From IMG/VR virus record IMGVR_UViG_2778261298_000002, positions 1 through 41,462 of that record: a stretch of 41,462 nucleotides of DNA. One strand, written 5' to 3'. Every line of letters begins with the position of its first letter. Position 1 is the first letter of the stretch. Positions 1-41,462 of the stretch are shown one piece after another. The stretch is from a virus. Its lineage: Duplodnaviria; Heunggongvirae; Uroviricota; Caudoviricetes. The translations under genes and the position numbers were made by a program. The notes under the pieces are model-generated. The model did no database searches and was not told where the DNA came from. It was given only the letters and a program-made list of their open reading frames with translations.

Positions 1-2
1 CA

Positions 3-18
3 CTGTTTATCCATACAG
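3..18 (+). promoter_or_regulatory. LexA (SOS) box, distal copy
   Basis: CTGT-N8-ACAG palindrome (aCTGTttatccatACAGt) about 45 bp upstream of the dinI-like start. Confidence 0.5.
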
Positions 19-30
19 TTAAAAATAATG

Positions 31-46
31 CTGTATACAAACACAG
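31..46 (+). promoter_or_regulatory. LexA (SOS) box, proximal copy
   Basis: tgCTGTatacaaacACAGta closely matches the E. coli LexA consensus taCTGT-(AT)4-ACAGta; followed by RBS GGAGGG and ATG at 62. Confidence 0.7.
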
Positions 47-61
47 TATGGAGGGACTTTT

Positions 62-310
62 ATGCGTATTGAAATCTGCATAGCCAAAGAAAAAATGACT
101 AAAATGCCAACCGGTGCTGTGGATGCGTTAAAGGAAGAATTAACCCGACGCATCAGTAAGCGTTATGACGATGTTGAGGTGTTAGTAAAAGCCACCAGCA
201 ATGATGGCCTTTCTGTTACACGCACCGCAGATAAGGATTCTGCAAAAACTTTTGTTCAGGAGACTCTGAAAGATACCTGGGAATCTGCTGACGAGTGGTT
301 TGTTCACTAA
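62..310 (+). CDS. DinI-like DNA-damage-inducible protein (82 aa)
   Basis: Translation [11 protein letters not shown]...[15 protein letters not shown] matches the DinI family in size and conserved C-terminal ETWESADxWF motif; preceded by LexA boxes. Confidence 0.8.
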
Positions 311-560
311 TAAACACGTAAAATCTGTAACGGCTGGAAATCATTCAATACTCGCACTATCGAAAGTTCACCAGCCAACCGCAGCGCGTTCTTGCATACG
401 ACGTGGCTGCGGTCTCAACTCCGTCCCCCACCAATCATGATTGGGCAGTACCAGTACAGCACTAGTAAAAACTGGAAATAAGCAGTCTCAGCAAAATACC
501 GGCCAGACGGTGAGAAGACAAAAAAGATACGCAAAGTAGCCGCGGCCCTTAGTGACATGA

Positions 561-583
561 AATCCCGCTATACGGGCTTTTTT
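561..583 (+). terminator. Weak rho-independent terminator-like hairpin
   Basis: Short stem cccg/cggg followed by TTTTTT, about 250 nt after the dinI-like stop. Confidence 0.3.
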
Positions 584-658
584 GTATCTGCACACGATTG
601 ATTATTAGGTCCGTATAGCTAATAGTGGTATTAACCTACATATAGAATCAGAGACTTT

Positions 659-1354
659 ATGAAAAAGGAAATACTCAAGGCTCTTTGCCCTACATGCGGT
701 GGGTTACGTAACTGCACTGTGCATGGGAAGCTAACCACTAGCTGGGAGGATTCCCAATATCCAGTTTATGGGTACCATTACCATCACCTACTCCAATGCA
801 ATGGCTGTGATACTGTCTTCTATCACCACAACGAACACTTCAGTGAGCATACTACCCACGAATATCGTGATGGTGAATTTGTAGAAACGCCTATAGATAT
901 GATCACTACCTATCCTGCCGCTGAAACATTTCAAGCTCCGATATGGTTATCCAAGCTTGAATCAGTTGATCGTCAGCTCTTTCAAATATTTAATGAAATG
1001 TATTCTTCATATACTTCTGACCATTTCATTCTTTCGTCCATCGGTTTACGGACGATTTTTGATCGAACTGCTGAACTGTTACAAATTCACCCCGGTTTGC
1101 CGCTTGGTGAAAAAGTTGAAAAATTAAAACAAGATGGAGTCATAGGCGACACTGAGGCATGCGTTATATCTTCAGTAATTGATGCAGGAAACGCCGCCGC
1201 ACATCGCAGTTGGAGCCCGAATAAAAGTGAGTTCGAACAAATGCTAGAAGCTATAGAAAGTTTTGTCCAAAGAACTATCTTGGGCAAAAAATCACTTGAA
1301 CATATAACCAAACAACTCCCACCTCGGGTTACAAGACCTAAAAATAGTGCATAA
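659..1354 (+). CDS. Hypothetical protein, N-terminal CxxC...CxxC zinc ribbon plus C-terminal helical domain (possibly DUF4145-like)
   Basis: 231-aa ORF; N-terminus has CPTCGG...CNGCDTVFYHH; C-terminus has GNAAAH motif; own sigma70-like promoter (TTGATT-16-TAATAG at 598-625); occupies the slot where e14 carries mcrA, next to the invertase. Confidence 0.6.
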   Translation: MKKEILKALCPTCGGLRNCTVHGKLTTSWEDSQYPVYGYHYHHLLQCNGCDTVFYHHNEHFSEHTTHEYRDGEFVETPIDMITTYPAAETFQAPIWLSKLESVDRQLFQIFNEMYSSYTSDHFILSSIGLRTIFDRTAELLQIHPGLPLGEKVEKLKQDGVIGDTEACVISSVIDAGNAAAHRSWSPNKSEFEQMLEAIESFVQRTILGKKSLEHITKQLPPRVTRPKNSA

Positions 1355-1380
1355 TCCGCGATCATCAATGTGGCGTAAGG

Positions 1381-1937
1381 CTATGGTTTACTTGCTACAG
1401 GGAATTTTTTATACACCGTTGAAATACCCAGATCATAAATCAGTGCGACTTGCTGCTGATATATTCCCGATTCAATCAACCTGCCAGCCTGCCCCCATTG
1501 TTCTACTGTCAGCTTTGGCTTTCGCCCACCGTTCCTCCCTTCTTGTCGTGCTGCGGCAAAGCCGCCCTAGTACGTTCGACAATAAACTCTCGCTCCATTT
1601 CAGCCAGGGCACCCATCACATGAAAGAAAAAGCGCCCCATTGGTGTGCTGGTATCAATAGCATCCGTCAGGCTGCGAAAATTAACGCCACGTTCGCGCAA
1701 CTCTTCCACCAGCACGACAAGATGCCGCATACTGCGCCCCAGTCGGTCCAGTTTCCAGACCACCAGCGTGTCACCTGCCGATAATGTCCTGAGCAGCTTT
1801 TTCAGTCCTGGTCTGTCGGACTTTGTACCGCTTATCTTGTCTTCAAAAATCAGCTCACATCCTGCACAGTTCAACGCATTACGTTGTAGATCGGTGTTCT
1901 GGTCATTTGTTGATACGCGAACATAGCCAATAAGCAT
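1381..1937 (-). pseudogene. pin: Serine-recombinase DNA invertase (Pin/Gin/Hin family), frameshifted
   Basis: N-terminal 140 aa MLIGYVRVSTNDQNTDLQRNAL...GRFFFHVMGALAEMEREFIVERT is a resolvase catalytic domain; the C-terminal HTH (..EQWGQAGRLIESGI.QQQVALIYDLGISTVYKKFP) is in a different frame downstream of the stop at 1509; span is 557 nt, not a multiple of 3. Confidence 0.75.
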
Positions 1938-1991
1938 GATTGCTCCTCCTGACAAAAACAGGAACGATGCCATTTGCGCGCTATTTCTGCA

Positions 1992-2017
1992 TTTTCATAA
2001 ACGTTGGTTTGGGAGAA
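1992..2017. other. Invertase crossover site (gix/hix/pix-like), left
   Basis: 26-bp ttttcataaacgttggtttgggagaa; its reverse complement TTCTCCCAAACCAACGTTTATGAAAA matches the site at 3899-3924 and the hix/gix consensus (TTCT..AAACC.A.GGTTT..GA.AA). Confidence 0.75.
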
Positions 2018-2377
2018 GCGGCAAAACGGGATGTGGGGACAGGGGAAAATCAGATACCGGACATGGCCTCTTTTGCCAGTGGTGATGGATGGATGAAATT
2101 ACCCAACGGGAAAATCCTGCAATATGGTCGTGGTGCGGTTACGCCGACATTATCGACGCAAACAATGAGAATTACATTCAGCATCCCTTTCCCCAAAAAA
2201 GCGGACTGCGCCATGCTTACTCATTCTGGTGATGGCGGTGCGCCTTTAGGCGCTGGGCGAGGGTTCGTGATGACTGCAGAAGGCCCAACGTTAACCGGCT
2301 TTAATTCTGCTTACAGAACGTCATCAACCAGCGACACGGTATCGATGAATTACAGTTGGTGGGCTGTTGGTGAGTAA
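2018..2377 (+). other. Silent alternative tail-fibre C-terminal cassette (expressed only after inversion)
   Basis: Open frame continuing from the crossover site (..AAKRDVGTGENQIPDMASFASGDGWMKLPNGKILQYG..) with no independent start; followed directly by a tfa-like gene. Confidence 0.6.
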
Positions 2378-2388
2378 TTTTATTCAGG

Positions 2389-2841
2389 GTGATTTATATG
2401 AACGAATATGTTTATAGCGCAAGGCATAATGCTTTTTTCCCTGTGGATATGATTGATAAATATAAATCAGAGGGATGGGATTTATCAGACGCTAAGGAAG
2501 TAAATCAAAATATTATCAGTGAGTTTATGGCTGAACCGCCACAAGGAAAAATCCGTATTGCCGGAGATGATGGGCTGCCTGCGTGGGCAGATATTCCTCC
2601 ACCCACGCATGAAGAGCTTATTGAAATTACTGAATCAGAAAGACAGCTACTAATTAACCAGGCCAACGAATACATGAACAGTAAGCAATGGCCCGGTAAA
2701 GCCGCTATTGGTCGTCTGAAAGGTGAGGAACTGGCGCAATATAATTTGTGGCTGGATTATCTGGATGCACTGGAGCTGGTTGATACCTCCAGTGCGCCAG
2801 ATATTGAATGGCCTACGCCTCCGGCAGTTCAGGCCAGATGA
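2389..2841 (+). CDS. Tail fibre assembly protein (Tfa), alternative-orientation copy
   Basis: 150 aa; C-terminal motif ..LWLDYLDALELVDTSSAPDIEWPTPP typical of Tfa chaperones. Confidence 0.75.
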   Translation: MIYMNEYVYSARHNAFFPVDMIDKYKSEGWDLSDAKEVNQNIISEFMAEPPQGKIRIAGDDGLPAWADIPPPTHEELIEITESERQLLINQANEYMNSKQWPGKAAIGRLKGEELAQYNLWLDYLDALELVDTSSAPDIEWPTPPAVQAR

Positions 2842-3415
2842 CATCCGGCGCGGTGCTGGTATCTGTTGCCGTCACCGCGTCAATGTAATCCAGCACAGCG
2901 TTAAGTCTGGTTGTTTCTGCCTGCGTCAGTTTACGTCCGGCCTGCAATTTCAGTTGAATCAGACTAATGGAAGCCATTGCAGCATCAATCAGTGACTGGC
3001 GCTGTGCTTCTGCCGCGTCTACTGCGGCGCTATGCTGTGCCTCAGTATCGGTCACCCATTTCTCACCATCCCATTTATCGTATGGCGTTAATGGGGCGAT
3101 AGTGGTTGTATTTTCAGGGTAATCACCCGGAGCGGTGATTTCTTTTGATTCTCCTGTTTTGGTGCTATAGACCGTTTCACCGCGATGGTCTGGCACATAT
3201 TCCCATGAATTTAAATCTACAGAGCGACAGATTGCATAACCAGCTTTATGTGTACCTGGTGCATCCAGACAGGAACATGCCGGGATACCGACTCCGACAG
3301 CGAGATATTCAGTTGATGTAGAAATATATTCCCGCGTTTCGCCATCATAGTTATGTACGATGATTTCCCCATCATTTAAAGCGTAACCGTCTTTTCCCAA
3401 AATAGCCTGTTCCAT
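2813..3415 (-). CDS. Tail fibre assembly protein (Tfa), currently expressed orientation
   Basis: 200 aa; C-terminus ..LNAVLDYIDAVTATDTSTAPDVIWPELP; immediately downstream of the fibre gene. Confidence 0.75.
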   Translation of the reverse strand: MEQAILGKDGYALNDGEIIVHNYDGETREYISTSTEYLAVGVGIPACSCLDAPGTHKAGYAICRSVDLNSWEYVPDHRGETVYSTKTGESKEITAPGDYPENTTTIAPLTPYDKWDGEKWVTDTEAQHSAAVDAAEAQRQSLIDAAMASISLIQLKLQAGRKLTQAETTRLNAVLDYIDAVTATDTSTAPDVIWPELPEA

Positions 3416-4201
3416 TTATGCAGCCCTCACAATGTAGTTAAATGCAATGTTTCGCGGGCTACCATCACCGGCACCGGAACTAACATGATTGGTTCTCTCC
3501 ATTCTTTTACTATCATTTGTTGTTCCCTGCCCATCCTTCCACGAATGCAATAACCCACCGTCGCCAACGCTCAACTGTACGGAAAACACGGATGCAGGAT
3601 TCGGCCCAACATCACTAGCCCAAAGGTTGTCGCCGGTCCAACCAGACATTTCATGGTTATGTTCAAGGATAGATGCTGCCTGACTTGAAAGCAGCAGTCT
3701 CGCGGAATCAACACCTCGCCCATCATCCCACCCGCGAATAAACTCACCGCGCAAATCCGGTAATTTTAACTTTGGGTAAGCCTTTGCCAGTTTTGGGTAC
3801 TCTTCGGCAGAAAAAGGTGCACCGTTGCATTTCAGCCAGCCTGTTGGTGGTGTGGCTGAAGGCCACGGAACAGGCACACCAACGGGTAACGCTGAGCCTT
3901 CTCCCAAATCAAGGTTTTTGAGAGCCGTTGGTACCGTGCCGTCCGATTTGATATCACCAAACGGATTATTGCGGCTTAACAGCAGTGCGCGAAGTGCGGT
4001 AAGCAACTGGTCATACCGCCCCTTCTCCAGGCTGGCACCGGATGCCTCCACAACGCTGCAAAGCTCCTCCTGCAACATGTCAAAGTAGTCATCATCCAGA
4101 TCGGTGGCAGGCGTACCAGTCTGGGGATTACCACGGGTAAAACCGTTCTTACCCGCGCCGAACTTATCCTTCTGCGCGGTTTTCGTGTCTATACGATGCA
4201 T
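3416..4201 (-). CDS. Tail fibre protein (constant N-terminus plus invertible C-terminal receptor-binding part)
   Basis: 261 aa; conserved fibre motifs [10 protein letters not shown]...YPKLAKAYP...[11 protein letters not shown] and C-terminal [11 protein letters not shown]; crossover site lies inside the gene at about codon 93. Confidence 0.8.
3899..3924. other. Invertase crossover site (gix/hix/pix-like), right, inside the tail-fibre gene
   Basis: ttctcccaaatcaaggtttttgagag; inverted repeat of 1992-2017. Confidence 0.75.
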
Positions 4202-4204
4202 GGA

Positions 4205-4789
4205 TTACTCCGGATATTTAAAAATTACGTAGGTATGCGACGGGCAGAGTTTGTTAAGCACACACTCGACAACGGTGTCGCCCCAGATACGCAGTGCGGA
4301 ATCACAGGGATCGCCACATGTCATCCAGGTGGTGTTGGTGGCGGCTGGCATGTTGACCTGCCAGTAATACCGCCATTCCGGCGCATTCACCGCGTCAGTA
4401 CAGGCCGATGAGCAGGTGAACGTGCTTTTATCGTATCGCGTGATAGTGGCGTCTGGTCTGCCCAGGGCAGCAAGCTGTGCAAGATAAAAATCCTCATTGA
4501 TGCCGCCCGCCAGATTAACCTTCGCATCCAGCCGTTGCTGACGCTGGCGAAGGGTCTGTGTCCCTGCGGGAATACATTCATCCGGCAGACCGCACAGACG
4601 CTCCCAGCGGTTTATCAGTTCAGTGGTGGTGCGCGGATCCAGCTCCCGCATCAGGGCATCCGCACGCTGATGAACGCGGGTTAATGACGGTGCCGCACCG
4701 GCAATCGCCGGATCGCTGACTGACCACGCCGGACCGGGCGGCAACAGTGCCGACAACAGACGGATATAATCATCGTTTGTCACGTCCAT
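4205..4789 (-). CDS. Putative tail/baseplate protein (YmfQ / Mu gp48-like)
   Basis: 194 aa, placed between baseplate J and the tail fibre as in e14 and Mu-like tails. Confidence 0.6.
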
Positions 4790-5838
4790 GAAATCGTCCC
4801 CAGAACCGCCAGCTCATTTTTTGCAATGGAGATATTGTCCGCCGGGGCAAGCAACTGATGGCTGTATTCCCCGTTCGCACCGGAAATCGCTTCACTGATA
4901 CGTGACACCTTCAGTTCTCCCTGCGGATAACCATCACGCAGCAGGAACGAACGCAACTCGGCGGTGATGGCAGCCCGTATTTCCGGTGTGTCCGGCGTCA
5001 CGCGGATATGAAAATCCACTTTATGCGCCACCGGCCTGAATACATACAAATCAGAGCCTGCCACCGGGGCCAGTGGCTCGATATGTTGTCTTGCCGCCGT
5101 TTCCGTTGACTCTTCCGGAATGGGATTAATCAGGTCACTGCTGGCAATCATCACACCGACAGACCCCGTTCCCATCCAGTGTCGGTATGTCCATGCGCGG
5201 GTAATGCCGGGCACTTCTTTAGCCCAGACGACATAGTCCCCGTCAGCCCCGCCCTGAGGCGTCCAGTAATACCGCTCAATGACGCGGGCGCGCCACGTTT
5301 CCAGCTCTTCAGTATCAAATCCACCTGTCAGGGTATCTGCCTCGCCGGAAGACGGCAGACCATTCACCGGCGTGACCAGGATTAATGCCGTACCGTCGTC
5401 AGCGTTACCGACCGCGCCTGCACTTGAGCAGGCGATCGGCACGCGCAGGACACCACCGGAGCTGATTGCATCGTCAGTTGTCGTGTACTGCACCAGGTCA
5501 TCGCGCTGAATAACACTCCCGGCAGTCACCTTCAGGCCATCGCTGACACCTTCCCAGCGCATATACCCGCTGGCAACCGTGGCTCCCTTGCGCGGACACC
5601 GTTTCATCTCAGCATGTCGCGCCAGCCAGGACTCATCGCACAGGTCAGGCAGCATATTCATTGCCAGATAATCGATGTAACCGTAGACCGTATGCAGCGC
5701 CGCCGCATACACCTTTGCCCGCACGTCTTCATCCATGCGCCGGAGCGTGTCGCTGACGTCCAGCCTGGCGAATAAATCGTTACGGAGCATACTGATATTT
5801 TCTGCCAGCGTCGGGCGCTGAAATTCACTGTCCGCCAT
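4780..5838 (-). CDS. Baseplate J-like protein (Mu gp47-like)
   Basis: 352 aa; position and size in the Mu-type baseplate cluster. Confidence 0.7.
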
Positions 5839-6253
5839 GCGTTATCGCACTCCACAGATCATCAAAAGAAATCATTACCGGTCCATCACGACGCCAGAGG
5901 GTGATACTGTTACCCAGCTCATTAATCCCGGTGCGGCGGATATCCAGATCAATACGGGACACCACGCCGTCATCAGTCATCCATTGCAGGCATTCGCGGA
6001 TATATCCCCTTACCGTCTGCACCAGCTGATTGGTCAGTTTGCTGCGCTGAAGCAGCCACAGTCGGGAGCCGTAACGGTCATTCTGTACCGCAGGCCAGGT
6101 ATCCCCCCACCATCCCATCGGGACGTCGGCATTGTCATCAGGCTCCGCCCGCCGCCAGGTGAACAGGGAAATCACCACGGCGCGGGTCAGCGGATCCAGC
6201 GGTGCGCTGGCGCAGGTGCGTTTACCGTTCACCGTCAGCCACAGTTCCATCAT
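5825..6253 (-). CDS. Baseplate protein (Mu gp46 / GPW-like)
   Basis: 142 aa; synteny between gpV-like and gpJ-like genes. Confidence 0.6.
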   Translation of the reverse strand: MMELWLTVNGKRTCASAPLDPLTRAVVISLFTWRRAEPDDNADVPMGWWGDTWPAVQNDRYGSRLWLLQRSKLTNQLVQTVRGYIRECLQWMTDDGVVSRIDLDIRRTGINELGNSITLWRRDGPVMISFDDLWSAITHGGQ

Positions 6254-6798
6254 GCCTCCATCGCTTTATCAGGTTTGTCGGTGTTACTGCCCTGACCGTT
6301 CTCTCTGTGACGATGCCCGTTATAGGCAAGCCGCATCGCTGACATGGTGGTGCCGCCGGAGTCGCACAGGTCTTTCACCTGTCCGGTCACTTCAAGGTCC
6401 ATTTCAAAACGTGCTCTGGGAGCATTGCGAAACGTGATCGTTTTACCTGCACCGTCCACCACGATCCCCTTCCGGGTCAGCGTCACGGACTGCCCCTGAT
6501 CGTCATAGACAGCCACCTCACCCGTCTGCAGCCCTTTCAGGCGGTAGCGCCGGTCCGACACCGTAACAACCACCGCATGAGAACGGTCGCCATCCGGAAA
6601 CAACACCACCGCTTCCGCACCGCTGTTTGCCCTTGCGGTAAAACCGTAGGGTTCAAGATGTTCAACCCCGGCTTTGGGTTCACCGGCAATCAGGGACACA
6701 TCCACGGTCTGACATTTCGTGGCGGCACTGATGCTTTTCACCACGGCCCGCCCAATCAGGCCGAGGAGTTGTCGCTGCATGGCTTCAATCGCCCTCAT
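6250..6798 (-). CDS. Baseplate assembly protein V / spike (Mu gp45-like)
   Basis: 182 aa; synteny in the baseplate cluster. Confidence 0.6.
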   Translation of the reverse strand: MRAIEAMQRQLLGLIGRAVVKSISAATKCQTVDVSLIAGEPKAGVEHLEPYGFTARANSGAEAVVLFPDGDRSHAVVVTVSDRRYRLKGLQTGEVAVYDDQGQSVTLTRKGIVVDGAGKTITFRNAPRARFEMDLEVTGQVKDLCDSGGTTMSAMRLAYNGHRHRENGQGSNTDKPDKAMEA

Positions 6799-7877
6799 CA
6801 GAACGGGTCCTCCTGTACTCTGGCTTTTTTCTTTTTCCGCGCGCCGGGGGCTTCGGGTTCAGGCAGATAAGCATCAGGTGGGCCGACACGGATTTCCGTC
6901 AGGGTGCCGTTCTGGTCCTGAGTAAACGTGACTTCCGAAACAAGCAGTTCGGTATTGTCGAAACCACAGACCGGATCGAAGACAATCACCCGCTGGTTGG
7001 GCTGCCACAGCGTACCGTTACCCTGTCGCCAGCCCTGCACCACATAAGTGGTTTCATCCGTCCGCGCCGCCCGTTGTCGGGCTTCAAAGTCAGCACGCGC
7101 AATACAGCCTGCCCCCGTGGCCTGCCCTGTCTGCCTGATATACATCGGACGGTAACGGGCAATAAATGCGTCCTCTGTGCGGGCCCGCAGCGCAGTTGTG
7201 GTGGCCTCACCGAAATCATCGTCGTTTCCGGCACGCTGCCCCGCCACCTGGTAAACAGAAAACCGCTCCCGGATACTCTTCTCCGTATCGCAGGAAAGGA
7301 TGTTTTCCCCAAGTACCAGCGCGGTATGTGCCCGCGTTGAGCCAATACCGCCAATCACCAGCCTGCCGTGCGGGTCGTCGTAAGCCAGTGCCTGCTGCTG
7401 ACCGAGTATTTTGTTGATTACCTCAATCACCGTTTCACCGTGATCAGGCTGGACATCAGGAATAACACCCGACGGCGCACCGCTGTTCACCACCTCAATG
7501 CCGAAAGGCGCAGCAAGCGCCTGCGCAATCTGTACCAGCGATCGTCCGTTAAACTGTGTCGGTTCGGCTGCACAGTCAATCAGGTCAGCGGTCAGACTGC
7601 GTCCGGCAATACCGGTGCTGACCGAACGGGCATCGTAACGAACGGGCGTCGCCTCCACCCAGCCGGTGATCACCAGCTCATCACCAATCAGCACCTCCAC
7701 TTTTGAACCGTTTTTAATGCGCGGCTGAAGCGTGGTAATCCCCTCATCTCCCGGCCACTGGCGGGTGATCTCCACACTGAAATCCCGCGCCAGCCGTTCA
7801 ATACCGGCACCGATGCGCACCGATGTCCAGCCATTCCACTCCCGGCCATTTACCCGTAGCGTGACATTGTCGTTCAT
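6798..7877 (-). CDS. Baseplate hub / tail protein (Mu gp44-like)
   Basis: 359 aa; between the DNA-circularisation protein and gpV-like gene. Confidence 0.6.
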   Translation of the reverse strand: MNDNVTLRVNGREWNGWTSVRIGAGIERLARDFSVEITRQWPGDEGITTLQPRIKNGSKVEVLIGDELVITGWVEATPVRYDARSVSTGIAGRSLTADLIDCAAEPTQFNGRSLVQIAQALAAPFGIEVVNSGAPSGVIPDVQPDHGETVIEVINKILGQQQALAYDDPHGRLVIGGIGSTRAHTALVLGENILSCDTEKSIRERFSVYQVAGQRAGNDDDFGEATTTALRARTEDAFIARYRPMYIRQTGQATGAGCIARADFEARQRAARTDETTYVVQGWRQGNGTLWQPNQRVIVFDPVCGFDNTELLVSEVTFTQDQNGTLTEIRVGPPDAYLPEPEAPGARKKKKARVQEDPF

Positions 7878-9250
7878 TGCACTGGCACCTTCAGAGGGAT
7901 CACCGGCACAAAGCCGGGATGCGTAATGGCATTACGCCGGATAATGTCCGCGTCACGCGCCGCGTTATCAAACCAGGTCGCCGCCAGCACCAGCGCGGGT
8001 AAAACCTCATCCGGTGTGCGCTGAATGATCCGTGCAGACTGTTCAAGGCGCGTGTTGATATCCGCATTCAGATCTGCTTTCACCCGGCGCAGCGCCAGAA
8101 ACAGCGCATCACTGGTTGTACGGGACAACTCCTTATCAATTGCCGTATTCAGTGTGTCGCGAATGTCGGTCAGTTCTTCCCACGTTGGCAGGTCAACCGT
8201 GTTTTTCACCGCCGGTGCATTGTTCAGTGCCGGATGCGTGACAGAAGGCCAGCCGGTGCTCTGCGCGGGTGTTGTTGACTGCCCCACTGTGGCATTCTGC
8301 ATCACCGCGGAAGTTGTGGGCGCAGGCAATCGTGTGACGGCATACGCCGCTTCGCTGATTGCGGTCGTACGAAGGGTGCTGGCAACCACGTTACGCTGCT
8401 GCGTCGCCGTGGCGGTGGTTTTACTGTCCGTTTTCCAGATGCCGCGCGGTTGCAGATCGCTGCCAAGGCTGACACCGGAAAGCGTTTTGATCATGGTGAC
8501 CAGGTCGCTGGCGTTACCATAAAGGCGTTTCCCGGTACGCCACATTTTCTGCACCTGCTCAACGAAATTTTTGCCTGACGATGGCGGCGGCAGAAGTACC
8601 GAGATATCCCCCTGCAACAGCCTGGCGGCATCCGATACGGCAGAATCCACCACTTTCATCGCATCAGAAACATACCCAAGCATTGTGCTGGCATTACCGA
8701 CGACATCGTTCTGCACAAAATCTGCCACGCCATCGATACTGAAACCACTGAAGCTGTCACTGATGCAGTCATCCAGTGCAGAACAGGATGACATCAGCGT
8801 CTGCGCCGTCGCCGCACCTGAAGTGGGGTAAGAGAGTTCTCCCGCTTCGACAAACTTCAGGTCAAAGCGGACAATACGCCCTTCACTCTTCGATGTGCTG
8901 ACCCGAACTTCCCCGTCAACACAGACTTTCAGCTCACCGTAAGTCGGATGGACAAGCGTGCCGGGACCGGGTTTATTCAGCGCTTCAATCAGGCGATCGC
9001 GCTGGTCAAAGCAGTCATCTCCCACCACATAAGCTGTGATGGACGGGCGGAAAGTGATTTTCCCCAGGTCTTCGGTATAGGGTTTGTCGCGGTTCGGGTA
9101 TTCGTGTGTTTCCACACGGCGACCGGTTCCCGCACTTTCTTCTTCAACCTTAAACGATACGCCGCGAAATGACGCGTCCTGAAGTCTGTCACGCCAGCCT
9201 GAAGACGACGAAAGTAATGAAGGTCGGGTGGGAAATGAGGATAAATCCAT
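7874..9250 (-). CDS. DNA circularisation protein-like tail protein (Mu gp43-like)
   Basis: 458 aa; immediately downstream of the tape measure gene as in Mu-like tails. Confidence 0.6.
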   Translation of the reverse strand: MDLSSFPTRPSLLSSSSGWRDRLQDASFRGVSFKVEEESAGTGRRVETHEYPNRDKPYTEDLGKITFRPSITAYVVGDDCFDQRDRLIEALNKPGPGTLVHPTYGELKVCVDGEVRVSTSKSEGRIVRFDLKFVEAGELSYPTSGAATAQTLMSSCSALDDCISDSFSGFSIDGVADFVQNDVVGNASTMLGYVSDAMKVVDSAVSDAARLLQGDISVLLPPPSSGKNFVEQVQKMWRTGKRLYGNASDLVTMIKTLSGVSLGSDLQPRGIWKTDSKTTATATQQRNVVASTLRTTAISEAAYAVTRLPAPTTSAVMQNATVGQSTTPAQSTGWPSVTHPALNNAPAVKNTVDLPTWEELTDIRDTLNTAIDKELSRTTSDALFLALRRVKADLNADINTRLEQSARIIQRTPDEVLPALVLAATWFDNAARDADIIRRNAITHPGFVPVIPLKVPVQ

Positions 9251-9274
9251 AGACTGACCTCAAAAAGGACTGCG

Positions 9275-11182
9275 TTATCGTGGAAAACGAAAAGGGGAAT
9301 ACCCCACATCGTGCGTGATTTTCATCAGGGGATCGGCTTTGTCCGGTACATCAATTATCTTCATACCTGGCGGAGCATTCTCGAACGTGACTTTCAGCTC
9401 GCTGTGCTGTGTCATGGAAGAAGATGGATTCAACAGCGGAACATTGGGTTTGTACTGACTCAGGCTGGCCTGATATTGCTCGTACTCTTTACGATCAAAA
9501 AAAGGCGTCCAGTCTGAAGCCAGAAACAGCCCTTTATTATCCAGCCAGTTAACCGTATCTTCAGGAACAACACTTTCCAGAGTATCTTTAACCGGCTCAT
9601 ACATCAGGGTTCCCAGAAAACCATATACCCCGGCCTTCCCGATAAAGCCGCGGCCTTTCCCCATCAATCCCGTTTCTGCCGATACCTTCCCCAGCGTACG
9701 CATCTCTCTGGTCACTGCGGTAATGGATTTGGTAACGTCAGCAACCCATTTGGTTGCCATAAACAGGGCAATCGCTTTCAGAACAGTTTCCCATCCCCCC
9801 ATCGCCTGCGCCGTTTCATCCATCACGTGCCAGACTTTTTTTATGACAGGACCTACGGTTTCCCAGTTATCAATAATGAGGTAAGCGCCACCAACCAGAA
9901 GAGCAATCAGCCCCTTAGCAGGCGTCATATTCATCACACCGCCGAGAACTTTCATAATTCTGGACAAAGAGCCTGCAGCGGCTCCCACCGTCAGTAAGGC
10001 CAGACCGATTTTAGCAATGGTCTTAACGAGCTCCGGGTTTTCACGGACAAACGTTCTCACTTCCTCAAGGAGCGGTTTTACCGCTTCAAGACCATCATTA
10101 ACCTCAGGAAGAAACGTTTCCCCCAGCGTGGAAGAAATGGCATCAAGTTGATTTTGCAGAAGTAAAAGCTGGTTTTCCGTCGTCGCTGCCCTCGAAGCAT
10201 ATTCCTTCTGCATCGAACTGCCATACTGCTGGGAATCCGCAACCCGCCTGAAGTTGGTACGCAACAAATCAAGGTTAGTCAGCAGAGGTGCTATCGCGCC
10301 CAGAGACTCTTTCCCGAACAGGGCATTCAGCACAGCTGCCTGTTTTTCTTTAGGCACTTTAGCCATCGCATCCAGTACAGATAGCATGGTGCCCCGGGCA
10401 TCTTTCTGCATATCAGCAGCTAATTTCTTCGGATTGATCCGCAGAAAACGCAATGCCTGTTTCTGCGATTTTGTCGCAGAATTTCCCGCGGTCAGGGAAA
10501 GCATGAAGTTCTTGATCCCTGTGGCGGCAATTTCTGACTCCACGCCCATCCCGGCAATGGTTGCCCCCATTGCCGCGATTTCGCCGGAAGCCACACCTGC
10601 AACACCACCTAAAGGACCAATACGCGTAACAATATCGGAGATTTTCTTCGCGTTCGCCGGGCCGGTATTACCAAGGTAGTTGATTTTGTCAGCCAGCCCG
10701 GCCACTTCATCCTGCGTCATATTAAACGCAGTACGCCACTGGGCCATCATCTGCCCGGACTCTTCAGCCGTGGTATCAAAGGCCACGCCCATCTTCACCG
10801 CATCAGTGGCAAACTGCATCAGTTCATCACGTGCAATCCCGGCCTGACCACCCGCCGCCACGATTTCAGCGATACCTTCCGCCGACATAGGCAGTTCGGT
10901 TGACAGGTCACGCACCTGCTCCGTCATGGCCTTAAACGCATCCGGCGTATCCAGACCGTCCACCACTTTGCGGACATCAGCCATCTTCGATTCAAGGGTG
11001 ATGGCTGATTTTACAGGGAGTACCAGTGCCCCCATTATTGCAGTACCCGCCCCGGCAGCGCCCAGAGCAAGGCTGGAGACTTCTTTCTGAAATCCCTTAA
11101 GCTGACGCTGCATACCTTTAAGCGGGCCGGATAGCCTGTCAACGGCGGTGATGATGGCTTTCAGCTGAAAATTATCAGCCAT
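9275..11182 (-). CDS. Tail tape measure protein
   Basis: 635 aa, Ala/Gly-rich with helical repeats and hydrophobic segments; downstream of the tube and chaperone genes. Confidence 0.8.
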   Translation of the reverse strand: MADNFQLKAIITAVDRLSGPLKGMQRQLKGFQKEVSSLALGAAGAGTAIMGALVLPVKSAITLESKMADVRKVVDGLDTPDAFKAMTEQVRDLSTELPMSAEGIAEIVAAGGQAGIARDELMQFATDAVKMGVAFDTTAEESGQMMAQWRTAFNMTQDEVAGLADKINYLGNTGPANAKKISDIVTRIGPLGGVAGVASGEIAAMGATIAGMGVESEIAATGIKNFMLSLTAGNSATKSQKQALRFLRINPKKLAADMQKDARGTMLSVLDAMAKVPKEKQAAVLNALFGKESLGAIAPLLTNLDLLRTNFRRVADSQQYGSSMQKEYASRAATTENQLLLLQNQLDAISSTLGETFLPEVNDGLEAVKPLLEEVRTFVRENPELVKTIAKIGLALLTVGAAAGSLSRIMKVLGGVMNMTPAKGLIALLVGGAYLIIDNWETVGPVIKKVWHVMDETAQAMGGWETVLKAIALFMATKWVADVTKSITAVTREMRTLGKVSAETGLMGKGRGFIGKAGVYGFLGTLMYEPVKDTLESVVPEDTVNWLDNKGLFLASDWTPFFDRKEYEQYQASLSQYKPNVPLLNPSSSMTQHSELKVTFENAPPGMKIIDVPDKADPLMKITHDVGYSPFRFPR

Positions 11183-11266
11183 GCTTCATCTCCTCATTTA
11201 TACGGACGGCCTCTGCCTCCAGATCAGCAAAGTGGGAAATAGCCGTCCGGCGAAGTTCAAGGGGGT

Positions 11267-11590
11267 TTAATTTCCAGAACCACGCGACATTGTAGAATCG
11301 CTTCCGGAGGTCTCTTCCGTCTCCAAGCCGGTAAAAAAACGCATTACAATCATGCCTGCCTTGAAAATATCCAGCTTCGTCATCTGCGCTGCAGACGAGC
11401 GCGGGATCCCGGCCAGAAGCGGGATATATTTCAGCGCCACCTGACTGTCCATTTTCATACCACCATCAGGCGAAACAGAGAAAGGGAACCCCAGCGCCTC
11501 AATCTCGTCATACGTAGGCTCACGTATTTCCAGCACATGCAGTGTTTCTTTGTGGGCGATGATCGGTTTTTTAAGTACAAGCTCAATCAC
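11267..11590 (-). CDS. Tail assembly chaperone
   Basis: 107 aa, between tail tube and tape measure. Confidence 0.55.
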   Translation of the reverse strand: MIELVLKKPIIAHKETLHVLEIREPTYDEIEALGFPFSVSPDGGMKMDSQVALKYIPLLAGIPRSSAAQMTKLDIFKAGMIVMRFFTGLETEETSGSDSTMSRGSGN

Positions 11591-11943
11591 TGGTAATCCC
11601 CTTCTTCACCGTGGAACTCAAGATCAACCGTGCCTTCTTCGGCATTATGGTTCGCTTCACCGTGCAGCCAGGCGGACGACAATACATAGACCTGACCGTT
11701 CGCCAGCTCGGCAGTGATGGTCATCTCATCAGACGAGGTGATTTTGCTCACCGGAAAATTCTTCGGCACCTTGAAGGTCCCTTTGACATAAGGTGCACGG
11801 TGAGTTTCCTTGCGGTCCACTGAACCGTCCAGGCCGATGATGTCATCATTGACCGTCCTGTTCATGGGCACCTCAATGCCGCCGGTCAGCGATAGCTGCT
11901 GACCGTCAATTTTGAAATAACAGGTTCCCCCGATACGGGCCAT
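11587..11943 (-). CDS. Tail tube protein
   Basis: 118 aa, directly downstream of the sheath gene with overlapping stop/start. Confidence 0.7.
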   Translation of the reverse strand: MARIGGTCYFKIDGQQLSLTGGIEVPMNRTVNDDIIGLDGSVDRKETHRAPYVKGTFKVPKNFPVSKITSSDEMTITAELANGQVYVLSSAWLHGEANHNAEEGTVDLEFHGEEGDYQ

Positions 11944-13439
11944 TATGCAGACTCCTCTGAATACTGAAGACGGAACTGGTTAACCACGGCAAAGACACGC
12001 AACTGGTTAACATAGTCAGGCGGGAACAGCGTGTTCAGGCGGTTCGGATCGCTGGCATCACGCTCCACAACCAGGTACTGCTTAAACAGTTCGTAGTTTT
12101 CCACGATCCCCGCACGCTCAAGCTGACGGTAGGTTGCCAGCAGTTCCCCTTTGATCACCGCCGGTGTGACAATCGCCTGACCGGGACCAAAGCGGGTACC
12201 GTCGCTGGCAAGCTTGTGACGCCCGTACTTACTGGTAATGACGGATTTCAGTTTGCGCAGCACATACGCGCTGGTATGCAGCGTCTCGCTGTCGAGGTAG
12301 CTGTTATCCGCAACACCGTAAGCGTTTTTCCTGTACGTGGTGACATCACGCTGAATGCGCAGCACCCCGCTTTCGACATACGCCGTTGCCACGCCATGAG
12401 ACAGCAGGGTCTGTTGTTCGGTCATCGTGAACCGTTTCCCCTTCGGCGCAGGCAGCATACCCACCAGCTCACCGGTCTGCGTGGGACGTGCCGGATCGTT
12501 GCGAATAAACACCGCTGCGCGGGCGGTACGGCTTGCCGCCAGCTCGTCGGCAGGCGTCTGGGTCTCTTTTTCGTATCCCGCCAGGGTAATGTGCTGCTGG
12601 TTAAACTGGTCACCTGCGGTCACCAGTTCTGACAACGTGCCGATCTTTGCCGTATACACATGACCATACAGCTGACGCGCATAGCTCCAGCGACCGCTGG
12701 TATCGTTCATCTCGGTCACCAGCGTGTTAACGGAGGCCGTGTCGTTGAACGGCAGGCCGATATAATCAAACGGCTCATCCGCCATTGCAGCCACCGCGCC
12801 GGTGAGAACAGGAGAGCCCGTTCCGGCGGTCCCCGTCGCCACGGCAATCTGTACGCCCGCTGGCAGCACTTCGCCCCCACCGAAGCCGTAGTAATTGAGG
12901 CTGACAGGAATTTCATTCCCGCAAAGCCCCTTATGACGCGCGGTCAGTGTGACCACGCCTGCCGAAGATGAAGCCGTAAACGGCAGGGCCGGAACGGCAT
13001 TGATGGCATCCTGGATACTGCTGGCAATCGTCGTGACGTTATCGCCGTTGGTCACCGGAGCCTGCACGCGGGTACGTCCAACATAGACATTCACCGTGCC
13101 GGTTTCGGTTGCCGCCCCGGTCACCGTCAGCGTAACCGTTGCCGCCGCGCCTGTGGCTTCCGGAACGGCAATCACATACAGCTCGCCAAACGGGTCGGTC
13201 TGGCGATAAGCCTCGACCATACGCGCCAGCTGACTTCCCGCACCACAAATCTGGCGTGCATAGTCTGCCGACGGCATCAGCACCAGACTGTTGGCAACAA
13301 TCTCTGCACCGTTATTGGCGTGACCAATCAGCAACGATGCCCCGCTGTCCTGTGCAGTATTCGCCGCCTGGTTATCCATTTCCGCATAAAACAGCGGAAC
13401 CAGCGTATTCGACGGAATGGTGTTAAAGCTTATCGTCAT
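11943..13439 (-). CDS. Contractile tail sheath protein
   Basis: 498 aa; size and position typical of Mu/P2-type sheath. Confidence 0.8.
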   Translation of the reverse strand: MTISFNTIPSNTLVPLFYAEMDNQAANTAQDSGASLLIGHANNGAEIVANSLVLMPSADYARQICGAGSQLARMVEAYRQTDPFGELYVIAVPEATGAAATVTLTVTGAATETGTVNVYVGRTRVQAPVTNGDNVTTIASSIQDAINAVPALPFTASSSAGVVTLTARHKGLCGNEIPVSLNYYGFGGGEVLPAGVQIAVATGTAGTGSPVLTGAVAAMADEPFDYIGLPFNDTASVNTLVTEMNDTSGRWSYARQLYGHVYTAKIGTLSELVTAGDQFNQQHITLAGYEKETQTPADELAASRTARAAVFIRNDPARPTQTGELVGMLPAPKGKRFTMTEQQTLLSHGVATAYVESGVLRIQRDVTTYRKNAYGVADNSYLDSETLHTSAYVLRKLKSVITSKYGRHKLASDGTRFGPGQAIVTPAVIKGELLATYRQLERAGIVENYELFKQYLVVERDASDPNRLNTLFPPDYVNQLRVFAVVNQFRLQYSEESA

Positions 13440-13593
13440 CGGTGTTCACCTTTTTATTCACGCGCCGGATATCACCCGCTGCTTCACGGCGCAGCCAGTA
13501 GTTGTTCTCATCAACATTTCGCCCCTCGGCGGGCAAAAGGTCGCCGCGGGCAGGGTCAGGTACTGACCGCCCTTTAACAGGTTTCACAAACAT
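13423..13593 (-). CDS. Small hypothetical protein (56 aa) upstream of the sheath gene
   Basis: Hand translation MFVKPVKGRSVPDPARGDLLPAEGRNVDENNYWLRREAAGDIRRVNKKVNTDDDKL; its stop overlaps the sheath start; below the ORF-track length cutoff. Confidence 0.45.
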   Translation of the reverse strand: MFVKPVKGRSVPDPARGDLLPAEGRNVDENNYWLRREAAGDIRRVNKKVNTDDDKL

Positions 13594-13601
13594 GATGATC
13601 C

Positions 13602-14162
13602 TCAGGAAGGAAGGGTTATTTCGGTGTGATGTTCGATATCGCCGTCAGGCCCGTTACCGGGATCGAGATAATCAACATCAATCGCCAGCGTTCGCAGTTC
13701 ATCCAGACTGTTCAGGTCATCCTGCTGGCGGGTATCGTCTTCGGTCAGCTCGCTGATGACCGAAAAATCGAACTGATAAATCAGCTCATGACGATTCAGA
13801 TCCAGCAGCGTGCCGCCGTCATAGGTAATCGGGTTACCGCACGCTTCCGGGTTCCAGCCCAGAAGGGCCTTAAAGAGCATCTGCCGGACATCGTCCACCA
13901 CATCATACGAAGCAAACTGACCGCGCTCATCACGCCCGTTACTCAGTATGACAACCACGGAGAAGCCCTCTTTCAGCTCCTGCCAGTAGTCGGTCTGGCT
14001 TTTGTTTTCTCCCGGAGAATCATCACCCGGTACAACATATGCCGCCGGGAGTCTCAGCTTTCCGACCTCCGGCAGATTTTTGAACTGTGCCGCGCCTGCC
14101 ACCCGGTTTTCAAAATACGGGCAGCGGGCACGCAGCGCAGCAATAACAGGCGTCAGTTTCAT
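13602..14162 (-). CDS. Tail completion / neck protein (Mu gp37-like)
   Basis: 186 aa, between head-completion genes and the sheath. Confidence 0.5.
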   Translation of the reverse strand: MKLTPVIAALRARCPYFENRVAGAAQFKNLPEVGKLRLPAAYVVPGDDSPGENKSQTDYWQELKEGFSVVVILSNGRDERGQFASYDVVDDVRQMLFKALLGWNPEACGNPITYDGGTLLDLNRHELIYQFDFSVISELTEDDTRQQDDLNSLDELRTLAIDVDYLDPGNGPDGDIEHHTEITLPS

Positions 14163-14665
14163 CTGCGTCGTCGCTCCGGCTTCAGTGATTTACGTAATTC
14201 CCGCGCCAGAAAATAGCGTGTCCAGCTGCGGTTCTTTTCAAGAGTTTCCACCATAAAGTTATTACGTGGAGCCAGCCGCCAGCCGCTGCCACCGGATGCA
14301 CCACGATGATGACTACGACGACGTTTTGCTCCTCCCCGGACACCAAAAAACAGAAACGCCGGATAGAAGTCACCAGAGATCATCCGGTTCCCCTTCCCGT
14401 TGCGCTGGTTAGGGGCAATGCGTGTCATAAAACCGGCTCGCTTTTTACTGGCTCTCGGCACCATGTAACCAATCGAACGAGCCAGGCGTCCGGTCTGATA
14501 ACCGGGGTTTTCACCCGGTGCCGACCGCGCACGGCGCATCACCAGCCGACGGGCATCACGCATATGACGCTGCCCAATCGTGACAAACGCCCGCCGGACA
14601 CGGGCGCGGTTAAAGCGCATCTCCGCGGGCTGCTGAACATCAACGTGAAAAAAGGGAGTCGCCAT
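14159..14665 (-). CDS. Virion morphogenesis protein (Mu G-like)
   Basis: 168 aa, Arg-rich; position in the head-tail joining cluster. Confidence 0.5.
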   Translation of the reverse strand: MATPFFHVDVQQPAEMRFNRARVRRAFVTIGQRHMRDARRLVMRRARSAPGENPGYQTGRLARSIGYMVPRASKKRAGFMTRIAPNQRNGKGNRMISGDFYPAFLFFGVRGGAKRRRSHHRGASGGSGWRLAPRNNFMVETLEKNRSWTRYFLARELRKSLKPERRRR

Positions 14666-15050
14666 TGCTGCCTCCGTGACTCTGCGTAAATTCGCCCAGT
14701 TCCGTACACTCCAGCAGCAGAAAGCGCCGCGCCCCGTTCAGATCGCGCTGACGTTTCACCCGGTACACACTGTCACCGCAGACCACCTCATAATCAGCGG
14801 TGATCCCCCGGCGGTAGCGAATGGTGATGTAATGGGTGATGGCGTCCCCGGTCTGCGCGGTTTCCTGCCAGGTGGTGGCACTGGTCTGGATAACCTTCGC
14901 CCATGTCCGGAACGTAACCGGGTATTGAGACTCCACGCCAAAGTTATCCGCGGGCATATCCACCCGCTGGCGGATCAGGACGCGTTTATTCAGTTCACCG
15001 GGGTCCGGCAGAATGTAGGTTGCGCTGGTCTGCGCCTGACTAATTTTCAT
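14640..15050 (-). CDS. Head-tail adaptor / head closure protein
   Basis: 136 aa; follows the connector protein. Confidence 0.55.
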   Translation of the reverse strand: MKISQAQTSATYILPDPGELNKRVLIRQRVDMPADNFGVESQYPVTFRTWAKVIQTSATTWQETAQTGDAITHYITIRYRRGITADYEVVCGDSVYRVKRQRDLNGARRFLLLECTELGEFTQSHGGSNGDSLFSR

Positions 15051-15370
15051 TGCGGAAAGTACCTGTACGGGCCGACAAGCCAGCCAAAACTCTGCGGCAT
15101 GTCGAGTTTCTCCACTTCCGTAACCGACGAGCGGTTTTCGTAAAAATGGCTGATAAGCATCAGCATCCCCAGACGAATATCATCCGGCAGGTGCAGCCCG
15201 TCCGGGTCGCTGTCCGGAATGGTTTCATCCGGTGCATAGAGCTTCCGGTTCAGATACGTTTCCGTCCGCTTTTGCGCCGCACAGGCCAGCAGTTGCAGAT
15301 GGCGGTCATCAGCATCGAAATCCTCATCCAGCCGGAGTTGGGCTTTAATCTCTTCCATTGTCAGAAGCAT
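15047..15370 (-). CDS. Head-tail connector protein (gp6-like)
   Basis: 107 aa; immediately downstream of the capsid region. Confidence 0.55.
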   Translation of the reverse strand: MLLTMEEIKAQLRLDEDFDADDRHLQLLACAAQKRTETYLNRKLYAPDETIPDSDPDGLHLPDDIRLGMLMLISHFYENRSSVTEVEKLDMPQSFGWLVGPYRYFPQ

Positions 15371-15372
15371 AC

Positions 15373-15573
15373 TCAGCCCTCTTTACTGGTCGTGGCTTTT
15401 TTCTCTTTTGTCGCTTTACTGCTTTTTGCACTGGTTCCGCGCTCTGCTAACCCGGCCTGAAGTGCAATCTCCTGCACCCGGGCAGGAAGCGCCCCGTCGT
15501 CATACTCACCGGCCCAAATGACCTCAACACGCATACCGTCCGGTGACCATTTCAGATCTTGTTTCAGGATCAT
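15373..15573 (-). CDS. Small hypothetical head-module protein with Lys-rich tail
   Basis: 66 aa ORF directly after the major capsid gene. Confidence 0.4.
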   Translation of the reverse strand: MILKQDLKWSPDGMRVEVIWAGEYDDGALPARVQEIALQAGLAERGTSAKSSKATKEKKATTSKEG

Positions 15574-15621
15574 GATTCTTCACCCGTCAGAACAGGGGGG
15601 CGGTTCCGCGCCCCTGAGTGA

Positions 15622-16827
15622 TTACGCCGCTGCAATCTTCAGCAGTTTGATGGCCTGCGAATCGACCAGCATGCCGCCGGTGCGCTTGGTGGTATAAAAA
15701 CCGACAAACGGTTTATTGGTGTACGGGTCACGCAGAATGCGGGTGCCGATACGGTCAACGATGGTGTAACCCCGTTTGAAGTTACCAAATGCAATGGCTT
15801 TCGCATCAGCGGCGATATCCGGCATCTGTTCGTTTTCAGCGATACCGTAACCCGCCAGAGAGGACGGCTGCCCCAGCTCCAGCCCCGGACGCCACAGATA
15901 GTTACCCTCGCTGTCTTTAAGCAGACGGATGGCAAACAGGCTGTTGTTGTTCATCATGAACTTCGCGCCAGTGCGGTGTGCCTTACGCAGCGTGTAAATC
16001 AGTTTGATAATGGCGTCTGCGGTCACCGTCGTCGCTTCACCGGATACAATATGCTGAAGTTTACCGAACGCCCGGACCTTATCGGTTTCATCGGTGGATT
16101 CATACGCCAGGAACCCTTTTGGCTTCTTGGTGCCATCGCCGGTGGTAAAGGCAATTTCTTCCTGTTCGGCAAATTCGGTCGCCAGCTCGCTGTTGATCCA
16201 GGCCTCCACGTTGAAGAAGGCATCATCCAGCATTTTCTGGGTGGCCTGCGGGTTACCGTAGATTTCCCCCATGAAAGGTTCAATCAGTCCCAGTTTTGAG
16301 GTGGCAGTCTGGGAGCGCGCGTCAGTCTCGCCAACCCATCCGGAAGCCGTGCCGCCCAGATTCACCAGTTTTTTGTAGTCGGAACCACCAACGGTGATCA
16401 CCGTGGCTTCCTGGCGCATCACCACTTCATCTTTCAGCAGGGTGAGAATGTTGCGATCCAGTGCTTCCGGCACGGCATAGCCGCCGTCTTCATCGGTGCC
16501 CACCTGTAATGCCTTGCGCTCCAGATCGCGCAGACCATCTTCACGGCCTTTACGCAGGAAGCCCACAAACGCTTCTTTATGCTCGGTGGCCAGTTTATTT
16601 TGCGCACCCCCTGCCGGACGTTTCAGCTCAAGCAGCTCTTTTTCAAGATCGCTTTTGAGGTTTTCCAGCTCGCTGAGTTTCCCGTTCAGGGTTTCCACCT
16701 GCCCGGCAAGTTTGCCTTTTTCCTGCTCAATCGCATCCACGCGCTTGTCGTTCTTTGCTTTGAAGTCGTCAAACTTCTGCTGCAGCTCCTGCGCGACCTG
16801 TTCGACATCTTTAATATCAACCGCCAT
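15622..16827 (-). CDS. Major capsid protein, HK97 fold
   Basis: 401 aa with N-terminal coiled-coil delta-like region followed by the capsid domain; downstream of the prohead protease. Confidence 0.85.
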   Translation of the reverse strand: MAVDIKDVEQVAQELQQKFDDFKAKNDKRVDAIEQEKGKLAGQVETLNGKLSELENLKSDLEKELLELKRPAGGAQNKLATEHKEAFVGFLRKGREDGLRDLERKALQVGTDEDGGYAVPEALDRNILTLLKDEVVMRQEATVITVGGSDYKKLVNLGGTASGWVGETDARSQTATSKLGLIEPFMGEIYGNPQATQKMLDDAFFNVEAWINSELATEFAEQEEIAFTTGDGTKKPKGFLAYESTDETDKVRAFGKLQHIVSGEATTVTADAIIKLIYTLRKAHRTGAKFMMNNNSLFAIRLLKDSEGNYLWRPGLELGQPSSLAGYGIAENEQMPDIAADAKAIAFGNFKRGYTIVDRIGTRILRDPYTNKPFVGFYTTKRTGGMLVDSQAIKLLKIAAA

Positions 16828-16841
16828 CGTATTTCTCCTGA

Positions 16842-17528
16842 TTAGAAGTTCAGATTTTTCAGTGCATTCAGTGCAGAGCCCACATCCTCAGCGTCGCGCA
16901 GGGACAGTGCGCCATAGCCCCCGGCCATGAATGCTTTGGCCTGGGTACGGGAGAGTCCGACATCACGCAGGACTCTTTCGATTTTTTTCTGTTCGGGGAT
17001 TTCCCCGCGGGCCAGTGCGTTCTTGACGTCGCTGATCCGCGCCTCGTCGTTAGACGGGAACGTCACCAGGCTGACTTCCCAGAGGTCGATTTCTTTCAGC
17101 AGAAAGGCTTCTTTGCTCCGGTCGTATTCCCAGTCTTTCAGGACGTACCCAATAGAAAGGCCGGTTAACGAACCGGCCTTCATGTGTGCATGTGCGCGTT
17201 TTGCGAGGGGATCATCATCAATAAGCAACCGTCCCCTGACGTAAAGCCCGACATCGTCTTCCTTCATTTCGGTGTAAACACCGATGGGTTCATCCATGCG
17301 GTGCTGCCAGAGCAGCGCAGGTAACGCTTTTCTGTCACTCCACGCCCGCAGGGAAGCAGCAAATGCCCCGGACATCACCACATCATCGTGGCTGTCCTTT
17401 ACACCAAAGACGGAGCCATACCCTTCAAACTCACCGGAGTCACTGACAGATTTCAGACTCAGCGGTACATCAAGACGTTGTTTCGTCTGCATTGGCGTTA
17501 TCCTTCTGCTTACCGGCTTTACTGCCAT
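16842..17528 (-). CDS. Prohead protease (HK97 family)
   Basis: 228 aa between portal and capsid genes. Confidence 0.8.
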   Translation of the reverse strand: MAVKPVSRRITPMQTKQRLDVPLSLKSVSDSGEFEGYGSVFGVKDSHDDVVMSGAFAASLRAWSDRKALPALLWQHRMDEPIGVYTEMKEDDVGLYVRGRLLIDDDPLAKRAHAHMKAGSLTGLSIGYVLKDWEYDRSKEAFLLKEIDLWEVSLVTFPSNDEARISDVKNALARGEIPEQKKIERVLRDVGLSRTQAKAFMAGGYGALSLRDAEDVGSALNALKNLNF

Positions 17529-18711
17529 CGGAGGGTTTCGTGGTCATGTTCATCGGTGTGAGATAGACATCACCACCGGGACGCGGATTCATATCTTCCA
17601 GGTCGCGGCAGTCATTGGGAGAGTAAATTCCCCAGTTGATCCCGGTGGCGTAGGCTTCAAAACGGGACTTCATATCCCCGCGCAGTAACGCCCCGGCGTT
17701 AAATTTGGCGTAATAAACGCCCTGCTTACTTTTTCGTACCAGTCCGGTGTTGATCCGCTGTTCGATGCGGGTCAGATACGGCACCAGTGAATAGTTGATA
17801 AATCCCAGCCCCAGCTCTTCGATATTGTTGAAGGTGGCACGATCGGTGTTCTGCACCATGTGCAACGGCACCCGGAACAGACGACAGATTTCTTCAAGCT
17901 GAAACTTGCGGGTTTCCAGGAACTGGCTGTCCTCGGCGTTCAGCGCCATCGACTTCCAGTCCAGCCCCATCTCAAGGATCATCGGGCGGTGAGCATTGCC
18001 AAGCCCGGTGTGACGCTCCTCAAAATCTTTCTTCAGGCGCTCGTAAGCCTGATCTGACAGCGTCTGCTCTGTACGCAACACACCCGACGTCACCGCACCA
18101 TTGCTGAACAGTCTGGCCCCGTGCTCTTCGGTCGCTGCCGCCAGCGATATTGCCTCGCGGGCATAGGCGATGGGATTCAGCCCCACCAGTCCGTCCAGCG
18201 TCAGCGTACGCACATGCCAGATATCCTCCTGGCTCAGTACATCCGTGGAGCCATCCGGGAATGTGACCTGATAGACCGGTTCCCAGCTACTGTTAAGCTT
18301 CGGTACCACACAGCCGGGATCGACGGGCAGCAGTTCAGCCACTTCGCCAAATGCTTTCACTTTGTAGGCGTAAAAGTTTCCCCGCAGGCACAGACAGGTG
18401 ACCACCAGCTCCCAGAACTCCTGCGGCGTCATATAGCCATTGGGATGCGTGGAGATCAGCTTATGCAGACGTTCGTCAGTGGCTCTCTGCTTCAGGCTGC
18501 CGTTCAGGTGATACAGGTTGCAGGGCAACATCCCGACCGACTCCGCCAGCACCCTGACACAGGAAAAAACCGCCGTCAGTCGCATGGCCCGCTGGCTGCT
18601 GATCTGCTTTCCGGTATAGGTGTCGTAGGACAACCCGATAGCATCCGCCAGCTCTGCTGGCGTGGTCACCGGTGCGTCACTTTTTCGTTGAAATAATCCC
18701 GAAAAGAACAC
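17470..18711 (-). CDS. Portal protein (HK97 family)
   Basis: 413 aa downstream of terminase. Confidence 0.8.
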   Translation of the reverse strand: MFFSGLFQRKSDAPVTTPAELADAIGLSYDTYTGKQISSQRAMRLTAVFSCVRVLAESVGMLPCNLYHLNGSLKQRATDERLHKLISTHPNGYMTPQEFWELVVTCLCLRGNFYAYKVKAFGEVAELLPVDPGCVVPKLNSSWEPVYQVTFPDGSTDVLSQEDIWHVRTLTLDGLVGLNPIAYAREAISLAAATEEHGARLFSNGAVTSGVLRTEQTLSDQAYERLKKDFEERHTGLGNAHRPMILEMGLDWKSMALNAEDSQFLETRKFQLEEICRLFRVPLHMVQNTDRATFNNIEELGLGFINYSLVPYLTRIEQRINTGLVRKSKQGVYYAKFNAGALLRGDMKSRFEAYATGINWGIYSPNDCRDLEDMNPRPGGDVYLTPMNMTTKPSDGSKAGKQKDNANADETTS

Positions 18712-18893
18712 TATTTACCTCCGCCGACAGACGACTGTGTACGGTCGAGATATCGCGCCACCAGCCACGACCAGAACAGACACAACGCCCCGGCAACAAC
18801 AAACCCCGCCGGGGGATAAATCAGCCAGGCACCATACGCCAGCAAAAGCGCCCCCAGCACGCCCACCAGAGGCGCGAGAATCAGCATGATCAT
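18711..18893 (-). CDS. Small hydrophobic protein (60 aa) between terminase and portal
   Basis: [49 protein letters not shown]: two predicted TM helices. Confidence 0.4.
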
Positions 18894-18904
18894 AATTACC
18901 TCAG

Positions 18905-20638
18905 TTAAAGCGAGCGGATCCCATAGGACTCAATGTGGTCAGACAGCGTGTCTTCTTTCTCGTACAGCATGGCTCTGCCAACCGCCATAATCAGCGCAAC
19001 TGCACCATCGATTTTGTTTTCCGCCTGCTCTTTGACGGGCTTCACCACATCATCGTTACCCGGAATGGTTTTGCCGACCACGTTGCCGATACACCAGGTC
19101 ATGATGGGATTGCCATCATGATGAAAGCGCCCCGATTCAATTGCCGCTTCCAGCTCTTTCATCGGGTCGGACATGTTGGTGTAGTTCTGAATGATGGTGA
19201 CGGGGTTCAGGTCTTCATCAGCAAGGTCATGTGACAACCCGGTCGCCCCGAAAGGGTCGATGGGTGACTCGCTGACCGGGCTGATTTTGTTCGCCGCTTT
19301 GGCCTCTTCGAGGATGTAGCGATAATCCACCTCTGCACCATCGGTAACGGTCAGGACGCCCATTTCCACCCATTTCTGAAAGCGTTCGGCTGTCCGGCGA
19401 TCTTCATTTTTCTCGACGCTATACACCGTGTCATACGGTACCCAGAAACGCGGGGCCACACTGTAGTAATGCGTTTTACCGTCAATCTCGCGGGTATAAA
19501 GTCGCGCCATGCTGTTCATATCCAGCTTACGCGCCAGGTCAAAGGCCAGAATGCACGGCTGCCCCTCGAACAGCTCAAGAGTCAGTGATTTATCCTCGCA
19601 GCTCTGCCAGCTCACCAGGTTGAAATACGCCGAACGCGCCGACACCCAGATATTGAGGTGTTTTGTTTTAAAGACGTTTGCCAGACGGGCGTTATTTTTC
19701 GCACGTTGCTGCTGGCTTAACAAAAACTCGCGATAAACCGACACACCGATATTCGGGTTAGCTTTTTCAAGTACCTGCGGGTCGGTCCAGTCGTCGCCTT
19801 CGTCAACGGTATAGATGATCCCGAACAGTTCATCGTTAGGCACCGAGCCGTTGAGCATCTCGATGACTTCCCGCCGTTTGTCGTAGCACGGCCCCTCAAT
19901 GTTGTACCCGGCGGTAGTGATAGCCCACATCAGTGGCTGACGTCGCGCCCCCATCCCGGTAAGCATCGTGGTGTAAAGCGCATCTGTGGCGTGCTCGTGA
20001 TATTCATCCACCACGGCACAGTGGGGTGATGAACCATCACCGGGGTTACCGATCAGCGGTTCAAACCGCGCACCATCCTCCGGACGGTTCATGTTTGAGG
20101 CGTTAACCTCAATCCCGAACGCTTCCGTCAGCATGGGTGTGCGTTTACACATCAGTCGCGCCGGGCGAAAGACTTCCCACGCCTGTTTCTCTGTCGTGGC
20201 ACCGGAATACACTTCCGCGCCAAACTCGTTATCACAGGCAAAACAATACAGGGCGACACCGGCAGAGATTGCCGATTTGCCGTTCTTACGGGGGATTTCG
20301 GTATACACCTCCCGGAAGCGGCGCAGCCGGGTACCTTTATTGACCCAGCCAAACGCACAGCAGATCACAAAGAGCTGCCACGGCTCCAGCGTGATGGGCA
20401 TCCGTTTGAATGCCCACTCACCCTTGGTATGCGGCAACAGCTGAATAAATTTGGCGGCCCGTTCAGCCAGGTCCTTGTCGAAGCGGTAACGAAACGACTT
20501 ACTTTTTTCCGCCATCAGGTCATCAAGATGGCGCTGGCAGGCCTGAATCACAAACTGGCAGGCCACAATCTTTCCGCGCACAACATCACGGGCATACTGA
20601 TTGGCAGCATTTACGTTGGGGTAAGATTTCCGGCTCAT
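18905..20638 (-). CDS. Terminase large subunit
   Basis: 577 aa; ATPase N-terminal region and nuclease C-terminal region; follows the small subunit. Confidence 0.85.
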
Positions 20639-21138
20639 GACTCGATGATTTTCAGAAACGGGTTAGTGGCTTTCTTCTGCCCCGCCAGGCCAATCAGACG
20701 CTGGCGGCTGCTGGGGTCGAGTCCGAGCATTGCCCCCGTGCTGCTCATCTCGGACTCCTGTTCTTTTTTGGCGGTCAGCTCCGGATTTTTGACCCTGCCG
20801 CCCATTGCACCGGTGATGGTGTTGCCCTGTATGGCAATATTTTTCACGGCACGTCGCCAGAACTCATAGGCCACGCACCACCGCTCAAGCACCGCGAGGT
20901 CAGTCACGCACAACAGGCCCTGACCGCAGAGTTCTTTGGTTGTCAGTTGCCACATGATCGTGGCGAGAGGGAGATTTTCTTCTGCGAACCACTCCGGTGG
21001 CTCAACACCTTTGATGGGCGTAAAAACAGGTTCATCTTTATTCAGGGCTCGCTTGCCGGGGTTTCCGGCCAGCGCCTTGCGCGCCGTTGGCTTGGGGCGA
21101 CGCCCGGAACGCCCCGCCGTTCCAGCCATATGCGGCAC
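20635..21138 (-). CDS. Terminase small subunit (P27 family-like)
   Basis: 167 aa with basic N-terminus; overlapping stop/start with the large subunit. Confidence 0.7.
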
Positions 21139-21254
21139 TCCTGGTTAAATTTCATTTTTCGCGGGTATAAAAAAACGATGGGGCGGGCAGTCCGGAAGAC
21201 GTCAGGCCACAGGGATTTGACCCGCCCCTCCCCTCAGGCAGTTGAGAATTATTA

Positions 21255-21605
21255 TCACTTTAGCCGTTCACGGGCCGTCTTCGTCTTATGGCACGGCCAG
21301 CACAGGCTCTGCAGATTACTGTCTGCATCGGTGCCGCCATGCGCTTTAGGGATGATGTGGTCAACGGTTTTCGCTTCACGCGCCACACCAGCACGCAGAC
21401 ATAACTGACACAGGCCTTTGTCACGTTGCAGCACACGCACACGGATAACATCCCACTTAGAACCATAACCGCGCTGATGACGGGATTGTCCTGACTTGTA
21501 TTGCTTCCAGCCTTCGCTTTTGTGGCTTTCGCAGTAGCCTGACGGGTCTGTCGTGGTATTACGGCAGCCGCGAACGCGGCAGGCTTTTGGAGTTCGAGGG
21601 GGCAT
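21255..21605 (-). CDS. HNH endonuclease (terminase-associated)
   Basis: 116 aa with Cys-rich HNH motifs (CxxC...HxxP...H...CWPCH); immediately upstream of the terminase small subunit. Confidence 0.8.
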   Translation of the reverse strand: MPPRTPKACRVRGCRNTTTDPSGYCESHKSEGWKQYKSGQSRHQRGYGSKWDVIRVRVLQRDKGLCQLCLRAGVAREAKTVDHIIPKAHGGTDADSNLQSLCWPCHKTKTARERLK

Positions 21606-21631
21606 AAATATATTCCTGTTCTTTGTCCGGA

Positions 21632-21904
21632 CTATTTGCCTGCTGCCAGCAAAGCGTTACGGCGCATCTCGATACTTCGAATCCCCGCTTTGTCAATATT
21701 GCATTGTCCCAACGCCGAAAGCAGGCTCACATTCAGATCCAGACTGGCCCCATAGGTCAGCGGCTCGGGAATGACTGGCTGGGGAGTTTCAGTAGTCAGG
21801 CTTGCTGGCAACGGTACCGCCGGAATCGGTACGTAAACTGTTCGCGTACTTCCGCAACCGGTCAGCAGCGGCAGCAGGCACATGACGTGAAGCACAATCA
21901 TCAT
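21632..21904 (-). CDS. Outer-membrane spanin lipoprotein (Rz1-like), partly embedded in Rz
   Basis: Signal peptide with lipobox LLTGC; Pro-rich mature part; overlaps the 3' end of the Rz-like gene in another frame. Confidence 0.6.
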   Translation of the reverse strand: MMIVLHVMCLLPLLTGCGSTRTVYVPIPAVPLPASLTTETPQPVIPEPLTYGASLDLNVSLLSALGQCNIDKAGIRSIEMRRNALLAAGK

Positions 21905-22181
21905 CCGCAACAGCCACTTTGATATCTTCCTGGGTTCTCTGTGACTCCAGTGCGATCTGCTGTTTTGCATGCTGGTTAGCCTCTATAACTGTATTGATGA
22001 TTTGCAGTGATTGCAGAACGTTACGGGTAATGGCAGTTGCTGATTCAGCATTTCGTACAGCCTCATCAGCACGCTCCTTTTCGTGCTGATATTTGCTGTA
22101 GTAATGTCCAGCAGACCAGATGAAGGAACCAATGACGCTAACAACGAAGGCAACAATAACCAGCTTATATCTCAGCTTCAT
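21789..22181 (-). CDS. Inner-membrane spanin (Rz-like)
   Basis: 130 aa; N-terminal TM helix then coiled-coil; downstream of the endolysin. Confidence 0.7.
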   Translation of the reverse strand: MKLRYKLVIVAFVVSVIGSFIWSAGHYYSKYQHEKERADEAVRNAESATAITRNVLQSLQIINTVIEANQHAKQQIALESQRTQEDIKVAVADDDCASRHVPAAAADRLRKYANSLRTDSGGTVASKPDY

Positions 22182-22641
22182 TTACTACCCCACCAGCTTT
22201 TTTAAATCGGGCAATCAGGTCACCGATTTTATGTTCATACTGACCGTAACCTGCACCAGGTAACGACGCCCAGATATTGCTGCAACGGTCGATTGCCTGA
22301 CGAATACTGCCGCGGTCAATCATCGGTAAAGCACCACGCTCTTTAATCTGCTGCAGAGCTACAGCGTCCTGGCTTTCTGGAGAAAAATCTTTCAGGCCAA
22401 GCTGTTTACGGTAAGCATCCCACCAGCGTGAAAGAAGCTGGTAACGTCCGGCAGCTGTTGATTTGAGTTTGGGGTTTAGCGTGACAAGTTTGCGAGGGTG
22501 ATCGGAGTAATCAGTGAACAGTTCGCCACCAACAATAACATCATAACCGTGGTTACGTGTCGGTTGTCGCCCGTTATCCGTTCCTTCTGACCATGCCACC
22601 ATATCCAGGAAAGCTTTACGCTGGGAATTTAGTGCCTGCAT
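22165..22641 (-). CDS. Endolysin, lambda R-like lytic transglycosylase
   Basis: 158 aa, near-identical over most of its length to my recollection of lambda R (..QRKAFLDM.AWSEGTDNGRQ.TRNHGYDVIVGGELFTDYSDHPRKLVTLNPKLKST.AGRYQLLSRWWDAYRKQLGLKDFSP..). Confidence 0.9.
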   Translation of the reverse strand: MQALNSQRKAFLDMVAWSEGTDNGRQPTRNHGYDVIVGGELFTDYSDHPRKLVTLNPKLKSTAAGRYQLLSRWWDAYRKQLGLKDFSPESQDAVALQQIKERGALPMIDRGSIRQAIDRCSNIWASLPGAGYGQYEHKIGDLIARFKKAGGVVNEAEI

Positions 22642-22644
22642 AAA

Positions 22645-22980
22645 TTACTCCTTCGAGCTACCAAATTTGTTACCGATTACTCGCATTGCAGCCCCACGAA
22701 TAGCATCGACACCGATCAGCCCCACGCCACCACCAATGGCAACAGAAAGCGATTTAGGCCATCCGACATATTCAAGAGCGGATGCAAAGGTCAGCGTCAG
22801 AGCGCCACATAGCAAAATCTCGAGCGTTTTTCGCTTCCAGCCACCACCACCGCCAAAATAGGCGATGCGCAAACCAGCCATAACGATCGACATAATCACT
22901 GCACCCAGCGGTGTGTCTCCACGCCACCAGCTCTGAAACAACTCCAGCCAGTCCGGCCAGGTATTTGGGTTATGAGGCAT
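22645..22980 (-). CDS. Holin, lambda S-like (start taken at internal Met; the ORF extends to 23076)
   Basis: TM-rich; motifs MAGLRIAYFGGG and IGVDAIRGAAMRVIGNKFG parallel lambda S; upstream of the endolysin. Confidence 0.7.
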   Translation of the reverse strand: MPHNPNTWPDWLELFQSWWRGDTPLGAVIMSIVMAGLRIAYFGGGGGWKRKTLEILLCGALTLTFASALEYVGWPKSLSVAIGGGVGLIGVDAIRGAAMRVIGNKFGSSKE

Positions 22981-23056
22981 TTCGTCATCTCTCACCTCGC
23001 GATATTTGCGGGTGCTGTGTTGGAAATAAAAAGGCCACGCAACGTGGCCACCAGAA

Positions 23057-24109
23057 TTATTTCCCCACCAGTTCACTTACCTCTTTCACCGTCTGATTAA
23101 ACCGCTCTGACTCAAGTTCAACACCTAACGCCCGACGCCCCAGCGCCATTGCTGCTTTTATTGTGGAACCGGATCCCATAAAGAAATCAGCAACCAGATC
23201 ACCAGGTCGACTACTGGCATTGATTATTTGCCGGAGCATATCCGCCGGTTTCTCGCACGGATGTTTACCCGGATAGAACTGAACGGGCTTATGCGTCCAG
23301 ACATCGGTATAAGGCACGGAAACTGATACGGAGAAATAGCGCCGGAGAGATTTAAACTCATCCAGCAATTCAGAATATTTGCGATTCAGTGAATCATAAG
23401 ATGCCACCAGCTGGTGGTGTGGTTGTTCCAGTTGTTGTTCCTGAAACTTCTCTGCCGCTATACGGGAAAACAGTGCCTGTAACTTCCGATAGTCAGCCTC
23501 ATTCGGCAACTGCCACTGACTGGCACCAAACCAGTGGGAAACCATATTTTTCTTACCTGTGGCTTCGGCAATTTGTTTTGCCGTTATACCCAGTTCGGCA
23601 CGAGCATCCCTGAAATACGATATCAGCGGTGCCATTATGTGCTGTTTGAGTTCCCTTTCTTTTGCCGCATAGCCGTCACTTTTGCCGCGATATGGCCCCT
23701 GGTAATGTTCAGCAAACAGAACGCGCTCTGTGGCAGGAAAATATGCGCGCAGACTTTCTTTATTACACCCATTCCAACGTCCGGACGGCTTCGCCCAGAT
23801 GATATGGTTAAGCACGTTGAAACGTTCACGCATCATGATCTCAATATCAGATGCCAGGCGATGCCCACAGAACAGGTAAAGGCTTCCGGCAGGTTTCAAC
23901 ACCCGCCAGAACTGGGCCAGACAGTGGTCCAGCCACTTAAGGTAATCTTCGTCCCCTTTCCACTGATTGTCCCAACCGTTAGGTTTCACCTTGAAGTAAG
24001 GCGGATCGGTAACAATCAGGTCAATGGAATCATCAGGCAGGGACTGAATAAAATGCAGGCAATCAGCGTTGATTAAATCAACACTGTTTATTTTTACAGT
24101 ATTTTTCAT
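23057..24109 (-). CDS. Orphan DNA methyltransferase (amino-MTase with DPPY motif)
   Basis: 350 aa; N-terminal IVTDPPY catalytic motif and C-terminal FxGSGST AdoMet motif; no adjacent restriction gene. Confidence 0.8.
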   Translation of the reverse strand: MKNTVKINSVDLINADCLHFIQSLPDDSIDLIVTDPPYFKVKPNGWDNQWKGDEDYLKWLDHCLAQFWRVLKPAGSLYLFCGHRLASDIEIMMRERFNVLNHIIWAKPSGRWNGCNKESLRAYFPATERVLFAEHYQGPYRGKSDGYAAKERELKQHIMAPLISYFRDARAELGITAKQIAEATGKKNMVSHWFGASQWQLPNEADYRKLQALFSRIAAEKFQEQQLEQPHHQLVASYDSLNRKYSELLDEFKSLRRYFSVSVSVPYTDVWTHKPVQFYPGKHPCEKPADMLRQIINASSRPGDLVADFFMGSGSTIKAAMALGRRALGVELESERFNQTVKEVSELVGK

Positions 24110-24259
24110 GGATCAGTAAGCGTAACTCTGGTAGGCTCACTCTGCTTTTGCGCTAAAGCAGTGGGCCGTGGTTCGCTTGTGACCAGTAAGCATGAGCGAA
24201 TGGCTGGCAGGTGCTACCAACACCCACCAGCCGCCCATTTTCACAGCAGGAAACCGCCA

Positions 24260-24487
24260 TTACTGGCAGCGTCTGAATTTATTCCCGTACCCGCCGTTAT
24301 CCTTCGCCAGACCCGCCAGAACTAACTGAGTCAGTATTAACTGGCACCGGGCTTCGCTTACTCCGGTAGTTCTCGTCATCATGCGTGGCGTTACCCACTT
24401 GTCAGCAGGTAAGAAATGAAGGACTGCGGCGGCGGTTTCTGTCATATCTTGCTGTTTTAGCATGTCTTTTTCCCTTCTGGTTAACAT
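24260..24487 (-). CDS. Hypothetical small protein (75 aa), possible winged-helix
   Basis: ORF between the late terminator and the methyltransferase; no family recognised. Confidence 0.35.
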   Translation of the reverse strand: MLTRREKDMLKQQDMTETAAAVLHFLPADKWVTPRMMTRTTGVSEARCQLILTQLVLAGLAKDNGGYGNKFRRCQ

Positions 24488-24584
24488 GACATACCAATAA
24501 CTCTTGTCTAAAAATCCAGCAAGATAAAAAGTCAGTATTCACGACCACCAGCGTGTTTACTGTACTGCACCAAGTTTACAGGTA

Positions 24585-24608
24585 CAAAAAACCCGCTCAG
24601 TGGCGGGT
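24585..24608 (-). terminator. Rho-independent terminator (tR'-like) downstream of the late promoter
   Basis: Minus-strand hairpin acccgc/gcgggt followed by a U6 run. Confidence 0.6.
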
Positions 24609-24655
24609 TCCTAAATCTTATCAACGGTAGACATACAAAGCCCATCGTTGGGAAA

Positions 24656-24684
24656 ATCTTATCCATATTTTTTGAAAAATGCAA
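24656..24684 (-). promoter_or_regulatory. Late promoter (PR'-like) immediately downstream of Q
   Basis: Minus strand TTGCAT-17 bp-TAAGAT; about 30 bp after the Q stop and about 50 nt upstream of the terminator. Confidence 0.55.
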
Positions 24685-24715
24685 GCTTCATGTCGCCATC
24701 TTCGGCGAAAATCAC

Positions 24716-25474
24716 TTATCTCGTCACCTTTCTCAATTGCGTTTCAGCATATGCTTCTTCCTGCCAGCACTTTGTAACCAGTTTATCAATGACATCTGCA
24801 TATCCTTTGTACCACTGATAATCCGTCAGGTCTGGTACCAGCTTCTGGACATGATGCCGCGCCAGTGTGGTTGGTAAACGGCTAAACCGGTTTCCATTGC
24901 AACGCCCACAAATCTTATAAACAGGCGTGCCATGAAGCCGGGTCCTTTTTTCATCCAGGACAATACCTTTACCCTTACACCCTCTGCACGCTGTGCTGAC
25001 TTCTCCCTTACCATGACAATGCTGACATAGTTCCTTCACCCACTCTTCCTTGATAACAGATTCCCCGCTTCTGGAGTGTTTTACCACTTCGCGCAATACA
25101 TTATGAAATCCAGTACCAGCACAATGCTCACAGCGAGCCTTACTTGCCGCAGACCTGGAATAATCAGCAAAGGCAAAATTCACAAGGTAAGGGATGATCT
25201 GTAACCGGGTTTCTTCACTCAATTTATTCAATGTCGGGTTATCCAGTGCCATCGCGTAATTGAGCAGACCTTCAATCGCAAACTGAGGATCCTGAACACC
25301 AACTTTTGCCAGGAATAAGGCAAAACCCAGTGGTGCTTTCGACTGCACCATCCCCTGCGCAGCCATCACATCCGTAATCGTTAAACCACCAGAGCCTGTC
25401 GCCGGTGCGTCATCGCTCAATTTTGGAGATTTTGGGGAGTAATATTTTGGTAAGGCTTCAAGGTTCATGCTCAT
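24716..25474 (-). CDS. Late-gene antiterminator Q (zinc-finger type)
   Basis: 252 aa with four CxxC pairs (CEHCAGTG, CQHCHGKG, CRGCKGKG, CGRCNGN); placed before late promoter and terminator. Confidence 0.7.
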   Translation of the reverse strand: MSMNLEALPKYYSPKSPKLSDDAPATGSGGLTITDVMAAQGMVQSKAPLGFALFLAKVGVQDPQFAIEGLLNYAMALDNPTLNKLSEETRLQIIPYLVNFAFADYSRSAASKARCEHCAGTGFHNVLREVVKHSRSGESVIKEEWVKELCQHCHGKGEVSTACRGCKGKGIVLDEKRTRLHGTPVYKICGRCNGNRFSRLPTTLARHHVQKLVPDLTDYQWYKGYADVIDKLVTKCWQEEAYAETQLRKVTR

Positions 25475-25481
25475 TCTCCAC

Positions 25482-26477
25482 TTACGCCAGTACGCCTATT
25501 GCCAGCGCACGATCGATAAAACGAAATATCAGCTCCAGCTGGGAGCCATACTTCTCTTCAAATGCCACGGTATCCGCATGCAGCTCGTCGTGATGCTTTC
25601 TGCACAAAGGCAACACAAAGAGGTCATGCGCTTTTGTACCCATTCCCCCCTGACCGTGGCCTATCAGGTGGTGGGGATCATCAGCGGGCTTTCCACAACA
25701 TGCACACGGCTGTGTCTTAACCCAGCGCGTGTACTTTTCATTAACCCAGCGGCGACGTTTTGGGCGTAACATAAAAGACTCCGGCGACTCCGGATCCACT
25801 TTCAGCGCCAGCACCTTTTTTGCCTTATCCTGGATGATGCTGGTGGCAGGAACCGAAGGCACAAGGTCACTTTCCCGGGTGACAGACGGCACAACAGGCT
25901 TTGGTAATCTCAGTGCCTTACGGGCTGCACTTTCCGGTAAGGCATCCGCCAGGTCATTACGAATCAGCCACCAGCACAGTTCCGGCATTGTCACAACGTG
26001 ACTATCATCAAAACCGAGATCCCGACGCACAACAGACAACACCCAGCGGGCACAGTTATCCGTTGCCATTGATTCCAGCCGTTCCGTGAACTGATCGCGC
26101 AGCTGGTTATCACAGTGCCAGCACAGACGGATTGCGCCCGGAGCGTGTCGCATTGTGGTCATGTTCTCGCTGTGCCAGTCGGAATGAGGCCACTGGCAGC
26201 CTTTTTCACGAAGTAACCAGCTTTCAAGACATTCCACGCCACCAGCACGACGGATCACTGCCTCATTGCGGAACACGGCCCGAACGTCAGGATCATCCGC
26301 CAGCGGTTGTGATGCCGCCGGAACAGCACCACTGGCGAAAGATGAATAACGTTCCGGCTCAGGCTCCAGCAGGACACGCCCCTGCATAAACAGGGGCATC
26401 AGCTCTGAACCTGGTCTGAACAATACGATCCCCATACGCGGGGCAATTTCAGGGGTCAGTAGTGCTCTCACGGTCAC
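25482..26477 (-). CDS. DUF968-family protein (YdfU-like) with C-terminal HNH-like zinc motif
   Basis: 331 aa; C-terminal CACCGK...HHLIGHG...CRKHHDELH; typical nin-region gene of lambdoid prophages. Confidence 0.55.
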   Translation of the reverse strand: MTVRALLTPEIAPRMGIVLFRPGSELMPLFMQGRVLLEPEPERYSSFASGAVPAASQPLADDPDVRAVFRNEAVIRRAGGVECLESWLLREKGCQWPHSDWHSENMTTMRHAPGAIRLCWHCDNQLRDQFTERLESMATDNCARWVLSVVRRDLGFDDSHVVTMPELCWWLIRNDLADALPESAARKALRLPKPVVPSVTRESDLVPSVPATSIIQDKAKKVLALKVDPESPESFMLRPKRRRWVNEKYTRWVKTQPCACCGKPADDPHHLIGHGQGGMGTKAHDLFVLPLCRKHHDELHADTVAFEEKYGSQLELIFRFIDRALAIGVLA

Positions 26478-26478
26478 C

Positions 26479-27276
26479 TCAATGAACGGTATCGAGCAGC
26501 TTTAACAGCTCAGGGAATCGGGATTCGAAGAAATGCGGCTGCGTCTCACGCGGATTTGCGGGACTGGTGATATTCTTGCCGAACATGCAGCCTTTCGCTG
26601 TCAGCGACCAGAATTTTTTGATGTTGTTAATCGCTGTACGGCTGTATCGTTCGCGCTGTTCGACGATCCCCAGCTTCGCCATCTGGTGATATGCCTGATT
26701 AGCCGTAAGGCGGATACCATACTGCTTCAGCAGTGCACTCAGTGACAGCGTGGGGCGGCTTGAGCCATCAGGCGCGTCAGCAGGAGCATCAATGGCATAG
26801 CGCGGTGCCAGATTCGGTAAGCCAACAGCCTCCTGAAGTTTCTGACAGGCTCCAAGCACTGAAGAGTTAGACAGATTTAACTCCCGGCGCATAAAGTCCA
26901 GCAGAATCACACCAGCCTGCATCTTGTCAGCAGCCTGTCCGGATAATTTTTCCGGTGCGCTGGTTACCATGTCGAAAGTACGGATCACCTTCAGATGGAA
27001 TGACGGGCTGATCCACATTGCATAGGCATACACCAGTTCTTTGCAGACATACGTCCCCTGGTTATTTCCGCCACGAATAACGTTAACTGGCTCTATATTG
27101 ACCGAGTTGCAAATCTGCAACTCGCTTATTAAACGCTCAGTTTGCTCATTGCGGAGCCAGAATGCAGGCTTATGCTTATCCAGAGAACCGGCAGCCCTGT
27201 GCAGATCGTTCAGGCTGTAACGCCCATAAGCATCACGACGAACTTCAATACCATCAATGACCATCAGATTATTCAT
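26479..27276 (-). CDS. KilA-N domain protein / antirepressor-like
   Basis: 265 aa; N-terminal IDGIEVRRDAYGRYSLNDLHRAAG is KilA-N-like. Confidence 0.6.
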   Translation of the reverse strand: MNNLMVIDGIEVRRDAYGRYSLNDLHRAAGSLDKHKPAFWLRNEQTERLISELQICNSVNIEPVNVIRGGNNQGTYVCKELVYAYAMWISPSFHLKVIRTFDMVTSAPEKLSGQAADKMQAGVILLDFMRRELNLSNSSVLGACQKLQEAVGLPNLAPRYAIDAPADAPDGSSRPTLSLSALLKQYGIRLTANQAYHQMAKLGIVEQRERYSRTAINNIKKFWSLTAKGCMFGKNITSPANPRETQPHFFESRFPELLKLLDTVH

Positions 27277-27295
27277 ACTTCGTTTCTCCTCTTAA

Positions 27296-27685
27296 TCAGG
27301 CGGCTGCACCCGCCGTTTTCTCGTACTTACTGATAGTGATCTCGACCTTCCCTTCCGGGATAACCGGTCCCCACTCCACCAGCATTCTTTTCACCTGACT
27401 GTCGTCTTCCCACACACCCGCGTGGGTCAGGGCGTCAAACAGCGCCTTGTTATAGTTGTCCAGATCGCGGATCCGGTTATCCGGAGGAAACAACACGATC
27501 TCCACTGAAGCAGGTGCCGACGTTGGTTTTGGCAGACGACGTAACTGCTCAACTATTGCTGCACACGCCGCGCTCTGGAATTTGCGCCCCGCCGCGCTTA
27601 TCAGGCTCTTACCTGCAAACGCCCCTTTGTTGGGGTGTCGCCAGTACGTGTTCACGCTGGGCGGGAAAGGCAGAATCAGCTTCAT
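27296..27685 (-). CDS. rusA: Holliday-junction resolvase RusA
   Basis: 129 aa; N-terminal LPFPPSVNTYWR and RDLDNYNKALFDALTHAGVWEDDSQV match the RusA family. Confidence 0.8.
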   Translation of the reverse strand: MKLILPFPPSVNTYWRHPNKGAFAGKSLISAAGRKFQSAACAAIVEQLRRLPKPTSAPASVEIVLFPPDNRIRDLDNYNKALFDALTHAGVWEDDSQVKRMLVEWGPVIPEGKVEITISKYEKTAGAAA

Positions 27686-28008
27686 ACTTTCAGACCCCTC
27701 TCATGTAACCAGTGGGCTGCACGCAGCCTGGCGTTTTCCTCACCGGCAAGCAGTGAGCGGATAATCCCGACCGCCTCGCTGTCGTCGTCCTTCACCGCGG
27801 TATGAAGCGTTATCCCCCGGGCCACACCACGCTTTATCGTGATGACGCCTTTTTTCTCCAGTGCGCGAAGATGCTCCACCGCTGCATTCACTGAACGATA
27901 TCCCAGCATGGTTGCCACCTCCTGATTGGTTGGCGGAAAGCCACGCTCTTTCTGGTAAGAAATCAGCATATCCAGCACCTGCTGCTGGCATTGAGTTAAC
28001 GTCGTCAT
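27682..28008 (-). CDS. LexA-like DNA-binding domain protein lacking the S24 peptidase domain
   Basis: 108 aa; LTQCQQQVLDMLISYQKERGFPPTNQEVATMLGYRSVNAAVEHLRALEKKGVI resembles the LexA N-terminal winged helix; no Ala-Gly/Ser-Lys autocleavage module. Confidence 0.6.
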   Translation of the reverse strand: MTTLTQCQQQVLDMLISYQKERGFPPTNQEVATMLGYRSVNAAVEHLRALEKKGVITIKRGVARGITLHTAVKDDDSEAVGIIRSLLAGEENARLRAAHWLHERGLKV

Positions 28009-28691
28009 GCCGCCATCTCCCTGACCAGTTTTTCCGCCTGCTGGCGAACCTGCGCCAGAAAGGCCTCACCACATGCCTCAAGTTCATCGCGCCCGATGTA
28101 GCTGATTGCCGGTCCCTTCCAGGTCTTGTCGAAAACAGCAATAGCACCAGCGAAGAAAGCGCCTGTCGGTACCTGCTTCTCGTCTTTCGGGATAAACCAG
28201 ACAGGCAGTTCAAAACCAATACGCCCGCGAATAAAAGCAATATGATCTGCATTTTCCGGCCACCACACTTCGCTGGTGGCAGCTTTGATCAGGAAAACAT
28301 AGCGCCCGCCTTTATCACGCATGGCACTGGCATGCTTCATGATGTAACGCATGCCGGTGATGTATTGCCCCTCATGCTGACTGGCGCGGCTGTATGGGGG
28401 ATTACCAAAGGCAGCACCTTTAAGCTCCGCAAGACGTTCTGACCAGTCATGCGCCAGCGCGTTGTCTTCCGCCGTGTAATACGCGGCACATTTGGCGTTA
28501 TCACCGTCAGTGAACAGATCCAGAACAAACGGGCCAAACAGGGTGTTAATTCCCCAGAAAATGTTGTCCGGCGTGCGCCACTGATCGCCCACTTCCTTCA
28601 GTTCATGGGCTGGTTTGTTCCGCAGTTCCACCAGCGCCTGGCAATATTTATTACTCATTAAGCCCCCACGTAATTCCCTGACAGATACCAC
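28005..28691 (-). CDS. Phage N6-adenine DNA methyltransferase (Dam-type, NPPY)
   Basis: 228 aa with FGNPPYSR catalytic motif. Confidence 0.75.
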   Translation of the reverse strand: MVSVRELRGGLMSNKYCQALVELRNKPAHELKEVGDQWRTPDNIFWGINTLFGPFVLDLFTDGDNAKCAAYYTAEDNALAHDWSERLAELKGAAFGNPPYSRASQHEGQYITGMRYIMKHASAMRDKGGRYVFLIKAATSEVWWPENADHIAFIRGRIGFELPVWFIPKDEKQVPTGAFFAGAIAVFDKTWKGPAISYIGRDELEACGEAFLAQVRQQAEKLVREMAA

Positions 28692-29152
28692 TCTTCACCC
28701 GATGCAGCGCGCTTGCTGCTTTTCCGTAAGCACCGCTCACGACGCGCCAGAAAATTGTTTCGCTCTTGCTGGGAGTGGCTTTCACGGAATGCCGCCATCC
28801 ACACCGTTGCAGCACGACGGTATAAGCCCCTGGACTCCAGTTCTTCCGCCTGGCGGGTCAGGCACAAAATCTCCCGCGGGTCGTTAGTGCCGACATAGAA
28901 ATTGCGCACAGGTCTGGTTTCACGAACTGGTTGCGGTTCCGCCTCCTGCGCTCTCTCAGTCAGGCGCGGGAAATGTCTGCGTGTATCCCCTTCACAACGG
29001 TGAGCCACACGACCACTCTGACGTAACTTGCTTGCTGACTGCAGAACGCGCTGCCGTGAGTAACCTGCAAAAGCATCCGCAATGTCTCCGGAAGTACACC
29101 CCGGATGGGCTTCAATGAATTTCTGAACTTCATTCAAAAGACTCATGATCAC
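28658..29152 (-). CDS. Hypothetical regulator (possibly ANR/PerC-like)
   Basis: 164 aa downstream of the replication gene; family assignment is a weak recollection. Confidence 0.35.
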   Translation of the reverse strand: MIMSLLNEVQKFIEAHPGCTSGDIADAFAGYSRQRVLQSASKLRQSGRVAHRCEGDTRRHFPRLTERAQEAEPQPVRETRPVRNFYVGTNDPREILCLTRQAEELESRGLYRRAATVWMAAFRESHSQQERNNFLARRERCLRKSSKRAASGEEWYLSGNYVGA

Positions 29153-30090
29153 CCCCTGAATCCTGCCGGGATCTGGCTGTAGTCCACGTTGTCGTAACTG
29201 GCTTTGAAGTACGGGTCTTCGCGTTTTTCGGTGTACGTGCTGACGGACGGCGATAAGCGCAGGGAAAGCTCATCCCATTTTTCCCGCAACTTCGACGGGC
29301 TGAGCACGTTACGGCACCAGAACGGATCGCGGCTGACGCGGCTGTACATCTCGCAGATTTGTTTGTGAGTACGACCATCCTGCACACACATCAGGCGAAT
29401 TTCGTTTGCCCAGGCTGTCCAGTTCGGTTCTTTGGGACGAACCACCTCGCCGTCACATTCGGCAGCCTGCTCGTACAGGGCGATGATTTTTTTCCAGAGC
29501 CACTGTGCGCAGGTCAAATCATCCTGCGTTCCCCACTGGCGCTTTTTAGGGCTGAATACAACCGCATCAGGATGGCGAGTTAAAAAATCCTGTTCATCCG
29601 TCTGCGTGTCCGGTTGCGAAGCGTCCGGACGAGAAGGTTTTTTATCTGACGGATCATGTTTTGATTTTACTGACGGATCCCCGCCAGATTCTGACGGGTG
29701 AAAACCCGCTTTTTTGCCAGATTTCGACGCATCAAATTTTGACGGGTCAGATTTTGATGCGTCAGATTTTGACGGGTCAGAATCTGACAGTTGAGAAAAT
29801 GCCGCTGCCTGAAGCTTCGCAACGTTAAGCTGATAAACATTCGACGCATTGCGGTTACCCTGGCGACGCGCCTTACGCGTTAACCAGCCTTCTGCTTCCA
29901 GCCGTGCGATAGCCGTTCTGACGGTACTCATCCCCGCGCCAATCTGGCGGGCAATGGTTTCAATTGATGGCCAGCACACACCTTCGTCATTACTGAAATC
30001 AGCCAGGCGGGCCATAATTGCCACGCTGGATAATTTCATGCCTGATGCAGCGCAACCATCCCATACATAGCCGGTTAATTTAGTGCTCAT
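29149..30090 (-). CDS. Replication initiation protein (O-like, N-terminal winged HTH) with internal iterons
   Basis: 313 aa; N-terminal wHTH (..WPSIETIARQIGAGMSTVRTAIARLEAEGWL..); central pentapeptide repeats (SKSDA/SKSDP/SKFDA) encoded by tandem DNA repeats. Confidence 0.6.
   Translation of the reverse strand: MSTKLTGYVWDGCAASGMKLSSVAIMARLADFSNDEGVCWPSIETIARQIGAGMSTVRTAIARLEAEGWLTRKARRQGNRNASNVYQLNVAKLQAAAFSQLSDSDPSKSDASKSDPSKFDASKSGKKAGFHPSESGGDPSVKSKHDPSDKKPSRPDASQPDTQTDEQDFLTRHPDAVVFSPKKRQWGTQDDLTCAQWLWKKIIALYEQAAECDGEVVRPKEPNWTAWANEIRLMCVQDGRTHKQICEMYSRVSRDPFWCRNVLSPSKLREKWDELSLRLSPSVSTYTEKREDPYFKASYDNVDYSQIPAGFRG
29650..29795. repeat. Iteron array (putative replication origin) inside the replication gene
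   Basis: At least 5 tandem 15-bp units (tcagattttgacggg / tcagattttgatgcg / tcaaattttgacggg) plus degenerate copies upstream. Confidence 0.55.
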
Positions 30091-30438
30091 GACCGACCTC
30101 TATTTCCCTGAATTTACGACGAAACTGTTCGAGCGGGCTGAAGCACTCATGCTCATAGCCTTCGCGGAGGTAGATAACTCGTTGTGTTTCCGGCTCCCAA
30201 CGAATGACTCTGACGGGCACTCCGTAGTGATCTTTGAACCAGCGGTTAACTTGTCGCAAAGGACTGTCTCCTTCTGCCGGTTGAAATCACCCACAGCCCA
30301 CTCAGCAAAGCTGTGGGTTACAATTTCCCTGTCACCTGGTACATTAACTGCATAGCAATACTCCACCTTCGCTTTTCCACCCGGTACAGGAAGCGCAATC
30401 AGTTGCGAGCGACGGTAGTGTGTTGTTAAACTGTTCAT
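30080..30438 (-). pseudogene. Hypothetical early gene, apparent frameshift (or sequencing error)
   Basis: N-terminal 50 aa ([51 protein letters not shown]) in one frame; protein-like C-terminus (..[53 protein letters not shown]) in another, ending in a stop that overlaps the replication gene ATG. Confidence 0.4.
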
Positions 30439-31019
30439 GCGTTAGTTTCTCCACAGTCACGACACGCCACGGCGCCCGGAGCTGCACACTCGCGGGCGTC
30501 ATTACTTTCTGAAATGCAAAAGATTTTGTAGACCAGTGCTGCATGCTCCTGCAGCTTCGAAATTGAGAGATACAGCTCGTCGTTAATTGCTGTCTTCTCA
30601 TGCGGTTCCACCACACCGTCTTCGATTGCCGAACGAATCTGTCTGGAATAACTGCCAATCTGTTCAATGACTTCCAGCAGGCGCTTGTTAATATCGGCGT
30701 TGTCCACATCCTCGACGTCAGGAAGAGACACAAAGACGCCATTTGCAGACTGCGCCACAGCGTCAGCAATGAAGTGAGTTCCACCAGCACGTTGCAAAAC
30801 CATTGCCCATCCCAGCGGGAAAATCTGATCGCCATCGGCACGAAGGCGGTTAAATAATGCGTTCTCTGTTACATCCAGCCAGTCAGCAGCTTCAGCGTAA
30901 CCACCCGGCAACGCCGCGATAGTTTTTCTGACAGCTTTCACGTACCACTCAGGCTGTTTTTCTACTTTCCAGTGATGCTTACCCACGGCTATCTCCTTAA
31001 AACTGTGGTTACTTTCCAT
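30435..31019 (-). CDS. Early regulatory protein (YdaT/CII-like, uncertain)
   Basis: 194 aa directly downstream of the cro-like gene. Confidence 0.4.
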
Positions 31020-31257
31020 CTGATAAGTCTTTAATCTTTTGAAAAATATCTGGACGTAATTTTTCTTTTGATACGCCAGTGGTCATTTCAATAAATATCG
31101 AGAGTTTTGCAGGGGGACGCTTTTCTCTGTTCAACCAGTTCCAGACATGTTGTTGCTTTACTAAACGACCACTGCTGGCTGTGAGCTTCCGAGCCAATTC
31201 TGATTGACCACCAGCCAGAGCGATTGCCTCTGATAAGGCTAATTGCTCAGGTGTCAT
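31009..31257 (-). CDS. Cro-like HTH regulator (YdaS-like)
   Basis: 82 aa; HTH (SQSELARKLTASSGRLVKQQHVWNWL); divergent from the CI-like repressor. Confidence 0.65.
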   Translation of the reverse strand: MTPEQLALSEAIALAGGQSELARKLTASSGRLVKQQHVWNWLNREKRPPAKLSIFIEMTTGVSKEKLRPDIFQKIKDLSDGK

Positions 31258-31394
31258 AGCTTTCTCCTATCTGTAAGTAGTAAAGTTGTTGATAACTTCG
31301 ATTATACAACTACAACAACTTTCATCACAACTTTTAGATGTTGGAAAGCTAAAACATAAAGTTGTAACCTCAATAAAAACGAGGGGGATATGTT
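31258..31394. promoter_or_regulatory. Immunity operator/promoter region (OR-like) between cro-like and cI-like genes
   Basis: Repeated half-sites AAGTTGT/ACAACTT; minus-strand promoter TTGTGA-18-TATAAT (rc of 31325-31330 and 31301-31306) toward cro; plus-strand TTGATA at 31289-31294. Confidence 0.6.
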
Positions 31395-32081
31395 GTGAAA
31401 ACATTGGCAGAAAGACTAAAAAGCGAAAGAGAAAAAGCAGGAATGAGTCAGGCGCAACTAGCTGAAAAAATTGGGCTTTCACAACAATCCGTAGCGAAAA
31501 TCGAGAATGGAGAAACTCAACAGCCTCGGAAAATTAAAGAGATTGCTAAAGTGTTAGGGGTTTCTCAAAAGTGGTTGCAATTGGGCATTGAGGATAACGC
31601 GTCTTTCCCAGACCTTGTTGTAAAGGAGGCTGAAAGTACAGCATTAGATCCTGACATTTTTGCAAACATTCCAGTCCTAGATGTCGAGTTATCAGCGGGT
31701 AATGGATGTTTGGCTGAAATAGTTGAATCAACTGTAGACTGGTTCCCGCTAAGAAGGATTGATTTAAGAAAAGCTGGTGTATGTGTCTCCAATGCAAAGA
31801 TCGTAAAAATTTGGGGCAATAGTTTACTACCTGTACTTAACAATGGAGATTTTGTTGCTGTTGATGTTTCCCAAACGGTTCCTATTCGTGATGGGGATCT
31901 TTATGCCATACGTGATGGCGTATTACTTAGAGTTAAAATATTGATCAATTTACCTGACGGTGGTCTGATTCTAAGAAGTTTCAATAAAGATGAGTATCCA
32001 GATGAAATACTCACCTTCGAAGATAGGCGTTCAAGAATTCACGTTATAGGTAGAGTATTCTGGTCATCGCGCACTTGGTAA
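31395..32081 (+). CDS. CI-like repressor (HTH XRE domain plus S24 LexA-like peptidase domain), GTG start
   Basis: 228 aa; N-terminal HTH (MSQAQLAEKIGLSQQSVAKIENGE); C-terminal S24-like domain. Confidence 0.8.
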   Translation: MKTLAERLKSEREKAGMSQAQLAEKIGLSQQSVAKIENGETQQPRKIKEIAKVLGVSQKWLQLGIEDNASFPDLVVKEAESTALDPDIFANIPVLDVELSAGNGCLAEIVESTVDWFPLRRIDLRKAGVCVSNAKIVKIWGNSLLPVLNNGDFVAVDVSQTVPIRDGDLYAIRDGVLLRVKILINLPDGGLILRSFNKDEYPDEILTFEDRRSRIHVIGRVFWSSRTW

Positions 32082-32267
32082 TGCATCAAAAAACCTTCCT
32101 TCAGAAATTTAGTTACCATTATTACCCGCCTTTTCAATCTTCCTCCCGTGATTTGAGAGTTTCCAATCACGGAAGGAAAGTGTCCCTTGTGTAATTAAAA
32201 GCGCATCGTCCATACAACCTCCTTTTTTGATAACCCTTGCCCTCATTTCACATCCGTCAAAACCACA

Positions 32268-32320
32268 TAAAGTTGTTGACAACAACCAAAACAACAACTA
32301 GATTACAACTTAAAGATGTT
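32268..32320. promoter_or_regulatory. Second operator/promoter cluster (OL/PL-like) driving the early-left operon
   Basis: aaagttgttgacaacaaccaaaacaacaactagattacaacttaaagatgttg repeats the OR half-sites; plus-strand TTGACA (32276-32281)-17 bp-TAGATT (32299-32304). Confidence 0.55.
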
Positions 32321-32396
32321 GCAGTAACGAACAGGCAGGACGCCCACGAAGTAGCCGCCGGTGGCGTATGAATGACCGGATGATTCGTTAAATACT

Positions 32397-32618
32397 ATGT
32401 GTAAGAGAGCGCAAATGAACCGTTATTTCACATGCTCGTTTTGTGGCGCAAACGAGCTGCAGGCAAAAAAAATCATCGCCAAAGGCGGAAAAGATGAAGT
32501 TGCTATCTGCTCTGAGTGCGTAGTCTTGTGTGTCGGGGCATTAATCAATATCAGCACAACTATTCAGTTCACACCAAATGAGAATGCGCCTTTAGATGCG
32601 CGGAAATCTGGAGGTTAA
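32397..32618 (+). CDS. Small protein with ClpX-type C4 zinc finger (ClpX N-domain mimic)
   Basis: 73 aa; YFTCSFCGANELQAKKIIAKGGKDEVAICSECVVLC parallels ClpX [33 protein letters not shown]. Confidence 0.65.
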   Translation: MCKRAQMNRYFTCSFCGANELQAKKIIAKGGKDEVAICSECVVLCVGALINISTTIQFTPNENAPLDARKSGG

Positions 32619-32668
32619 AGAACAAAATGAAAGTCCAGATTTTAAACAATAACTGTGAAGTCGTTTGG
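32606..32668. repeat. 63-bp direct repeat, copy 1 (RBS plus first 14 codons MKVQILNN...; truncated ORF here)
   Basis: Near-identical to 33234-33296; here the ORF stops after 15 codons (MKVQILNNNCEVVWA*). Confidence 0.8.
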
Positions 32669-32677
32669 GCGTAAAAC

Positions 32678-32884
32678 ATGACCGCGCGTAGACCAAGGGA
32701 GGAAAAAGTGGGAATAGTTAGAAATCAAGCAGATATATTGAAAATCAGCTCTGAATTGCTTGGAGTTTTGAAAAGTGAGCTCACCGCACATGGCATCGAG
32801 CCCACTGACGAAAATTTAAGTTGGGTTTTGTCGATTATTCAACAATCACTCAAGCCCAGCCTCAGCAAACTTTTTATCGAGTAG
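32678..32884 (+). CDS. Hypothetical small protein (68 aa; alternative GTG start at 32708)
   Basis: ORF with RBS GGGAGG before the GTG; 3' end overlaps the convergent minus-strand ORF. Confidence 0.4.
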   Translation: MTARRPREEKVGIVRNQADILKISSELLGVLKSELTAHGIEPTDENLSWVLSIIQQSLKPSLSKLFIE

Positions 32885-33037
32885 TGCTTCGAACTTATCG
32901 TAAAGCTTGCTTATGTCGTCTATCGGGTTTTCTGACGTACTGTAATTTTTATCTGATGTCATGGCAGCAGTCTGATATGCAGTGTGAGTCTTAACAGATA
33001 GTTGGAATAAATAAAGAATTTTTTCTTCTTTGGTCAT
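32846..33037 (-). CDS. Hypothetical small protein (63 aa from the ATG with a good RBS)
   Basis: MTKEEKILYLFQLSVKTH...; RBS aggaaa; 91-bp repeat lies about 35 bp upstream. Confidence 0.45.
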   Translation of the reverse strand: MTKEEKILYLFQLSVKTHTAYQTAAMTSDKNYSTSENPIDDISKLYDKFEALLDKKFAEAGLE

Positions 33038-33071
33038 AACTATTTCCTTCTTGGCTATATGAAAACACCAA

Positions 33072-33162
33072 GATACCACCGAGCCTGAAGTGGTGAAAAG
33101 ACAGGCACATAACAGCTAAGTATTTTCAACCAGAGAGAATCCTTAGCGTTGTGGTGAATGCG
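33072..33162. repeat. 91-bp direct repeat, copy 1 (upstream of minus-strand small gene)
   Basis: gataccaccgagcctgaagtggtgaaaagacaggcacataacagctaagtattttcaaccagagagaatccttagcgttgtggtgaatgcg; identical copy at 33727-33817. Confidence 0.85.
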
Positions 33163-33233
33163 CAGGCTGATGCGCGAAAGACATTGCAGCTATTGCGGAA
33201 AAGAGCTGTTCGGCGGGGCCATTAAACGCCCGT

Positions 33234-33296
33234 ATCTGGAGGTTAAAGAACAAAATGAAAGTCCAGATTTTAAACAATAGTGGTGAAGTCGTTTGG
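33234..33296. repeat. 63-bp direct repeat, copy 2 (start of the full-length MKVQILNN ORF)
   Basis: Matches 32606-32668. Confidence 0.8.
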
Positions 33297-33530
33297 TCAT
33301 ACGACATAGCCGCTCCTGTAGATCAGAGCGGCGATAGCTGGACCAATGGGAAACATCAGATTATGGCTGGAGTTGTGTTCTCTTTACGCCGTGCTTTGGA
33401 ACAGGCTGAAGTATTTCCATCAGACCCTGAATGGAAATGGCCTTTTTCTATTTGTCCAAATTCGGAGAGCACATTTCAGAAAATTGGTCAGAAAGTCGCA
33501 CTCGAAGAGCATCAGCCAACTGTTTCCTGA
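33255..33530 (+). CDS. Hypothetical small protein (91 aa)
   Basis: MKVQILNNSGEVVWSYDIAAPV...; RBS GGAGG; 3' end overlaps the convergent ORF. Confidence 0.5.
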   Translation: MKVQILNNSGEVVWSYDIAAPVDQSGDSWTNGKHQIMAGVVFSLRRALEQAEVFPSDPEWKWPFSICPNSESTFQKIGQKVALEEHQPTVS

Positions 33531-33693
33531 TTTTTTCAGGTAACTCGTCGGCATCGCAGAAACAACAACGCTCGATCATGTTGAAAGCCGATTCGTAGAA
33601 CTGTTTCTGCTGAGTGTCGCTGAGACAGGAAAAGAGCGACGTTACGATGATTTTATTAATTGCATTATCAAGTTCTTTTTCATCAAAAGTCAT
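33448..33693 (-). CDS. Hypothetical small protein (81 aa, Cys-containing)
   Basis: MTFDEKELDNAINKII...ERCCFCDADELPEK...; RBS aaggaaaa; 91-bp repeat about 34 bp upstream. Confidence 0.5.
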   Translation of the reverse strand: MTFDEKELDNAINKIIVTSLFSCLSDTQQKQFYESAFNMIERCCFCDADELPEKIRKQLADALRVRLSDQFSEMCSPNLDK

Positions 33694-33726
33694 TTGATTT
33701 TCCTTTTATGTATACGGGCTTAAAAG

Positions 33727-33817
33727 GATACCACCGAGCCTGAAGTGGTGAAAAGACAGGCACATAACAGCTAAGTATTTTCAACCAGAGAGAATCCTTA
33801 GCGTTGTGGTGAATGCG
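33727..33817. repeat. 91-bp direct repeat, copy 2
   Basis: Identical to 33072-33162. Confidence 0.85.
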
Positions 33818-33947
33818 GCTCAGCGCACGCGGGTTAAGGTTGAGGCTGACAGTCGACCTTCTGTGGATACCCACCCGCCTGGTGTGCAACCTTCGCCAGG
33901 CACCGGGAGGCACCCGGCACCACAACTTTATGCTGTGTGTAGTCCTC

Positions 33948-33993
33948 GCGGTACCAGTTTGTACACTTGCTTCCGGCTGGTACCGCTCTTTTT
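33948..33993 (+). terminator. Terminator-like hairpin (10-bp stem gcggtaccag/ctggtaccgc plus T-run) in a GC-rich structured leader
   Basis: Perfect 10-bp inverted repeat with a 19-nt loop, followed by tcttttt. Confidence 0.4.
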
Positions 33994-34130
33994 ACAAAAC
34001 AGAGAAGAGCATCACCGGACGACGGGCTCATAACCCAATCCATCCGGGCGGCTGCCACCGCAGGTGTTCTTCTCTGTTTTGTGGAGAAACCAACCGACCT
34101 TGCAGGGTCGATATGATGAGGAGCAGCAAA

Positions 34131-34493
34131 ATGGCTAGCGAACGCAGTACTGATGTGCAGGCATTTATCGGGGAGCTGGACGGCGGCGTATTTGAAACCA
34201 AAATCGGCGCTGTTCTCAGTGAAGTCGCTTCCGGTGTGATGAACACGAAAACCAAAGGTAAGGTCTCGCTCAACCTGGAAATCGAACCATTTGATGAGAA
34301 CCGTGTGAAAATCAAACACAAACTCTCATATGTTCGCCCGACTAACCGCGGGAAAATTTCCGAAGAAGACACCACCGAAACGCCGATGTATGTCAATCGC
34401 GGTGGTCGCCTGACTATTCTGCAGGAAGACCAGGGACAATTACTGACTCTTGCCGGTGAACCTGACGGAAAACTCCGCGCAGCAGGTCGTTAA
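34131..34493 (+). CDS. Hypothetical protein, YfdP-like (120 aa)
   Basis: Start taken at MASERS with RBS GAGGAG; size and order recall the CPS-53 yfdP-yfdT block; the track's longer ORF from 33813 is rejected. Confidence 0.5.
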   Translation: MASERSTDVQAFIGELDGGVFETKIGAVLSEVASGVMNTKTKGKVSLNLEIEPFDENRVKIKHKLSYVRPTNRGKISEEDTTETPMYVNRGGRLTILQEDQGQLLTLAGEPDGKLRAAGR

Positions 34494-34558
34494 TATCGTT
34501 CGTAATAAACTGATTATTTATCTCATCACTGAATATCTTTATATAGTGAGGACTTATT

Positions 34559-35383
34559 ATGTCTCAGAACTTAGACGCAACCGCAATTAATCAAATCCAT
34601 GCCCTTATTTCTGCTCAGGGTGTTAATGAAATTATCAGTAAGATTGGTGCCGATGCTGTGGCATTGCCTGAGAATTTCCGCATTCATGATCTGGAAAAAT
34701 TTAATTTAAATCGCTTCCGTTTCCGTGGTGCGCTTTCCACTGCCAGTATCGATGACTTTACCCGTTATTCTAAAGATCTTGCAGATGAAGGCACCCGCTG
34801 CTTTATCGATGCCGATAATATGCGTGCCGTCAGTGTGCTTAACCTGGGTACTATTGATGAACCAGGTCACGCAGATAACACCGCCACTCTCAAACTGAAA
34901 AAGACAGCACCGTTCTCTGCCCTGTTGTCTGTTAACGGCGAGCGTAACTCCCAGAAATCACTGGCAGAATGGATTGAAGACTGGGCCGACTACCTTGTGG
35001 GCTTTGATGCTAATGGTGACGCCATTCAGGCAACAAAAGCGGCGGCGGCAATCCGTAAAATCACGATTGAAGCAAACCAGACCGCTGATTTTGAAGATAA
35101 TGACTTCAGCGGCAAACGCTCCCTGATGGAATCTGTCGAAGCGAAGACCAAAGACATTATGCCAGTGGCATTTGAATTTAAATGCGTTCCATTTGAAGGC
35201 CTGAAAGAACGTCCGTTTAAATTACGACTCAGCATTATCACTGGCGATCGTCCTGTACTGGTTCTGCGCATTATTCAGCTGGAAGCGGTGCAGGAAGAAA
35301 TGGCTAACGAATTTCGTGATCTGCTTGTTGAGAAATTCAAAGACAGCAAAGTAGAAACCTTTATTGGTACTTTCACCGCCTGA
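34559..35383 (+). CDS. DUF2303-like protein (YfdQ-like, 274 aa)
   Basis: Size and synteny; RBS GTGAGGA upstream. Confidence 0.5.
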
Positions 35384-35511
35384 TTTCATTACTGCAAATG
35401 CCCCTGCGGGGGCATTTATGGAAACGTAATTAACTCAATAATCACCGGATGGTGAGGGCTTCCTTTTACCAGAATTCAGTGCGGTGCAGCGCAAATAACG
35501 TGGAGAACAAA

Positions 35512-36048
35512 ATGTCATTTATTAAAACTTTTTCTGGGAAGCATTTTTATTATGACAGGATAAATAAAGACGACATCGTTATTAACGATATCGCGGTTTC
35601 CCTTTCAAATATCTGTCGCTTTGCAGGACATCTTTCACACTTCTACAGCGTCGCCCAACATGCGGTTCTTTGCAGCCAACTGGTACCGCAGGAATTTGCT
35701 TTTGAAGCGTTAATGCATGATGCAACAGAAGCATATTGCCAGGACATCCCCGCACCACTGAAACGCCTTCTTCCTGACTATAAACGGATGGAAGAAAAAA
35801 TAGACGCCGTAATCCGTGAGAAATACGGGTTACCTCCTGTTATGAGCACGCCAGTGAAATATGCCGATCTCATTATGCTGGCAACCGAACGCCGCGATCT
35901 CGGGCTTGATGATGGCTCTTTCTGGCCTGTACTGGAAGGTATCCCGGCGACAGAGATGTTCAAAGTTATTCCACTGTCACCAGGCCATGCCTACGGGATG
36001 TTTATGGAACGTTTTAACGAGTTATCGGAGTTACGCAAATGCGCATGA
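35512..36048 (+). CDS. HD-domain phosphohydrolase (YfdR-like 5'-deoxynucleotidase)
   Basis: 178 aa from MSFIKTF; H..H and HD motifs (GHLSHFYSVAQHAV...LMHDATEAY). Confidence 0.65.
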   Translation: MSFIKTFSGKHFYYDRINKDDIVINDIAVSLSNICRFAGHLSHFYSVAQHAVLCSQLVPQEFAFEALMHDATEAYCQDIPAPLKRLLPDYKRMEEKIDAVIREKYGLPPVMSTPVKYADLIMLATERRDLGLDDGSFWPVLEGIPATEMFKVIPLSPGHAYGMFMERFNELSELRKCA

Positions 36049-36401
36049 ATGTTTTCGAAATGGAAGGGTTTCTTCGCGGGAAATGTGTACCGCGAGATCT
36101 GAAAGTGAACGAAACAAATGCTGAGTACCTGGTACGTAAATTCGATGCGCTTGAAGCTAAATGTGCGGCACTGGAAAACAAAATAATACCAGTGTCAGTT
36201 GAACTGCCACCAGCAAATGAAAGTGTTCTGTTATTTGATGCTAACGGAGAAGGCTGGCTAATTGGCTGGCGTTCTCTCTGGTACACCTGGGGACAAAAAG
36301 AAACCGGAGAATGGCAGTGGACATTTCAGGTCGGGGACCTTGAAAACGTCAATATCACTCACTGGGCAGTAATGCCGAAAGCACCGGAGAATAAGAAATG
36401 A
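36039..36401 (+). CDS. Hypothetical protein (YfdS-like, 120 aa)
   Basis: Overlapping start with the previous gene; synteny. Confidence 0.45.
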   Translation: MRMNVFEMEGFLRGKCVPRDLKVNETNAEYLVRKFDALEAKCAALENKIIPVSVELPPANESVLLFDANGEGWLIGWRSLWYTWGQKETGEWQWTFQVGDLENVNITHWAVMPKAPENKK

Positions 36402-36601
36402 GCGTGATAAAAACTCATACAGGAATTGTTATCACCCGAGACGGTCCGCAGGTAAAAAAACTGCACCAGACAAAGCGGATGTGGGTCGTCGGAAAAAACG
36501 AGTTTTACCACAAAGAAACCGGACGCCGCCACTTTGCAGAAAATACGCGCCGCCGACTGCTGATCGACAGCATCAAGCCTATCGAGGTGAAGCATGTTTA
36601 A
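36398..36601 (+). CDS. Hypothetical small protein (67 aa)
   Basis: Translationally coupled ORF. Confidence 0.4.
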   Translation: MSVIKTHTGIVITRDGPQVKKLHQTKRMWVVGKNEFYHKETGRRHFAENTRRRLLIDSIKPIEVKHV

Positions 36602-36833
36602 ACAGAACGAAAAATCTATCGCTCAAATTGCTGAGTATATCCCGCGTGCGTGCCGGGGTATGCAGTTGCAGGAAGCCAAAGCGCGCCTGGAGAAAAAAAT
36701 TGCGCTCTATATCGATGACGGCTGTGATGCTGCCGTTCTTAACGCAGCGTTCGCGCCAGCTCTTAACAGTCATACGCGGGAGTCTTTTTTTTCGCGCATC
36801 GCAGCGCAGATCCGTAAAGGAGGCAGCCAGTGA
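36594..36833 (+). CDS. Hypothetical small protein (79 aa)
   Basis: Translationally coupled ORF. Confidence 0.4.
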   Translation: MFKQNEKSIAQIAEYIPRACRGMQLQEAKARLEKKIALYIDDGCDAAVLNAAFAPALNSHTRESFFSRIAAQIRKGGSQ

Positions 36834-37750
36834 GCAAGATTGACTATCAGGCACTGCGTGAAGCGGCGCAACTGGCAACACAGGGTGAATGGGTCGCATT
36901 TATTTCGTCTGGTACTGGTACATATGCGGTGCATACACCTGGTGATAAACGATGTGAAGACGTTATCAAATGGACCGGCTTTGATGGACAGAACAACGCA
37001 GAGAACAACGCTCGTTATATCGCAGCTTTCAACCCTGAAGTAGTGCAGGCGCTGCTGGATGAACGGGAAAGAAACCAGCAATACATCAAACGCCGCGACC
37101 AGGAGAACGAGGATATTGCGCTAACGGTAGGGAAACTGCGTGTTGAGCTTGAGGAAGCAAAATCAAAACTCAACGAGCAACGCGAGTATTACGAAGGTGT
37201 TATCTCGGATGGGGGTAAGCGTATTGCTGAACTGGAAAAACAATGCGCCGAATGGGAGCGAAAAGCATTAAGCAACTGTGAAGAGTGTGCTGCGATGGCT
37301 GAACGTATCGAAGAGATGCAGACAAAATCTGCGCCAGATTCGTTTGGCATCATCGGTGAAAATATTCGAACACAGGACAATCGAATAACGTCAGATCCCA
37401 TGTTTTGTGTGTATCAAAAGCGCGAAATCGTTGTTGATGCTGATTATGACCATGACCGGATTGTCTGGGTTGACGAAGATGGCAATGAAGCCAATAAACG
37501 CCATAGTCGTCGTCTCGAGCTACTTCATGAAAACTTTCGAGAGCCACCAGAAAAATGGCGGCGCGTTGCTGTGAAAGATATTGATGAATTCGTTACCTGC
37601 TGTTTCACCGAACAGGGTTGTAAAGACTACCTGGCAGTCAATGGTCACAATCTTCGCTTGCCATTTATATATGTAAAAAGCGGTTTCAGGAACGCTGAAT
37701 ATATCGGCATAAGAAACTGGCTTGCTGGCATTCGCATCAAAGGAGAGTGA
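36830..37750 (+). CDS. ead/Ea22-like protein
   Basis: 306 aa; N-terminal MSKIDYQALREAAQLATQGEW motif and central coiled-coil. Confidence 0.6.
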   Translation: MSKIDYQALREAAQLATQGEWVAFISSGTGTYAVHTPGDKRCEDVIKWTGFDGQNNAENNARYIAAFNPEVVQALLDERERNQQYIKRRDQENEDIALTVGKLRVELEEAKSKLNEQREYYEGVISDGGKRIAELEKQCAEWERKALSNCEECAAMAERIEEMQTKSAPDSFGIIGENIRTQDNRITSDPMFCVYQKREIVVDADYDHDRIVWVDEDGNEANKRHSRRLELLHENFREPPEKWRRVAVKDIDEFVTCCFTEQGCKDYLAVNGHNLRLPFIYVKSGFRNAEYIGIRNWLAGIRIKGE

Positions 37751-37751
37751 T

Positions 37752-38300
37752 ATGAGCGCTATAACCAAAGAACGTATCGAATTATTCATTAAAAATCAGC
37801 TTGATAACGGACTTACTCGTGGCGAACAAATGGAACTGGCACGAATTGCACTGGCATCGCTGGAAGCCGAGCCTGTAAGCCAAACTTACAACTTGCCAGA
37901 ATTAATCGAAGGGATGGAAGTTTCCATTGATGTAAGCACTTGTGATGCTGATTTAGGTAATCGCTATTTCGGCACCGTCACCGAGGCGTTAGAACTTGAT
38001 ACAGCCAAGAATGGTTACATCCTCCTGGTTCAGGACGCAGAGCCAAACTTCGATGTAAATGGCAACTCTCCGGGAACTCCGGATAGTTGGATAAGCTGTA
38101 GTGATCGAATGCCTGAAAAGGGCCAGAACGTGCTTATTTCGGTGAATTTCGATAGCTCTCTGGTTGAACCGCTAATATGCTCCGCACGCTATACCGGAAG
38201 CACCTTTCGGCGCGGAGATGCAACGATTAAGCCGGGTAATGGTATTGAGCAAGCAACTCACTGGATGCCGCTACCGGAACCGCCGCAGGAGGTGAAGTGA
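37752..38300 (+). CDS. DUF551-like protein
   Basis: 183 aa from MSAITKERIE (RBS AGGAGAG); C-terminal ..ATHWMPLPEPP. Confidence 0.5.
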   Translation: MSAITKERIELFIKNQLDNGLTRGEQMELARIALASLEAEPVSQTYNLPELIEGMEVSIDVSTCDADLGNRYFGTVTEALELDTAKNGYILLVQDAEPNFDVNGNSPGTPDSWISCSDRMPEKGQNVLISVNFDSSLVEPLICSARYTGSTFRRGDATIKPGNGIEQATHWMPLPEPPQEVK

Positions 38301-38872
38301 TGAACAACTTAATGATCGACCTTGAGACGATGGGGAAAAATAAGGATGCACCGATCGTTTCCATTGGCGCGGTGTTCTTCACTCCAGAAACCGGAGACAT
38401 CGGACAAGAATTCTATACGGTTGTTAGCCTGGAAAGTGCTATGGGGCAAGGAGCTACACCTGACGGCGATACCATCCTGTGGTGGTTGAAACAAAGCCCT
38501 GAAGCACGAGCTGCAATCTGTATTGATGATACTTTGTCGATCAGCGATGCACTCTCTGAACTGAACCATTTCATTAACCGGCACGCAGACAATACGAAAT
38601 ATTTAAAAGTCTGGGGTAACGGAGCCACCTTCGACAACGTAATTTTACGTGGGGCTTATGAGCGAGCAGGACAAATCTGTCCATGGGCGTACTGGAATGA
38701 CCACGATGTACGCACGATCGTTACGCTTGGGCGTTTCATCGGATTCGACCCCAAAATGGACATGCCTTTCGATGGCGAACGGCACAACGCCCTGGCTGAT
38801 GCCCGTCATCAGGCAAAATATGTTTCCGCTATCTGGCAGAAATTAATTCCTGCCACCAGCACAGAATTATGA
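38297..38872 (+). CDS. 3'-5' exonuclease (DEDD/DnaQ-like fold)
   Basis: 191 aa; N-terminal MIDLETMG (DxE motif), later NGATFD and H..ALADA motifs. Confidence 0.6.
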   Translation: MMNNLMIDLETMGKNKDAPIVSIGAVFFTPETGDIGQEFYTVVSLESAMGQGATPDGDTILWWLKQSPEARAAICIDDTLSISDALSELNHFINRHADNTKYLKVWGNGATFDNVILRGAYERAGQICPWAYWNDHDVRTIVTLGRFIGFDPKMDMPFDGERHNALADARHQAKYVSAIWQKLIPATSTEL

Positions 38873-38881
38873 TTTTCCCGG

Positions 38882-39190
38882 GTGCAGCCGGTTTTGATGG
38901 AGAAAATTATGAACACCTTGTTTTTACTGATGGCTGAATTCAATACCCCTAACATTGAACTCTCAGCAGTTAGCCAAAAGTACTTTGGCATGAGTCCAGC
39001 CACGGCAGAAGCAAAAGCAAACGCTTGTAAGTTGCCAGTTCCAACATATCGCATCGGCACATCACAAAAAGCAAAACGTTGCATCAATATTCAGGATCTT
39101 GCGGAATACATAGACAAAAGACGAGAAGAAGGACGTATCGAGTGGGAACAGGTCAGAACAGGCAAACAGAAGGGCAAAGAACATCACTAA
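38882..39190 (+). CDS. Putative excisionase / DNA-binding protein (Xis or PrtN-like)
   Basis: 102 aa; last gene of the early-left operon before a strong terminator. Confidence 0.45.
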   Translation: MQPVLMEKIMNTLFLLMAEFNTPNIELSAVSQKYFGMSPATAEAKANACKLPVPTYRIGTSQKAKRCINIQDLAEYIDKRREEGRIEWEQVRTGKQKGKEHH

Positions 39191-39191
39191 A

Positions 39192-39218
39192 GAAAAAACC
39201 CGCCTAAAGGCGGGTTTT
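39192..39218. terminator. Bidirectional rho-independent terminator
   Basis: aaaaaaCCCGCCtaaaGGCGGGtttt: 6-bp GC stem, 4-nt loop, A-run before and T-run after. Confidence 0.75.
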
Positions 39219-39237
39219 CAAAAAGCACCAGCTATGA

Positions 39238-39411
39238 TCATGCTGCTTTGCGACGACGAAGCTTACCCTGCTGCTCTTTACCAGAGACAGTAGCGTGAGT
39301 GAACGCATTAGGAGCAGCCTTCATCAGAACTTCAACAGCAGCACCCATACCTGCGAATGCTTTCATTGTGTCGAACTTAACCTGTGGCTTGGTTGCTTTT
39401 TGATCTTTCAT
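39238..39411 (-). CDS. Small hypothetical protein (57 aa, basic C-terminus)
   Basis: Hand translation MKDQKATKPQVKFDTMKAFAGMGAAVEVLMKAAPNAFTHATVSGKEQQGKLRRRKAA; RBS GGGAG 7 nt upstream; below the ORF-track cutoff. Confidence 0.45.
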   Translation of the reverse strand: MKDQKATKPQVKFDTMKAFAGMGAAVEVLMKAAPNAFTHATVSGKEQQGKLRRRKAA

Positions 39412-39607
39412 AGAAAACTCCCGAGACAGTAAAGGCGTCTCTAACCCTCTCTTTAAAGCTAGCTTGTTTCGCTAACTTATGCCAATCGATCATGTCGATT
39501 GGTGACATCGTTTCTTAGTAGTTTAAGCACAAAACGACTGCCATAGATGTACCTTTAAGGTAATCTGGACGGGTATCCTACAATTTGTAGCCCCTTCTCG
39601 TCTATAC

Positions 39608-40144
39608 CTACTGAGCAAATTTAAGAAAGATATCCTGCAGCTCATCAATGACTGCAGACATCACATAACCGCACTGTTCCATGCGGAAACCAAAAGACTC
39701 GTAATACTGCACCAGTTCTGGTACTGGCTCTACAATGTGGACAACTTTACATTCAACAGCTTTACAAAATATAAAAGCACTCATAAGAGTGAGTAAAACC
39801 ATGCGCCCTTTCAATGGGTGAGATTCATCTTCTCTAGAAAACCTTTCGATCATATGGATACGAAAGATGTTTTCTTCAACCCCATAAACACAAATTGCTG
39901 CTCCTGATGGTATTCCCTGAACCCGACCTTGCTGAACAAGTTTTATGCAGAACTCATACTTTTCTCTGGAGTTGCCATAGGTGCTTAACGCATAGTCCCA
40001 TTCAAGCTCACCATAGCCACCACACAGAATCTTGTAATCATCATCACTGAGCGGACCAACAGCAAGAGGTAAGCCGACATGATCAATAATCAACTGGATA
40101 TTGTTACGTACAGATTGACCTATCTCGTCTAGGGTAAGCATCAT
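39608..40144 (-). CDS. Hypothetical protein, possibly GNAT-like acetyltransferase
   Basis: 178 aa; AT-rich gene; weak resemblance to the GNAT acyl-CoA-binding core (..LKGRMVLLTLMSAF...YYESFGFRM). Confidence 0.35.
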   Translation of the reverse strand: MMLTLDEIGQSVRNNIQLIIDHVGLPLAVGPLSDDDYKILCGGYGELEWDYALSTYGNSREKYEFCIKLVQQGRVQGIPSGAAICVYGVEENIFRIHMIERFSREDESHPLKGRMVLLTLMSAFIFCKAVECKVVHIVEPVPELVQYYESFGFRMEQCGYVMSAVIDELQDIFLKFAQ

Positions 40145-40693
40145 AGACTCTCAAGCGGAACACTAAAAATCTCATTATATCTCATTCTGATGCCCCGCAT
40201 GGATTACACCTTGAAATGAAAACACCGGGTTCCCAATAGGCACCCACAAAGTGTATAACTACTTGTTTTTCAAAAACGGTACATCCTATCGAGCATTGGT
40301 GCAACGCTAAACCGACCACTCCAGTGAACGTCAGTTTTTTCAGGCATTGCGCTGGTTTGGTTGATTTTTTGCATTTCAGAATTACCGTGCATTTTCAAAT
40401 GTAGAGATTATTTTATCGATATATCATGGGGTTATGTTATTCAGCATCACTGTTCAGGAGGCTCAATAGCGGGGTACTATACCATAACAACAGGAAGCGC
40501 CTGTCTCATTGCAAAAGAAAATTGAGATCCTCTCAAGGCATGAAGCTCTCACGAAGTGATGGAAATAATCTTATTAGCCGTTAACTTTGTTAAGGCCAAT
40601 GATAAACAATCCAGGTTCGACGATAAATAAAAAATCACACATTAAACTCTGGTGATATATCTCCCTGCTAATAGCATTGATAGAGAAAAAAGA

Positions 40694-40717
40694 ACCCAAT
40701 AAATATTGGGTCCTTTT
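40694..40717 (-). terminator. Rho-independent terminator downstream of the 235-aa gene
   Basis: Hairpin acccaat/attgggt flanked by A- and T-runs. Confidence 0.55.
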
Positions 40718-40754
40718 ATATAATGCCTTCCATACTATCGAAGAACTTCACATA

Positions 40755-41462
40755 TTATTTCTCCGATTTAACCCCGAACAAATCATAAATTAATTTAGAA
40801 GTGTCTGTAAGTATTTTAATCTCTTCCTTTGAGGTTGGGTCAAACGACTTCGCGAAGCTAATTAATTGTGGTGCAGCATCTCGCATTTTGCTTAAAATAT
40901 CAGGATCGAGCGTTCCTTCATTCACCAGATGTGACATCTTATCCAGATAGCCATCAAAATTCATTTCTCCCCCATCAGCCAGACGCTTCATCTCTCCCAG
41001 GTACTTCTTCATATCACGTTGAGATAATTTTTCAAACTGAGCTTTCAGGTAGCTCTCATTATTTTCATTAATATACACTGTTTCTGATAAATCTGCGTAG
41101 GCACTAGAATATGAAAGTGAAATTAACAGCGAAGCAAATAATTTTAAGCTGTTGTCATCATGTTCCTGGCAGGCATTAACAAACGTTAAAAAACCAGAAC
41201 CTATTGCTTGAAAATGTATATTCGCTAAAGGTTCATTATCCTTAGATTCCTCATAAAATAGCTGAACCGTGGAGGGAAGGTCATTCTTAGTTTCTACATC
41301 AAAAGTACATTGTTCAATGGGCATTGCATCTTTATTATCCCCAAGATTACATATACTATTAATCGCGAAATGAAAAATAGCCCGGTCAACAACTGATGCA
41401 ATAAAGTCACGATCGTTTAAATCCTCATCAGTGCAATCGTCAATATACTTATTGACCCACAT
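40755..41462 (-). CDS. Hypothetical protein (235 aa in window; start codon sits at the window edge, may extend beyond)
   Basis: AT-rich ORF with no recognisable family. Confidence 0.4.
   Translation of the reverse strand: MWVNKYIDDCTDEDLNDRDFIASVVDRAIFHFAINSICNLGDNKDAMPIEQCTFDVETKNDLPSTVQLFYEESKDNEPLANIHFQAIGSGFLTFVNACQEHDDNSLKLFASLLISLSYSSAYADLSETVYINENNESYLKAQFEKLSQRDMKKYLGEMKRLADGGEMNFDGYLDKMSHLVNEGTLDPDILSKMRDAAPQLISFAKSFDPTSKEEIKILTDTSKLIYDLFGVKSEK

Follow-up and report, generated by a model that had tools for sequence, protein, structure and literature searches.

The gene for a DinI-like protein at the start of the DNA analysed here, a stretch of 41,462 nucleotides of phage origin that we refer to as the window, probably belongs, as judged from its sequence, to a self-contained LexA-repressed and SOS-inducible moron inside a lambdoid prophage integrated at dusA. 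The unit would combine a sigma-70 promoter that we call strong (TTGACA, a spacer of 17–18 bp and TAAAAAT) with a gene of the DinI family and a structured 3' end. A LexA-controlled dinI homologue of a prophage is a known kind of element, the gene is common and already annotated as 'DinI-like family protein', and the cassette is both real and ordinary. We did not find described the layout of its promoter, in which −35 hexamer, LexA box, −10 hexamer and a second LexA box follow each other and which is common to two subfamilies of DinI proteins.

Two predicted LexA operators bracket the −10 hexamer

The promoter straddles the left edge of the window. Its perfect −35 hexamer, TTGACA on the plus strand, occupies positions −3 to 2 (5997–6002 of locus L001, whose base 6001 is base 1 of the window), with only its last two bases (1 and 2) inside, and the stop codon TGA of the preceding integrase gene sits within this hexamer in the four bases to the left of the window. 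The −10 hexamer on the same strand is weak and was placed by a consensus scan with 10 of 12 matches either at 21–26 (AAAAAT, 18-bp spacer) or at 20–25 (TAAAAA, 17-bp spacer). A promoter scan found two promoter-like sites in the region, no more than the 2.4 expected from shuffles. The depositors of the phage mEp460 record have annotated a promoter at the same place. A Shine-Dalgarno sequence, GGAGGG at 50–55 (+), is evident on inspection 6 nt ahead of the ATG.

The earlier note had described two CTGT-N8-ACAG palindromes ahead of the dinI-like reading frame, and both are present on the plus strand, at 3–18 (CTGTTTATCCATACAG) and 31–46 (CTGTATACAAACACAG). Their description as upstream boxes is correct for the reading frame and incomplete for the promoter: as the −35 hexamer is hidden by the edge of the window, it is only with this element in place that the boxes are seen to bracket the −10 hexamer rather than merely to precede the gene. 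Both overlap the predicted promoter and start, box 1 (1–20, heterology index 5.06) by filling the spacer between the −35 and −10 hexamers, box 2 (29–48, index 4.69) by lying over the predicted start at about position 33 and the early 5' UTR.

The quality of the two sites was assessed by a heterology index of the Berg–von Hippel/Lewis type, run on every 20-mer of the window, with a matrix that was built from 24 E. coli LexA operators, that may contain small errors and whose consensus comes out as TACTGTATATATATACAGTA. These 24 operators span indices of 0.5 to 9.6, a range that includes both boxes. The same matrix assigns 4.3 to chromosomal dinI and 5.2 to recA, in agreement with the published values of 4.8 and 5.0 (PMC11228462 Table 1), which indicates that the scale is sound. 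The three best sites of the 41 kb score 4.69, 4.87 and 5.06 and the next one 9.5; operator-grade sites stand more than 4 index units clear of the background, and none at or below 8 was found in 20 shuffles. In terms of the palindrome itself, four copies of CTGT-N8-ACAG in the window face 0.47 expected ones, a number that none of 100 shuffles reached. One of these, at 37600, was rejected as a LexA site as its index of 15–17 and its location within a coding region make it look like chance. The proximal box had previously been singled out as near-consensus, a distinction that is not borne out by the comparison, as the two boxes are about equal with 15 and 16 matches to the 20-mer consensus, and box 2 has in most relatives the sequence TACTGTATACAAACACAGTA, which is nearer to the consensus than the copy in the window.

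Conservation and spread of the cassette

The segment 1–412 was matched in 3150 of 5426 complete E. coli genomes (~58%) and in 149 phage records, including mEp460, cdtI, 2H10, SKA5 and Stx1a, Stx2a and Stx2c phages. The upstream sequence is long enough for comparison in 57 IMG/VR loci and falls into 21 variants, in all of which both boxes keep their CTGT and ACAG arms unchanged. Five of the loci have an unrelated upstream context, and their homology sets in exactly at the −35 hexamer, which argues that promoter, boxes and gene move as one cassette.

The layout extends beyond close relatives. When one genome per species was scanned under the guidance of a profile, 80 loci were retrieved, where DinI-like genes of 55–98% identity in most cases carry TTGACA-CTGT-N8-[AC]CAG, a TAAA(A)T-like hexamer and CTGT-N8-[AC]CAG, although about a third of this group scored one box only. 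The dual layout was found in Escherichia, Shigella, Trabulsiella, Erwinia, Mixta and one Pantoea copy, and the TAAA(A)T-like stretch between the boxes is kept in all genera. In 33 distinct dual-box promoters, for which the search pattern had itself partly prescribed the conserved arms, the N8 core occurs in 13 variants in box 1 and in 7 in box 2. From centre to centre, the two boxes are 24 to 29 bp apart, with 28 bp in 23 of the 33 promoters and in the window, and this variability suggests that the constraint lies in bracketing the −10 hexamer rather than in the helical phase of two LexA dimers.

These observations leave an exceedingly small probability for the view that the palindromes are chance features of an AT-rich promoter and not LexA sites. 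The region is indeed AT-rich, and promoters often contain short palindromes, but no shuffle gave a site of such quality, the two sites are found 28 bp apart ahead of a DinI homologue, and their arms are kept across genera while the cores vary. The proposal that the reading frame is under two LexA operators and is in this way SOS-controlled is thus upheld, as far as site quality, promoter geometry and a layout kept across genera can predict it, and it accords with the LexA control established by experiment for dinI homologues of the Gifsy prophages (PMC3121763; PMC8072944). It had also been suggested that two boxes repress more strongly than one, which may reasonably be expected from the recN, lexA and colicin promoters. 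In such multi-operator SOS promoters more than one LexA box leads to tighter repression and later induction. There, the boxes are adjacent or overlapping downstream of the promoter, in contrast to the bracketed −10 hexamer and the offset of 24–29 bp described here. A promoter of this design, compact and portable with its two operators, would probably provide a very tight SOS switch.

The chromosomal dinI of E. coli and Salmonella resembles the prophage gene in its family, its full-length alignment, the WESAD(D/E)WF helix and a promoter-overlapping LexA operator of similar strength. It differs in its identity of about 49% to the prophage protein and in having a single credible box, which is located about 19 nt from the ATG (L162; PMC8072944 Table 1), whereas the prophage gene is distinguished by two boxes around the −10 hexamer, a consensus −35 hexamer and a different 3' UTR. 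In line with this, homologues of 44–51% identity, including chromosomal dinI orthologues, carry a single box 15–23 nt before the ATG. A second subfamily with the dual layout is found in prophages, where the genes for MsgA-like proteins of the DinI family (79–80 residues) are preceded by CTTGAAT-ACCGGATAAAAACACAGTA-TAAA-TACTGTATATCCATCCAGTA, again in the order −35, box, −10 and box. The Salmonella MsgA-like prophage proteins thus have this promoter and the 97-nt 3' element described below in common with the window, but differ by tblastn identity bins of 25–30% to its protein, by their length and by a degenerate left arm of box 1 (CCGG).

The cassette is located inside the prophage

A comparison with a stretch of E. 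coli 730V1 of 99.8% identity, where the genes are arranged in the order dusA, int, dinI-like and DUF4145, shows that base 1 of the window directly follows the end of the gene for a dusA-associated tyrosine integrase. The left bound of the window thus coincides with the end of a dusA-type integrase gene (L001 3777–6000), and its right end is formed by a host gene for a DUF2713 protein (40755–41462, −). With the integrase ending on the left and the host gene on the right, the window comprises an essentially complete dusA-integrated lambdoid prophage without int. The dinI-like gene, which the earlier note had placed beside the prophage, is in light of the host gene at the right end instead found inside, at the int-proximal end and immediately after int. 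The prophage is lambdoid with its late genes on the minus strand, and it contains genes for a CI-like repressor (31395–32081) with HTH_3 and Peptidase_S24 domains, a Q antiterminator, two DNA methylases, RusA and KilA-N, CII/CP76 and Cro/YdaS-like proteins.

The region that follows the cassette contains a gene for a DUF4145 protein (659–1354, +), which matches PHROG 1305 'DNA binding protein', has an N-terminal cysteine-rich motif and may be a moron or a defence gene. For the interval ahead of it (421–658), a search of the phage database gave no match. The DUF4145 gene stands between the dinI cassette and a tail-fibre invertase of the Pin/Gin serine type (1381–1973, −) that adjoins tail-fibre assembly genes. 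This invertase appears split into a 154-residue reading frame with a resolvase domain and a separate 32-residue frame that by eye corresponds to its HTH part, and its copy in strain 730V1 has been annotated with a frameshift. The Rfam family STnc100 matches 33773–33995 (+), where the early-left region starts, with 49.1 bits, just over its gathering score of 47.

The DinI-like protein and its predicted role

The gene at 62–310 (+) encodes a protein of 82 residues that consists of a DinI domain only. It covers all positions (1–63 of 63) of the Pfam profile DinI (PF06183) with an E-value of 1.1e-19 and 71 bits at a cut-off of 24.2, it matches PHROG 189 'RecA filament binding protein DinI' (E 1.4e-30) and its alignment with E. 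coli DinI (PDB 1GHH, 7YWA; E 3.8e-13) extends over the full length. The C-terminal acidic helix, WESAD(E/D)WF, is conserved and aligns in the copy of the window with SEILQETWESADDWFV of 1GHH, and in a family alignment of 18 sequences Glu 67, Trp 73, Glu 74, Ala 76, Asp 77, Trp 79 and Phe 80 are invariant. By inference from these features, the protein would bind RecA filaments via its acidic helix and modulate their co-protease activity.

In a lysogen, dimers of host LexA would occupy two operators of roughly the strength of recA and dinI, and their location in the spacer between the −35 and −10 hexamers and over the start would presumably prevent RNA polymerase from binding or initiating. Upon DNA damage, activated RecA would promote self-cleavage of LexA, both operators would clear and the DinI-like protein would be made in quantity. 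Its acidic C-terminal helix would then, by homology to E. coli DinI, dock on RecA filaments and alter their stability and co-protease activity, and the outcome might, speculatively, be a feedback on the timing or threshold of induction and on SOS mutagenesis in the host. Since the prophage repressor is of the autocleaving CI type with an S24 domain, which depends on RecA, additional DinI could feed back on the induction threshold or timing of the prophage itself. The effect of host DinI is dose-dependent, with filament stabilization on one side and a block of the co-protease on the other, and the prophage protein might act in either direction. If the proposed regulation applies, many E. coli lysogens, including carriers of Stx phages, would raise the dose of a RecA modulator exactly when the SOS response fires, and extra copies of dinI tied to LexA could change when, and at what threshold, prophages and toxins are induced, and could likewise affect SOS mutagenesis.

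[quoted passage not shown] Their single LexA box is needed for induction by mitomycin, and nalidixic acid induces them 5- to 23-fold (PMC3121763; PMC8072944 Table 1). The Gifsy dinI heads a LexA-controlled operon of dinI, antirepressor and irsA, and a DinI-related polypeptide is also driven by a LexA-repressed promoter in coliphage 186, whose Tum protein is a fusion of antirepressor and DinI, and in PSP3 and Fels-2, where tum is split (PMC3121763). These precedents suggest a switch in which the LexA-controlled unit would mainly express an antirepressor against a non-cleavable repressor, with DinI as a passenger. We consider such a switch to be very improbable in the window and largely refuted by its features. 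Unlike the 146-residue Tum with its antirepressor half, the protein of 82 residues carries no extra domain, the four reading frames of at least 30 residues contained entirely in the gap that extends to about position 600 have no PHROG match, leaving no conserved reading frame after the gene, the region 324–420 shows covariation of the RNA type and not coding conservation, and the segment 421–658 has no match in the phage database. Moreover, the repressor is of the CI type with an S24 domain, which would render an antirepressor unnecessary. Whereas the Gifsy genes combine a single box with a downstream antirepressor, a location near replication genes and non-cleavable repressors, the unit of the window is monocistronic, adjoins int, carries two boxes and is combined with a CI-S24 repressor; neither an antirepressor gene directly downstream of dinI nor a cognate repressor without an autocleavage domain was found here.

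The preferred reading of a LexA-controlled dinI moron leaves room for different beneficiaries of its product. Non-polar deletions of dinI in the Gifsy prophages did not measurably affect induction (PMC3121763), and a live alternative, which we regard as possible though on balance unlikely, thus assumes regulation as described but a protein that serves as a fitness factor of the lysogen without a part in the induction of its own prophage, be it in DNA-damage tolerance, in limiting mutagenesis or in a virulence role similar to MsgA. It would agree with the survival of the cassette in degraded remnants, such as the EDL933 copy adjoining ssrA (NZ_CP008957.1 3563050–3563480), which has the same dual-box promoter and the same 3' element and is devoid of an integrase, and a frameshifted copy in CFT073, and with the fact that the MsgA-like relatives have both flanks in common. 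The CI-S24 repressor, on the other hand, makes cross-talk via RecA mechanistically plausible.

A further explanation concerns the protein that occupies the operators. The prophage encodes a protein of 107 residues (27682–28008, −), located between the genes of a Dam methylase and RusA, which contains the DNA-binding domain of LexA (PF01726, E 1.7e-18) but no S24 domain. The boxes could also, or mainly, be operators for this protein, which would not be cleavable by RecA and which, once the early-right operon is on, could re-silence dinI together with SOS genes of the host. Its DNA-binding domain is complete and close to residues 4–69 of E. coli LexA (phmmer E 1.5e-15), with a recognition helix of RSVNAAVEHLRAL compared to RSPNAAEEHLKAL in LexA, and it is found in most of the top cassette phages, namely mEp460, cdtI, SKA5, 2H10, Lys8385Vzw and 15 Stx2c phages. 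However, in tallies by organism name, about 65 cassette records of Stx1a and Stx2a phages have no counterpart among the 61 records with the protein, so the link between the two is not obligatory, and their co-occurrence may reflect a shared phage lineage. Since, in addition, LexA dimerizes through its C-terminal domain, which is absent from the 107-residue protein, and one position of the recognition helix differs (Glu to Val), a role of this protein at the two boxes appears improbable.

A structured element follows the dinI-like gene

Directly after the stop codon of the dinI-like gene, a structured element of 97 nt (324–420, +) was identified, which matches its covariance model R1 with 115.5 bits. 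The model comprises 97 positions and 17 base pairs, with one copy in the window and 103 in the fetched loci. Hairpin 1, whose arms are located at 332–337 and 371–376, encloses a conserved loop of 34 nt with an invariant core of 23 nt at 342–364, which reads CATTCAATACTCGCACTATCGAA and is also given as CAUUCAAUACUCGCACUAUCGAA. Hairpin 2 (379–412) resembles a terminator, although the U tract behind it is weak in the window. Conservation of the 3' UTR exceeds that of the gene itself, as illustrated by L087 and L088, two relatives identified through the protein, where nucleotide identity is 69% in the coding sequence and 41–42% at third positions but 100% in the 23-nt core.

The predicted fold is reflected in the pattern of substitutions. 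In a model-guided alignment of 77 distinct sequences, 91.7% of the cells are paired and 16 of the 17 pairs show double changes, compared to 22–51% paired cells in slid controls, and no shuffle attains the observed covariation values. An unguided MAFFT alignment still gave 83.9% paired cells and 13 of 17 pairs with double changes. The covariance-model alignment was used as MAFFT combined with RNAalifold, when applied to the raw variants, did not recover hairpin 1 and placed the 3' arm incorrectly. The plus strand of the element folds with a z-score of −2.9, and the predominance of G-U pairs over A-C cells (93 versus 32 overall and 71 versus 18 in hairpin 2) assigns the fold to the sense strand of dinI.

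The element is widespread. It was matched in 2923 of 5426 complete E. coli genomes (~54%), and an exact 21-mer scan of IMG/VR located it at no fewer than 120 loci. Among the matches listed, 96 loci have enough upstream sequence to define their context: the element follows a DinI-like gene in 32 of them (26 with dual boxes), an MsgA-like gene in 17 (13 with dual boxes) and a partial match to the DinI family in 5, whereas the remaining 42 are orphans with neither a gene of the DinI family nor a LexA box. One orphan copy is located directly after lambda int and a hairpin, which we take to be the sib/tI hairpin of lambda, and faces the end of a tail-fibre-assembly gene.

By comparison with databases and the literature, the element appears undescribed. 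Rfam contains no plus-strand match even at E-values up to 10 and none at gathering score, and no RNA annotation was found under 60 sampled RefSeq matches in E. coli, most of which carry no feature at all, while a few overlap coding sequences called 'hypothetical protein' or 'capsid protein'. A literature search with 16-mers of the core retrieved no matching paper, and supplements on EHEC sRNAs and ciprofloxacin list no dinI-like gene. Membership in the Rfam family CssrB (RF02799), a Shigella sRNA candidate, was rejected, as the match is confined to the terminal hairpin on the opposite strand with 18.6 bits at a gathering score of 76; the 3' terminal hairpin of that family (model positions 150–180) corresponds to the reverse complement of hairpin 2.

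Hairpin 2 has a strong, covarying stem. Some relatives have a good U tract behind it (GCGGTTTTTCTTTTT), that of the window is poor (GCGGUCUCAACU), and only 27 of the 77 variants have at least 5 U within the next 8 nt. The hairpin was also seen alone after an unrelated gene (L085 2563–2607), which together with its relation to the CssrB hairpin suggests a portable and possibly bidirectional terminator-like module of lambdoid prophages.

A role as terminator would not account for the 34-nt loop of hairpin 1. The cassette might be an SOS module with two outputs, in which the core would serve as an SOS-induced riboregulator upon release or in cis, be it in the form of a 3'-UTR sRNA or sponge or as a specific recognition site for a protein or RNase, a proposal that we regard as doubtful but that makes the element a testable candidate for an unrecognized phage-borne regulatory RNA under SOS control. 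A functional precedent is provided by DinR of Klebsiella, a regulatory RNA that is released from the 3' UTR of a LexA-controlled dinI mRNA (PMC10907235), although it has no sequence similarity to the element. A K. pneumoniae locus (L120) accordingly contains a different 3' UTR without a match to R1, and homology to DinR or other dinI 3' UTRs was discarded as none was found. In a search for targets of the hairpin 1 loop within the prophage, the best non-self duplex of −26 kcal/mol fell inside the range of shuffles (−24 to −30).

An ssrA-like tail of one relative was recognized as the remnant of an att site that does not belong to the element, and ARAGORN found no tRNA or tmRNA fragment after the dinI-like gene when run on the window. 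Just past the element, a perfect palindrome of 14 bp (CCAATCATGATTGG) is located at 431–444, and in the IMG/VR variant L225, which lacks hairpin 2, a stretch similar to this palindrome (ATCATGATTGG) comes soon after hairpin 1. A third operator-grade LexA-like site of the window, CACTGTTTATTTTTACAGTA at 24082–24101 (index 4.87), is found in the late region downstream of Q, where it overlaps codons 3–9 of a reading frame for an N6/N4 DNA methylase (23057–24109, −); the methylase loci retrieved around this site were all of 99–100% identity (80 of 80).

What the first reader, a model, noticed from the sequence alone, without database searches (positions are those of the whole stretch)
659..1354. 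Unannotated zinc-ribbon protein in the mcrA-equivalent moron slot next to the invertase
In e14 and related prophages the slot just beyond pin holds the defence gene mcrA. Here it holds a 231-aa protein with an N-terminal CxxC...CxxC ribbon and a C-terminal helical domain carrying a GNAAAH motif, which I recall as typical of DUF4145 (a domain seen fused to or next to restriction/abortive-infection proteins). It has its own promoter (TTGATT-16-TAATAG) and is convergent with the phage genes. This is a plausible phage-defence or superinfection-exclusion gene of unknown mechanism.
Basis: partly seen in the sequence, partly recalled or inferred. Interest (0 to 1): 0.7.

Follow-up and report, generated by a model that had tools for sequence, protein, structure and literature searches.

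The report
Prophage zinc-domain HEPN defence candidate
The gene is real and encodes a zinc-binding sensor-like domain fused to a HEPN (DUF4145) RNase-like domain, the same layout as the proven anti-phage protein RAZR, so it is a likely but untested prophage defence gene of a known kind.

Summary

The pin-adjacent slot claim holds. The neighbouring invertase is 91% identical to e14 PinE and YmfQ is 98% identical, and e14 carries mcrA where this gene sits. Relatives lie at edges of unrelated prophages, between gpS and gpV of P2-like prophages, and on plasmids. They have no conserved partner gene.

The closest characterised system is RAZR (PD-T7-4; Nature 2026), a zinc-finger plus DUF4145 RNase that phage ring proteins switch on. 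This protein is not a detectable RAZR homologue:
- PADLOC gives no hit.
- The family profile does not find the RAZR chains held in the PDB copy.
- The N-terminal beta-domain matches no solved fold.
- The arginine essential in RAZR is absent family-wide, while R131, H182 and mostly R183 are conserved.

Best reading: a single-gene abortive-infection-type defence. It is a new variant of a known kind, and the function is untested.

The parts
659..1354 (+). CDS of 231 aa (stop at 1352-1354): zinc-binding beta-domain plus DUF4145/HEPN protein, identical to RefSeq WP_001514810.1
   Evidence: ORF; Pfam DUF4145; PHROG 1305 E = 5e-43; RefSeq annotation; family size
659..946 (+). N-terminal domain (residues 1-96): long antiparallel beta-sheet held by a Cys4 site; proposed sensor domain
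   Evidence: AF2 models (pLDDT 88.5; strands 18-30, 37-47, 53-61, 65-70, 73-78, 81-85). No PDB match better than E = 0.2. More variable than the HEPN half (29% against 40.5% mean pairwise identity)
686..697 (+). First zinc knuckle, C10-P-T-C13
   Evidence: C10 in 102/102 and C13 in 101/102 relatives
797..808 (+). Second zinc knuckle, C47-N-G-C50
   Evidence: C47 in 102/102, G49 in 98/102 and C50 in 101/102 relatives
947..1288 (+). C-terminal helical HEPN domain (residues 97-210; Pfam DUF4145 match at 115-199)
1049..1066 (+). Helix-2 motif R131-T-I-F-D135-R136; R131 is invariant and is a candidate substitute for the missing canonical arginine
   Evidence: R131 in 102/102, D135 in 97/102 (E in the other 5), R136 in 72/102. 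That helix-2 residues lie next to the HEPN motif is taken from PMC3710099, not measured here
1184..1207 (+). Active-site-type motif A176-G-N-A-A-A-H182-R183 at the end of helix 3; His invariant, canonical Arg absent
   Evidence: H182 in 102/102, R183 in 98/102, G177 in 99/102. Positions -4 to -8 from the His never hold Arg (174 = T/I/V)
1289..1351 (+). Low-confidence C-terminal basic tail with a conserved [I/V]-P221-x-[R/K] motif; role unknown
   Evidence: P221 in 102/102, R/K223 in 99/102; pLDDT below 50 for 211-221
598..625 (+).
   Evidence: Read from the sequence; not called by the scan
564..585 (+). CCCG-loop-CGGG hairpin followed by U6; possible terminator that separates the gene from dinI; weak
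   Evidence: Sequence; fold -12.1 kcal/mol, z = -0.68
1381..1937 (-). Pin-type invertase, convergent with the gene and frameshifted in this window (context, not part of the system)
   Evidence: Resolvase N-terminal domain only; annotated pseudogene in CFS3292; 91% identical to PinE up to about residue 125; intact in other strains
62..310 (+). dinI-like gene upstream (context)
   Evidence: Pfam DinI E = 1e-19

Best explanation
The gene is a prophage cargo (moron) gene. It most likely encodes a single-protein, abortive-infection-type anti-phage defence built like RAZR/PD-T7-4.

Proposed mechanism, inferred by analogy:
- The variable, zinc-stapled N-terminal beta-domain senses a protein of an infecting phage.
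- Binding rearranges or assembles dimers of the C-terminal DUF4145/HEPN domain.
- The HEPN domains then cleave RNA and shut down translation, so the superinfecting phage does not propagate and the lysogen population, with its prophage, is protected.

The HEPN site here is non-canonical. The invariant His182 is kept, but the arginine of the R-x-H motif is missing. Invariant R131 (helix 2) or R183 would have to supply the positive charge.

Shown: the domain identities, the conservation pattern, the cargo location, and the lack of a partner gene.
Inferred: anti-phage function, RNase activity, sensing by the N-terminal domain, and activation by assembly.
For: - Domains: Pfam DUF4145 is above threshold and the fold is HEPN. 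DUF4145 is a HEPN family that is sometimes fused to zinc ribbons (PMC3710099).
- Precedent: PD-T7-4/RAZR has an N-terminal Cys4 zinc domain (residues about 12-59) and DUF4145 (87-175). It is a proven abortive-infection RNase whose zinc domain sets specificity. Other DUF4145 defence proteins are BxaP and Ishtar1.
- Conservation: the four Cys, R131 and H182 are invariant or nearly so in 102 divergent relatives. The N-domain is more variable than the HEPN domain, as reported for RAZR.
- Context in this prophage: the gene sits exactly where e14 carries the restriction gene mcrA, and its GC content is low.
- Context of relatives: 70%-identical relatives lie at the edges of P2-like, lambda-like and P22-like prophages beside umuD, dinI and gtr cargo genes. 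About half of 47 IMG/VR contigs hold it between gpR/gpS and gpV/gpW. Some relatives lie next to type I R-M, MADS, AbiTii or Mrr genes.
- No conserved neighbouring gene was found, so it is a stand-alone unit.
Against: - There is no experimental phenotype for this protein or any member of its family.
- No PADLOC v2 model hits it or any of 102 relatives.
- The family profile and the single sequence fail to hit the RAZR chains at E<=10. Those entries are in the library, as the Gp77 match to 9Y6U/9Y9C shows.
- The arginine whose mutation kills RAZR (R146, 8 residues before H154) has no counterpart. Position 174 is T/I/V and 177 is G across the family, so RNase activity is not assured.
- The N-terminal domain model has no significant PDB match, and the RAZR zinc domain is not among the top 50 hits.
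- No relative is found in 50,697 sequenced phage genomes.
Confidence: 0.6

Rival explanations
1. A non-catalytic HEPN protein. Having lost the motif arginine, it binds RNA or a protein partner and acts as a regulator, like the MtlR branch of the DUF4145-like clade, or as a translation blocker rather than an RNase. It could still serve the prophage in exclusion or in lysogeny control.
Against: His182 is invariant in 102/102 relatives, with a nearly invariant small-residue stretch, R183 and invariant R131. That pattern suits an active site. The same paper notes families that keep the His, lack the Arg and hold other conserved basic residues that could replace it.
Confidence: 0.15
2. A toxin of an addiction or toxin-antitoxin module that stabilises the prophage or plasmid, with an unrecognised antitoxin (a small ORF or RNA) nearby.
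For: HEPN toxins of HEPN-MNT modules are close structural hits (5yep, 7ae2, 8xdj). Relatives occur on plasmids, including Y. pestis pMT1.
Against: No conserved neighbouring gene was found in 44 GTDB loci or 44 viral loci. The upstream DNA is not conserved between E. coli, Citrobacter and Enterobacter copies. Rfam gives no credible RNA in 1..2500. RAZR itself is non-toxic alone.
Confidence: 0.08
3. A DNA-binding phage regulatory protein, as the PHROG label suggests, using the zinc ribbon to bind DNA.
For: PHROG 1305 is labelled 'DNA binding protein'. Zinc ribbons often bind nucleic acids.
Against: The label is an automatic family annotation. Two thirds of the protein is a HEPN fold with a conserved His site. 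The location is a cargo slot at prophage ends, not a regulatory region.
Confidence: 0.05
4. A phage counter-defence protein, for example a decoy or inhibitor that uses a HEPN-like scaffold.
For: It is prophage-borne and rapidly varying in its N-terminal half.
Against: It is absent from all 50,697 sequenced phage genomes, where counter-defence genes are common. It occurs in chromosomal contexts beside R-M, MADS and Abi genes and on plasmids. Every characterised DUF4145 protein found in the literature search is a defence protein.
Confidence: 0.05

Closest known systems
RAZR / PD-T7-4 (E. coli UMB1727, RRL46918.1; Vassallo 2022 PMC9519451; Zhang 2026 PMC13017515; PDB 9Y6U, 9Y9C)
   Same: Both are single-gene proteins of similar size (231 aa here; RAZR's ORF spans 34..694, about 220 codons). 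Both have an N-terminal Cys4 zinc domain, with knuckles about 33-37 residues apart, followed by a C-terminal DUF4145/HEPN domain with a conserved His. In both, the N-terminal domain is the more variable part, there is no partner gene, and the gene is carried on mobile elements next to integrases.
   Different: No detectable sequence relationship was found (PADLOC, and family profile against the PDB chains). The N-terminal domain here is about 25-30 residues longer and forms a 5-6-stranded beta-sheet with no PDB match. RAZR's essential R146 (8 residues before the His) is T/I/V here. No phenotype, trigger or oligomer data exist. I could not obtain the RAZR sequence for a direct alignment.
Pfam DUF4145 (PF13643), a HEPN family (Anantharaman 2013, PMC3710099)
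   Same: The protein scores above the gathering threshold, keeps the G-N-x-A-A-H signature and has the HEPN helical fold. The paper lists zinc-ribbon fusions and dsDNA-virus members for this family.
   Different: It belongs to the roughly 20% of DUF4145 members reported to lack the full R-x-H motif. Here the His is kept and the Arg is lost.
McrA in cryptic prophage e14 (E. coli K-12)
   Same: Same position: immediately beyond the pin invertase of an e14-type tail-fibre module (PinE 91% and YmfQ 98% identical). Both are prophage cargo genes.
   Different: There is no sequence or fold relationship. McrA is annotated as a Type IV methyl-directed restriction enzyme, which acts on DNA. mcrA is co-directional with pinE, whereas this gene is convergent with the invertase.
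DS-38 (WP_001313577.1; DefensePredictor, PMC13092281)
   Same: A validated E. coli defence protein that combines HEPN and zinc-finger domains.
   Different: The domain order is reversed (HEPN at the N-terminus with a canonical RNRVVH motif, multiple zinc fingers at the C-terminus) and the protein is 366 aa. hhalign finds no similarity.
BxaP and Ishtar1 (other DUF4145-containing defence proteins)
   Same: Both use a DUF4145/HEPN domain as the presumed effector, in anti-phage (BxaP) or anti-plasmid (Ishtar1) defence.
   Different: DUF4145 is N-terminal in both and is fused to unrelated C-terminal domains (HEAT-like in BxaP; a beta/alpha domain in Ishtar1). Neither has a zinc domain.

Membership tests
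Pfam DUF4145 (PF13643) / HEPN superfamily | Score against the family HMM at or above the curated gathering threshold | tested here: met
   39 bits against 23.1, E = 8.8e-10, residues 115-199 on HMM positions 4-87 of 88. Ten longer relatives also pass.
Pfam DUF4145 (PF13643) / HEPN superfamily | Four-helix HEPN core fold | tested here: met
Pfam DUF4145 (PF13643) / HEPN superfamily | R-x4-6-H catalytic motif at the end of helix 3 | tested here: not met
   His182 is invariant and lies at the end of helix 164-181. No Arg occurs at -4 to -8 in any of 102 relatives. PMC3710099 reports the motif in only about 80% of DUF4145 members, so this does not exclude family membership.
RAZR / PD-T7-4 | Architecture: N-terminal Cys4 zinc domain plus C-terminal DUF4145, about 25 kDa, single gene | tested here: met
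   compared with the HHpred ranges for PD-T7-4 (zinc ribbon 12-59, DUF4145 87-175).
RAZR / PD-T7-4 | Detectable sequence homology to RAZR | tested here: not met
   No PADLOC v2 hit for the protein or 102 relatives. I assume from memory that this release holds a PD-T7-4 model; I could not list the models. phmmer and two family profiles find no RAZR chain at E<=10, although 9Y6U/9Y9C are in the library. No profile-profile test was possible without the RAZR sequence.
RAZR / PD-T7-4 | Catalytic pair R146 / H154 (Arg 8 residues before the His) | tested here: not met
   The His equivalent (H182) is invariant. Position -8 (174) is T/I/V. The correspondence of H154 to H182 is inferred from the two mappings onto the Pfam model, not from a direct alignment.
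RAZR / PD-T7-4 | RPB9-like zinc-ribbon fold of the sensor domain | tested here: inconclusive
   The domain-only model (pLDDT 88.5) has no PDB hit better than E = 0.2 or TM 0.41, and no RAZR chain appears among the top 50. Foldseek is weak on small domains, and no direct superposition was possible.
RAZR / PD-T7-4 | Sensor domain more variable than effector domain | tested here: met
   Mean pairwise identity 29% (residues 1-96) against 40.5% (residues 97-210).
RAZR / PD-T7-4 | Anti-phage phenotype, activation by phage ring proteins, higher-order assembly, non-specific ssRNA cleavage | not testable with these tools
   These need wet-lab work or multimer modelling.
PHROG 1305 | Full-length match to the family profile | tested here: met
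   E = 5.3e-43, residues 2-225 on profile positions 11-224 of 226. The family label 'DNA binding protein' is not a tested function.
DS-38 (HEPN plus zinc-finger defence protein) | Same protein or family | tested here: not met
   Different accession, 366 aa, reversed domain order; hhalign probability 0.4%.
e14 pin-adjacent cargo slot (mcrA position) | Gene lies directly beyond a PinE-type invertase of an e14-type tail-fibre module | tested here: met
   PinE 91% and YmfQ 98% identity; gene order compared with K-12 e14.

The most novel reading that the evidence does not exclude
This widespread family is a separate lineage of zinc-domain/HEPN immune proteins. Its N-terminal domain would be a new zinc-stapled beta-sheet sensor that recognises a different class of phage trigger than RAZR's ring proteins. 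Its HEPN site would work without the canonical arginine, either through a relocated Arg (R131 or R183) or without catalysis. That would show the sensor and the active site of this architecture evolving independently.
Probability: 0.3. Interest if true: 0.6.

Novelty: new variant of a known kind. Interest (0 to 1): 0.4.

Why it matters
If the family is active, it adds a second, sequence-unrelated branch to the zinc-domain/DUF4145 class of single-protein immune sensors, of which RAZR is the only mechanistically understood member. It would be a natural test of two questions: whether activation by supramolecular assembly is general for this architecture, and how a HEPN RNase works when the motif arginine is missing.

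It also documents that the position beyond pin in e14-type tail modules, the gpS-gpV junction of P2-like prophages, and prophage termini are interchangeable cargo slots that can hold defence genes.

For annotation, 'DUF4145 domain-containing protein' and the PHROG label 'DNA binding protein' could be replaced by 'putative zinc-domain HEPN defence protein'.

Tried and rejected
- **Identity with DS-38 (rejected).** DS-38 is the HEPN plus zinc-finger system of DefensePredictor. Its sequence, recovered from Table S8, is 366 aa with reversed domain order. hhalign finds nothing.
- **Known defence models (no result).** PADLOC gives no hit for the protein or 102 relatives. NCBIfam gives nothing meaningful.
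- **RAZR sequence (not obtained).** PDB sequence searches with the protein and two family profiles did not retrieve the RAZR chains, although the entries are present. The RAZR paper has no supplements held as text. Vassallo's tables give only the accession and HHpred ranges. The DefensePredictor tables hold neither RRL46918 nor any peptide of this family.
- **Conserved upstream element or antitoxin (rejected).** Upstream DNA is not conserved between E. coli, Citrobacter and Enterobacter copies; in Enterobacter it runs into a tRNA-like att region. Rfam gives only a sub-threshold CssrB match (E = 0.83).
- **Terminator before the gene (unsupported).** Its fold is no better than shuffles.
- **Conserved partner gene (none found).**
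- **Relatives in sequenced phage genomes (none).** The only hit is a chance-level match at E = 2.
- **Duplicated zinc domain in longer relatives (rejected).** The extra N-terminal region is a different small zinc ribbon plus a helical segment.
- **Literature (nothing found).** No paper names WP_001514810. A search for HEPN, zinc ribbon and anti-phage found nothing closer than RAZR.

Full report
**1. The observation**

The window holds an ATG-to-stop ORF of 231 aa at 659..1354 on the + strand. It contains C10-P-T-C13, C47-N-G-C50 and A176-G-N-A-A-A-H182-R183.

It is a real gene:
- The identical protein is RefSeq WP_001514810.1, annotated 'DUF4145 domain-containing protein'. It occurs at 99% identity or more in 35 records among 5,426 complete E. 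coli genomes.
- The protein collection's index lists the exact sequence in 8,218 blocks.
- A profile of close homologues finds 2,696 representative clusters at E<=1e-3. Of these, 289 match full-length at E<=1e-30.

So 'unannotated' is wrong for public databases.

The proposed promoter strings are present at 598-603 and 620-625. The -10 matches only 3 of 6 positions and lacks the final T. The scan did not call it, and it found no excess of promoter-like sites. A terminator-shaped hairpin at 564-585 folds no better than shuffled sequence.

**2. Domain identities**

- Pfam DUF4145 matches residues 115-199 at 39 bits, against a gathering score of 23.1.
- PHROG 1305 matches full-length (E = 5e-43).
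- An AlphaFold2 model (pLDDT 83) shows an N-terminal all-beta domain (strands up to residue 85) and a helical C-terminal domain (97-208).
- Anantharaman et al. (PMC3710099) already classed DUF4145 as a HEPN family, sometimes fused to zinc ribbons and found in dsDNA viruses.
- The N-terminal domain modelled alone (pLDDT 88.5) has no PDB match better than E = 0.2.

**3. Conservation**

In 102 representatives that are at most 50% identical to one another:
- C10, C47, R131, H182, W185 and P221 are invariant.
- C13, C50, G177, R183, D135 and E200 are nearly invariant.

The His lies at the end of helix 3, where HEPN domains carry their R-x4-6-H motif. No arginine occurs 4 to 8 residues before it. 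Position 174 is T/I/V and position 177 is G. The site is therefore non-canonical. R131 in helix 2, which that paper places next to the motif, or R183 may replace the lost Arg. This is inference.

The N-terminal domain is more variable than the HEPN domain (29% against 40.5% mean pairwise identity).

**4. Genomic context**

The window is a dusA-integrated E. coli prophage. In strain CFS3292 the order is dusA, integrase, dinI, this gene, invertase, tail fibres, Mu-like baseplate, HK97-type head and P27-type terminase.

The tail module is e14-related. The invertase is 91% identical to PinE, and YmfQ is 98% identical to e14 YmfQ. In e14, mcrA follows pinE directly. The 'mcrA-equivalent slot' claim therefore holds, except that this gene is convergent with the invertase while mcrA is co-directional with pinE.

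The gene has 41% GC against 55-60% in the late genes.

Where relatives are found:
- Relatives 70% identical, in Citrobacter and Enterobacter, lie at the very edge of P2-like, lambda-like and P22-like prophages beside umuD, dinI and gtr cargo genes.
- Forty-seven IMG/VR contigs encode relatives. In about half of them the gene lies between gpR/gpS and gpV/gpW of P2-like elements.
- At least 136 places in GTDB species genomes across Proteobacteria, Acidobacteriota, Bacteroidota and Chloroflexota encode relatives. No partner gene is conserved, and neighbours occasionally include R-M, MADS, AbiTii or Mrr genes.
- Seventy-two plasmids carry relatives, including Y. pestis pMT1.
- None of 50,697 sequenced phage genomes has one.

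**5. Closest known system**

PD-T7-4 was found by functional selection in E. coli (PMC9519451) and later renamed RAZR (PMC13017515). It has a Cys4 zinc domain (residues about 12-59) and DUF4145 (87-175).
- It acts by abortive infection and is non-toxic alone.
- It is activated when 24 copies assemble around phage ring proteins: an Erf-like recombinase or portal proteins.
- It then cleaves ssRNA.
- R146A and H154A abolish defence, and the zinc domain sets specificity.

The architecture here is the same, but membership is not shown:
- No PADLOC model hits this protein or its relatives.
- Neither the protein nor its family profiles find the RAZR chains at E<=10, although 9Y6U/9Y9C are in the library.
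- The sensor domain is longer and has no match among solved folds.
- RAZR's essential Arg has no counterpart.

I could not obtain the RAZR sequence, so the H154-to-H182 correspondence rests on the two mappings to the Pfam model.

DS-38, another HEPN plus zinc-finger system, is a different protein with reversed domain order. BxaP and Ishtar1 show that DUF4145 is used repeatedly as a defence effector.

**6. Mechanism and rivals**

Best-supported reading (confidence 0.6): a stand-alone prophage cargo gene for abortive-infection-type defence.
- The zinc-stapled beta-domain senses a phage protein.
- The HEPN domains, as dimers or higher assemblies, then cleave RNA.

Only the domains, the conservation pattern and the context are shown. 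The phenotype, RNase activity, trigger and assembly are inferred from RAZR.

Rivals:
- A non-catalytic HEPN regulator or RNA binder (0.15), suggested by the missing Arg.
- An addiction or toxin-antitoxin toxin (0.08), weakened by the lack of any conserved neighbour or upstream element.
- A DNA-binding protein, as in the PHROG label (0.05).
- A counter-defence protein (0.05).

**7. Verdict**

The gene is annotated, and its architecture now has a well-studied precedent. It is a new variant of a known kind, with a distinct sensor domain and an Arg-less HEPN site. It is a reasonable candidate for experiment but not a surprise to a specialist. Interest: 0.4.

Noticed in passing
window 1381..1937 (-): The Pin-type invertase next to the gene is frameshifted. 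Only the Resolvase N-terminal domain is in frame, and identity to PinE is lost after about residue 125. The same gene is intact (185 aa, Resolvase plus HTH_7) in other strains that carry the identical DUF4145 protein (L084, L086, L088).
   Followed up: partly
window 2639..3921: This tail-fibre / tail-fibre-assembly segment matches the CFS3292 prophage in reverse orientation (L001 22880..21596), while the flanks are co-linear. The invertible segment is therefore flipped between the two strains, which is consistent with past Pin activity.
   Followed up: no
window 39608..40144 (-): A 178-aa ORF lies just inside the other prophage end, next to the dusA remnant at about 40288-40392. It has no Pfam or PADLOC hit. 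In strain CFS3292 the same slot holds a Panacea-domain protein plus a 153-aa hypothetical protein. This is a second variable cargo slot holding an uncharacterised gene.
   Followed up: partly
window 1289..1351 (residues 211-231): The predicted low-confidence C-terminal tail carries an invariant Pro (P221, 102/102) in a conserved [I/V]-P-x-[R/K] basic motif. No explanation was found. It could be an RNA-contact or inter-subunit peptide.
   Followed up: no
L101-L131 (IMG/VR) and L004, L005, L006, L012 (GTDB): In P2-like prophages, relatives recur at one site, between the tail-completion genes gpR/gpS and the baseplate genes gpV/gpW (22-23 of about 44 viral loci). This suggests a cargo hotspot at that junction.
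   Followed up: partly
L145 6001..6723 (Y. pestis pMT1, NC_004835.1 78466..79188): A 41%-identical relative (WP_002224263.1) sits on the plague plasmid pMT1, flanked by IS100, IS256-family and IS1618 elements, about 5 kb from the phospholipase D gene. About 50 Yersinia plasmids carry it.
   Followed up: no
P0079, P0104, P0109, P0112, P0131, P0162 (relatives of 400-500 aa): Some relatives carry an extra N-terminal region of about 180 aa. It starts with another small CxxC...CxxC ribbon (weak Lar_restr_allev hits) followed by a helical segment. It is not a duplication of the beta-domain.
   Followed up: partly
phage genome collection (50,697 records): No relative of this protein exists in sequenced phage genomes. 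Yet it is common in prophages of bacterial genomes and in 47 IMG/VR contigs, and PHROGs holds it as family 1305. The contrast is unexplained.
   Followed up: no
window 311..563: About 250 nt with no convincing gene lie between dinI and the hairpin before the DUF4145 gene. The only Rfam match is a sub-threshold CssrB hit on the minus strand (380..503, 18.6 bits against a gathering score of 76).
   Followed up: partly

Follow-up and report, generated by a model that had tools for sequence, protein, structure and literature searches.

The 41,462-nt window, by which we mean the whole stretch of viral DNA analysed, carries two adenine methyltransferase genes that are best explained as unrelated, independently acquired orphan cassettes of known kinds which form no system, within an SfV-like lambdoid prophage integrated at dusA in an E. 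coli or Shigella chromosome; we put the probability of this explanation, taken as a whole, at about 0.82. Both open reading frames lie on the minus strand where the initial annotation had placed them, and they match PF01555 and PF05869, respectively.

Genomic context and prevalence

The features on which the argument draws are the following:

22645–22980, minus strand: holin, the first gene of the lysis cassette, 111 aa with its ATG at 22980 (PF05106, E = 5.9e-27; translation checked; SfV S gene of 336 nt)
23023–23049, minus strand: hairpin GGCCACG-TTG-CGTGGCC with T-tract, separating the holin gene from the stop codon of the methyltransferase gene (terminator scan; fold −12.5 kcal/mol, z = −2.7; a terminator in the SfV annotation)
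23057–24109, minus strand: late-operon orphan N6-adenine methyltransferase, beta class, M.EcoGII-type, 350 aa, orthologue of SfV orf48 (PF01555 N6_N4_Mtase, E = 1.3e-42)
24260–24463, minus strand: small conserved ORF, 67 aa, putative winged-helix protein, equivalent to SfV orf47 and phiP27 L23 (phrog_331, E = 3e-26)
24586–24612 (approximate ends), minus strand: hairpin with T-tract separating Q from the small ORF, placed where a tR'-type late terminator would lie (read from the sequence; fold −13.5 kcal/mol, z = −2.1)
24716–25474, minus strand: Q-type late antiterminator, which defines the start of the late operon (PF03589 Antiterm, E = 9.5e-54; phrog_127)
27682–28008, minus strand: gene for a LexA N-terminal-domain-like protein (PF01726, E = 2.9e-19), its ATG overlapping the dam stop codon (ATGA)
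28005–28658, minus strand: phage Dam-family N6-adenine methyltransferase, 217 aa, orthologue of SfV dam, predicted target GATC (PF05869, E = 7.8e-46)
28658–29152, minus strand: PerC-like gene (PF06069), its stop codon overlapping the dam start (TAATG)

The region is 97–98% identical to phages vB_EcoM-720R4 and SfV, and mEp460 and Stx2c phages match as well. Of 5426 complete E. coli genomes, 603 (roughly one in nine) carry the same 6.6-kb region over at least 80% of its length, and no fewer than 23 sequenced phages have it too. Relative to SfV, the two methyltransferase genes have the same order and positions, and both terminator hairpins are conserved. Unlike SfV, the prophage studied here sits at dusA, its small ORF is a different allele (approximately 51–54% identical to SfV orf47) and the −35 hexamer annotated for dam carries a T-to-G change.

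The gene pair is thus already known, being present in the SfV GenBank record (U82619.2). As a discovery it is ordinary, and its value lies in the annotation lessons that it offers. The 2002 SfV genome paper of Allison et al. reportedly described the pair as well.

The late methyltransferase resembles M.EcoGII

The product of the late gene shows the motif order of the beta class, with DPPY at residues 35–38, a central recognition domain and a C-terminal FxGxG motif (FMGSG, residues 310–314). The PF01555 domain spans residues 29–341, and the PADLOC model MTase_II PDLC03265 matches at E = 1.6e-152. The protein is identical to SfV orf48 at 347 of 350 positions (99%) and, over its full length, to the 349-aa M.EcoGII at 283 of 349 positions (81%, with 2 gaps and 91% positives), the latter figures being approximate because the M.EcoGII reference was machine-read from the supplement of PMC11551740 and contains small errors. 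M.EcoGII, described in 2018 (PMC5778455), shares the beta-class layout and is likewise prophage-borne. Identity to the tested ancestor Anc291 is about 89% and that to SUPREM/Anc284 is 70%.

M.EcoGII has been described as non-specific on DNA (citing Murray et al.), all ancestral proteins tested methylated both DNA and RNA, and M.EcoGII, Anc291 and SUPREM displayed no sequence motif on RNA. By close homology, the enzyme of this prophage is likely to methylate adenines in essentially any sequence context. It is conceivable that it is sequence-specific instead, as it departs from M.EcoGII at 19% of its residues, 18 of the 78 positions in the target-recognition region (residues 160–237; 60 identical) among them, and a few substitutions can change specificity; moreover, non-specificity of this particular allele is predicted from its relatives, and RefSeq calls one orthologue a 'site-specific DNA-methyltransferase'. 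We nevertheless find sequence specificity very improbable, since the protein falls within the range spanned by the three tested enzymes, all of which methylated DNA, and REBASE-based tables give homologues at approximately 93% amino-acid similarity as non-specific. RefSeq here uses a generic name for the family, which for the late gene is probably wrong, a non-specific enzyme being the likely product.

Position and expected timing of the late enzyme

Read along one strand, Q is followed by a hairpin with T-tract, the 67-aa ORF, the methyltransferase gene, the second hairpin, the holin gene, the endolysin gene and the spanin genes. The SfV record annotates a putative rho-independent terminator at the place equivalent to the hairpin behind Q. 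A 143-aa holin ORF with a GTG start, overlapping the methyltransferase gene, was rejected as over-extended in view of the length of the SfV S gene. This anatomy bears out the earlier placement of the methyltransferase gene in the late operon, with the late promoter on one side and the lysis cassette on the other; a consensus scan did not locate a late promoter, and the assignment to the late operon rests on gene order.

This slot, with Q and a terminator ahead of it and the lysis genes behind it, is conserved across SfV, phiP27, Stx2a phages and Hafnia phage yong2, and in a Vibrio phage the methyltransferase gene is also next to the lysis genes. It is the slot that stx occupies in Stx phages. 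Because of this position, the enzyme is expected to be made only late and to be silent in the lysogen. Its relatives point the same way: for the prophage-borne M.EcoGII and M.EcoGI no methylation signal was detectable in the native lysogenic strain and over-expression slows growth, and M.EcoMV, an M.EcoGI homologue from ST131, was predicted to be inactive from RT-PCR. A methylome of a lysogen should miss the late enzyme.

We propose that the 350-aa enzyme would be encoded on the Q-dependent late transcript, made only late after induction, and would methylate progeny genomes before packaging. In the next host, DNA so modified would withstand many restriction systems of types I, II and III, and the late timing would keep a toxic methylase activity within cells that are dying anyway. 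An anti-restriction role is plausible, shielding of phage DNA from restriction being the accepted reading for enzymes of the M.EcoGII type (PMC5778455; EcoSal Plus review, PMC12707154). Mom of phage Mu and Hia5/M.HaeV (Drozdz et al. 2012) offer a parallel as late, lysogen-silent and toxic enzymes whose broad modification of adenines lets progeny DNA evade many restriction enzymes. They are, however, unrelated proteins, and the promiscuous Hia5/M.HaeV have the reversed (alpha) motif order. The base that Mom produces is reportedly an acetamido-adenine rather than 6mA.

The Dam-type methyltransferase

The second gene scores 156.3 bits against PF05869 (cut-off 28.1) and 254.6 bits against the TIGR01712 equivalog model (cut-off 97.05), and its product is identical to SfV Dam at 215 of 217 positions (99%). 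It had been annotated as a 228-aa NPPY Dam-type gene in the nin region. The motif (NPPY, residues 86–89) and the location hold, as the gene lies between the replication genes and Q in a region equivalent to nin, although none of the lambda nin genes is found there. The length requires revision: the longest ORF (28005–28691) gives 228 aa from a GTG, yet the ATG at 28658 is the likely start and yields 217 aa. This ATG is preceded by a Shine-Dalgarno-like GGGGG run and overlaps the stop codon of the upstream PerC-like gene, dam is 654 nt long in the SfV and RefSeq annotations, and a PADLOC model matches residues 1–217 of the 217. The start and stop overlaps with both neighbours indicate that the gene is translationally coupled in the early-right operon.

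In an alignment with the Dam proteins of SfV, T1 and HP1, the motifs D-x-W-x-T-P, L-D and N-P-P-Y-S are invariant. The Dams of T1, HP1 and VT2-Sakai/933W (M.EcoVT2Dam) share the PF05869/TIGR01712 family and these motifs with the present enzyme, and they too are encoded by orphan genes in early or nin-type positions of temperate phages; PF05869 also includes the VT2-Sakai gene, which occupies the matching nin position. They differ in being only 25–31% identical, and in the subfamily found here 10 residues are inserted after NPPYS and the C-terminal stretch of approximately 40 residues is different. Owing to this distance, the assignment of specificity leans on the nearly identical SfV gene, which its record names dam, 'DNA adenine methylase', and by this comparison the enzyme is most likely GATC-specific. 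The SfV gene has reportedly been tested experimentally, according to one paper. For M.EcoVT2Dam the specificity in REBASE-based tables is GATC, and phage Dam-like enzymes of Gammaproteobacteria have been described as converging on this target.

The Dam-type enzyme would be made during phage replication, where it could maintain full GATC methylation of phage DNA that is replicating fast, or provide Dam activity in dam-poor hosts; in P22 and lambda, host Dam leaves virion DNA under-methylated. For protection it would be redundant if the late enzyme methylates every adenine. This redundancy would fit a function mainly in the phage life cycle rather than in restriction evasion. Candidate roles are the timing of replication, the avoidance of mismatch repair, packaging and the control of promoters, with P1 Dmt and its pac sites as a precedent. 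According to the review, regulation of viral replication cycles may be the task of numerous orphan phage methyltransferases, and the pac sites of P1 need Dam methylation (PMC12707154); in the present prophage, dam belongs to the module of replication and recombination genes and is translated together with early genes. Against this, dam is dispensable in about 29% of close relatives, and the 134 GATC sites are evenly spread with none in the immunity region; no Dam-dependent site was identified. We regard a mainly life-cycle function as a possibility to be taken seriously, albeit an unlikely one.

Independence of the two genes

Among 80 related viral contigs, 70 loci were informative as to whether the two genes travel together, and in 20 of these (approximately 29%) the late methyltransferase gene was retained and dam was absent at exact gene boundaries; in such relatives the PerC-like gene directly abuts the next gene. 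In addition, SfIV was reported to be without the methylase gene found in the replication module of SfII and SfV.

The initial annotation had suggested that the two enzymes together provide two-layer protection from restriction or exert epigenetic control. Their presence in one prophage, and the recurrence of the arrangement in many genomes and in a Hafnia phage, could be taken to favour coordination, but coordinated protection is difficult to reconcile with the loci that lack dam, and a non-specific adenine methylase would cover GATC on its own. Epigenetic control of the lysogen fares no better: a terminator stands between Q and the late gene, the characterized relatives of the late enzyme stay silent in lysogens and do harm if expressed, and in a dam+ host, whose own Dam already methylates GATC, the Dam-type enzyme would bring no new modification. 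The −35 and −10 signals annotated for dam in the SfV record could permit expression in the lysogen; that promoter is, however, weak (TTGCGC-N15-TACGGA), the −35 hexamer reads TGGCGC in the present prophage, and a promoter scan found no sigma-70-like site for dam. Coordinated protection or control of the lysogen is in our view very improbable. It had also been proposed that the absence of a new methylated motif upon expression of either gene would speak against such a role, a criterion that is poorly framed, since non-specific methylation produces no motif and the host already methylates GATC.

The claim that neither gene has a restriction partner agrees with our Pfam and PADLOC scans of approximately 30 ORFs in the window, in which no restriction-enzyme family was recognized and three ORFs had no matches whatever. 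The neighbouring genes encode Q, holin, PerC-like, LexA-N-like, RusA, KilA-N and DUF968/HNH proteins, and none of them matches a restriction-enzyme model. As neither methyltransferase gene adjoins one for a cognate endonuclease, we do not classify the locus as a type II restriction–modification system.

A small ORF linked to the late methyltransferase

As a side observation, the 67-aa ORF is located 344–354 nt upstream of the methyltransferase gene in 78 of 79 related viral contigs, and this linkage may merit follow-up. Phage records contain the small ORF in approximately 57 cases and a methyltransferase of at least 80% identity in approximately 56, and the pairing persists downstream of unrelated Q genes, as seen in phiP27, an Stx2a phage and Hafnia phage yong2. 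The longest form of the ORF extends to 24487 and encodes 75 aa. Matches to TrmB, MarR and HTH_24 models were sub-threshold in four of five members, and the AF2 model was poor (pLDDT 57). The sections consulted of the M.EcoGII paper (PMC5778455) make no mention of a linked upstream small ORF.

On the basis of this linkage, we tentatively suggest, as a rather doubtful idea, that the small ORF is a functional partner of M.EcoGII-type methyltransferases, either as an expression controller that times or limits production of a toxic enzyme or as a steering subunit; in the latter version it could direct the enzyme, for instance, to replicating phage DNA or to RNA.

A putative winged-helix protein so tightly linked to the late gene also brings to mind M.EcoPA8orf6770P, an Stx-phage enzyme of the MT-A70 type that methylates 16S rRNA jointly with a winged-helix partner, PNB-2, and raises the question of whether one of the present enzymes acts mainly on RNA and thereby tunes prophage induction. 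M.EcoGII-type enzymes do methylate RNA in vitro, and the PA8 case illustrates that 'Dam' annotations can mislead. The PA8 enzyme, however, comes from another family, MT-A70; its motif is DPPW and its gene lies near int, whereas the proteins studied here carry NPPY and DPPY, and M.EcoGII needs no partner for full activity on DNA. Membership of the MT-A70 rRNA methyltransferases was considered and rejected, the only Pfam matches being PF05869 and PF01555 and the genes lying in the early-right and late regions. A mainly RNA-directed function of either enzyme is, to our minds, very improbable.

We thus retain the explanation of two separately acquired orphan cassettes. The late enzyme belongs to a family that is biochemically characterized and sold as a reagent. 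If the small ORF does prove to be a functional partner, this 'stand-alone' non-specific methylase, which is in wide laboratory use as a tool, would natively be one half of a two-gene module.

Results

Both methyltransferase ORFs reported by the initial annotation were found on the minus strand, in the Pfam families PF01555 and PF05869. The first, at 23057–24109, encodes 350 aa as reported and is by far most likely a non-specific adenine methyltransferase, judging from its sequence relatives. Its residues 29–341 match PF01555 (N6/N4 DNA methylase; Pfam scan, E = 1.3e-42), the PADLOC type II methyltransferase model matches with E = 1.6e-152, PHROG DNA-methyltransferase families are matched as well, and the motifs DPPY (residues 35–38) and FMGSG (310–314) are present. 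The protein is identical to SfV orf48 at 347 of 350 positions and to M.EcoGII at 81% (91% positives, full length, 2 gaps), the latter figures being approximate since the reference sequence was machine-read from the supplement of PMC11551740 with small errors. Identity to the reconstructed ancestor Anc291 is about 89%, and to SUPREM/Anc284 70%; by these identities the late methyltransferase lies within the sequence range that has been tested. Among solved structures, it matches only distant beta-class methyltransferases, e.g. RsrI, MboIIA and CcrM.

In PMC5778455, M.EcoGII is described as prophage-borne and as methylating adenine in any DNA context, with no detectable methylation in the native strain and slowed growth on over-expression. 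In other E. coli strains its homologues behave alike: M.EcoGI left no kinetic signature where it is native, RT-PCR led to the prediction that M.EcoMV of ST131 is inactive, and homologues from O111 strains are listed as non-specific in REBASE-based tables. The ancestral M.EcoGII-type proteins all methylated both DNA and RNA, and M.EcoGII, Anc291 and SUPREM displayed no sequence motif on RNA. In many Stx2a-converting phages (records H75–H79 of the methyltransferase search), just the final 35 codons remain of a gene for an M.EcoGII-type enzyme, 68.6% identical (e.g. LC727867.1, 23571–23675), which suggests truncation within that lineage.

The second ORF encodes a phage Dam, matching PF05869 ('Dam') with E = 7.8e-46 and the NCBIfam equivalog TIGR01712 ('phage N-6-adenine-methyltransferase') with 254.6 bits, where the cut-off is 97; NPPY occupies residues 86–89. 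The size of 228 aa initially assigned to it corresponds to the longest frame (28005–28691, GTG start, minus strand) and is probably too long. Translation probably begins with the ATG at 28658, giving 217 aa: this codon overlaps the stop of the PerC-like gene (TAATG) and is preceded by a GGGGG run, the SfV and RefSeq annotations give 654 nt, and the PADLOC model covers residues 1–217 of 217. The product is identical to SfV Dam at 215 of 217 positions. SfV is said in its 2002 genome paper to encode multiple DNA methylases, with orf-41 experimentally confirmed as a Dam methylase. In the SfV record, the 99%-identical counterpart is labelled dam, 'DNA adenine methylase'. The window protein belongs to the same Pfam family as T1 Dam, HP1 Dam and VT2-Sakai Dam but is only 25–31% identical to them, and it differs from them by 10 residues inserted after NPPYS and by its C-terminus; no sequence relative was found in the PDB. 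M.EcoVT2Dam is listed as GATC-specific in REBASE-based tables, and Dam-like enzymes of gammaproteobacterial phages have been described as converging on GATC. Identification of dam with the Stx-phage 'Dam-like' enzyme, which turned out to methylate 16S rRNA and to have a winged-helix partner (PMC10810198), was rejected: that enzyme is of the MT-A70 family, which includes neither window methyltransferase, has DPPW and is encoded near int.

Features from the replication gene to the holin
29149–30090, minus, O-like replication gene
28658–29152, minus, PerC-like gene
28005–28658, minus, dam, between the PerC-like and LexA-N-like genes
27682–28008, minus, LexA-N-domain-like gene
27296–27685, minus, RusA
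26479–27276, minus, KilA-N
25482–26477, minus, DUF968/HNH
24716–25474, minus, Q
About 24586–24612, minus, hairpin with T-tract directly after Q (-13.5 kcal/mol)
24260–24463, minus, small ORF (67 aa) between the first hairpin and the late methyltransferase
23023–23049, minus, second hairpin with T-tract between the late methyltransferase and the holin (-12.5 kcal/mol)
22645–22980, minus, holin (111 aa, ATG at 22980, as in SfV S)

From the O-like gene through Q, all genes are encoded by the minus strand, and each stop codon overlaps or abuts the start of the gene that follows. A promoter scan found no independent dam promoter; the one annotated in SfV is weak (TTGCGC-N15-TACGGA), and its -35 element is altered to TGGCGC in the window. 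The 108-aa LexA-N-like protein consists of a LexA-type N-terminal DNA-binding domain alone, without the protease domain; its gene is translationally coupled to dam and RusA, and the protein could compete for SOS boxes. Behind Q follow a hairpin, the small ORF, the late methyltransferase, a second hairpin, holin, endolysin and spanins, both hairpins being marked as putative terminators in the SfV annotation. The placement of the two genes between late promoter and lysis cassette and in the nin region, respectively, was thus right by gene order; a consensus scan located no late promoter. A 143-aa GTG-initiated holin ORF (22645–23076) was discarded as over-extended, since it overlaps both the stop codon of the methyltransferase and the hairpin of the terminator; the ATG is the real start. 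The slot of the late methyltransferase, behind Q and a terminator, is that of stx in phiP27 and Stx2a phages, and a Vibrio phage with a 56% identical enzyme also keeps the place next to the lysis genes.

No restriction-enzyme family was detected among the approximately 30 window ORFs by Pfam and PADLOC scans, three ORFs giving no match of any kind, so that by these scans both methyltransferases are orphans, as proposed. An HNH protein (21255–21605) adjoins the small terminase subunit, and the DUF968/HNH protein belongs to the YdfU family, widespread in prophages.

The 6.6-kb stretch 22600–29200 is 97–98% identical to phages vB_EcoM-720R4 and SfV, and further matches come from mEp460, Ayreon and Stx2c-converting phages; at least 80% of the stretch is covered by at least 23 phage records and present in 603 of 5426 complete E. 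coli genomes. The gene pair is already known from SfV and very common. Linkage was scored by searching for neighbour genes in 80 viral contigs with a methyltransferase at least 99% identical, and since the scan gave only 99–100% identical enzymes, its counts reflect closely related phages, except for phiP27 and the Stx2a, Hafnia and Vibrio phages, which were checked by hand: dam is present in 50 and absent in 20 of the 70 contigs that reach at least 5.6 kb further upstream, the same Q type occurs in only 28 of the 70, and the small ORF lies 344–354 nt upstream of the late methyltransferase in 78 of 79 related contigs. In the five dam-less contigs checked (L016, L024, L035, L043 and L086), homology breaks off where the PerC-like gene ends and restarts where the LexA-N-like gene begins, so that dam is missing at exact gene boundaries; in dam-less relatives these two genes are joined directly at overlapping stop and start codons. 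SfIV reportedly lacks the methylase seen in the replication module of SfII and SfV, and Hafnia phage yong2 keeps both methyltransferase genes in the same positions. The late methyltransferase and dam are independent cassettes in a mosaic genome.

The small ORF occurs in 57 phage records, compared with about 56 records with a methyltransferase at least 80% identical, and the pairing of the two holds in phiP27, an Stx2a phage and Hafnia phage yong2, although the Q genes ahead of them are unrelated. On the basis of this linkage, its product may control the late methyltransferase or act as its partner. Its invariant core is CQLILTQLVxAGLA; winged-helix families (TrmB/MarR) gave sub-threshold matches for four of five members, RefSeq names the phiP27 copy a TrmB-family regulator, and a single-sequence AlphaFold model was poor (pLDDT 57).

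The element is a prophage that has inserted at dusA of an E. coli/Shigella chromosome, since the right end of the window (39200–41462) abuts a fragment of dusA (tRNA-dihydrouridine synthase) and the host DUF2713 gene. A PrtN-like (excisionase-like) gene and a 3'–5' exonuclease precede the fragment; the window contains neither an integrase gene nor tRNA genes. At the other end, 659–3415 looks like an invertible host-range segment with a cargo gene, also holding a tail-fibre C-terminus and assembly genes in opposite orientation; at least 80% of this 3 kb was matched in only 10 complete E. coli genomes.

Features beyond the tail-fibre genes
659–1354, DUF4145 gene
1509–1973, Pin/Gin-type serine invertase

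Discussion

The two genes had been suggested to provide two-layer anti-restriction protection or epigenetic control. Anti-restriction remains plausible for the orphan genes; a coupled system and epigenetics of the lysogen are not supported. We found no specific support for two layers, because a non-specific enzyme also covers GATC, and dam is absent from 20 of 70 contigs; a late gene that is predicted to be silent in the lysogen is unlikely to exert epigenetic control there. The absence of a new methylated motif upon expression, offered as refutation, would mislead, since a non-specific enzyme yields no motif and the host already methylates GATC.

GATC is only mildly depleted (134 sites, observed/expected 0.68) and evenly spread. 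The strongest palindrome avoidance (1–39300) concerns adenine-free, GC-only sites, namely GCCGGC (0 observed, 16.6 expected), GGCGCC (1 and 13.7) and CGGCCG (0 and 3.6); this avoidance is probably host-like, and an adenine methylase could not protect such sites.

We propose that dam is made from the early-right transcript while the phage replicates. Methylation of lambda and P22 virion DNA by host Dam is incomplete; therefore, a methylase of the phage's own would bring GATC methylation to completion, or provide it in dam-poor hosts. The dam product may also serve the life cycle, as P1 Dmt does (PMC12707154). As for the late, probably non-specific enzyme, its position behind Q and a terminator, in the stx slot, leads us to propose that it would be transcribed solely by Q-modified polymerase, late after induction, in agreement with the view of M.EcoGII and Mu Mom in PMC5778455 and PMC12707154. 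The enzyme would then modify progeny genomes ahead of packaging, and its late timing would restrict a toxic methylase activity to an already dying cell.

What the first reader, a model, noticed from the sequence alone, without database searches (positions are those of the whole stretch)
27682..28008. LexA DNA-binding-domain-only protein in the nin region
The 108-aa protein resembles the LexA N-terminal winged helix but has no autocleavage domain. A non-cleavable LexA-like binder could occupy SOS boxes during DNA damage and decouple selected genes from host SOS control. The dinI-like gene at the other end of the element carries tandem LexA boxes.
Basis: partly seen in the sequence, partly recalled or inferred. 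Interest (0 to 1): 0.5.

Follow-up and report, generated by a model that had tools for sequence, protein, structure and literature searches.

The report
Uncleavable LexA look-alike in prophage
This common E. coli prophage gene encodes the DNA-binding half of the SOS repressor LexA joined to a small helical tail instead of the self-cleaving domain, so it probably keeps or puts DNA-damage genes back under repression after the host's own LexA is destroyed, though nobody has tested this.

Summary
ORF 27682-28008 (minus strand, 108 aa) is a full-length LexA DNA-binding domain (Pfam E=2.9e-19; 1.0 Å rmsd to DNA-bound E. coli LexA). It has no S24 peptidase domain.

It lies in the pR delayed-early operon between a Dam methylase and RusA, with ATGA start/stop overlaps at both ends.

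Residues 74-103 form a conserved two-helix hairpin, which probably replaces the LexA dimerisation domain.
- **The gene is functional.** dN/dS is about 0.1.
- **It is common.** It occurs in 2233 of 5426 complete E. coli genomes, in SfV, SfII, mEp460 and Stx2 phages, and at 40-50% identity in prophages of other Enterobacteriaceae, always in the same nin position.
- **The recognition helix is LexA-like.** Four of the five LexA base-contacting residues are kept family-wide. Glu44 is never kept.

Best reading (about 0.45): a RecA-insensitive repressor that binds SOS boxes, made after induction.

The link to dinI is not fixed. The two genes assort independently in coliphages, yet sit next to each other in Klebsiella prophages.

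Databases already annotate the family by homology. I found no functional study. The nearest precedent, GIL01 gp6, is an activator with changed specificity.

The parts
27682..28008 (-). Gene for the 108-aa LexA-NTD-plus-hairpin protein
   Evidence: ORF; PF01726 E=2.9e-19; PHROG 362 E=1.4e-59; dN/dS 0.09-0.14
27802..28008 (-). Residues 1-69: winged helix-turn-helix (H6-22, H28-35, H40-52, strands 56-58 and 66-68)
   Evidence: AF2 pLDDT about 90 with the 62-sequence alignment; 1.0 Å rmsd to 3jso_B
27853..27891 (-). Recognition helix, residues 40-52 (VNAAVEHLRALEK). With S39 it carries LexA contact residues S39, N41, A42 and E45; V44 replaces E44
   Evidence: Alignment to E. coli LexA; contact residues from PMC3091678; family frequencies
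27700..27789 (-). Residues 74-103: conserved two-helix hairpin (H74-87, H93-103), the proposed dimerisation module. Residues 80-90 are still alignable to the LexA hinge and cleavage-site region (A88-G89 opposite LexA A84-G85)
   Evidence: AF2 pLDDT 87-90; L86, L87, A93, R96, A97, L101, E103, R104 invariant in A2; tail kept at 40-50% identity; tail dN/dS 0.20
28005..28691 (-). Upstream gene: phage Dam-type N6-adenine methyltransferase. Its stop overlaps the LexA-NTD start (GCATGA)
   Evidence: PF05869 E=7.8e-46; sequence
27296..27685 (-). Downstream gene: RusA resolvase. Its start overlaps the LexA-NTD stop (ATGA)
   Evidence: PF05866 E=6e-15; sequence
28658..29152 (-). PerC-like gene, the conserved upstream neighbour in all subfamilies
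   Evidence: PF06069 E=2e-9; contexts
31301..31330 (-). pR-like promoter (TTGTGA-18-TATAAT). It is the only strong promoter-like site upstream on this strand, so the gene is read as a delayed-early lytic gene
   Evidence: consensus scan only
31395..32081 (+). Phage CI repressor with S24 autocleavage domain. The LexA-NTD protein is therefore not the immunity repressor
   Evidence: HTH_3 plus Peptidase_S24
3..46 (+). Two canonical SOS boxes (CTGTTTATCCATACAG, CTGTATACAAACACAG) ahead of the dinI-like gene; candidate targets
   Evidence: the same arrangement in mEp460, where the annotated promoter overlaps the distal box
62..310 (+). DinI-like gene
   Evidence: PF06183 E=1.1e-19
24084..24099 (.). 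Near-consensus SOS box TACTGTAAAAATAAACAGTG inside codons 3-8 of the N6_N4 DNA methylase gene (23057-24109, minus strand) just downstream of Q; candidate target
   Evidence: conserved in SfV, mEp460 and 18 IMG/VR loci

Best explanation
The gene encodes a RecA-insensitive LexA mimic. Shown: it is a LexA winged-helix DNA-binding domain with the gamma-proteobacterial type of recognition helix. It lacks the S24 Ser/Lys protease domain and carries instead a conserved 30-residue helical hairpin. It is under purifying selection and sits, translationally coupled, in the pR delayed-early (nin) operon of a lambdoid prophage that has its own cleavable CI. Inferred: two copies pair through the hairpin, probably as a small four-helix bundle. 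This would replace the dimerisation normally supplied by the LexA C-terminal domain, and the dimer would bind CTGT-N8-ACAG-type SOS boxes. The protein cannot self-cleave, and its C-terminus does not end in the VAA-type ClpX tag that cleavage exposes on the LexA fragment. It would therefore persist while host LexA is destroyed. Made only after CI cleavage turns on pR, it would re-close SOS-box promoters in the induced cell. Targets in the phage would be the dinI-like gene and the methylase box. Host targets would be the SOS regulon: error-prone polymerases, SOS toxins, colicin lysis genes, and LexA-controlled antirepressors of co-resident prophages. That would favour clean, undisturbed phage production.
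For: - Domain identity and fold.
- No protease domain.
- Contact residues: LexA uses S39, N41, A42, E44 and E45 (PMC3091678). In 168 tail-bearing family representatives S39 is 100%, N41 99%, A42 90%, E/D45 90% and H46 87%. Wing residues G61, R64, G65 and I66 are invariant.
- Tail: conserved to 40% identity and predicted as a hairpin at pLDDT 87-90.
- Selection: dN/dS 0.09-0.14 overall, NTD 0.10, tail 0.20.
- Operon position and coupling.
- Own cleavable CI.
- Conserved synteny (PerC, optional MTase, LexA-NTD, RusA, KilA-N/Ant, DUF968, Q) across E. coli, Citrobacter, Cronobacter, Kosakonia, Klebsiella and Enterobacter.
- SOS-related neighbourhood: in Klebsiella, dinI with a consensus SOS-box promoter lies directly upstream. 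In Enterobacter L029 a TTGCAA-17-AATAAT promoter plus SOS box heads orf97 then the LexA-NTD gene, with no terminator-like site between. In six E. coli loci an SOS-box promoter sits 0.4 kb downstream, ahead of KilA-N.
- Literature: the free LexA NTD still binds SOS boxes and represses, and must be degraded by ClpXP for SOS induction (PMC10584840).
- From my own knowledge, not checked here: fusing the LexA DBD (1-87) to a heterologous dimeriser such as the Jun zipper restores strong repression.
Against: - No binding or expression data exist.
- Glu44, one of the five listed LexA contact residues, is never retained in the family (A, V, N, F, L or T), and position 40 varies. Specificity or affinity may therefore differ from LexA.
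- Some subfamilies have also lost E45: Klebsiella has SSSNAVLLH, Citrobacter P0088 has SVNTIAGH.
- The one characterised phage LexA-NTD protein, GIL01 gp6, evolved a different site and activates.
- Dimerisation through the tail is inferred only.
- No SOS box lies within the nin operon of this window.
- In Klebsiella, a terminator-like hairpin (L009 7034-7066) may separate dinI from the homologue.
Confidence: 0.45

Rival explanations
1. A phage-specific transcription factor with shifted specificity, like gp6. The LexA fold has been re-targeted to a phage or host site that is not the canonical SOS box, where it represses or activates a particular promoter.
For: - GIL01 gp6 precedent: a truncated LexA homologue that binds GaCACAnnTGTGaC and activates late promoter P3.
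- Family-wide loss of E44, and divergence at positions 40, 43 and 45 in some subfamilies.
- Many phages of unrelated hosts carry LexA-DBD-only proteins.
Against: - S39, N41, A42, E45 and H46 are kept at 87-100%, which is hard to explain if the target had moved far from CTGT.
- Late transcription here is already handled by Q.
- No conserved non-SOS palindrome was noticed next to the gene, and no upstream intergenic region exists for autoregulation.
- No Bacillus or tectivirus hit appeared in the phage search, so it is not a gp6 orthologue.
Confidence: 0.27
2. A DNA-binding accessory of the neighbouring DNA-transaction enzymes (Dam-type methylase, RusA, DUF968/HNH), or a general architectural protein of replicating phage DNA, with no role in SOS control.
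For: - Tight translational coupling to Dam and RusA.
- A methyltransferase of a different family (PF02086) occupies the same upstream slot in Kosakonia.
- Constant co-occurrence with DUF968.
Against: - The methylase is absent in Citrobacter, some E. coli, Klebsiella and Enterobacter contexts, and RusA is absent in Klebsiella.
- Base-contacting residues of a sequence-specific repressor are conserved, which a non-specific binder would not need.
Confidence: 0.12
3. A pseudo-substrate or decoy. The tail keeps a remnant of the LexA cleavage-site loop (LLAGEE opposite VAAGEP) and interferes with RecA*-stimulated cleavage of LexA, CI or UmuD.
For: HMMER and MAFFT align residues 80-90 to the LexA hinge and cleavage region, with A88-G89 opposite A84-G85.
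Against: - The Ala-Gly pair is not conserved: LLANEE and LLVGEE occur in close relatives, and MIDDQP, LLACSV and LMADTP in distant ones.
- The segment is predicted helical, not the strand-loop seen in LexA.
Confidence: 0.04
4. A decaying fragment of a captured lexA gene with no function.
For: Truncated architecture; scattered frameshifted or fused variants in databases (P0001, P0030, P0070).
Against: - dN/dS is about 0.1 on both halves.
- Constant length of 105-135 aa.
- Conserved tail and synteny across genera.
- Present in 41% of complete E. coli genomes.
Confidence: 0.02

Closest known systems
E. coli LexA (SOS repressor), N-terminal domain
   Same: Same winged-helix fold (1.0 Å rmsd, 50-52% identity over 66-68 residues). 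The recognition helix RSxNAAxEHLxAL is shared, with S39, N41, A42 and E45. Wing residues G61, R64, G65 and I66 are shared. Homology extends through the hinge to the cleavage-site region.
   Different: No Peptidase_S24 domain, and no Ser119/Lys156 dyad, so no RecA*-stimulated autocleavage. The C-terminal dimerisation domain is replaced by a 30-residue helical hairpin. E44 becomes V, P40 becomes V, and the wing has K59 and R60. It is phage-encoded in a lytic operon, not autoregulated from an SOS box in this window, and scores below the TIGR00498 cutoff.
GIL01 gp6 (Bacillus thuringiensis tectivirus; PMC6182141)
   Same: A phage-encoded, truncated LexA homologue consisting essentially of the DNA-binding domain. 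It is made early in lytic development in a phage whose biology is tied to host LexA.
   Different: gp6 ends after the wing and has no helical tail. It binds its own palindrome at -43.5 of the late promoter and activates transcription. It belongs to a Gram-positive LexA lineage and to a different genome type. No sequence hit links the two in the phage database search.
Non-cleavable LexA(Ind-) mutants and stabilised LexA NTD fragments
   Same: The expected phenotype is the same: SOS boxes stay occupied despite RecA activation. The free NTD is known to retain binding and repression, and must be removed by ClpXP (PMC10584840).
   Different: Those are laboratory mutants or transient cleavage products of the host protein. 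This is a natural, selected, mobile gene with its own oligomerisation module and lytic-phase expression.
Engineered LexA-DBD(1-87)-leucine-zipper fusions (bacterial and yeast two-hybrid tools; from my own knowledge, not checked here)
   Same: The architecture is a LexA DBD plus a short heterologous helical dimeriser, which is enough to restore operator binding.
   Different: Artificial constructs. The natural tail is a helix-turn-helix hairpin, not a zipper, and its dimerisation is unproven.
DinI and PsiB (SOS dampeners carried by prophages and plasmids)
   Same: Mobile-element genes expected to turn the SOS response down. DinI is encoded in the same prophage, and in Klebsiella directly next to the homologue.
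   Different: DinI and PsiB act on the RecA filament, not on DNA. There is no sequence or structural relationship.

Membership tests
LexA repressor proper (TIGR00498 equivalog) | N-terminal LexA-type winged-helix DNA-binding domain | tested here: met
   PF01726 69 bits, E=2.9e-19, full length; 1.0 Å rmsd to 3jso
LexA repressor proper (TIGR00498 equivalog) | C-terminal Peptidase_S24 domain with Ser/Lys catalytic dyad | tested here: not met
   No S24 hit. The protein ends at residue 108, and the TIGR00498 match covers only profile positions 1-91 of 203
LexA repressor proper (TIGR00498 equivalog) | Score above the curated whole-protein cutoff | tested here: not met
   70.8 bits against a cutoff of 110.95
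LexA repressor proper (TIGR00498 equivalog) | Conserved Ala-Gly scissile bond in the hinge | tested here: inconclusive
   A88-G89 aligns with LexA A84-G85. Relatives have AN, VG or unrelated residues there, and there is no protease to cut it
LexA repressor proper (TIGR00498 equivalog) | Binds CTGT-N8-ACAG SOS boxes and represses | not testable with these tools
   Only indirect: 4 of 5 contact residues are conserved
Pfam LexA_DNA_bind (PF01726) domain family / PHROG 362 | Profile match above the gathering threshold | tested here: met
   (PHROG 362 E=1.4e-59, 1-108 on 1-106/106)
Enterobacterial prophage 'LexA-NTD + helical hairpin' family (defined here) | LexA NTD followed by the conserved tail motif (hydrophobic-hydrophobic-R-x-L-L ... 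A-R-x-R-A-x-x-x-L-x-x-R-G), 105-135 aa | tested here: met
   Alignments A2, A3 and A5; 168 representatives
Enterobacterial prophage 'LexA-NTD + helical hairpin' family (defined here) | Position in the nin region of lambdoid prophages: after PerC-like (with or without a methylase), before RusA and/or DUF968 and Q | tested here: met
   Window and loci L004-L012 and L029
GIL01 gp6-type late-gene activators | Sequence relationship to gp6 or tectiviral homologues | tested here: not met
   tblastn against 50,697 phage records gave only enterobacterial hits. A tectiviral LexA-DBD protein appears only as a weak fold match (rank 15, E=4e-3)
GIL01 gp6-type late-gene activators | Binding site overlapping the -35 of a late promoter; activation of late genes | not testable with these tools
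   Late genes here are preceded by Q and a tR'-like terminator. No candidate site was identified

The most novel reading that the evidence does not exclude
A large, unstudied family of prophage-encoded, RecA-proof LexA mimics is carried by about 40% of E. coli genomes, including Stx2 phages, and by Klebsiella, Enterobacter, Cronobacter, Salmonella and Citrobacter prophages. These proteins would re-impose repression on the SOS regulon once a prophage has committed to lysis. In the Enterobacter-type arrangement they are themselves SOS-induced and would form a negative feedback loop. The result would be to switch off error-prone polymerases, SOS toxins, colicin lysis and, notably, the LexA-controlled antirepressors of rival prophages. 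The first prophage to fire would then silence its competitors, and it would shape SOS-dependent mutagenesis and toxin-phage induction in pathogens.
Probability: 0.3. Interest if true: 0.72.

Novelty: new variant of a known kind. Interest (0 to 1): 0.5.

Why it matters
The SOS response drives mutagenesis, persistence, the spread of antibiotic resistance and the induction of Shiga-toxin phages. If a gene present in roughly two of five E. coli genomes (2233 of 5426), and in clinically important Stx2 and serotype-converting Shigella phages, encodes a repressor that RecA cannot inactivate, three things follow. SOS output in lysogens or induced cells would be partly under phage control. Competition between prophages in polylysogens would have a simple molecular weapon. 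And there would be a natural example of how a LexA DNA-binding domain can work with a minimal dimeriser. The hypothesis can be tested directly with a gel shift and a lexA(Def) reporter strain.

Tried and rejected
- **Homodimer prediction.** I fused two copies with a Gly-Ser linker for AF2.
- **Literature.** Searches for any study of this enterobacterial family returned only the GIL01 gp6 paper and general LexA papers. Terms tried included LexA-like with prophage, RusA, nin, Stx and PF01726. The LexA-DNA structure paper (PMC2921665) and Neher et al. 2003 (PMC196044) are not held. Detailed base contacts of E44 and the VAA degron therefore rest on secondary citations or on my memory.
- **A fixed functional pair with dinI.** Rejected. 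In 50,697 phage records the gene occurs in 61 and dinI-like genes in 133, with only partial overlap, and SfV lacks dinI in the 27.6 kb examined.
- **A role as the immunity repressor.** Rejected. A separate HTH_3 + S24 CI gene is present.
- **An internal promoter for the gene.** The SfV record annotates a dam promoter. The consensus scan found none on the coding strand between pR and the gene.
- **L025 (Robbsia).** It has an SOS box 39 bp upstream of a homologue, but that turned out to be the genuine full-length, autoregulated lexA and is irrelevant.
- **The CTGT-N8-ACAG match at 37600-37615.** It has a G+C-rich spacer inside an Ea22-like ORF, and I treat it as chance.

Full report
**1. The observation**

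The window holds an ATG-to-stop ORF of 108 codons at exactly 27682-28008 on the minus strand.
- It matches Pfam LexA_DNA_bind over the whole profile (residues 1-65, 69 bits, E=2.9e-19).
- It matches only the first 91 of 203 positions of the NCBIfam lexA equivalog, below that model's cutoff.
- It matches PHROG 362, 'transcriptional repressor', end to end (E=1.4e-59).
- There is no Peptidase_S24 match.
- phmmer against the PDB aligns residues 2-69 with the E. coli LexA DNA-binding domain (1lea, E=7e-16). It continues with lower confidence through the hinge to LexA residue 86.
- AF2 models give three helices and a two-stranded wing (pLDDT about 90 with a 62-sequence alignment). These superpose on LexA in its DNA complex (3jso) at 1.0 Å over 66 residues with 52% identity.

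The side claims also hold.
- The gene lies between an O-like replication gene and Q, among PerC-like, Dam, RusA, KilA-N and DUF968 genes.
- A DinI-family gene at 62-310 is preceded by two CTGT-N8-ACAG boxes at 3-18 and 31-46. The window has four such matches against 0.47 expected.

**2.

Residues 70-108 are not junk. After a low-confidence linker (69-75), both AF2 runs predict a helical hairpin, H74-87 and H93-103. With the deeper alignment the pLDDT there is 87-90.

The motif (I/L)(I/L)RxLL...ARxRAxxxLxxRG is invariant or nearly so in close relatives. It is still recognisable at 40-50% identity in Cronobacter, Kosakonia, Klebsiella, Enterobacter, Salmonella, Atlantibacter and Leclercia proteins of 105-135 aa.

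Nei-Gojobori dN/dS is 0.09-0.14 for the gene, 0.10 for the NTD and 0.20 for the tail. Both parts are under purifying selection.

Residues 80-90 still align with the LexA hinge and cleavage-site region, with A88-G89 opposite A84-G85. This suggests descent from a full lexA truncated just past the cleavage site. The Ala-Gly pair is not conserved among relatives, so it is a relic rather than a functional site.

**3. Genomic and population context**

Start and stop codons overlap those of Dam and RusA as ATGA. The only strong promoter-like site upstream on the coding strand is the pR-like one at 31330-31301. The phage has its own HTH_3 + S24 CI.

The gene is therefore a delayed-early lytic gene, made after CI cleavage, and it is not the immunity repressor.

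The same cassette occurs at 97-100% identity in several phage groups with different virion modules:
- SfV (orf42, 'unknown'), SfII and SfIV
- mEp460 and cdtI
- Stx2a_1447/WGPS2, fifteen Stx2c phages and others

It is present in 2233 of 5426 complete E. coli genomes, with up to four copies. PGAP calls it 'LexA family transcriptional regulator'.

At 42-66% identity the synteny persists: PerC-like, then an optional methylase (Dam PF05869, or the unrelated D12 class PF02086 in Kosakonia), then LexA-NTD, then RusA, KilA-N or Ant, DUF968 and Q.

**4. Does it look like an SOS-box binder?**

The E. coli LexA residues that contact DNA are S39, N41, A42, E44 and E45 in helix 3 (PMC3091678). The window protein has S39, N41, A42, V44 and E45.

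Among 168 tail-bearing representatives:

| Position | Residue frequency |
|---|---|
| S39 | 100% |
| N41 | 99% |
| A42 | 90% |
| E/D45 | 90% |
| H46 | 87% |
| 44 | never Glu (A, V, N, F, L or T) |

Wing residues G61, R64, G65 and I66 are invariant.

This pattern fits continued recognition of a CTGT-like half-site. It also shows a systematic, family-defining change at one contact position, so identical specificity cannot be assumed. Two subfamilies have in addition lost E45: Klebsiella (SSSNAVLLH) and Citrobacter P0088 (SVNTIAGH).

Published work states that the free LexA NTD retains SOS-box binding and repression, and has to be removed by ClpXP for SOS induction (PMC10584840). From my own knowledge, attaching any dimeriser to LexA 1-87 restores strong repression. 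The hairpin is the obvious candidate for that role, but I could not model a dimer.

**5. SOS flavour of the neighbourhood**

Canonical boxes were scanned in 102 related loci totalling 1.64 Mb.
- **Klebsiella prophages.** A consensus box (TACTGTTTATTTATACAGTA) overlaps a TTGAAC-17-TACTGT promoter of a dinI gene that lies about 350 bp upstream of the homologue. A terminator-like hairpin at L009 7034-7066 may separate the two units.
- **An Enterobacter prophage.** A TTGCAA-17-AATAAT promoter plus box heads orf97, then LexA-NTD, then RusA, with no terminator-like site between them. There the gene is probably itself SOS-induced.
- **Six E. coli loci.** An SOS-box promoter sits between RusA and the KilA-N gene.
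- **This window.** No box lies inside the nin operon. The candidates are the dinI boxes and a near-consensus box within codons 3-8 of the N6_N4 methylase downstream of Q.

The gene occurs in 61 phage records and dinI-like genes in 133, with partial overlap. SfV lacks dinI in the region examined.

**6. Mechanism and rivals**

- **Best reading, confidence about 0.45.** A hairpin-dimerised LexA mimic that RecA* and ClpXP cannot remove. It is produced from pR after induction and re-occupies SOS boxes while host LexA is gone.
  - Shown: fold, domain loss, tail conservation, selection, operon position.
  - Inferred: dimerisation, site specificity, the repressive outcome and the benefit. The benefit could be suppression of error-prone polymerases, SOS toxins, colicin lysis or rival prophages' LexA-controlled antirepressors.
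- **Main rival, about 0.27.** A gp6-like re-targeted regulator. GIL01 gp6 is a truncated LexA homologue that binds its own palindrome and activates the late promoter.
- **Minor rivals.** An accessory DNA-binding factor for the adjacent methylase, resolvase or nuclease genes (0.12). A cleavage-site decoy (0.04). A dead fragment (0.02, contradicted by selection and prevalence).

**7. Comparison with what is known, and novelty**

It works like a non-cleavable LexA or a stabilised LexA NTD. It is not a member of the LexA equivalog family, because the protease domain and the score cutoff both fail. It is a member of the PF01726 domain family and of PHROG 362.

LexA-DBD-only proteins are widespread in phages of many hosts, and one of them, gp6, has been characterised. 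The enterobacterial NTD-plus-hairpin architecture, its nin-operon position and its likely anti-SOS role have not been described in any paper I could find. Databases already annotate the gene by homology.

I rate it a new variant of a known kind. Interest is 0.5. The biology is plausible rather than astonishing, but the family is very common, it sits in medically relevant phages, and the hypothesis can be tested directly.

Noticed in passing
window 24084-24099 (inside ORF 23057-24109, minus strand): A near-consensus SOS box (TACTGTAAAAATAAACAGTG) lies within codons 3-8 of an N6_N4 DNA methylase gene. That gene sits between Q/tR' and the holin, the slot that holds stx in Stx phages. The box is conserved in SfV, mEp460 and 18 IMG/VR loci, and degenerate in Stx2a_1447. 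Its function is unknown; it could be a LexA roadblock or an SOS-controlled moron.
   Followed up: partly
L003 (mEp460) 31972-31991; L002 (Stx2a_1447) 25247-25266; 29 of 102 related loci: A perfect SOS box (TACTGTTTTTACATACAGTA or TACTGTATATAAAAACAGTA) lies inside the coding sequence of the S24-type CI repressor of one immunity type, about 170-180 nt from the cI start. This window's cI lacks it.
   Followed up: no
L007 8750-8769 and five IMG/VR loci (offset +766 from the LexA-NTD start): In some E. coli prophages the KilA-N gene just downstream of RusA has its own TTGAAT-16-TACTGT promoter overlapped by a consensus SOS box. This resembles LexA-controlled antirepressor genes.
   Followed up: partly
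L009 574-2542 (Klebsiella prophage): An AAA_15/AAA_21 ATPase followed by a DUF4435 protein lies a few kb from the dinI and LexA-NTD genes. The pair looks like a PARIS-type (AriA/AriB) defence system.
   Followed up: no
proteins P0156, P0160, P0164: Proteins of about 160 aa consist of two tandem LexA DNA-binding domains and no protease domain. They would be single-chain 'pseudo-dimers', another way of dispensing with the LexA C-terminal domain.
   Followed up: no
L012 6125-6991 against window 28005-28691: The slot directly upstream of the LexA-NTD gene is filled by non-homologous adenine methyltransferases in different genera: PF05869 Dam in E. coli and Cronobacter, PF02086 D12 class in Kosakonia. 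In others it is empty.
   Followed up: partly
window 1-60: The window starts inside the dinI-like promoter region. In mEp460 the annotated promoter overlaps the distal box, and the integrase lies immediately upstream. The integrase of this prophage is therefore probably just outside the left edge of the window.
   Followed up: partly
window 24260-24463 (minus strand): A small ORF (67 aa, MLKQQDMTETAAAVLHFLPADKWVTPRMMTRTTGVSEARCQL...) sits between the tR'-like terminator and the methylase, corresponding to SfV orf47. It was not analysed.
   Followed up: no
proteins P0001, P0021, P0092, P0098: Rare database variants fuse the LexA-NTD ORF in frame to the N-terminus of the O-like replication protein or to Dam. 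They are presumably deletions or frameshifts in individual prophages.
   Followed up: no

Follow-up and report, generated by a model that had tools for sequence, protein, structure and literature searches.

A predicted lambda-style replication origin inside the initiator gene of an SfII-like phage, and a DnaT-like tail that may explain replication without a phage-encoded helicase loader

Introduction

How does a phage that carries an O-type initiator gene and no recognisable helicase loader begin to replicate its DNA? The question is raised by a locus in a 41,462-base stretch of phage DNA (hereafter the window, meaning the whole stretch that was analysed), which belongs to a type already known: SfII-like, a temperate phage of Shigella. 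An origin that lies inside the gene for its own initiator is textbook lambda biology, and iterons alone would therefore amount to a new specificity class within a known design; the wider interest of the locus lies in the missing loader. Modules of this kind have been described: a single O-type gene without helicase or loader is found in 34 of 314 lambdoid phages (~11%), phage LLS among them (PMC12315714). In the part of that paper drawn on here, O-only replication is called 'not yet understood', and no origin, iterons or loading mechanism is given (Genome Res 2025, PMC12315714).

Results

The initiator joins a lambda O-like C-terminal domain to a different DNA-binding domain

The gene in question encodes a 313-residue protein (Table 1), identical to SfII_41 – annotated 'O protein family protein' – and matching PHROG 391 ('replication initiation O-like', E = 1e-135). 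Together with the homology of its C-terminal domain to that of lambda O, this match bears out the first-pass annotation, which had called the gene O-like. The family is widespread in prophages of Enterobacterales (E. coli, Shigella, Salmonella, Klebsiella, Pantoea and others). Records of Stx2-converting phages also contain close relatives of the window's replication region.

The N-terminal domain is modelled by AF2 as H-H-H-H plus a beta wing (pLDDT 63-88); against the PDB, Foldseek gives weak MarR/ArsR-like wHTH matches only, and a sequence search with the initiator family profile gives marginal MarR/GntR wHTH matches only. A predicted disordered linker separates this domain from a helical C-terminal domain, whose AF2 model found no match in the PDB by Foldseek and which is related by BLASTP to the C-terminal domain of lambda O (E = 7e-26, 39% identity over aa 166-277); the same core aligns to many lambda-type O proteins. 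The BLASTP alignment covers aa 70-277 only, of which just the C-terminal part is significantly similar, with no match to the lambda O N-terminus, and Pfam reports HTH_36 instead of any lambda O N-terminal family. Of the features expected of the lambda O family, then, the homologous C-terminal domain is present, while N-terminal homology and a downstream P gene are not.

Table 1. Features of the replication locus (positions are those of the window; genes of the locus read on the minus strand).
Feature	Position	Strand	Basis or remark
Dam-family N6-adenine methyltransferase, phage	28005..28691	-	Pfam Dam E = 8e-46
YfdN-like gene (N-terminal wHTH, PerC-like C-terminus), downstream	28658..29152	-	Pfam PerC E = 2e-9
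Replication initiator gene, O-type, 313 aa	29149..30090	-	ORF; tblastn 100% identity to SfII_41
Tail motif SQIPAGFRG, aa 305-313	29152..29178	-	8/9 identical to DnaT end
C-terminal helical domain, aa 162-280	29251..29607	-	lambda O BLASTP; AF2 pLDDT ~90
Coding region of predicted disordered linker, aa 103-161	29608..29784	-	AF2 pLDDT <50
Least stable, AT-richest 30-bp stretch of gene, 74% A+T	29639..29669		nearest-neighbour stability scan and GC profile
Conserved block holding two half-site repeats, CTGACGGATC	29646..29682		at least 90% column identity, ~56 genes
Iteron 6, GCCAGATTCTGAC, 33 bp from iteron 5	29683..29695		repeat search and site scan
Iteron 5, GCCAGATTTCGAC	29716..29728		site scan
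Iteron 4, ATCAAATTTTGAC	29731..29743		site scan
Iteron 3, GTCAGATTTTGAT	29746..29758		site scan
Iteron 2, GTCAGATTTTGAC	29761..29773		site scan
Iteron 1 (first in gene direction), GTCAGAATCTGAC	29776..29788		site scan
N-terminal winged-helix DNA-binding domain, ~aa 1-96	29803..30090	-	Pfam HTH_36 aa 23-70, E = 4e-11
112-aa YmfM-like ORF, upstream	30100..30438	-	PHROG 1170; often adjoins this initiator type

A palindromic iteron array lies between the two domains

Five tandem 13-bp imperfect palindromes of the GTCAGATTTTGAC type, with a period of 15 bp, lie inside the initiator gene and are accompanied by a sixth copy. Three approaches agree on the array, and with it on the first-pass claim of at least five tandem 15-bp iterons: TRF reports a period-15 array at 29718-29781 (4.3 copies; a period of 30 on the same array gives 88%), a repeat search finds six copies at spacings of 33, 15, 15, 15 and 15, and a scan of the whole 41,462-base window for GTCAGATTTTGAC with up to two mismatches finds the six sites of Table 1. 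No further site at that threshold, and no second cluster, is present in the rest of the window. With both strands counted there are 7 matches against 1.11 +/- 1.04 expected, a number not reached in any of 100 shuffles. The units, imperfect palindromes of the form GTCA-N5-TGAC, stand 2 bp apart; dyad symmetry is evident also from the inverted-repeat pairs I3, I5 and I9, and from several sites that fit the 13-mer pattern on both strands. Iteron 6 (29683) is conserved in homologs as GTCAGAATCTGG, and there are two further half-site copies, CTGACGGATC.

The six iterons occupy gene nt 303-408, between the initiator's two domains and within the predicted disordered linker. This is the relative place of the lambda iterons, between N- and C-terminal domains, in keeping with the lambda-like arrangement proposed in the first-pass annotation. 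Translation in the gene frame gives SD-SDPSK-SDASK-SDPSK-FDASK-S, that is, the Ser/Asp/Lys pentapeptide repeats that had been described.

A conserved block with two GATC sites adjoins the iterons

On the promoter-distal side of the iterons, and like them inside the linker-coding region, lies a short, moderately A+T-rich stretch (29639..29669) that falls within the top 2% of least stable windows. It is a candidate unwinding element, placed promoter-distal to the iterons as in lambda. The segment is modest, at 74% A+T over 30 bp; that of lambda has ~80% A+T over 40 bp. Overlapping it is a block (29646..29682) in which columns are at least 90% identical, wobble positions included, across ~56 genes, and which is kept in homologs with different iterons, the KTTVSAAI group (below) among them. 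The CTGACGGATC half-sites of the block stand at 29646-29655 and 29670-29679, and each carries a GATC (29652-29655 and 29676-29679, 24 bp apart). The phage's own Dam gene might, speculatively, be linked to this GATC pair. Assistance by DnaA is unsupported: the window contains 0 perfect DnaA boxes (TTWTNCACA) against 4.0 expected.

The repeats are constrained as DNA and change with the DNA-binding domain

Repeats that are translated may reflect no more than slippage-prone, low-complexity coding for a flexible linker of Ser, Asp and Lys, and have no role at the DNA level. The linker is indeed predicted to be disordered, and its repeat number varies widely among homologs (from 0 to >9). However, the 349 iteron units found in 67 distinct homologous genes all lie in one frame, all within gene nt 240-560, and their wobble positions are conserved like the others: variation is found in the 2-bp spacers, not at the wobble bases. 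Synonymous codons are almost fixed. In the S-x-S-[DE] motifs of the linker one serine is encoded by TCA in 182 of 192 cases (95%, against 15% elsewhere) and the other by TCT in 175 of 192 (91%, against 8%), while the lysine codon is AAA in all 108 (100%, against 61%). The units are, moreover, palindromic, and their sequence switches with the DNA-binding domain while period and position stay. Linker coding as the whole explanation is thus highly improbable; judged by this comparison of genes, synonymous-codon fixation, palindromy and covariation with the DNA-binding domain show that the repeats behave as DNA elements and not as peptide repeats.

The covariation is seen most directly at the recognition helix. 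Homologs with the helix STVRTAI have the iteron GTCARAATCTGAC; those of the KTTVSAAI group have YCAA-N3-TTGR at an unchanged 15-bp period; and a homolog with STVITAI (L028) has TTCAGATTCTGAA. L17 of phiP27 carries the same outer-base change as L028, symmetrical in both half-sites, despite its STVRTAI helix. Initiators with unrelated N-terminal domains have other repeats, at 22-23 bp, in the same place in the gene. Conversely, one N-domain and iteron type occurs with four kinds of C-terminal region: lambda-O-like, Phg_2220_C, phiP27-type, and that of proteins ending in an AWxxIW tail. At the level of gene comparison, therefore, iterons change together with the N-terminal winged-helix domain and independently of the C-terminal domain, and it is this N-terminal domain that would read the iterons.

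Together these data make it very probable that the 15-bp repeats serve the SfII-like phage as binding sites of a replication origin inside its own initiator gene. Sites for the initiator might instead serve autoregulation or copy control (by titration or handcuffing), or transcription attenuation in the early operon, with initiation elsewhere; plasmid iterons are known to serve initiation and control alike. We consider a purely regulatory role improbable, because there is no second cluster of iteron sites in the 41 kb, because the layout – iterons, then an AT-rich segment, in an O-type linker – is that of the lambda ori, whose function is proven, and because initiators whose DNA-binding domains are unrelated show this architecture too. 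No report of origin activity or of protein-iteron binding for this initiator family was found in the literature searched.

No loader is evident among the neighbouring genes

That no clear helicase-loader gene follows the initiator, as the first-pass annotation had it, still holds after a directed search: the next genes encode a YfdN/PerC-like regulator, Dam, a LexA-like protein and RusA, and tblastn of the whole window with lambda P, DnaC-like and DnaB-like queries gave no match (all E > 0.1). Either of the two small genes that abut the initiator could in principle be an unrecognised loader, and one of them, the YmfM-like ORF, adjoins the initiator gene in 33 of the 52 loci whose initiators end in IPxGFRG and in 0 loci with other tail types. 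For both genes the prospect is nonetheless very slight. The YfdN-like gene resembles a wHTH-PerC regulator, gives only noise in BLASTP against lambda P, and is absent from many otherwise identical modules. It is missing, for example, from Kp4878-1 and LLS; in both, O is directly followed by a methyltransferase gene, a kind of gene often met downstream in related loci. The YmfM-like ORF was not detected by tblastn in 19 of the 52 loci with an IPxGFRG tail. YmfM has been described as an inhibitor of cell division that is SOS-inducible (bioRxiv 10.1101/2020.11.19.390815), and as a partner of the initiator the ORF was likewise set aside, its frequent adjacency notwithstanding.

The initiator ends in a DnaT-type tail

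The initiator ends in ...DYSQIPAGFRG and E. coli DnaT (primosomal protein i), whose gene lies directly upstream of dnaC, in SQIPPGFRG: eight of nine residues are identical. The IPxGFRG core of the DnaT tail is near-invariant in 107 DnaT orthologs. Domain homology to DnaT is not claimed: Pfam finds PF17948 (the DnaT DNA-binding three-helix domain) in DnaT itself and does not report it for the initiator, and when the family alignment is compared with DnaT by hhalign, nothing but the tail aligns, at a probability of 11%. In the literature searched, a body of work that lies for the most part outside subscription journals, the string IPPGFRG did not occur, the PGFRG matches listed were unrelated (collagen and others), and no prior statement of a link between tail and loader was met.

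Tail and downstream gene were scored in 83 related loci. W-type tails were followed by a P gene in 10 of 10 cases; the 52 IPxGFRG tails were followed by P in none, by a DnaC-like gene in 2 and by no loader in 50; a further 19 loader-less loci have no such tail at all. Viewed from the side of the loader, there are 77 initiators whose genes precede a DnaC-like gene, and 76 of them have the ending [IV]PxGF[RT]G; they span eight unrelated N-terminal and four unrelated C-domain families. The window's initiator has this ending too, although no DnaC-like AAA+ gene lies directly downstream of it. One phage DnaC-like protein shares 51% identity with E. coli DnaC. Where lambda P follows the O gene, the tail reads TDWIYGV[DE]L in 71 of 71 cases, a set made up of near-identical lambda-type loci only, so that the diverse evidence for pairing W-type tails with P comes from the 10 loci above. 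L17 of phiP27 is followed by DnaC-like and DnaB-like genes, yet has no IPxGFRG-type tail.

The association could partly reflect physical linkage, since the tail is encoded by 60 bp beside the loader gene and mosaic recombination would move both together. In DnaC-linked loci, whose tail codons TTC AGG GGG are nearly fixed and resemble the loader's ribosome-binding site, the tail could plausibly be no more than a Shine-Dalgarno sequence for the gene that follows. Loader-less loci, however, keep the peptide with codons that vary synonymously (Arg as AGG, CGG, CGC, AGA or CGT), which argues for selection on the peptide and not only on a ribosome-binding site.

From this pattern we infer that the tail recruits host DnaC-DnaB, and a DnaT-like tail may thus explain how phages of this class replicate without a helicase loader of their own; its partner could also be DnaB, PriA/PriB or another protein. 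An origin as described above at which the helicase is loaded otherwise than by contact between tail and DnaC is unlikely, but is the likeliest of the alternatives. It could take several forms: the tail might engage the PriA/PriB restart machinery, the C-terminal domain might bind DnaB directly, or replication might be mainly recombination-dependent. Direct binding of DnaB is a property of some plasmid Rep proteins. DnaT itself acts within the PriA-PriB-DnaT preprimosome, and a paper of 2026 on that complex prefers the N-terminal domain of DnaT as the part that recruits DnaB/DnaC and is silent on the tail. Nineteen loader-less relatives have no DnaT-type tail, and LLS, with the same initiator type, is described as aided by RecBCD/Chi-dependent recombination (PMC12315714). 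Set against these points is the distribution of the tail in phages, which tracks a DnaC-like gene and not any PriA/PriB-related gene; the tail is never present where lambda P serves as loader, though host DnaB is the same in both cases. As for a PriA/PriB route, the published structures, so far as they are drawn on here, have the DnaT C-terminal domain in contact with PriA and the linker with PriB, and give the tail no role.

Discussion

Taken as a whole, the locus is best described, on the evidence of sequence comparison, as a lambda-style origin within an initiator gene that has a different DNA-binding domain. We think it probable, without being confident of every step, that this is the vegetative origin of an SfII-like temperate phage and that its DnaT-type tail is a docking point for DnaC of the host, or for DnaB6-DnaC6, with no need for a phage loader. 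Dimers of the N-terminal winged-helix domain would bind the palindromes (GTCARAWYTGAC type) and build an O-some-like complex; the duplex would open at the adjacent conserved block (29639-29682), which is AT-rich and carries the two GATC sites; and the SQIPAGFRG tail would then dock host DnaC or DnaB6-DnaC6 at the opened origin. By capturing these host proteins the proposed tail contact would spare the phage a loader gene.

A broader proposal, put forward more tentatively and with somewhat less than even confidence, is that PDxxIPxGFRG is a portable docking motif for a DnaC-type loader or DnaB6-DnaC6, common to host DnaT and many unrelated phage initiators. If so, loader-less O-only lambdoid phages (SfII, LLS) would be origin-bound DnaT mimics and would take DnaC-DnaB straight from the host; this peptide would also be the long-sought element by which the PriA-PriB-DnaT preprimosome recruits DnaB/DnaC; and the dnaT-dnaC operon of the host would descend from a phage module of initiator and loader, domesticated with loss of the origin-binding domain. 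How DnaT recruits DnaB/DnaC "remains unknown" according to a 2026 structural paper (PMC13377028). The correlation between tail and loader thus bears both on O-only replication and on DnaT recruitment, through one peptide of 7-9 residues.

Comparison with known systems

The nearest counterpart is lambda. In both phages the origin, a candidate one in the window, lies inside the initiator gene, in the segment that separates the two domains of the protein; there is dyad symmetry within the iterons; beyond them comes a stretch rich in A+T, though short and only moderately so in the window; the gene stands in the early rightward operon after cro- and cII-like genes; and the O C-terminal domains are homologous. 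The differences begin with the N-domain, which is HTH_36 in the window and unmatched by BLASTP in lambda O. As the first-pass annotation had also noted, iteron sequence and period are unlike those of lambda: six 13-bp sites at 15-bp spacing in the window, which, unlike the arrangement in lambda, sets neighbouring sites on different helix faces, against four 18-bp sites at 20-24 bp. The window's tail is the DnaT-type SQIPAGFRG and there is no P gene, whereas the lambda tail is ...TDWIYGVDL.

Iteron plasmids (pSC101 RepA, R6K pi, RK2 TrfA, P1 RepA) combine a winged-helix initiator, repeated sites and an A+T-rich region with host DnaB-DnaC, and P1 oriR has GATC sites in the origin, as does the candidate origin described here. 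Unlike theirs, the window's sites are palindromic and not directional, and a perfect DnaA box is absent; no relation to plasmid Rep proteins is detectable by sequence, Pfam giving a sub-threshold RP-C match only.

Phage modules of the DnaC type are closer relatives. The L091/L097 initiators (DnaC-module loci L091-L170 and L077) share 44% identity with the window's protein across its aa 25-313, tail included, and phiP27 L17 (of the module L17-L18-L19) shares 60% identity in the N-domain and closely related iterons. Unlike the window, which encodes neither, such modules have a DnaC-like loader of their own and, in phiP27, a DnaB-like helicase also. Their tail-bearing initiators stand directly upstream of DnaC-like genes as dnaT does of dnaC. 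With DnaT the window's initiator shares the position of the motif at the very end of the protein; it differs in that PF17948 is not detected in it and no DnaC gene is adjacent, and DnaT is recruited to forks by PriA/PriB, with iterons not involved.

The O protein of LLS has the same N-domain as the window's initiator, the same iterons and a ...KIPEGFRG tail, and differs in its C-terminal domain, which is of the Phg_2220_C type where that of the window is lambda-O-like. LLS grows on E. coli K-12 and SfII on Shigella flexneri, so that both are tractable systems.

Identity of the phage and the iteron array

The initiator discussed here (313 aa) is the product of a minus-strand ORF that is 100% identical to SfII_41 of Shigella phage SfII (KC736978 / NC_021857), a protein annotated as "O protein family protein" or "primosomal protein". 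SfII, in reverse orientation, is 98% identical to positions 27000-30997. This phage type already has both a genome sequence and an O-family annotation. The minus-strand order is cro-like, cII-like (Phage_CP76), YmfM-like, initiator, YfdN/PerC-like, Dam, LexA-like and RusA. A search of the phage collection with the cro/cI immunity segment (about 30950-32300) found no close match; together with the 98% identity of the replication module this marks the window as an SfII-like mosaic whose immunity region differs and has a possibly undescribed specificity. The SfII record (L003) itself joins a lambdoid early region with Mu-like tail genes, and carries IS4-like ISSfl9, IS911 remnants, the gtrABII serotype-conversion genes and an acyltransferase gene.

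Coordinates of features in the window
Feature	Position	Strand	Remarks
Dam gene	28005-28691	-	
Initiator gene	29149..30090	-	ORF, identical to SfII_41
Least stable 30-bp stretch of the gene	29639-29669		74% A+T, top 2% of window; promoter-distal to iterons
Conserved block	29646-29682		GGGGATCCGTCAGTAAAwTCAA-N5-GATCCATCAG
Half-site copies CTGACGGATC	29646-29655, 29670-29679		
Iterons	29683, 29716, 29731, 29746, 29761, 29776		<=2 mismatches to GTCAGATTTTGAC
Period-15 array	29718-29781		TRF
YmfM-like ORF, 112 aa	30100-30438	-	PHROG 1170, no Pfam; named YmfM in related records
cro-like gene	31009..31257	-	
cI-like gene	31395..32081	+	

The first-pass annotation described tandem 15-bp iterons and degenerate copies within an O-like gene, translated as Ser/Asp/Lys-rich pentapeptides, and both points are borne out. 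TRF detects the array, with a 30-bp super-period, and a repeat search finds six copies at spacings of 33, 15, 15, 15 and 15 bp; sites with up to two mismatches to GTCAGATTTTGAC are confined to these six positions in 41,462 bases. Counted on both strands, matches number 7 against 1.11 +/- 1.04 expected (7 or more in 0 of 100 shuffles). The unit is an imperfect palindrome, GTCA-N5-TGAC, with 2 bp between units; half-site copies are also present. In the frame of the gene the array reads SD-SDPSK-SDASK-SDPSK-FDASK-S.

The repeats are constrained as DNA

Relatives of the protein were gathered from 80 genomic loci, and phage records were added. Units that differ from the 13-mer at three positions or fewer number 349 in the 67 genes with the recognition helix ST[VI]RT; without exception they share a single reading frame and fall at gene nt 240-560; just three 13-mer matches in these genes lie out of frame or outside this interval. 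For analysis of codon usage, units were picked by amino-acid pattern alone (S-x-S-[DE] in the linker). Ser codons in these units are TCA (182/192) and TCT (175/192), which elsewhere in the same genes account for 15% and 8%; Lys is AAA in 108 of 108 cases (61% elsewhere) and Asp is GAC in 81% (47% elsewhere). Variation falls on the spacer bases between palindromes, while wobble bases are spared. Judged by these sequence patterns, the repeats are DNA elements and more than a mere peptide repeat. Homologs carry anywhere from zero to over nine copies. AlphaFold2 predicts that aa 103-161 are disordered, between a winged-helix domain (aa 1-98; the N-domain) and a confidently predicted helical domain (aa 162-280): a linker of this kind would tolerate any peptide dictated by the DNA sites.

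Repeats covary with the N-domain

Repeat sequence and period by type of N-domain
N-domain	Repeat	Period
STVRTAI helix	GTCARAATCTGAC	15 bp
KTTVSAAI / NTVTAAI group	YCAA-N3-TTGR	15 bp
STVITAI homolog (L028)	TTCAGATTCTGAA	15 bp
Unrelated (SfV orf39 type and others)	different repeats	22-24 bp

The position of the array in the gene is common to all N-domain types compared. The SfII-type N-domain and its iterons are found paired with a lambda-O-like C-terminal domain, with a Phg_2220_C domain, with the phiP27-type C-terminal region and in AWxxIW-tailed proteins. An N-domain that reads the repeats would be expected to leave such a pattern, and the combination of palindromic sites with a MarR/ArsR-like fold suggests that it binds them as dimers. 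In phiP27 L17 (L006, 2851-2970) the iterons are TTCAGAATCTGAA: both half-sites show the symmetrical change of outer base that L028 also has. Since the helix of L17 is nevertheless STVRTAI, some part of the protein other than the recognition helix, perhaps the wing, must determine specificity for this base.

A candidate unwinding block

The least stable stretch of the gene falls inside a block whose conservation, at wobble positions too, is 90% or more in about 56 genes. Because this block is kept even in the group with other iterons, it is unlikely to be an N-domain site; we propose it as a candidate unwinding region. Its two GATC sites are spaced by 24 bp, and a Dam-type methyltransferase gene is present in many of these modules: unwinding is possibly sensitive to methylation, and control of the origin by methylation, by analogy with P1 oriR or oriC, is conceivable. 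A search of the window found no perfect DnaA box.

The type of C-terminal tail correlates with the downstream loader gene

The first-pass annotation had seen no clear helicase-loader gene after the initiator, and none follows: annotation and tblastn of the whole window reveal no P, DnaC-like or DnaB-like gene. The YfdN/PerC-like product was considered as a P analog and loader; it has no similarity to P, and its gene is missing from the equivalent modules of Kp4878-1 and LLS.

In the family alignment ...DYSxIPxGFRG is the ending of most members. A different one, ...DFDNTDWIYGIEE..., which resembles ...DLTNTDWIYGVDL of lambda O, is found in two Pantoea members. From these tails a P gene was predicted downstream of those two alone, and both indeed have one (PF06992).

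Tail type and downstream loader gene (from 83 loci)
Tail	Loci	Loader
Trp-containing (DWIYG..., HWNSPEAWENTL)	10	lambda P homolog next in 10/10
IPxGFRG	52	P 0, DnaC-like 2, no loader 50
AWxxIW	19	no loader

The reverse test used 80 viral contigs retrieved via a DnaC-like gene. An [IV]PxGF[RT]G ending, usually in the form ...RDxNxISxPDxxIPxGFRG, is present in 76 of the 77 upstream initiators, which represent eight unrelated N-terminal and four unrelated C-domain families (one family shares 44% identity with aa 25-313 of the SfII protein). Every O gene found upstream of lambda P (71 of 71) ends in TDWIYGV[DE]L. Relatedness and physical linkage may inflate the association, the tail being the 60 bp that adjoin the loader gene, and in DnaC-linked loci the tail codons are also a likely Shine-Dalgarno sequence. 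In loader-less loci, however, codon choice in the tail is free (Pro CCA/CCG/CCT; each of the four Gly codons; Arg AGG/CGG/CGC/AGA/CGT), which argues for selection on the peptide beyond a ribosome-binding site. Phage LLS, a published example of a module with O alone, matches the SfII type in N-domain and iterons and has the tail ...KIPEGFRG. There are exceptions: phiP27 L17 has a DnaC-like neighbor yet no IPxGFRG-type tail, and 19 loader-less relatives have the AWxxIW tail.

Members of this last class (L020, L044 and 17 more, from Providencia, Proteus, Yersinia, Rahnella, Ewingella and Buttiauxella) combine the SfII-type N-domain and iterons with the ending ...AWxxIW[KQ]xxAQ..., with no P, DnaC or DnaB within the 10-kb locus. 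Another initiator with SfII-type N-domain and iterons (L081:3777-4679), followed by a DnaC-like gene, ends in ...DIPEGFNQNLPATNQGGTDDDFI, an IPxGF motif plus an acidic, SSB-like tip. Two E. coli chromosomes (L012, L013; about 2.44-2.47 Mb) carry a 5'-truncated copy (aa 79-313, 100% identical) that keeps the iteron region and tail, lacks the DNA-binding domain and is followed by a yfdN-like gene: probably a CPS-53 yfdO-type remnant. A YmfM-like homolog lies directly upstream of the initiator in 33 of 52 loci with the IPxGFRG tail, and is present in 2 of 10 P-type loci (distant in the cases listed) and 0 of 19 AWxxIW loci; e14 ymfM has been reported as a division inhibitor inducible by SOS (bioRxiv 10.1101/2020.11.19.390815).

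Comparison with DnaT and lambda O

The C-terminal nine residues of E. coli DnaT match SQIPAGFRG of the SfII protein at 8/9 positions; the IPxGFRG core is near-invariant among 107 DnaT orthologs, and dnaC lies immediately downstream of dnaT. Another of the phage initiator families of the reverse test, upstream of DnaC-like genes (L122, L103, L151), is 44-48% identical to DnaT aa 85-179, and identity between E. coli DnaC and one DnaC-like protein from a phage (L077) is 51%. The dnaT-dnaC operon of the host has the look of a phage initiator-loader pair that was domesticated and is without the origin-binding domain.

We propose that the winged-helix domain would bind the six palindromes, that the adjacent A+T-rich, GATC-bearing block would then open, and that the DnaT-like tail, as the tail-loader correlations suggest, would capture host DnaC or DnaB6-DnaC6, making a phage loader unnecessary. 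The partner of the tail could instead be DnaB, PriA/PriB or another protein. Passages of two papers state that how DnaT recruits DnaB/DnaC "remains unknown" (PMC13377028, PMC4132743), and one of them suggests the N-terminal domain of DnaT, the tail going undiscussed in those passages (PMC13377028). Brezellec et al. 2017 described DopC, a domesticated O-like protein with a DnaT C-terminal domain, and did not link tail and loader. The string IPPGFRG has no match in the searchable literature, and the literature searched yielded no description of the iterons, their winged-helix covariation or the DnaT-type tail. Capture of host proteins by the tail would be a specific, testable explanation of loader-less lambdoid replication, and possibly of DnaT function; it is the tail that lifts the finding above an ordinary phage origin in interest.

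Modules with O alone are already known: a 2025 paper co-authored by lambdoid-phage specialists counts 34 such cases among 314 lambdoid phages and describes their replication as "not yet understood" (PMC12315714). The lambda-like layout proposed at first pass, with the origin inside the O-type gene and a different sequence and period, is supported: as in lambda ori, the iterons come first and an A+T-rich segment next, both within the linker region of an O-type gene that belongs to the early right operon. Lambda O takes up the P-DnaB complex through its C-terminal part. Between the initiator and lambda O there is homology in the C-terminal domain (E = 7e-26; 39% identity to many lambda-type O proteins) and none in the N-terminal domain, which in the initiator is Pfam HTH_36. 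The 15-bp spacing (about 1.4 helical turns) is unlike lambda. As a probable origin, the region is a fresh variant of a well-known design.

Follow-up and report, generated by a model that had tools for sequence, protein, structure and literature searches.

The window analyzed here (the whole stretch of 41,462 bp of viral DNA) contains the immunity module, that is the on/off control, of a temperate lambdoid (SfII/SfV/e14-like) Escherichia coli prophage. A cI-like repressor gene (31395–32081, plus strand) encodes 228 amino acids with Pfam matches to HTH_3 (1e-15) and Peptidase_S24 (1e-13). Divergent from cI lies a cro-like gene (31009–31257, minus strand) for an 82-amino acid protein with a YdaS/Cro-family helix-turn-helix (HTH; Pfam YdaS_toxin, 3.6e-14), which matches phrog_35, a transcriptional repressor, and this gene is followed by a CII-family gene (30435–31019, minus strand; Phage_CP76 (CII)/YmfL by Pfam). 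The first gene of the PL operon beyond cI is small and encodes a ClpX-type C4 zinc finger (32415–32618, plus strand; Pfam zf-C4_ClpX, 1.4e-10; phrog_5259); its start is given according to PGAP, as annotated in L001 and L002, and an ATG further upstream (32397) is also open. As in a lambdoid module, the open reading frames, PGAP and Pfam place a cII-type gene after a divergent cro-type gene, dyad-symmetric repeats lie over the divergent cro/cI promoters and at the promoter beyond cI, and the repressor combines an N-terminal HTH with a C-terminal S24 domain carrying the Ala-Gly, Ser and Lys residues. The three operators each in OR and OL of the lambda/434/P22 paradigm were found in none of the 14 loci that were compared. 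No intrinsic terminator was found on the plus strand 3' of cI, and an Rfam scan of 30800–35000 gave no match in OR, OL or the PL leader.

The 1.8-kb region is present with at least 99% identity in ~49 complete E. coli genomes and with at least 80% coverage in ~58, and it is part of a prophage in every case. It is absent from all sequenced phages that were searched: DNA matches to SfII/SfV/SfIV-type phages are confined to the flanks, and the nearest CI among sequenced phages is 44% identical, with the best matches, including those of Stx1-converting phages, at 41–44%. A literature search found no publication on this immunity module. The kind of switch is well known, but its immunity specificity was previously uncharacterized and the sequence of its binding sites undescribed. 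Thirteen related loci were available for comparison: E. coli KE58 (a second E. coli lineage), Citrobacter, a contig labelled Pseudomonas lundensis, Rosenbergiella, Tatumella, five Providencia, Proteus and two Serratia; a single reference-genome scan gave the loci L004–L026. All 13 keep the motif pattern and its spacing; the sequence between the motifs is scrambled and the flanks have diverged.

Predicted recognition unit and operator regions

A first-pass annotation had described AAGTTGT/ACAACTT blocks in the cro-cI interval and again after the cI stop, each region with a plausible -35/-10 pair, and had read the two regions as a duplicated OR-like and OL-like operator architecture. The blocks are indeed concentrated there. 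The window contains 11 copies on both strands (5.4 expected), six of which (31283, 31315 on the minus strand, 31327 on the minus strand, 31359, 32270, and 32305 on the minus strand) fall into two stretches of ~125 bp in total (31283–31365 and 32270–32311), where 0.016 copies are expected (Poisson P ~3e-14), or 0.07 copies based on the local A/T-rich composition. The OL cluster begins 181–189 bp past the cI stop (32081). The two regions share ACATAAAGTTGT at 31354–31365 and 32265–32276 (12 out of 12 positions), and ATCACAACTTTTAGATGTTG (31324–31343) is identical to 32302–32321 at 17 out of 20 positions. Each region also contains a -35/-10 pair, PR-like in one and PL-like in the other, both with 10/12 in the promoter scan.

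What is predicted to be recognized is not the isolated 7-mer but a palindrome of 15 bp, ACAAC-N5-GTTGT, whose center is A/T-rich. Full predicted sites are located between cro and cI (31327–31341 and 31351–31365, hereafter OR-c and OR-d) and on either side of PL (32262–32276 and 32305–32319, OL-A and OL-B). A pattern search of the window with ACAACNNNNNGTTGT, allowing at most one mismatch, returned six matches (1.7 expected) of which four are these sites. The gene set, the promoters and their conservation thus uphold the OR-like and OL-like regions and the motif core was correct, but with two full sites per region, accompanied by orphan half-sites, the duplication is supported as two-plus-two and not as the three-plus-three of lambda.

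The training set of a symmetrised PWM consisted solely of OL 15-mers from loci outside E. coli (ten distinct sequences) and included no OR sites. The five highest PWM scores in the window were OL-B (22.2), OR-c (20.3), OL-A (19.3), a match at 33922–33936 (18.0) and OR-d (17.8), followed in sixth place by an unrelated match at 17467–17481 (11.5), whereas the maximum in shuffled windows had a mean of 12.4 (sd 1.9). The match at 33922–33936 was rejected as an immunity-linked site: it lies within an Rfam STnc100 match (33773–33995, 49.1 bits) and recurs unchanged in SfII, a heteroimmune phage with a CI of 27% identity and unrelated OR repeats. The PWM identified exactly two OR sites, 24–25 bp apart, and two OL sites, 43 bp apart, in 14 out of 14 loci, and no third full operator with a score of at least 9 was found in OR or OL of the window. 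A further, more distantly related clade (Budviciaceae and relatives) has a CI with ~48% identity and another divergent gene and keeps the recognition helix; five of its loci carry a perfect ACAAC-N5-GTTGT at -121 to -125 from cI.

The PR-like promoter towards cro (31301–31330, minus strand) consists of TTGTGA (31330–31325), an 18-nt spacer and TATAAT (31306–31301); its transcription start is predicted near 31294. OR-c (ACAACTTTTAGATGT), which has an equivalent in 14 out of 14 loci with invariant columns ACAAC and G.TGT, shares four bases with the PR -35 element and ends on the base with which TTGGAA (31341–31346) begins. This hexamer, an 18-nt spacer and TAACCT (31365–31370) would form PRM (31341–31370, plus strand), with the center of OR-c at ~-43 from the putative PRM start near 31377. 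PRM did not appear in the output of the promoter scan (threshold 9), and a hand count against the consensus hexamers gave 7/12. The bases TTGGA and the -10 pattern T-A-n-n-n-T are invariant in the 14 loci, and this conservation points to a cI promoter that would be weak by consensus. The cI gene seems to have a leader with a Shine–Dalgarno sequence. OR-d (AAAACATAAAGTTGT) lies 24–25 bp past OR-c in 14 out of 14 loci and occupies the PRM spacer up to the first base of the -10 element, an OR3-like position.

A further, degenerate site (31275–31289, OR-a) retains only its right half GTTGT (31285–31289) and an A-rich center, at ~+5 to +19 of the PR transcript. An orphan GTTGT is found at -42/-43 from the start of OR-c in 11 out of 14 loci. 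The same relative position is occupied by a fuller site in L014 (ACCACCATTAGTTGT) and by the perfect ACAAC-N5-GTTGT in the distant clade, for which reason OR-a may be read as a decayed third operator. The distance from OR-a to OR-c is 52 bp, approximately five helical turns.

Beyond cI, the PL-like promoter into the ClpX-zinc-finger gene (32276–32304, plus strand) is composed of TTGACA (32276–32281), a 17-nt spacer and TAGATT (32299–32304). Its columns TTG.C and TA.AT. are invariant or nearly so and their spacing is fixed in the 14 loci. OL-A (ACCACATAAAGTTGT) is present in 14 out of 14 loci, and is a perfect palindrome (ACAACATAAAGTTGT) in Providencia/Proteus; its final base opens the PL -35 element, which places its center at ~-42. 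OL-B (ACAACTTAAAGATGT) follows directly 3' of the PL -10 element, over the putative PL start near 32311, and begins exactly 43 bp (approximately four helical turns) from the start of OL-A in 14 out of 14 loci. In five other loci OL-B has the sequence ACACCTTAAAGTTGT, with the imperfect half on the opposite side; that the imperfect half differs by clade is the behavior expected of a symmetric protein-binding site. The PL spacer of the window also contains ACAACAAC repeats, which are window-specific and not conserved in the relatives.

Half-sites that do not fit the palindrome accompany the full sites. Two ACAAC orphans on the plus strand of the PR core (31306–31310 and 31315–31319, at -21 and -12 from OR-c) are conserved in seven loci, an additional ACAAC at 31312–31316 is not conserved, and Providencia/Proteus carry orphans at -33 plus -9 or -12 from OR-c instead. 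Overall, the 14 loci contain 43 orphans between cro and OR-c compared with 2.3 expected from local composition, and their positions are fixed within clades. At PL, an orphan ACAAC (32294–32298, plus strand) lies directly 5' of the -10 element and 11 bp before OL-B, and an ACAAC at -11 or -12 from OL-B is found in 13 out of 14 loci. Both OR-c and OL-B are thus preceded by ACAAC orphans one turn upstream. Two candidates of reverse polarity, the palindrome GTTGTTGACAACAAC (32272–32286) and the 10-nt arms 31282–31291/31313–31322, were rejected as operators since their polarity does not agree with that of the conserved 15-mer; the spacing of such pairs differs by clade (4–6 or 16 bp), and they were retained as orphan half-sites only.

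The interval between cI and PL

A 62-codon open reading frame on the minus strand (32109–32297) had been placed by the first-pass annotation where lambda has rex. The open frame is present, and the position is indeed that of an accessory-gene slot: accessory and defence genes, rexAB and bstA among them, are known to concentrate in the interval from cI to N (10.1101/2020.07.13.199331), which makes the positional analogy to rex apt. The frame itself is not a rex-like gene. The frame begins with a TTG (32297) between the -35 and -10 elements of PL, has no Pfam match and is not called by PGAP in a genome that is 99.8% identical.

Its origin is revealed by E. coli KE58, whose module is 89% identical and whose cI-OL interval contains a gene for a 296-amino acid BRCT-domain protein on the minus strand. 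By blastn, window positions 32198–32420, 32188–32203 and 32128–32186 match positions 5038–5261, 5021–5036 and 4248–4306 of the KE58 locus (L002), respectively. These blocks leave L002 4307–5020 without a counterpart, indicating an in-frame deletion of 714 bp (238 out of 296 codons) that took most of the BRCT domain. What remains is a 34-codon remnant (32109–32213, minus strand), in which the N-terminal 11 amino acids are joined in frame to the C-terminal ~23 amino acids, with the native ATG at 32213 and AAGGAGG upstream; the 62-codon frame is this remnant extended to the TTG at 32297. A tblastn search found the full BRCT-domain gene in 12 relatives (55–77% amino acid identity). The intact gene belongs to phrog_3989, of unknown function, and its PADLOC similarity to PDC-S48 is weak. 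No minus-strand promoter for the gene or its remnant was found by scan or by eye.

It follows that the interval of the window holds no intact, expressed gene: the 62-codon frame is the remnant of a deleted gene, not a rex analogue, and has no part in the switch mechanism. A literal reading in which the 7-bp AAGTTGT/ACAACTT blocks are lambda-like operator sets and the 62-codon frame is an expressed rex-like accessory gene is therefore improbable. The 7-mers are real and clustered, but the conserved unit is the 15-mer with only two full sites per region. Similarly, the remnant does sit in the slot known for rexAB and bstA and still has the native ATG with a strong ribosome-binding site, whereas the start inside PL, the missing family match and PGAP call, and the loss of 238 out of 296 codons all argue against a functional gene.

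Repressor, Cro-family protein and the proposed switch

CI belongs to a family that is spread across the Enterobacterales with 45–92% identity. In an alignment of 22 family members, G102, S143 and K181 show no variation and A101 hardly any (conserved in at least 90%), which fits RecA-stimulated self-cleavage, and CI is predicted to undergo this reaction. The closest solved structure of the DNA-binding domain is that of the 434 repressor (1per/2or1/1r69, E 1.2e-14), aligned over residues 4–68 (65 residues, ungapped) with ~46% identity by hand count. SQQSVAKIENG of CI aligns with TQQSIEQLENG of 434, so that the domain is 434-homologous and carries the Gln-Gln helix; this helix is conserved throughout the family, and Gln33 of 434 is replaced by Lys35 in CI. 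A pair of glutamines reads the first base pairs of ACAA in the 434 complex, and the half-site here, with an invariant A-C at its outer edge, fits such a glutamine readout. The Cro-like protein shows a weak match to the Cro structure 3bd1. Cro orthologues with a conserved KQQ[QH]VWNW helix are present in 12 out of 13 related loci, and because it is co-inherited with the module and has this helix, the Cro-family protein is a candidate ligand of the ACAAC orphans.

Taken together, the sequence, its statistics, conservation and protein homology make it highly probable that a 434-type CI acting through the predicted 15-bp operators at OR and OL constitutes the immunity switch, without involvement of the 62-codon frame. 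The binding, start sites, activation and cooperativity that we infer on this basis would combine as follows. A CI dimer would bind the ACAAC-N5-GTTGT palindromes; on OR-c it would cover the PR -35 element and adjoin the -35 element of the weak PRM at ~-43, and on OR-d, 24 bp away in the PRM spacer, it would switch off cI at high repressor concentrations. OR-a and the orphan ACAAC half-sites would lie over the -10 and start region of PR. OL-A and OL-B, at ~-42 and +1, would bracket the strong PL promoter and hold the early-left operon off, although a repressive role of OL-A is uncertain given its 'activating' distance from PL. The divergent Cro-family protein would probably act at these sites as well, in favor of the lytic direction, and SOS-triggered self-cleavage of CI at Ala101-Gly102 would lift repression. 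The -10 and start region of PR is covered only by the half-degenerate site and orphan half-sites.

Hochschild and Ptashne reportedly found in 1986 that lambda repressor binds cooperatively at sites that are integral turns apart. Given this precedent, the spacings of 43 and 52 bp, both near integral turns, make promoter-bracketing cooperativity plausible. A more far-reaching arrangement is possible though doubtful, namely a layout unlike that of lambda in which each region has two full operators, pairs at integral turns (OL-A/OL-B and OR-a/OR-c) bracket the promoters and orphan half-sites contribute. If so, a 434-like repressor would repress through short-range looping or half-site capture. The two-plus-two layout itself is conserved across the Enterobacterales.

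There is little chance that the motifs mainly serve the Cro-family protein (YdaS-type) or another factor, with CI recognizing something else or only a subset of them; the true operators of Cro would then be the orphan direct repeats of ACAAC together with the GTTGT...ACAAC pairs of reverse polarity. The Cro family does co-vary with the module, but the distant clade that lacks this Cro retains both the CI helix and the perfect ACAAC-N5-GTTGT. The predicted recognition helix of Cro also starts with K-Q-Q, whereas a half-site starting with ACA is what is expected from the Gln-Gln helix that CI has in common with the 434 repressor. To our knowledge, operators are common to CI and Cro in the characterized lambdoid switches, which speaks against separate sets of sites. 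The conserved orphan half-sites, which misfit a CI-type palindrome, remain in favor of Cro sites, as does prophage CP-933P of E. coli O157:H7, in which the CI-like PaaR2 and a YdaS-type Cro have overlapping but different footprints and some repeats are half-conserved (PMC8630535). That there are no specific operators, the motifs reflecting A/T-rich composition, chance or duplication of promoter DNA, deserves hardly any credence and is effectively refuted: both regions are A/T-rich promoter DNA and one equally good PWM match (33922–33936) is clearly unrelated to immunity, but six copies stand against 0.07 expected locally and the site spacing is fixed across genera while the spacers are randomized.

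For the 434-type CI switch favored here, a predicted operator, promoters and a layout are now defined for an immunity type that ~58 complete E. coli genomes carry, with related forms of the module in several other genera of the Enterobacterales. The module is a natural point of comparison for the adaptation of 434-type domains to a 15-bp site. Recognition of the remnant averts the annotation of a spurious small gene, and the more interesting unknown is the BRCT-domain gene that the relatives conserve in their rex-like slot. The general picture of lambdoid switches is unchanged.

Comparison with characterized switches

The module resembles lambda in its divergent PR and PRM promoters with operators overlapping both, in the 24-bp spacing of OR-c and OR-d, which is that of adjacent lambda operators, in the S24 self-cleaving repressor, and in the accessory slot between cI and PL. 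Lambda CI bound at OR2 activates PRM from a position of ~-43, and one operator of the module is likewise located at ~-42/-43 from the putative PRM start. It differs from lambda in the DNA-binding domain of the repressor and the operator sequence, in the absence of a tripartite operator, in OL sites that lie on either side of the promoter at a distance of 43 bp, and in what appears to be a cI leader with a Shine–Dalgarno sequence. The ancestral BRCT-domain gene also differs from lambda rex, being antisense to cI and not co-transcribed with it.

Stx phage 933W reportedly has only two OL sites. Its operator sequence is unrelated to that of the module, and it differs further in having three OR sites. 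According to a study of this phage, 933W similarly departs from the three-plus-three paradigm, with a peculiarity at OL3 and an order of site affinities unlike that of lambda, and its repressor domain was likewise modelled on 434 (PMC3317979).

CP-933P shares with the module the pairing of a CI-like repressor with a YdaS-family Cro, a short interval with overlapping divergent promoters, full palindromes mixed with one-half repeats, and matching repeats at the downstream PL (PMC8630535). Its repeats are, however, 18-bp palindromes of the GTTTAGTAA type (PMC8630535). The CII analogue is YdaT in CP-933P and a CP76/YmfL-family protein here, and a toxin–antitoxin pair follows the repressor in CP-933P.

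The closest parallel in DNA recognition is phage 434. Common to both are the divergent cro and cI genes with OL and PL beyond cI, a half-site that begins with ACA(A) at its outer edge, and an A/T-rich operator center, the latter consistent with the indirect readout of 434 as described in the 933W study (PMC3317979). The differences concern Cro, which is of the YdaS/lambda-Cro type here and not a paralogue of the repressor domain as in 434, and the number of full sites per region (two here, three in 434). The 434 operator is the 14-bp ACAA-N6-TTGT, to which no match was found in the window; the corresponding arrangement here is ACAA-N7-TTGT with a fifth conserved base (C). As this site is one base pair longer than that of 434, the 434 complex is not simply transferable. 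With no 434 14-mer and all conserved sites 15 bp in length, the module is best described as 434-like in its working and not as a member of the strict 434 operator class.

The BRCT-domain gene of the cI-OL interval

In 12 related prophages from six genera (L002, L004–L013, and L015), the interval between the repressor gene cI and the OL operator sites contains an antisense gene encoding a BRCT-domain protein (55–77% amino acid identity). The Escherichia coli KE58 gene (L002, 4163–5053, minus strand) encodes a 296-aa product whose N-terminal part carries three DG[IV][IV]xxEE-type repeats and whose BRCT domain is C-terminal. The protein was assigned to phrog_3989 (unknown function), PADLOC returned only a weak match to PDC-S48, and no promoter was identified for the gene. 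It may represent an accessory or defence gene that is expressed in the lysogen.

The window carries a remnant of the gene (32109–32213). Within this remnant, as in the intact KE58 gene, lies an inverted repeat (32140–32156/32162–32178) with 17-nt arms that are 88% complementary and separated by a 5-nt gap. No T-run follows the repeat on either strand and a standard intrinsic terminator was therefore ruled out.

Divergent partners and atypical records among the relatives

The divergent gene in the distant CI clade (L016–L024; Budviciaceae, Serratia oryzae and relatives) encodes a 116–119 aa protein (MNNIK..LEMWGNWAR..) that does not belong to the Cro family. A perfect ACAAC-N5-GTTGT site, the predicted CI operator, adjoins the start of this gene, and the protein is a different partner to the same predicted repressor–operator pair.

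The contig JAWQUI010000002.1 (L005), labelled Pseudomonas lundensis, contains a module of the enterobacterial type (CI 69% and BRCT gene 77% identical) with the same PL leader as the window. Either the module was transferred recently, or the assembly is mislabelled or contaminated. NZ_CP081716.1 (L003), a circular 37.7-kb record named E. coli CX04 "plasmid unnamed3", shares 93% identity with the window region; several of its genes are frameshifted and its S24 annotation is truncated. The record is likely to be a related prophage in excised or error-rich form and not a plasmid.

Repeats and conserved elements of the early-left region

A perfect 91-bp direct repeat is present at 33072–33162 and 33727–33817 (655 bp apart). 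The near-identical genome L001 is apparently ~650 bp shorter in this region, which might therefore be a tandem duplication specific to the window. The second copy extends into the 5′ part of an STnc100-like sRNA element (33773–33995, plus strand; Rfam, 49.1 bits, gathering score 47) that shares 97–100% identity with the heteroimmune phages SfII, vB_EcoM-720R4, and PhiR49_1. An operator-consensus match inside the element (33922–36) was taken as chance.

An 80-nt direct repeat (32606–32685 and 33234–33313, 628 bp apart, 89% identical) takes in the end of the ClpX-type zinc-finger gene together with the beginning of the small ORF that follows (GGAGGTTAAAGAACAAAATGAAAGTCCAGATTTTAAACAATA), which suggests that small-gene modules were reshuffled. 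Upstream of both, the PL leader segment CGAACAGGCAGGACGCCCACGAAGTAGCCGCC (32328–32359, plus strand) shows nucleotide-level conservation across the window, KE58, L005, and Serratia microhaemolytica (L013), and the flanking sequence differs. The segment has no Rfam match; within the early-left transcript it might act as an RNA or protein-binding element.

Downstream of the predicted promoter PL, the first gene (32415–32618, plus strand) encodes the ClpX-type C4 zinc-finger protein (67–73 aa; phrog_5259, unknown function), and a literature search on the role of this protein returned nothing. In lambda, this position is held by N.

Follow-up and report, generated by a model that had tools for sequence, protein, structure and literature searches.

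Two unrelated accessory cassettes in series in a probable hypervariable early-left operon slot of an SfV/SfII/e14-like prophage

The moron slots of lambdoid phages (e.g., lambda bor, which is transcribed against the late operon; PMC3594210) hold variable genes between conserved flanks in collinear phages and exchange them at short conserved borders. Prophage e14 of E. coli K-12 carries ymfJ, ymfI, and ymfH, of which ymfJ (plus strand) and ymfI (minus strand) form a convergent, overlapping pair. The ymfJ gene is under CI-like control and is derepressed late in the SOS response alongside ymfM and intE, and YmfJ protein has been detected (PMC11002266); the pair has been listed as a convergent excludon on the basis of overlapping transcription in K-12 RNA-seq (PMC12288877). 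Exclusion loci such as lambda rexAB, P22 sieB, and the BstA type lie near the immunity region and could act in the lysogen, with rexAB situated between cI and pL and co-transcribed with cI. Here we analyze a 41,462-nucleotide stretch of viral DNA (IMG/VR record IMGVR_UViG_2778261298_000002; the window), whose locus appears to be an E. coli prophage of the SfV/SfII/e14 lambdoid type. Like a moron slot, the region at 32397-33817 shows variable genes between conserved flanks, exchange at short borders, minus-strand genes that face against the host operon, and small products. Unlike in moron slots, the unit is usually a convergent gene pair with overlapping 3' ends, and the borders are structured RNA elements (a leader, and J2 with the STnc100 RNA) rather than gene ends. 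The e14 genes occupy the same slot (leader, ~87%; J2-STnc100 block, 91 to 92%) but have no similarity to the window genes p68, p91, m63, and m81, and they make up one cassette, not two.

Taken together, the results make it probable that the early-left (pL) operon begins with a hypervariable slot, here filled with stacked cassettes (Table 1). Cassettes A (p68/m63) and B (p91/m81), each an accessory gene pair unrelated to the other, lie in series, and the repeats at this locus are cassette borders that occur twice. The left limit of the slot would be a conserved structured leader, and its right limit a conserved non-coding block of J2, the STnc100 small RNA (sRNA), and a terminator. A typical cassette would pair a plus-strand gene transcribed from pL with a convergent minus-strand gene adjoining J2; related phages normally have one cassette here, while the window has two. 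The pattern is the footprint of the usual mosaic recombination of phages; it represents no new type of system, and nothing in the results demonstrates a new mechanism. Three attractive readings of the locus, namely, a rexAB-equivalent position, paralogous modules, and a zinc-finger remnant, are corrected below.

Table 1. Features of the slot and its flanks in the window
Feature	Coordinates	Strand	Remarks
CI-type repressor (HTH_3 + Peptidase_S24)	31395..32081	+	Pfam; annotated as XRE family regulator in relatives
Operator-like repeat, 16 nt, TAAAGTTGTTGAYAAC	32268-32283		Overlaps pL-like promoter; second copy at 31281-31296 in the pR/pRM region
Putative pL-like promoter, TTGACA-17-TAGATT	32276-32304	+	Consensus match, 10/12
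Structured leader of the pL transcript	32326..32389	+	Borders the variable slot on the left; immunity-region swaps have the same left limit
Free-standing ClpX-type C4 zinc-finger protein, 73 aa	32397..32618	+	Optional first gene; RefSeq start at 32415 gives 67 aa
Border J1, copy 1	32606..32668	+	Last 13 nt of zinc-finger gene, GGAGG, first 14 codons of the p91 frame
p68, 68 aa, cassette A	32678..32884	+	phrog_15476, E = 7e-50
m63, 63 aa, cassette A	32846..33037	-	phrog_2605; predicted helical hairpin
Border J2, copy 1, 91 nt	33072..33162	.	Hairpin 1 (33076-33094), hairpin 2 (33112-33153), then GTGGTGAATGCG
3'-truncated structured-RNA module	33141..33233	+	Fused to J1 at 33233/33234
Border J1, copy 2	33234..33296	+	MKVQILNN frame runs 91 codons (p91)
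p91, 91 aa, cassette B	33255..33530	+	phrog_3195, E = 8e-64
m81, 81 aa, cassette B	33448..33693	-	phrog_3311, E = 1e-55; conserved DRCC[FY]C motif
Border J2, copy 2	33727..33817	.	Runs on into STnc100 RNA
STnc100-family prophage sRNA (Rfam RF02076)	33773..33995	+	49.1 bits; gathering score, 47
Intrinsic terminator hairpin and T-run	33948-33993	+	End of STnc100, within the sRNA
Second large hairpin, 25-nt arms	33994..34082	+	Inverted repeat; before yfdP
yfdP	34131..34493	+	First conserved early-left operon gene past the slot; phrog_204; annotated yfdP in relatives

A repeat search recovered both repeats described by the sequence-only reading. The two copies of the 91-nt repeat J2 match exactly (spacing, 655 nt), and an 80-nt repeat (32606-32685 and 33234-33313; 89% identical; spacing, 628 nt) contains the 63-nt J1 core with 3 mismatches. 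The remaining repeat families in 31000-35500 are all ≤23 nt and imperfect; thus, the 91-nt and 80-nt repeats are far beyond chance. They bracket two head-to-tail units, each with a plus-strand gene and a convergent minus-strand gene whose 3' ends overlap, by 39 nt in p68/m63 and 83 nt in p91/m81. The distance from the start of J2 to the minus-strand ATG downstream of it is 34 nt in copy 1 and 33 nt in copy 2. The MKVQILNN frame was read correctly as full length (91 codons) in J1 copy 2 and truncated in copy 1, where it ends as a 15-codon stub open reading frame (ORF) plus stop (32627-32674). Because this stop sits 3 nt ahead of the p68 ATG, J1 may act as the translation start region of p68 through translational coupling. 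The sequence-only reading had also allowed for the repeats being assembly artefacts, which would mean a collapsed or expanded repeat. Nothing speaks for this beyond the presence of exact repeats, and its probability is negligible: the tandem block (32326-34090) recurs at ~99% identity in independent complete genomes, with the arrangement present in 9 complete genomes (10 records) of unrelated origin (among them CX04, CX05, CX07, CX15, CX21, 730V1, 873.10, and G5). These are 9 of 5,426 complete E. coli genomes, and the block stands on two different immunity regions, with homology beginning at 32326.

The modules had been placed in the position equivalent to rexAB. In the window, a promoter-like site and an operator repeat (32268-32304) separate the end of cI (32081) from the modules, which thus lie downstream of pL, unlike rexAB. 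Because this pL-like promoter and operator stand upstream of the modules, the region is better read as the first slot of the early-left operon. Relatives have their pL at the same spot (a TTGAC promoter in the same relative position), and the induction of e14 ymfJ with ymfM and intE (PMC11002266) points the same way. The promoter consensus scan gave 4 matches in this region versus 5.4 expected from shuffles, so there is no enrichment. Although the genes lie near the immunity region and could act in the lysogen, as at exclusion loci, their products have no sequence or profile similarity to known exclusion or defence proteins. Among prophages of E. coli, Klebsiella, Salmonella, and Atlantibacter whose immunity regions are unrelated, the leader is 87 to 97% identical. 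Its predicted fold has three helices, with 92.9% of cells paired and 5 pairs changed on both sides, and its covariation was 0.286 versus 0.104 in shuffles (0/500). An Rfam search with the leader gave no match.

The slot flanks are 87 to 100% conserved among relatives, and the slot from the leader to the 91-nt element has 13 different contents among 29 related loci. The cassettes between the conserved borders are exchangeable, as the sequence-only reading had suggested; presence and content vary between conserved flanks in otherwise collinear relatives, as in an accessory slot. Cassette A occurs alone in SfII, 90-9281, and EC17CM13 (99.4 to 99.8%) and with the zinc-finger gene in SM107 and Z1323PEC0011, whereas SfV, C4, and L115 have cassette B without cassette A. 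The zinc-finger gene itself is carried by C4, L115, and SM107 and is missing in SfV and SfII. Cassette A was found in 63 genomes, and both gene pairs are co-inherited across genera in the same slot, together with the leader and the J2 hairpin. The slot is well delimited, sits at the head of the pL operon, and belongs to a very common group of E. coli prophages; parts of a 32100-34150 query match ~3,000 of 5,426 complete E. coli genomes. The evidence suggests that structured RNA elements (the covarying pL leader and the STnc100-type modules) act as recombination borders. An integron-like cassette array was set aside, as no gene annotated near the slot in the examined relatives encodes an integron integrase, and the borders consist of a ribosome-binding site with a gene start and of an sRNA gene. 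A tRNA/tmRNA search of the window returned none.

The two units had first been taken for paralogous modules that arose by duplication, with a degenerate ClpX zinc-finger remnant ahead of copy 2. The remnant does not hold up. The 40-aa ORF in question has no PF06689 match at E ≤ 10, and its DNA (33158-33280) reaches a best local alignment score of 20 against the zinc-finger gene, compared with a mean of 15.1 and a maximum of 26 for shuffles. The intact zinc-finger protein, by comparison, matches PF06689 at E = 1.4e-10 (41.3 bits versus a cut-off of 27) and phrog_5259. The supposed remnant is instead non-coding: 33141-33233 is 97 to 98% identical to the first 93 nt of an ~140-nt RNA module (GTTGTGGTGAATGCG...CACCGGTCACCACAAC) that other prophages and P1-like plasmids carry in full, with complete copies in E. 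coli P13-6 (L138, about 2505-2645) and plasmid pS51_2 (L137). The full module is predicted to fold with a closing helix.

Paralogy fares no better, since BLASTP of p68 against p91 and of m63 against m81 gave no match at E ≤ 10 and the borders alone repeat. A scenario in which one ancestral module was duplicated in tandem at the site and one copy then had its genes replaced would account for the identity of the borders (J2, 100% over 91 nt; J1, 95% over 63 nt) and for the similar periods of 628 and 655 nt, but we regard it as very unlikely. The gene contents of the two units are unrelated, and the halves are 99 to 100% identical to free-standing single-cassette relatives. Moreover, J2 copy 1 is followed by an RNA module of a different (P13-6/pS51_2) type, truncated at 33233, and not by a decayed STnc100: RF02076 finds no match in 33118-33233 even at E ≤ 10 and none in the full-length L138 counterpart at E ≤ 1, and the two modules have in common only the ends of the closing helix and a multi-hairpin layout. 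Because each half has a near-identical single-cassette relative, stacking by recombination appears to be the better account. The tandem would have arisen from a phage with the zinc-finger gene and cassette A (e.g., Z1323PEC0011 or SM107) and a phage of the 720R4 type, in which pL leads directly into the truncated RNA module, J1, and cassette B. Phage 720R4 matches 33143-36000 at 98.7% (33143-34200 at 99.8%), beginning at its own pL. The crossover would fall within ~20 nt (33143-33162; ..GTTGTGGTGAATGCG) common to the 5' ends of the RNA modules. Either order of events would fit the sequences, the tandem coming from two single-cassette parents or the 720R4 type from the tandem, and the perfect identity of the J2 copies may equally stem from gene conversion or from a duplication of recent date.

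J2 is composite, its left third being a hairpin that travels with minus-strand genes across genera and its right two-thirds corresponding to the 5' domain of STnc100. J2 and STnc100 together are predicted to fold at -105 kcal/mol (z = -3.83). In scoring above the gathering threshold, 33773-33995 resembles the STnc100/PasD family (RF02076; bioRxiv 10.64898/2026.05.13.724894), whose 22-nt core, CACCGGGAGGCACCCGGCACCA, is common to at least 120 viral contigs. A sigma-70-type promoter ends 3 to 10 nt before GTGGTGAAT in 34 of 105 distinct STnc100 contexts; the SfV/e14-group copy, in contrast, has no such promoter and is located downstream of both pL and the cassettes. Truncated and not recognised by RF02076, the module that follows J2 copy 1 also departs from the family. 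A put-like antiterminator RNA of the HK022 kind was rejected for STnc100 and the leader, as neither has similarity to the right-hand half (early region) of the HK022 genome, and STnc100 copies occur elsewhere, e.g., downstream of stx2 in 933W (PMC12370729).

It seems doubtful that J2 is chiefly a promoter/operator cassette driving the minus-strand genes. Its place 33 to 34 nt upstream of both minus-strand ATGs would suit such a role, as would the conservation of its left 34 to 44 nt (hairpin GATACCACCGAGCCTGAWGTGG..AAAAGACAGG) upstream of minus-strand genes in Klebsiella, Atlantibacter, and Salmonella, where neither STnc100 nor the remainder of J2 occurs. However, J2 contains no sigma-70 consensus on either strand, and its right two-thirds pairs within the plus-strand RNA: pS51_2 and P13-6 contain compensatory counterparts of the hairpin AAC-A-GCTAAG..CTTAGC-GTT, GGCACAUAACAG pairs beyond the STnc100 core, and the right part is continuous with the Rfam-recognised sRNA. 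Neither a consensus scan (weak evidence either way) nor inspection by eye gave the minus-strand genes a sigma-70-like promoter within J2 or close to it; possession of its own promoter and terminator is the trait that defines a moron. On the minus strand of the slot, the scan gave a single promoter-like site (33693-33664), which falls within the m81 coding sequence, at its 5' end.

To judge from their substitution patterns, the four cassette genes are real genes under purifying selection (dN/dS, 0.1 to 0.24). Values were 0.108/0.837 for p68 (versus the Atlantibacter homologue), 0.091/0.427 for m63 (other frames, about 1 or more), and 0.253/1.294 (versus Salmonella) and 0.275/1.15 (versus L143) for p91. 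For m81, dN was 0.24 to 0.25 with dS saturated (2.2 to 2.4) against the Salmonella and L143 homologues. Homologues of m63 that are 64 to 84% identical occupy the same slot in Klebsiella and Atlantibacter, and p91 equals SfV orf33 minus a 7-codon extension. The N-terminal ARRPREEK of p68 was considered as an N-like arginine-rich motif and discarded, as it is not kept in the Atlantibacter or Klebsiella homologues. No named family was matched by p68, m63, p91, or m81 in Pfam, NCBIfam, or PADLOC, the only matches being PHROGs of unknown function, and PDB sequence searches were empty. The AF2 model of m63 (pLDDT, 76) has two helices in a generic hairpin, for which Foldseek found no match in PDB or BFVD; that of p91 (pLDDT, 44) was unusable.

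The slot, its four small genes (kept as convergent pairs across genera), and its structured RNA borders are reasonable targets for defence or counter-defence screens. The plus-strand genes would be made on induction and the minus-strand genes in the lysogen, the latter as suggested by the e14 literature. The convergent overlap may cause mutual, excludon-like interference, and the products would be small soluble accessory proteins. In another reading, each pair would form a functional two-gene unit. The minus-strand protein would then be a lysogen exclusion or abortive factor or a toxin and the plus-strand protein, as first pL product, its antidote, with antisense and transcriptional interference acting across the 3' overlap. 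The pairs p68/m63, p91/m81, and ymfJ/ymfI do stay together and overlapping in different genera and on different phage backbones, all of them show purifying selection, the slot is hypervariable in the manner of known defence hot spots, ymfI-ymfJ has been scored as an excludon (PMC12288877), and some slot alternatives encode a 159- to 164-aa protein with a long hydrophobic stretch. Even so, we consider such a unit unlikely. No defence or toxin family was matched in PADLOC, Pfam, or NCBIfam, and the minus-gene promoter was not found. The four proteins have the character of soluble proteins and not of small hydrophobic membrane toxins as in type I toxin-antitoxin systems (maximum 19-residue Kyte-Doolittle mean, 0.46 to 0.89); against type II systems, the genes are convergent and match no toxin or antitoxin family in Pfam or NCBIfam. 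In addition, the slot contents L069 and L135 have a single ATG-start ORF of ≥45 aa, although L135 also has a GTG-start p68 homologue. In PADLOC-DB 2.0 (E ≤ 0.01), five window proteins, ECs1072, ymfI, ymfJ, and the 159-aa and 163-aa slot proteins had no match; the sole match was mad1 (5.7e-5), to the HTH domain of the 122-aa L069 protein. Distinctly unlikely is a more elaborate version, in which p68/m63, p91/m81, ymfJ/ymfI, and p68b/ECs1072 would make up a class of prophage "guard plus release" modules not described before. In the lysogen, the minus-strand protein would act by exclusion or abortive infection, the plus-strand protein (the very first pL product) and the antisense pL transcript would switch this guard off at prophage induction, and the leader and J2/STnc100 would be portable borders moving pairs between phage backbones.

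Two seemingly diverged database matches of m81 (P0020 and P0022) proved to be deletion or truncation derivatives, and true diverged homologues came to light only when the Salmonella and L143 loci were aligned as DNA. RefSeq labels the STnc100 stretch either ymfH or "frameshifted hypothetical protein." We note that the large hairpin between STnc100 and yfdP is 84 to 85% conserved in Atlantibacter.

The window, a lambdoid prophage of the SfV/SfII/e14 type, carries two convergent gene pairs, cassettes A (p68/m63) and B (p91/m81), stacked head-to-tail between repeated borders. The repeat finder retrieved a 91-nt direct repeat in two exact copies (33072-33162 and 33727-33817, spacing 655; border J2) and an 80-nt repeat of 89% identity (32606-32685 and 33234-33313, spacing 628), whose 63-nt core with 3 mismatches is border J1; all remaining repeats nearby were imperfect and ≤23 nt. 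Together with the ORF list, these results confirm the observations of the sequence-only reading, which had described two repeats and a convergent, 3'-overlapping ORF pair per unit, and an MKVQILNN frame that is a 15-codon stub in copy 1 and complete p91 in copy 2. Several unrelated strains have the block 32326-34090 in their complete genomes, with ~99% identity, which rules out an assembly artifact. The modules had also been taken for paralogs, but BLASTP gave no match for p68 against p91, nor for m63 against m81; the borders alone repeat.

Features of the tandem cassette region
Feature	Position	Strand	Remark
cI	31395-32081		HTH_3 + Peptidase_S24; opposite a divergent cro-like gene
Candidate pL	32276-32304		TTGACA-17-TAGATT
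pL leader	32326-32389	+	
ZF	32397-32618	+	ClpX-type C4 zinc finger
J1	32606-32668		last 13 nt of ZF gene, then GGAGG, then first 14 p91 codons
Stub	32627-32674		MKVQILNN frame, copy 1
p68	32678-32884	+	cassette A; 3' end overlaps m63
m63	32846-33037	-	cassette A; convergent to p68
Truncated RNA module	33141-33233		
p91	33255-33530	+	cassette B; 3' end overlaps m81
m81	33448-33693	-	cassette B; convergent to p91
STnc100	33773-33995		Rfam 49.1 bits (threshold 47)
Intrinsic terminator	33948-33993		of STnc100 RNA; then second large hairpin
Second hairpin	33994-34082	+	25-nt arms

This stacking is a rare form of a hypervariable slot that is itself common, the stretch between the leader of the candidate early-left promoter (pL) and J2. 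In related phages, the slot ordinarily holds a single cassette. Cassette A occurs alone in SfII, 90-9281, and EC17CM13 (99.4-99.8%), and behind ZF in SM107 and Z1323PEC0011, the latter with the same immunity region as the window; cassette B occurs alone in SfV, C4, and the related locus L115. The e14 slot holds ymfJ/ymfI, while that of ST361 holds a different 68-aa gene and an ECs1072-family gene. Across 29 loci that carry the leader together with the left part of J2, 13 different slot contents were found, supporting the proposed exchange of genes between conserved borders; in most, a minus-strand gene adjoins J2. Each pair also remains together at this slot in other genera and on other backbones: p68/m63 in Klebsiella and Atlantibacter, and p91/m81 in a Rac-like Salmonella prophage and the related locus L143. 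Cassette A is present in 63/5426 complete E. coli genomes and the tandem form in 9/5426; the tandem block lies on two different immunity regions, with homology beginning exactly at the leader (32326). The closest known counterparts are the moron-type accessory slots of lambdoid phages, which have conserved mosaic borders, the e14 ymfJ/ymfI/ymfH region, and the STnc100/PasD prophage sRNAs, which are known to have several copies and their own promoters (PMC10794520; bioRxiv 10.64898/2026.05.13.724894). The repeats are accounted for, and three interpretive points of the earlier reading were wrong. In some relatives (slot regions of L049 and L013), the same slot encodes a minus-strand 159-164-aa protein (MTRDD..HYS..LEKMNYTLL) without a Pfam or PADLOC match. 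A long hydrophobic stretch, seen by eye, could give it two membrane helices, and it may be a membrane protein of the exclusion type.

The junction between the cassettes bears on the origin of the tandem form. A 40-aa ORF there had been read as a ZF remnant; it lacks a PF06689 match, and its DNA aligns with the ZF gene no better than shuffles do. The segment instead matches, at 97-98% identity, the 5'-most 93 nt of a noncoding module of ~140 nt (GTTGTGGTGAATGCG...CACCGGTCACCACAAC) that is complete in E. coli P13-6 (between pL and yfdP) and plasmid pS51_2 (between tRNA-Thr and tciA). The module's fold has a closing helix and internal hairpins of STnc100's kind, and RF02076 gives it no score. The window copy ends at 33233, where it joins J1. 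In 720R4 (99.8% over 33143-34200), the same truncated module, then J1 and cassette B, lie directly behind that phage's own pL. The window is collinear with Z1323PEC0011 as far as 33162 and with 720R4 from 33143 on, which places a crossover in about 20 nt (..GTTGTGGTGAATGCG) common to the 5' ends of J2/STnc100 and the other RNA module. Recombination of a phage with ZF and cassette A with a 720R4-type phage at this short shared stretch would give the tandem structure; the reverse order, with the 720R4 type derived from the tandem form, is possible. In situ duplication of one module, as originally suggested, is unlikely, since each J2 copy is followed by a different type of RNA module. As a separate observation, the tRNA-Thr-to-tciA interval of the P1-like pS51_2 (record L137, 2430-3330) holds several RNA modules with closing helices in an array, among them a partial match to STnc100 (38 bits). 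P13-6 (record L138, 2150-2500) has hairpins with tRNA-like T-arms (GTCCG-TTCGATT-CGGAC) inside a 16-bp helix immediately before GTGGTGAAT; ARAGORN called no tRNA at these hairpins.

Phages with cassette A have a p91 frame interrupted after codon 14, and the end of the resulting stub lies 3 nt upstream of the p68 ATG; thus, J1 probably provides the p68 translation start through coupling. J2 is a composite element. Its left 34-44 nt (hairpin GATACCACCGAGCCTGAWGTGG, then AAAAGACAGG) are conserved upstream of minus-strand genes in Klebsiella, Atlantibacter, and Salmonella loci without the rest of J2 or STnc100. Its right part forms a hairpin (AAC-A-GCTAAG...CTTAGC-GTT) with compensatory sequences in the counterparts from the P1-like plasmid (AAC-A-GGTAAGGG...CCCTTACC-GTT) and P13-6, and is continuous with GTGGTGAATGCG, the 5' strand of the STnc100 closing helix. 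The J2-STnc100 fold (-105 kcal/mol, z = -3.83) includes J2 pairs beyond the core as well.

The cassettes head the early-left operon, as indicated by the candidate pL upstream, an equivalently placed TTGAC promoter in relatives, and the K-12 e14 slot gene ymfJ, which is derepressed late in the SOS response with ymfM and intE (PMC11002266). The pL call, the top promoter-like site of the region, lies between cI and the cassettes and is a consensus match only, of a kind not enriched over shuffles in the region. An operator-like 16-mer, repeated in the pR/pRM region, overlaps it; together they separate cI from the cassettes, contrary to the suggested rexAB-equivalent position. Prophages of E. coli, Klebsiella, Salmonella, and Atlantibacter share the pL leader with 87-97% conservation, although their immunity regions are unrelated. 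The leader forms a three-helix structure with compensatory changes (stem CCGGU/ACCGG, elsewhere CCUGG/CCAGG and CCCGG/CCGGG), with covariation of 0.286 versus 0.104 in shuffles (0/500) and ≤0.086 in slid controls. Rfam gave no match to this candidate cis-acting leader RNA, perhaps nut-like, of phages without a noticed N-like gene. ZF, an optional first gene of the operon, encodes the C4 zinc finger of the ClpX N terminus as a free-standing protein (PF06689, E=1.4e-10), which could modulate ClpXP or its adaptors; a probe covering its 3' end and the cassette A junction (32480-32780) matched in 470/5426 complete E. coli genomes.

Substitution patterns show that all four cassette genes are real. 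The dN/dS values were 0.108/0.837 for p68 (versus the Atlantibacter homolog), 0.091/0.427 for m63 (other two frames about 1 or more), and 0.253/1.294 (versus Salmonella) and 0.275/1.15 (versus L143) for p91; m81, with a conserved DRCC[FY]C motif, gave dN of 0.24-0.25 with saturated dS. All four proteins are soluble by sequence, match only PHROG families without assigned function, and have no Pfam, NCBIfam, PADLOC, or PDB match. AF2 models gave nothing useful for p91 (pLDDT 44) and a generic helical hairpin for m63, without a fold-search match. An m81 segment (CCFCDADELPEK) resembles CSFCGANELQAK of the neighboring ZF protein (7/12 identities; E about 0.03, from a very small database), probably by chance.

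Upon induction, transcription from pL would run through the leader and ZF, then the stub with p68 and J2 copy 1, cross the truncated module, where there is no terminator, and continue through p91 to STnc100 and its terminator. By analogy with ymfI-ymfJ, scored as a convergent excludon (PMC12288877), the minus-strand genes, for which the consensus scan found no promoter, may be on when pL is silent and suppressed upon induction. A "guard plus release" pairing of the cassette proteins is possible but unsupported. The STnc100 terminator and second hairpin form two consecutive terminator-like hairpins before yfdP-yfdQ-yfdR. Expression of the early-left operon would require read-through or antitermination, yet no N-like protein was noticed.

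RefSeq calls the STnc100 region coding (window 33813-34130; also loci L001, L003, L005, L007, and L010), as ymfH in K-12 and, in other genomes, as pseudogenes labeled "frameshifted hypothetical protein"; an sRNA gene has probably been misannotated. IMG/VR contigs such as L025, L042, L056, and L076 contain the invariant 22-nt core of STnc100 (CACCGGGAGGCACCCGGCACCA), which was found in at least 120 viral contigs and about 40 different sequence contexts. Four contigs have two cores separated by exactly 484 nt, and in others the two lie 267, 275, 922, or 4027 nt apart; tandem stacking of RNA modules is therefore recurrent. Natural deletion variants also occur (L006, 3439-3500; L009, 3413-3520). 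FDAARGOS_1295 has lost all but the first 38 nt of J2 and continues at the STnc100 terminator, and the EC17CM13 deletion runs from GTGGTGAAT into yfdR; thus, the STnc100 core is dispensable for prophage maintenance.
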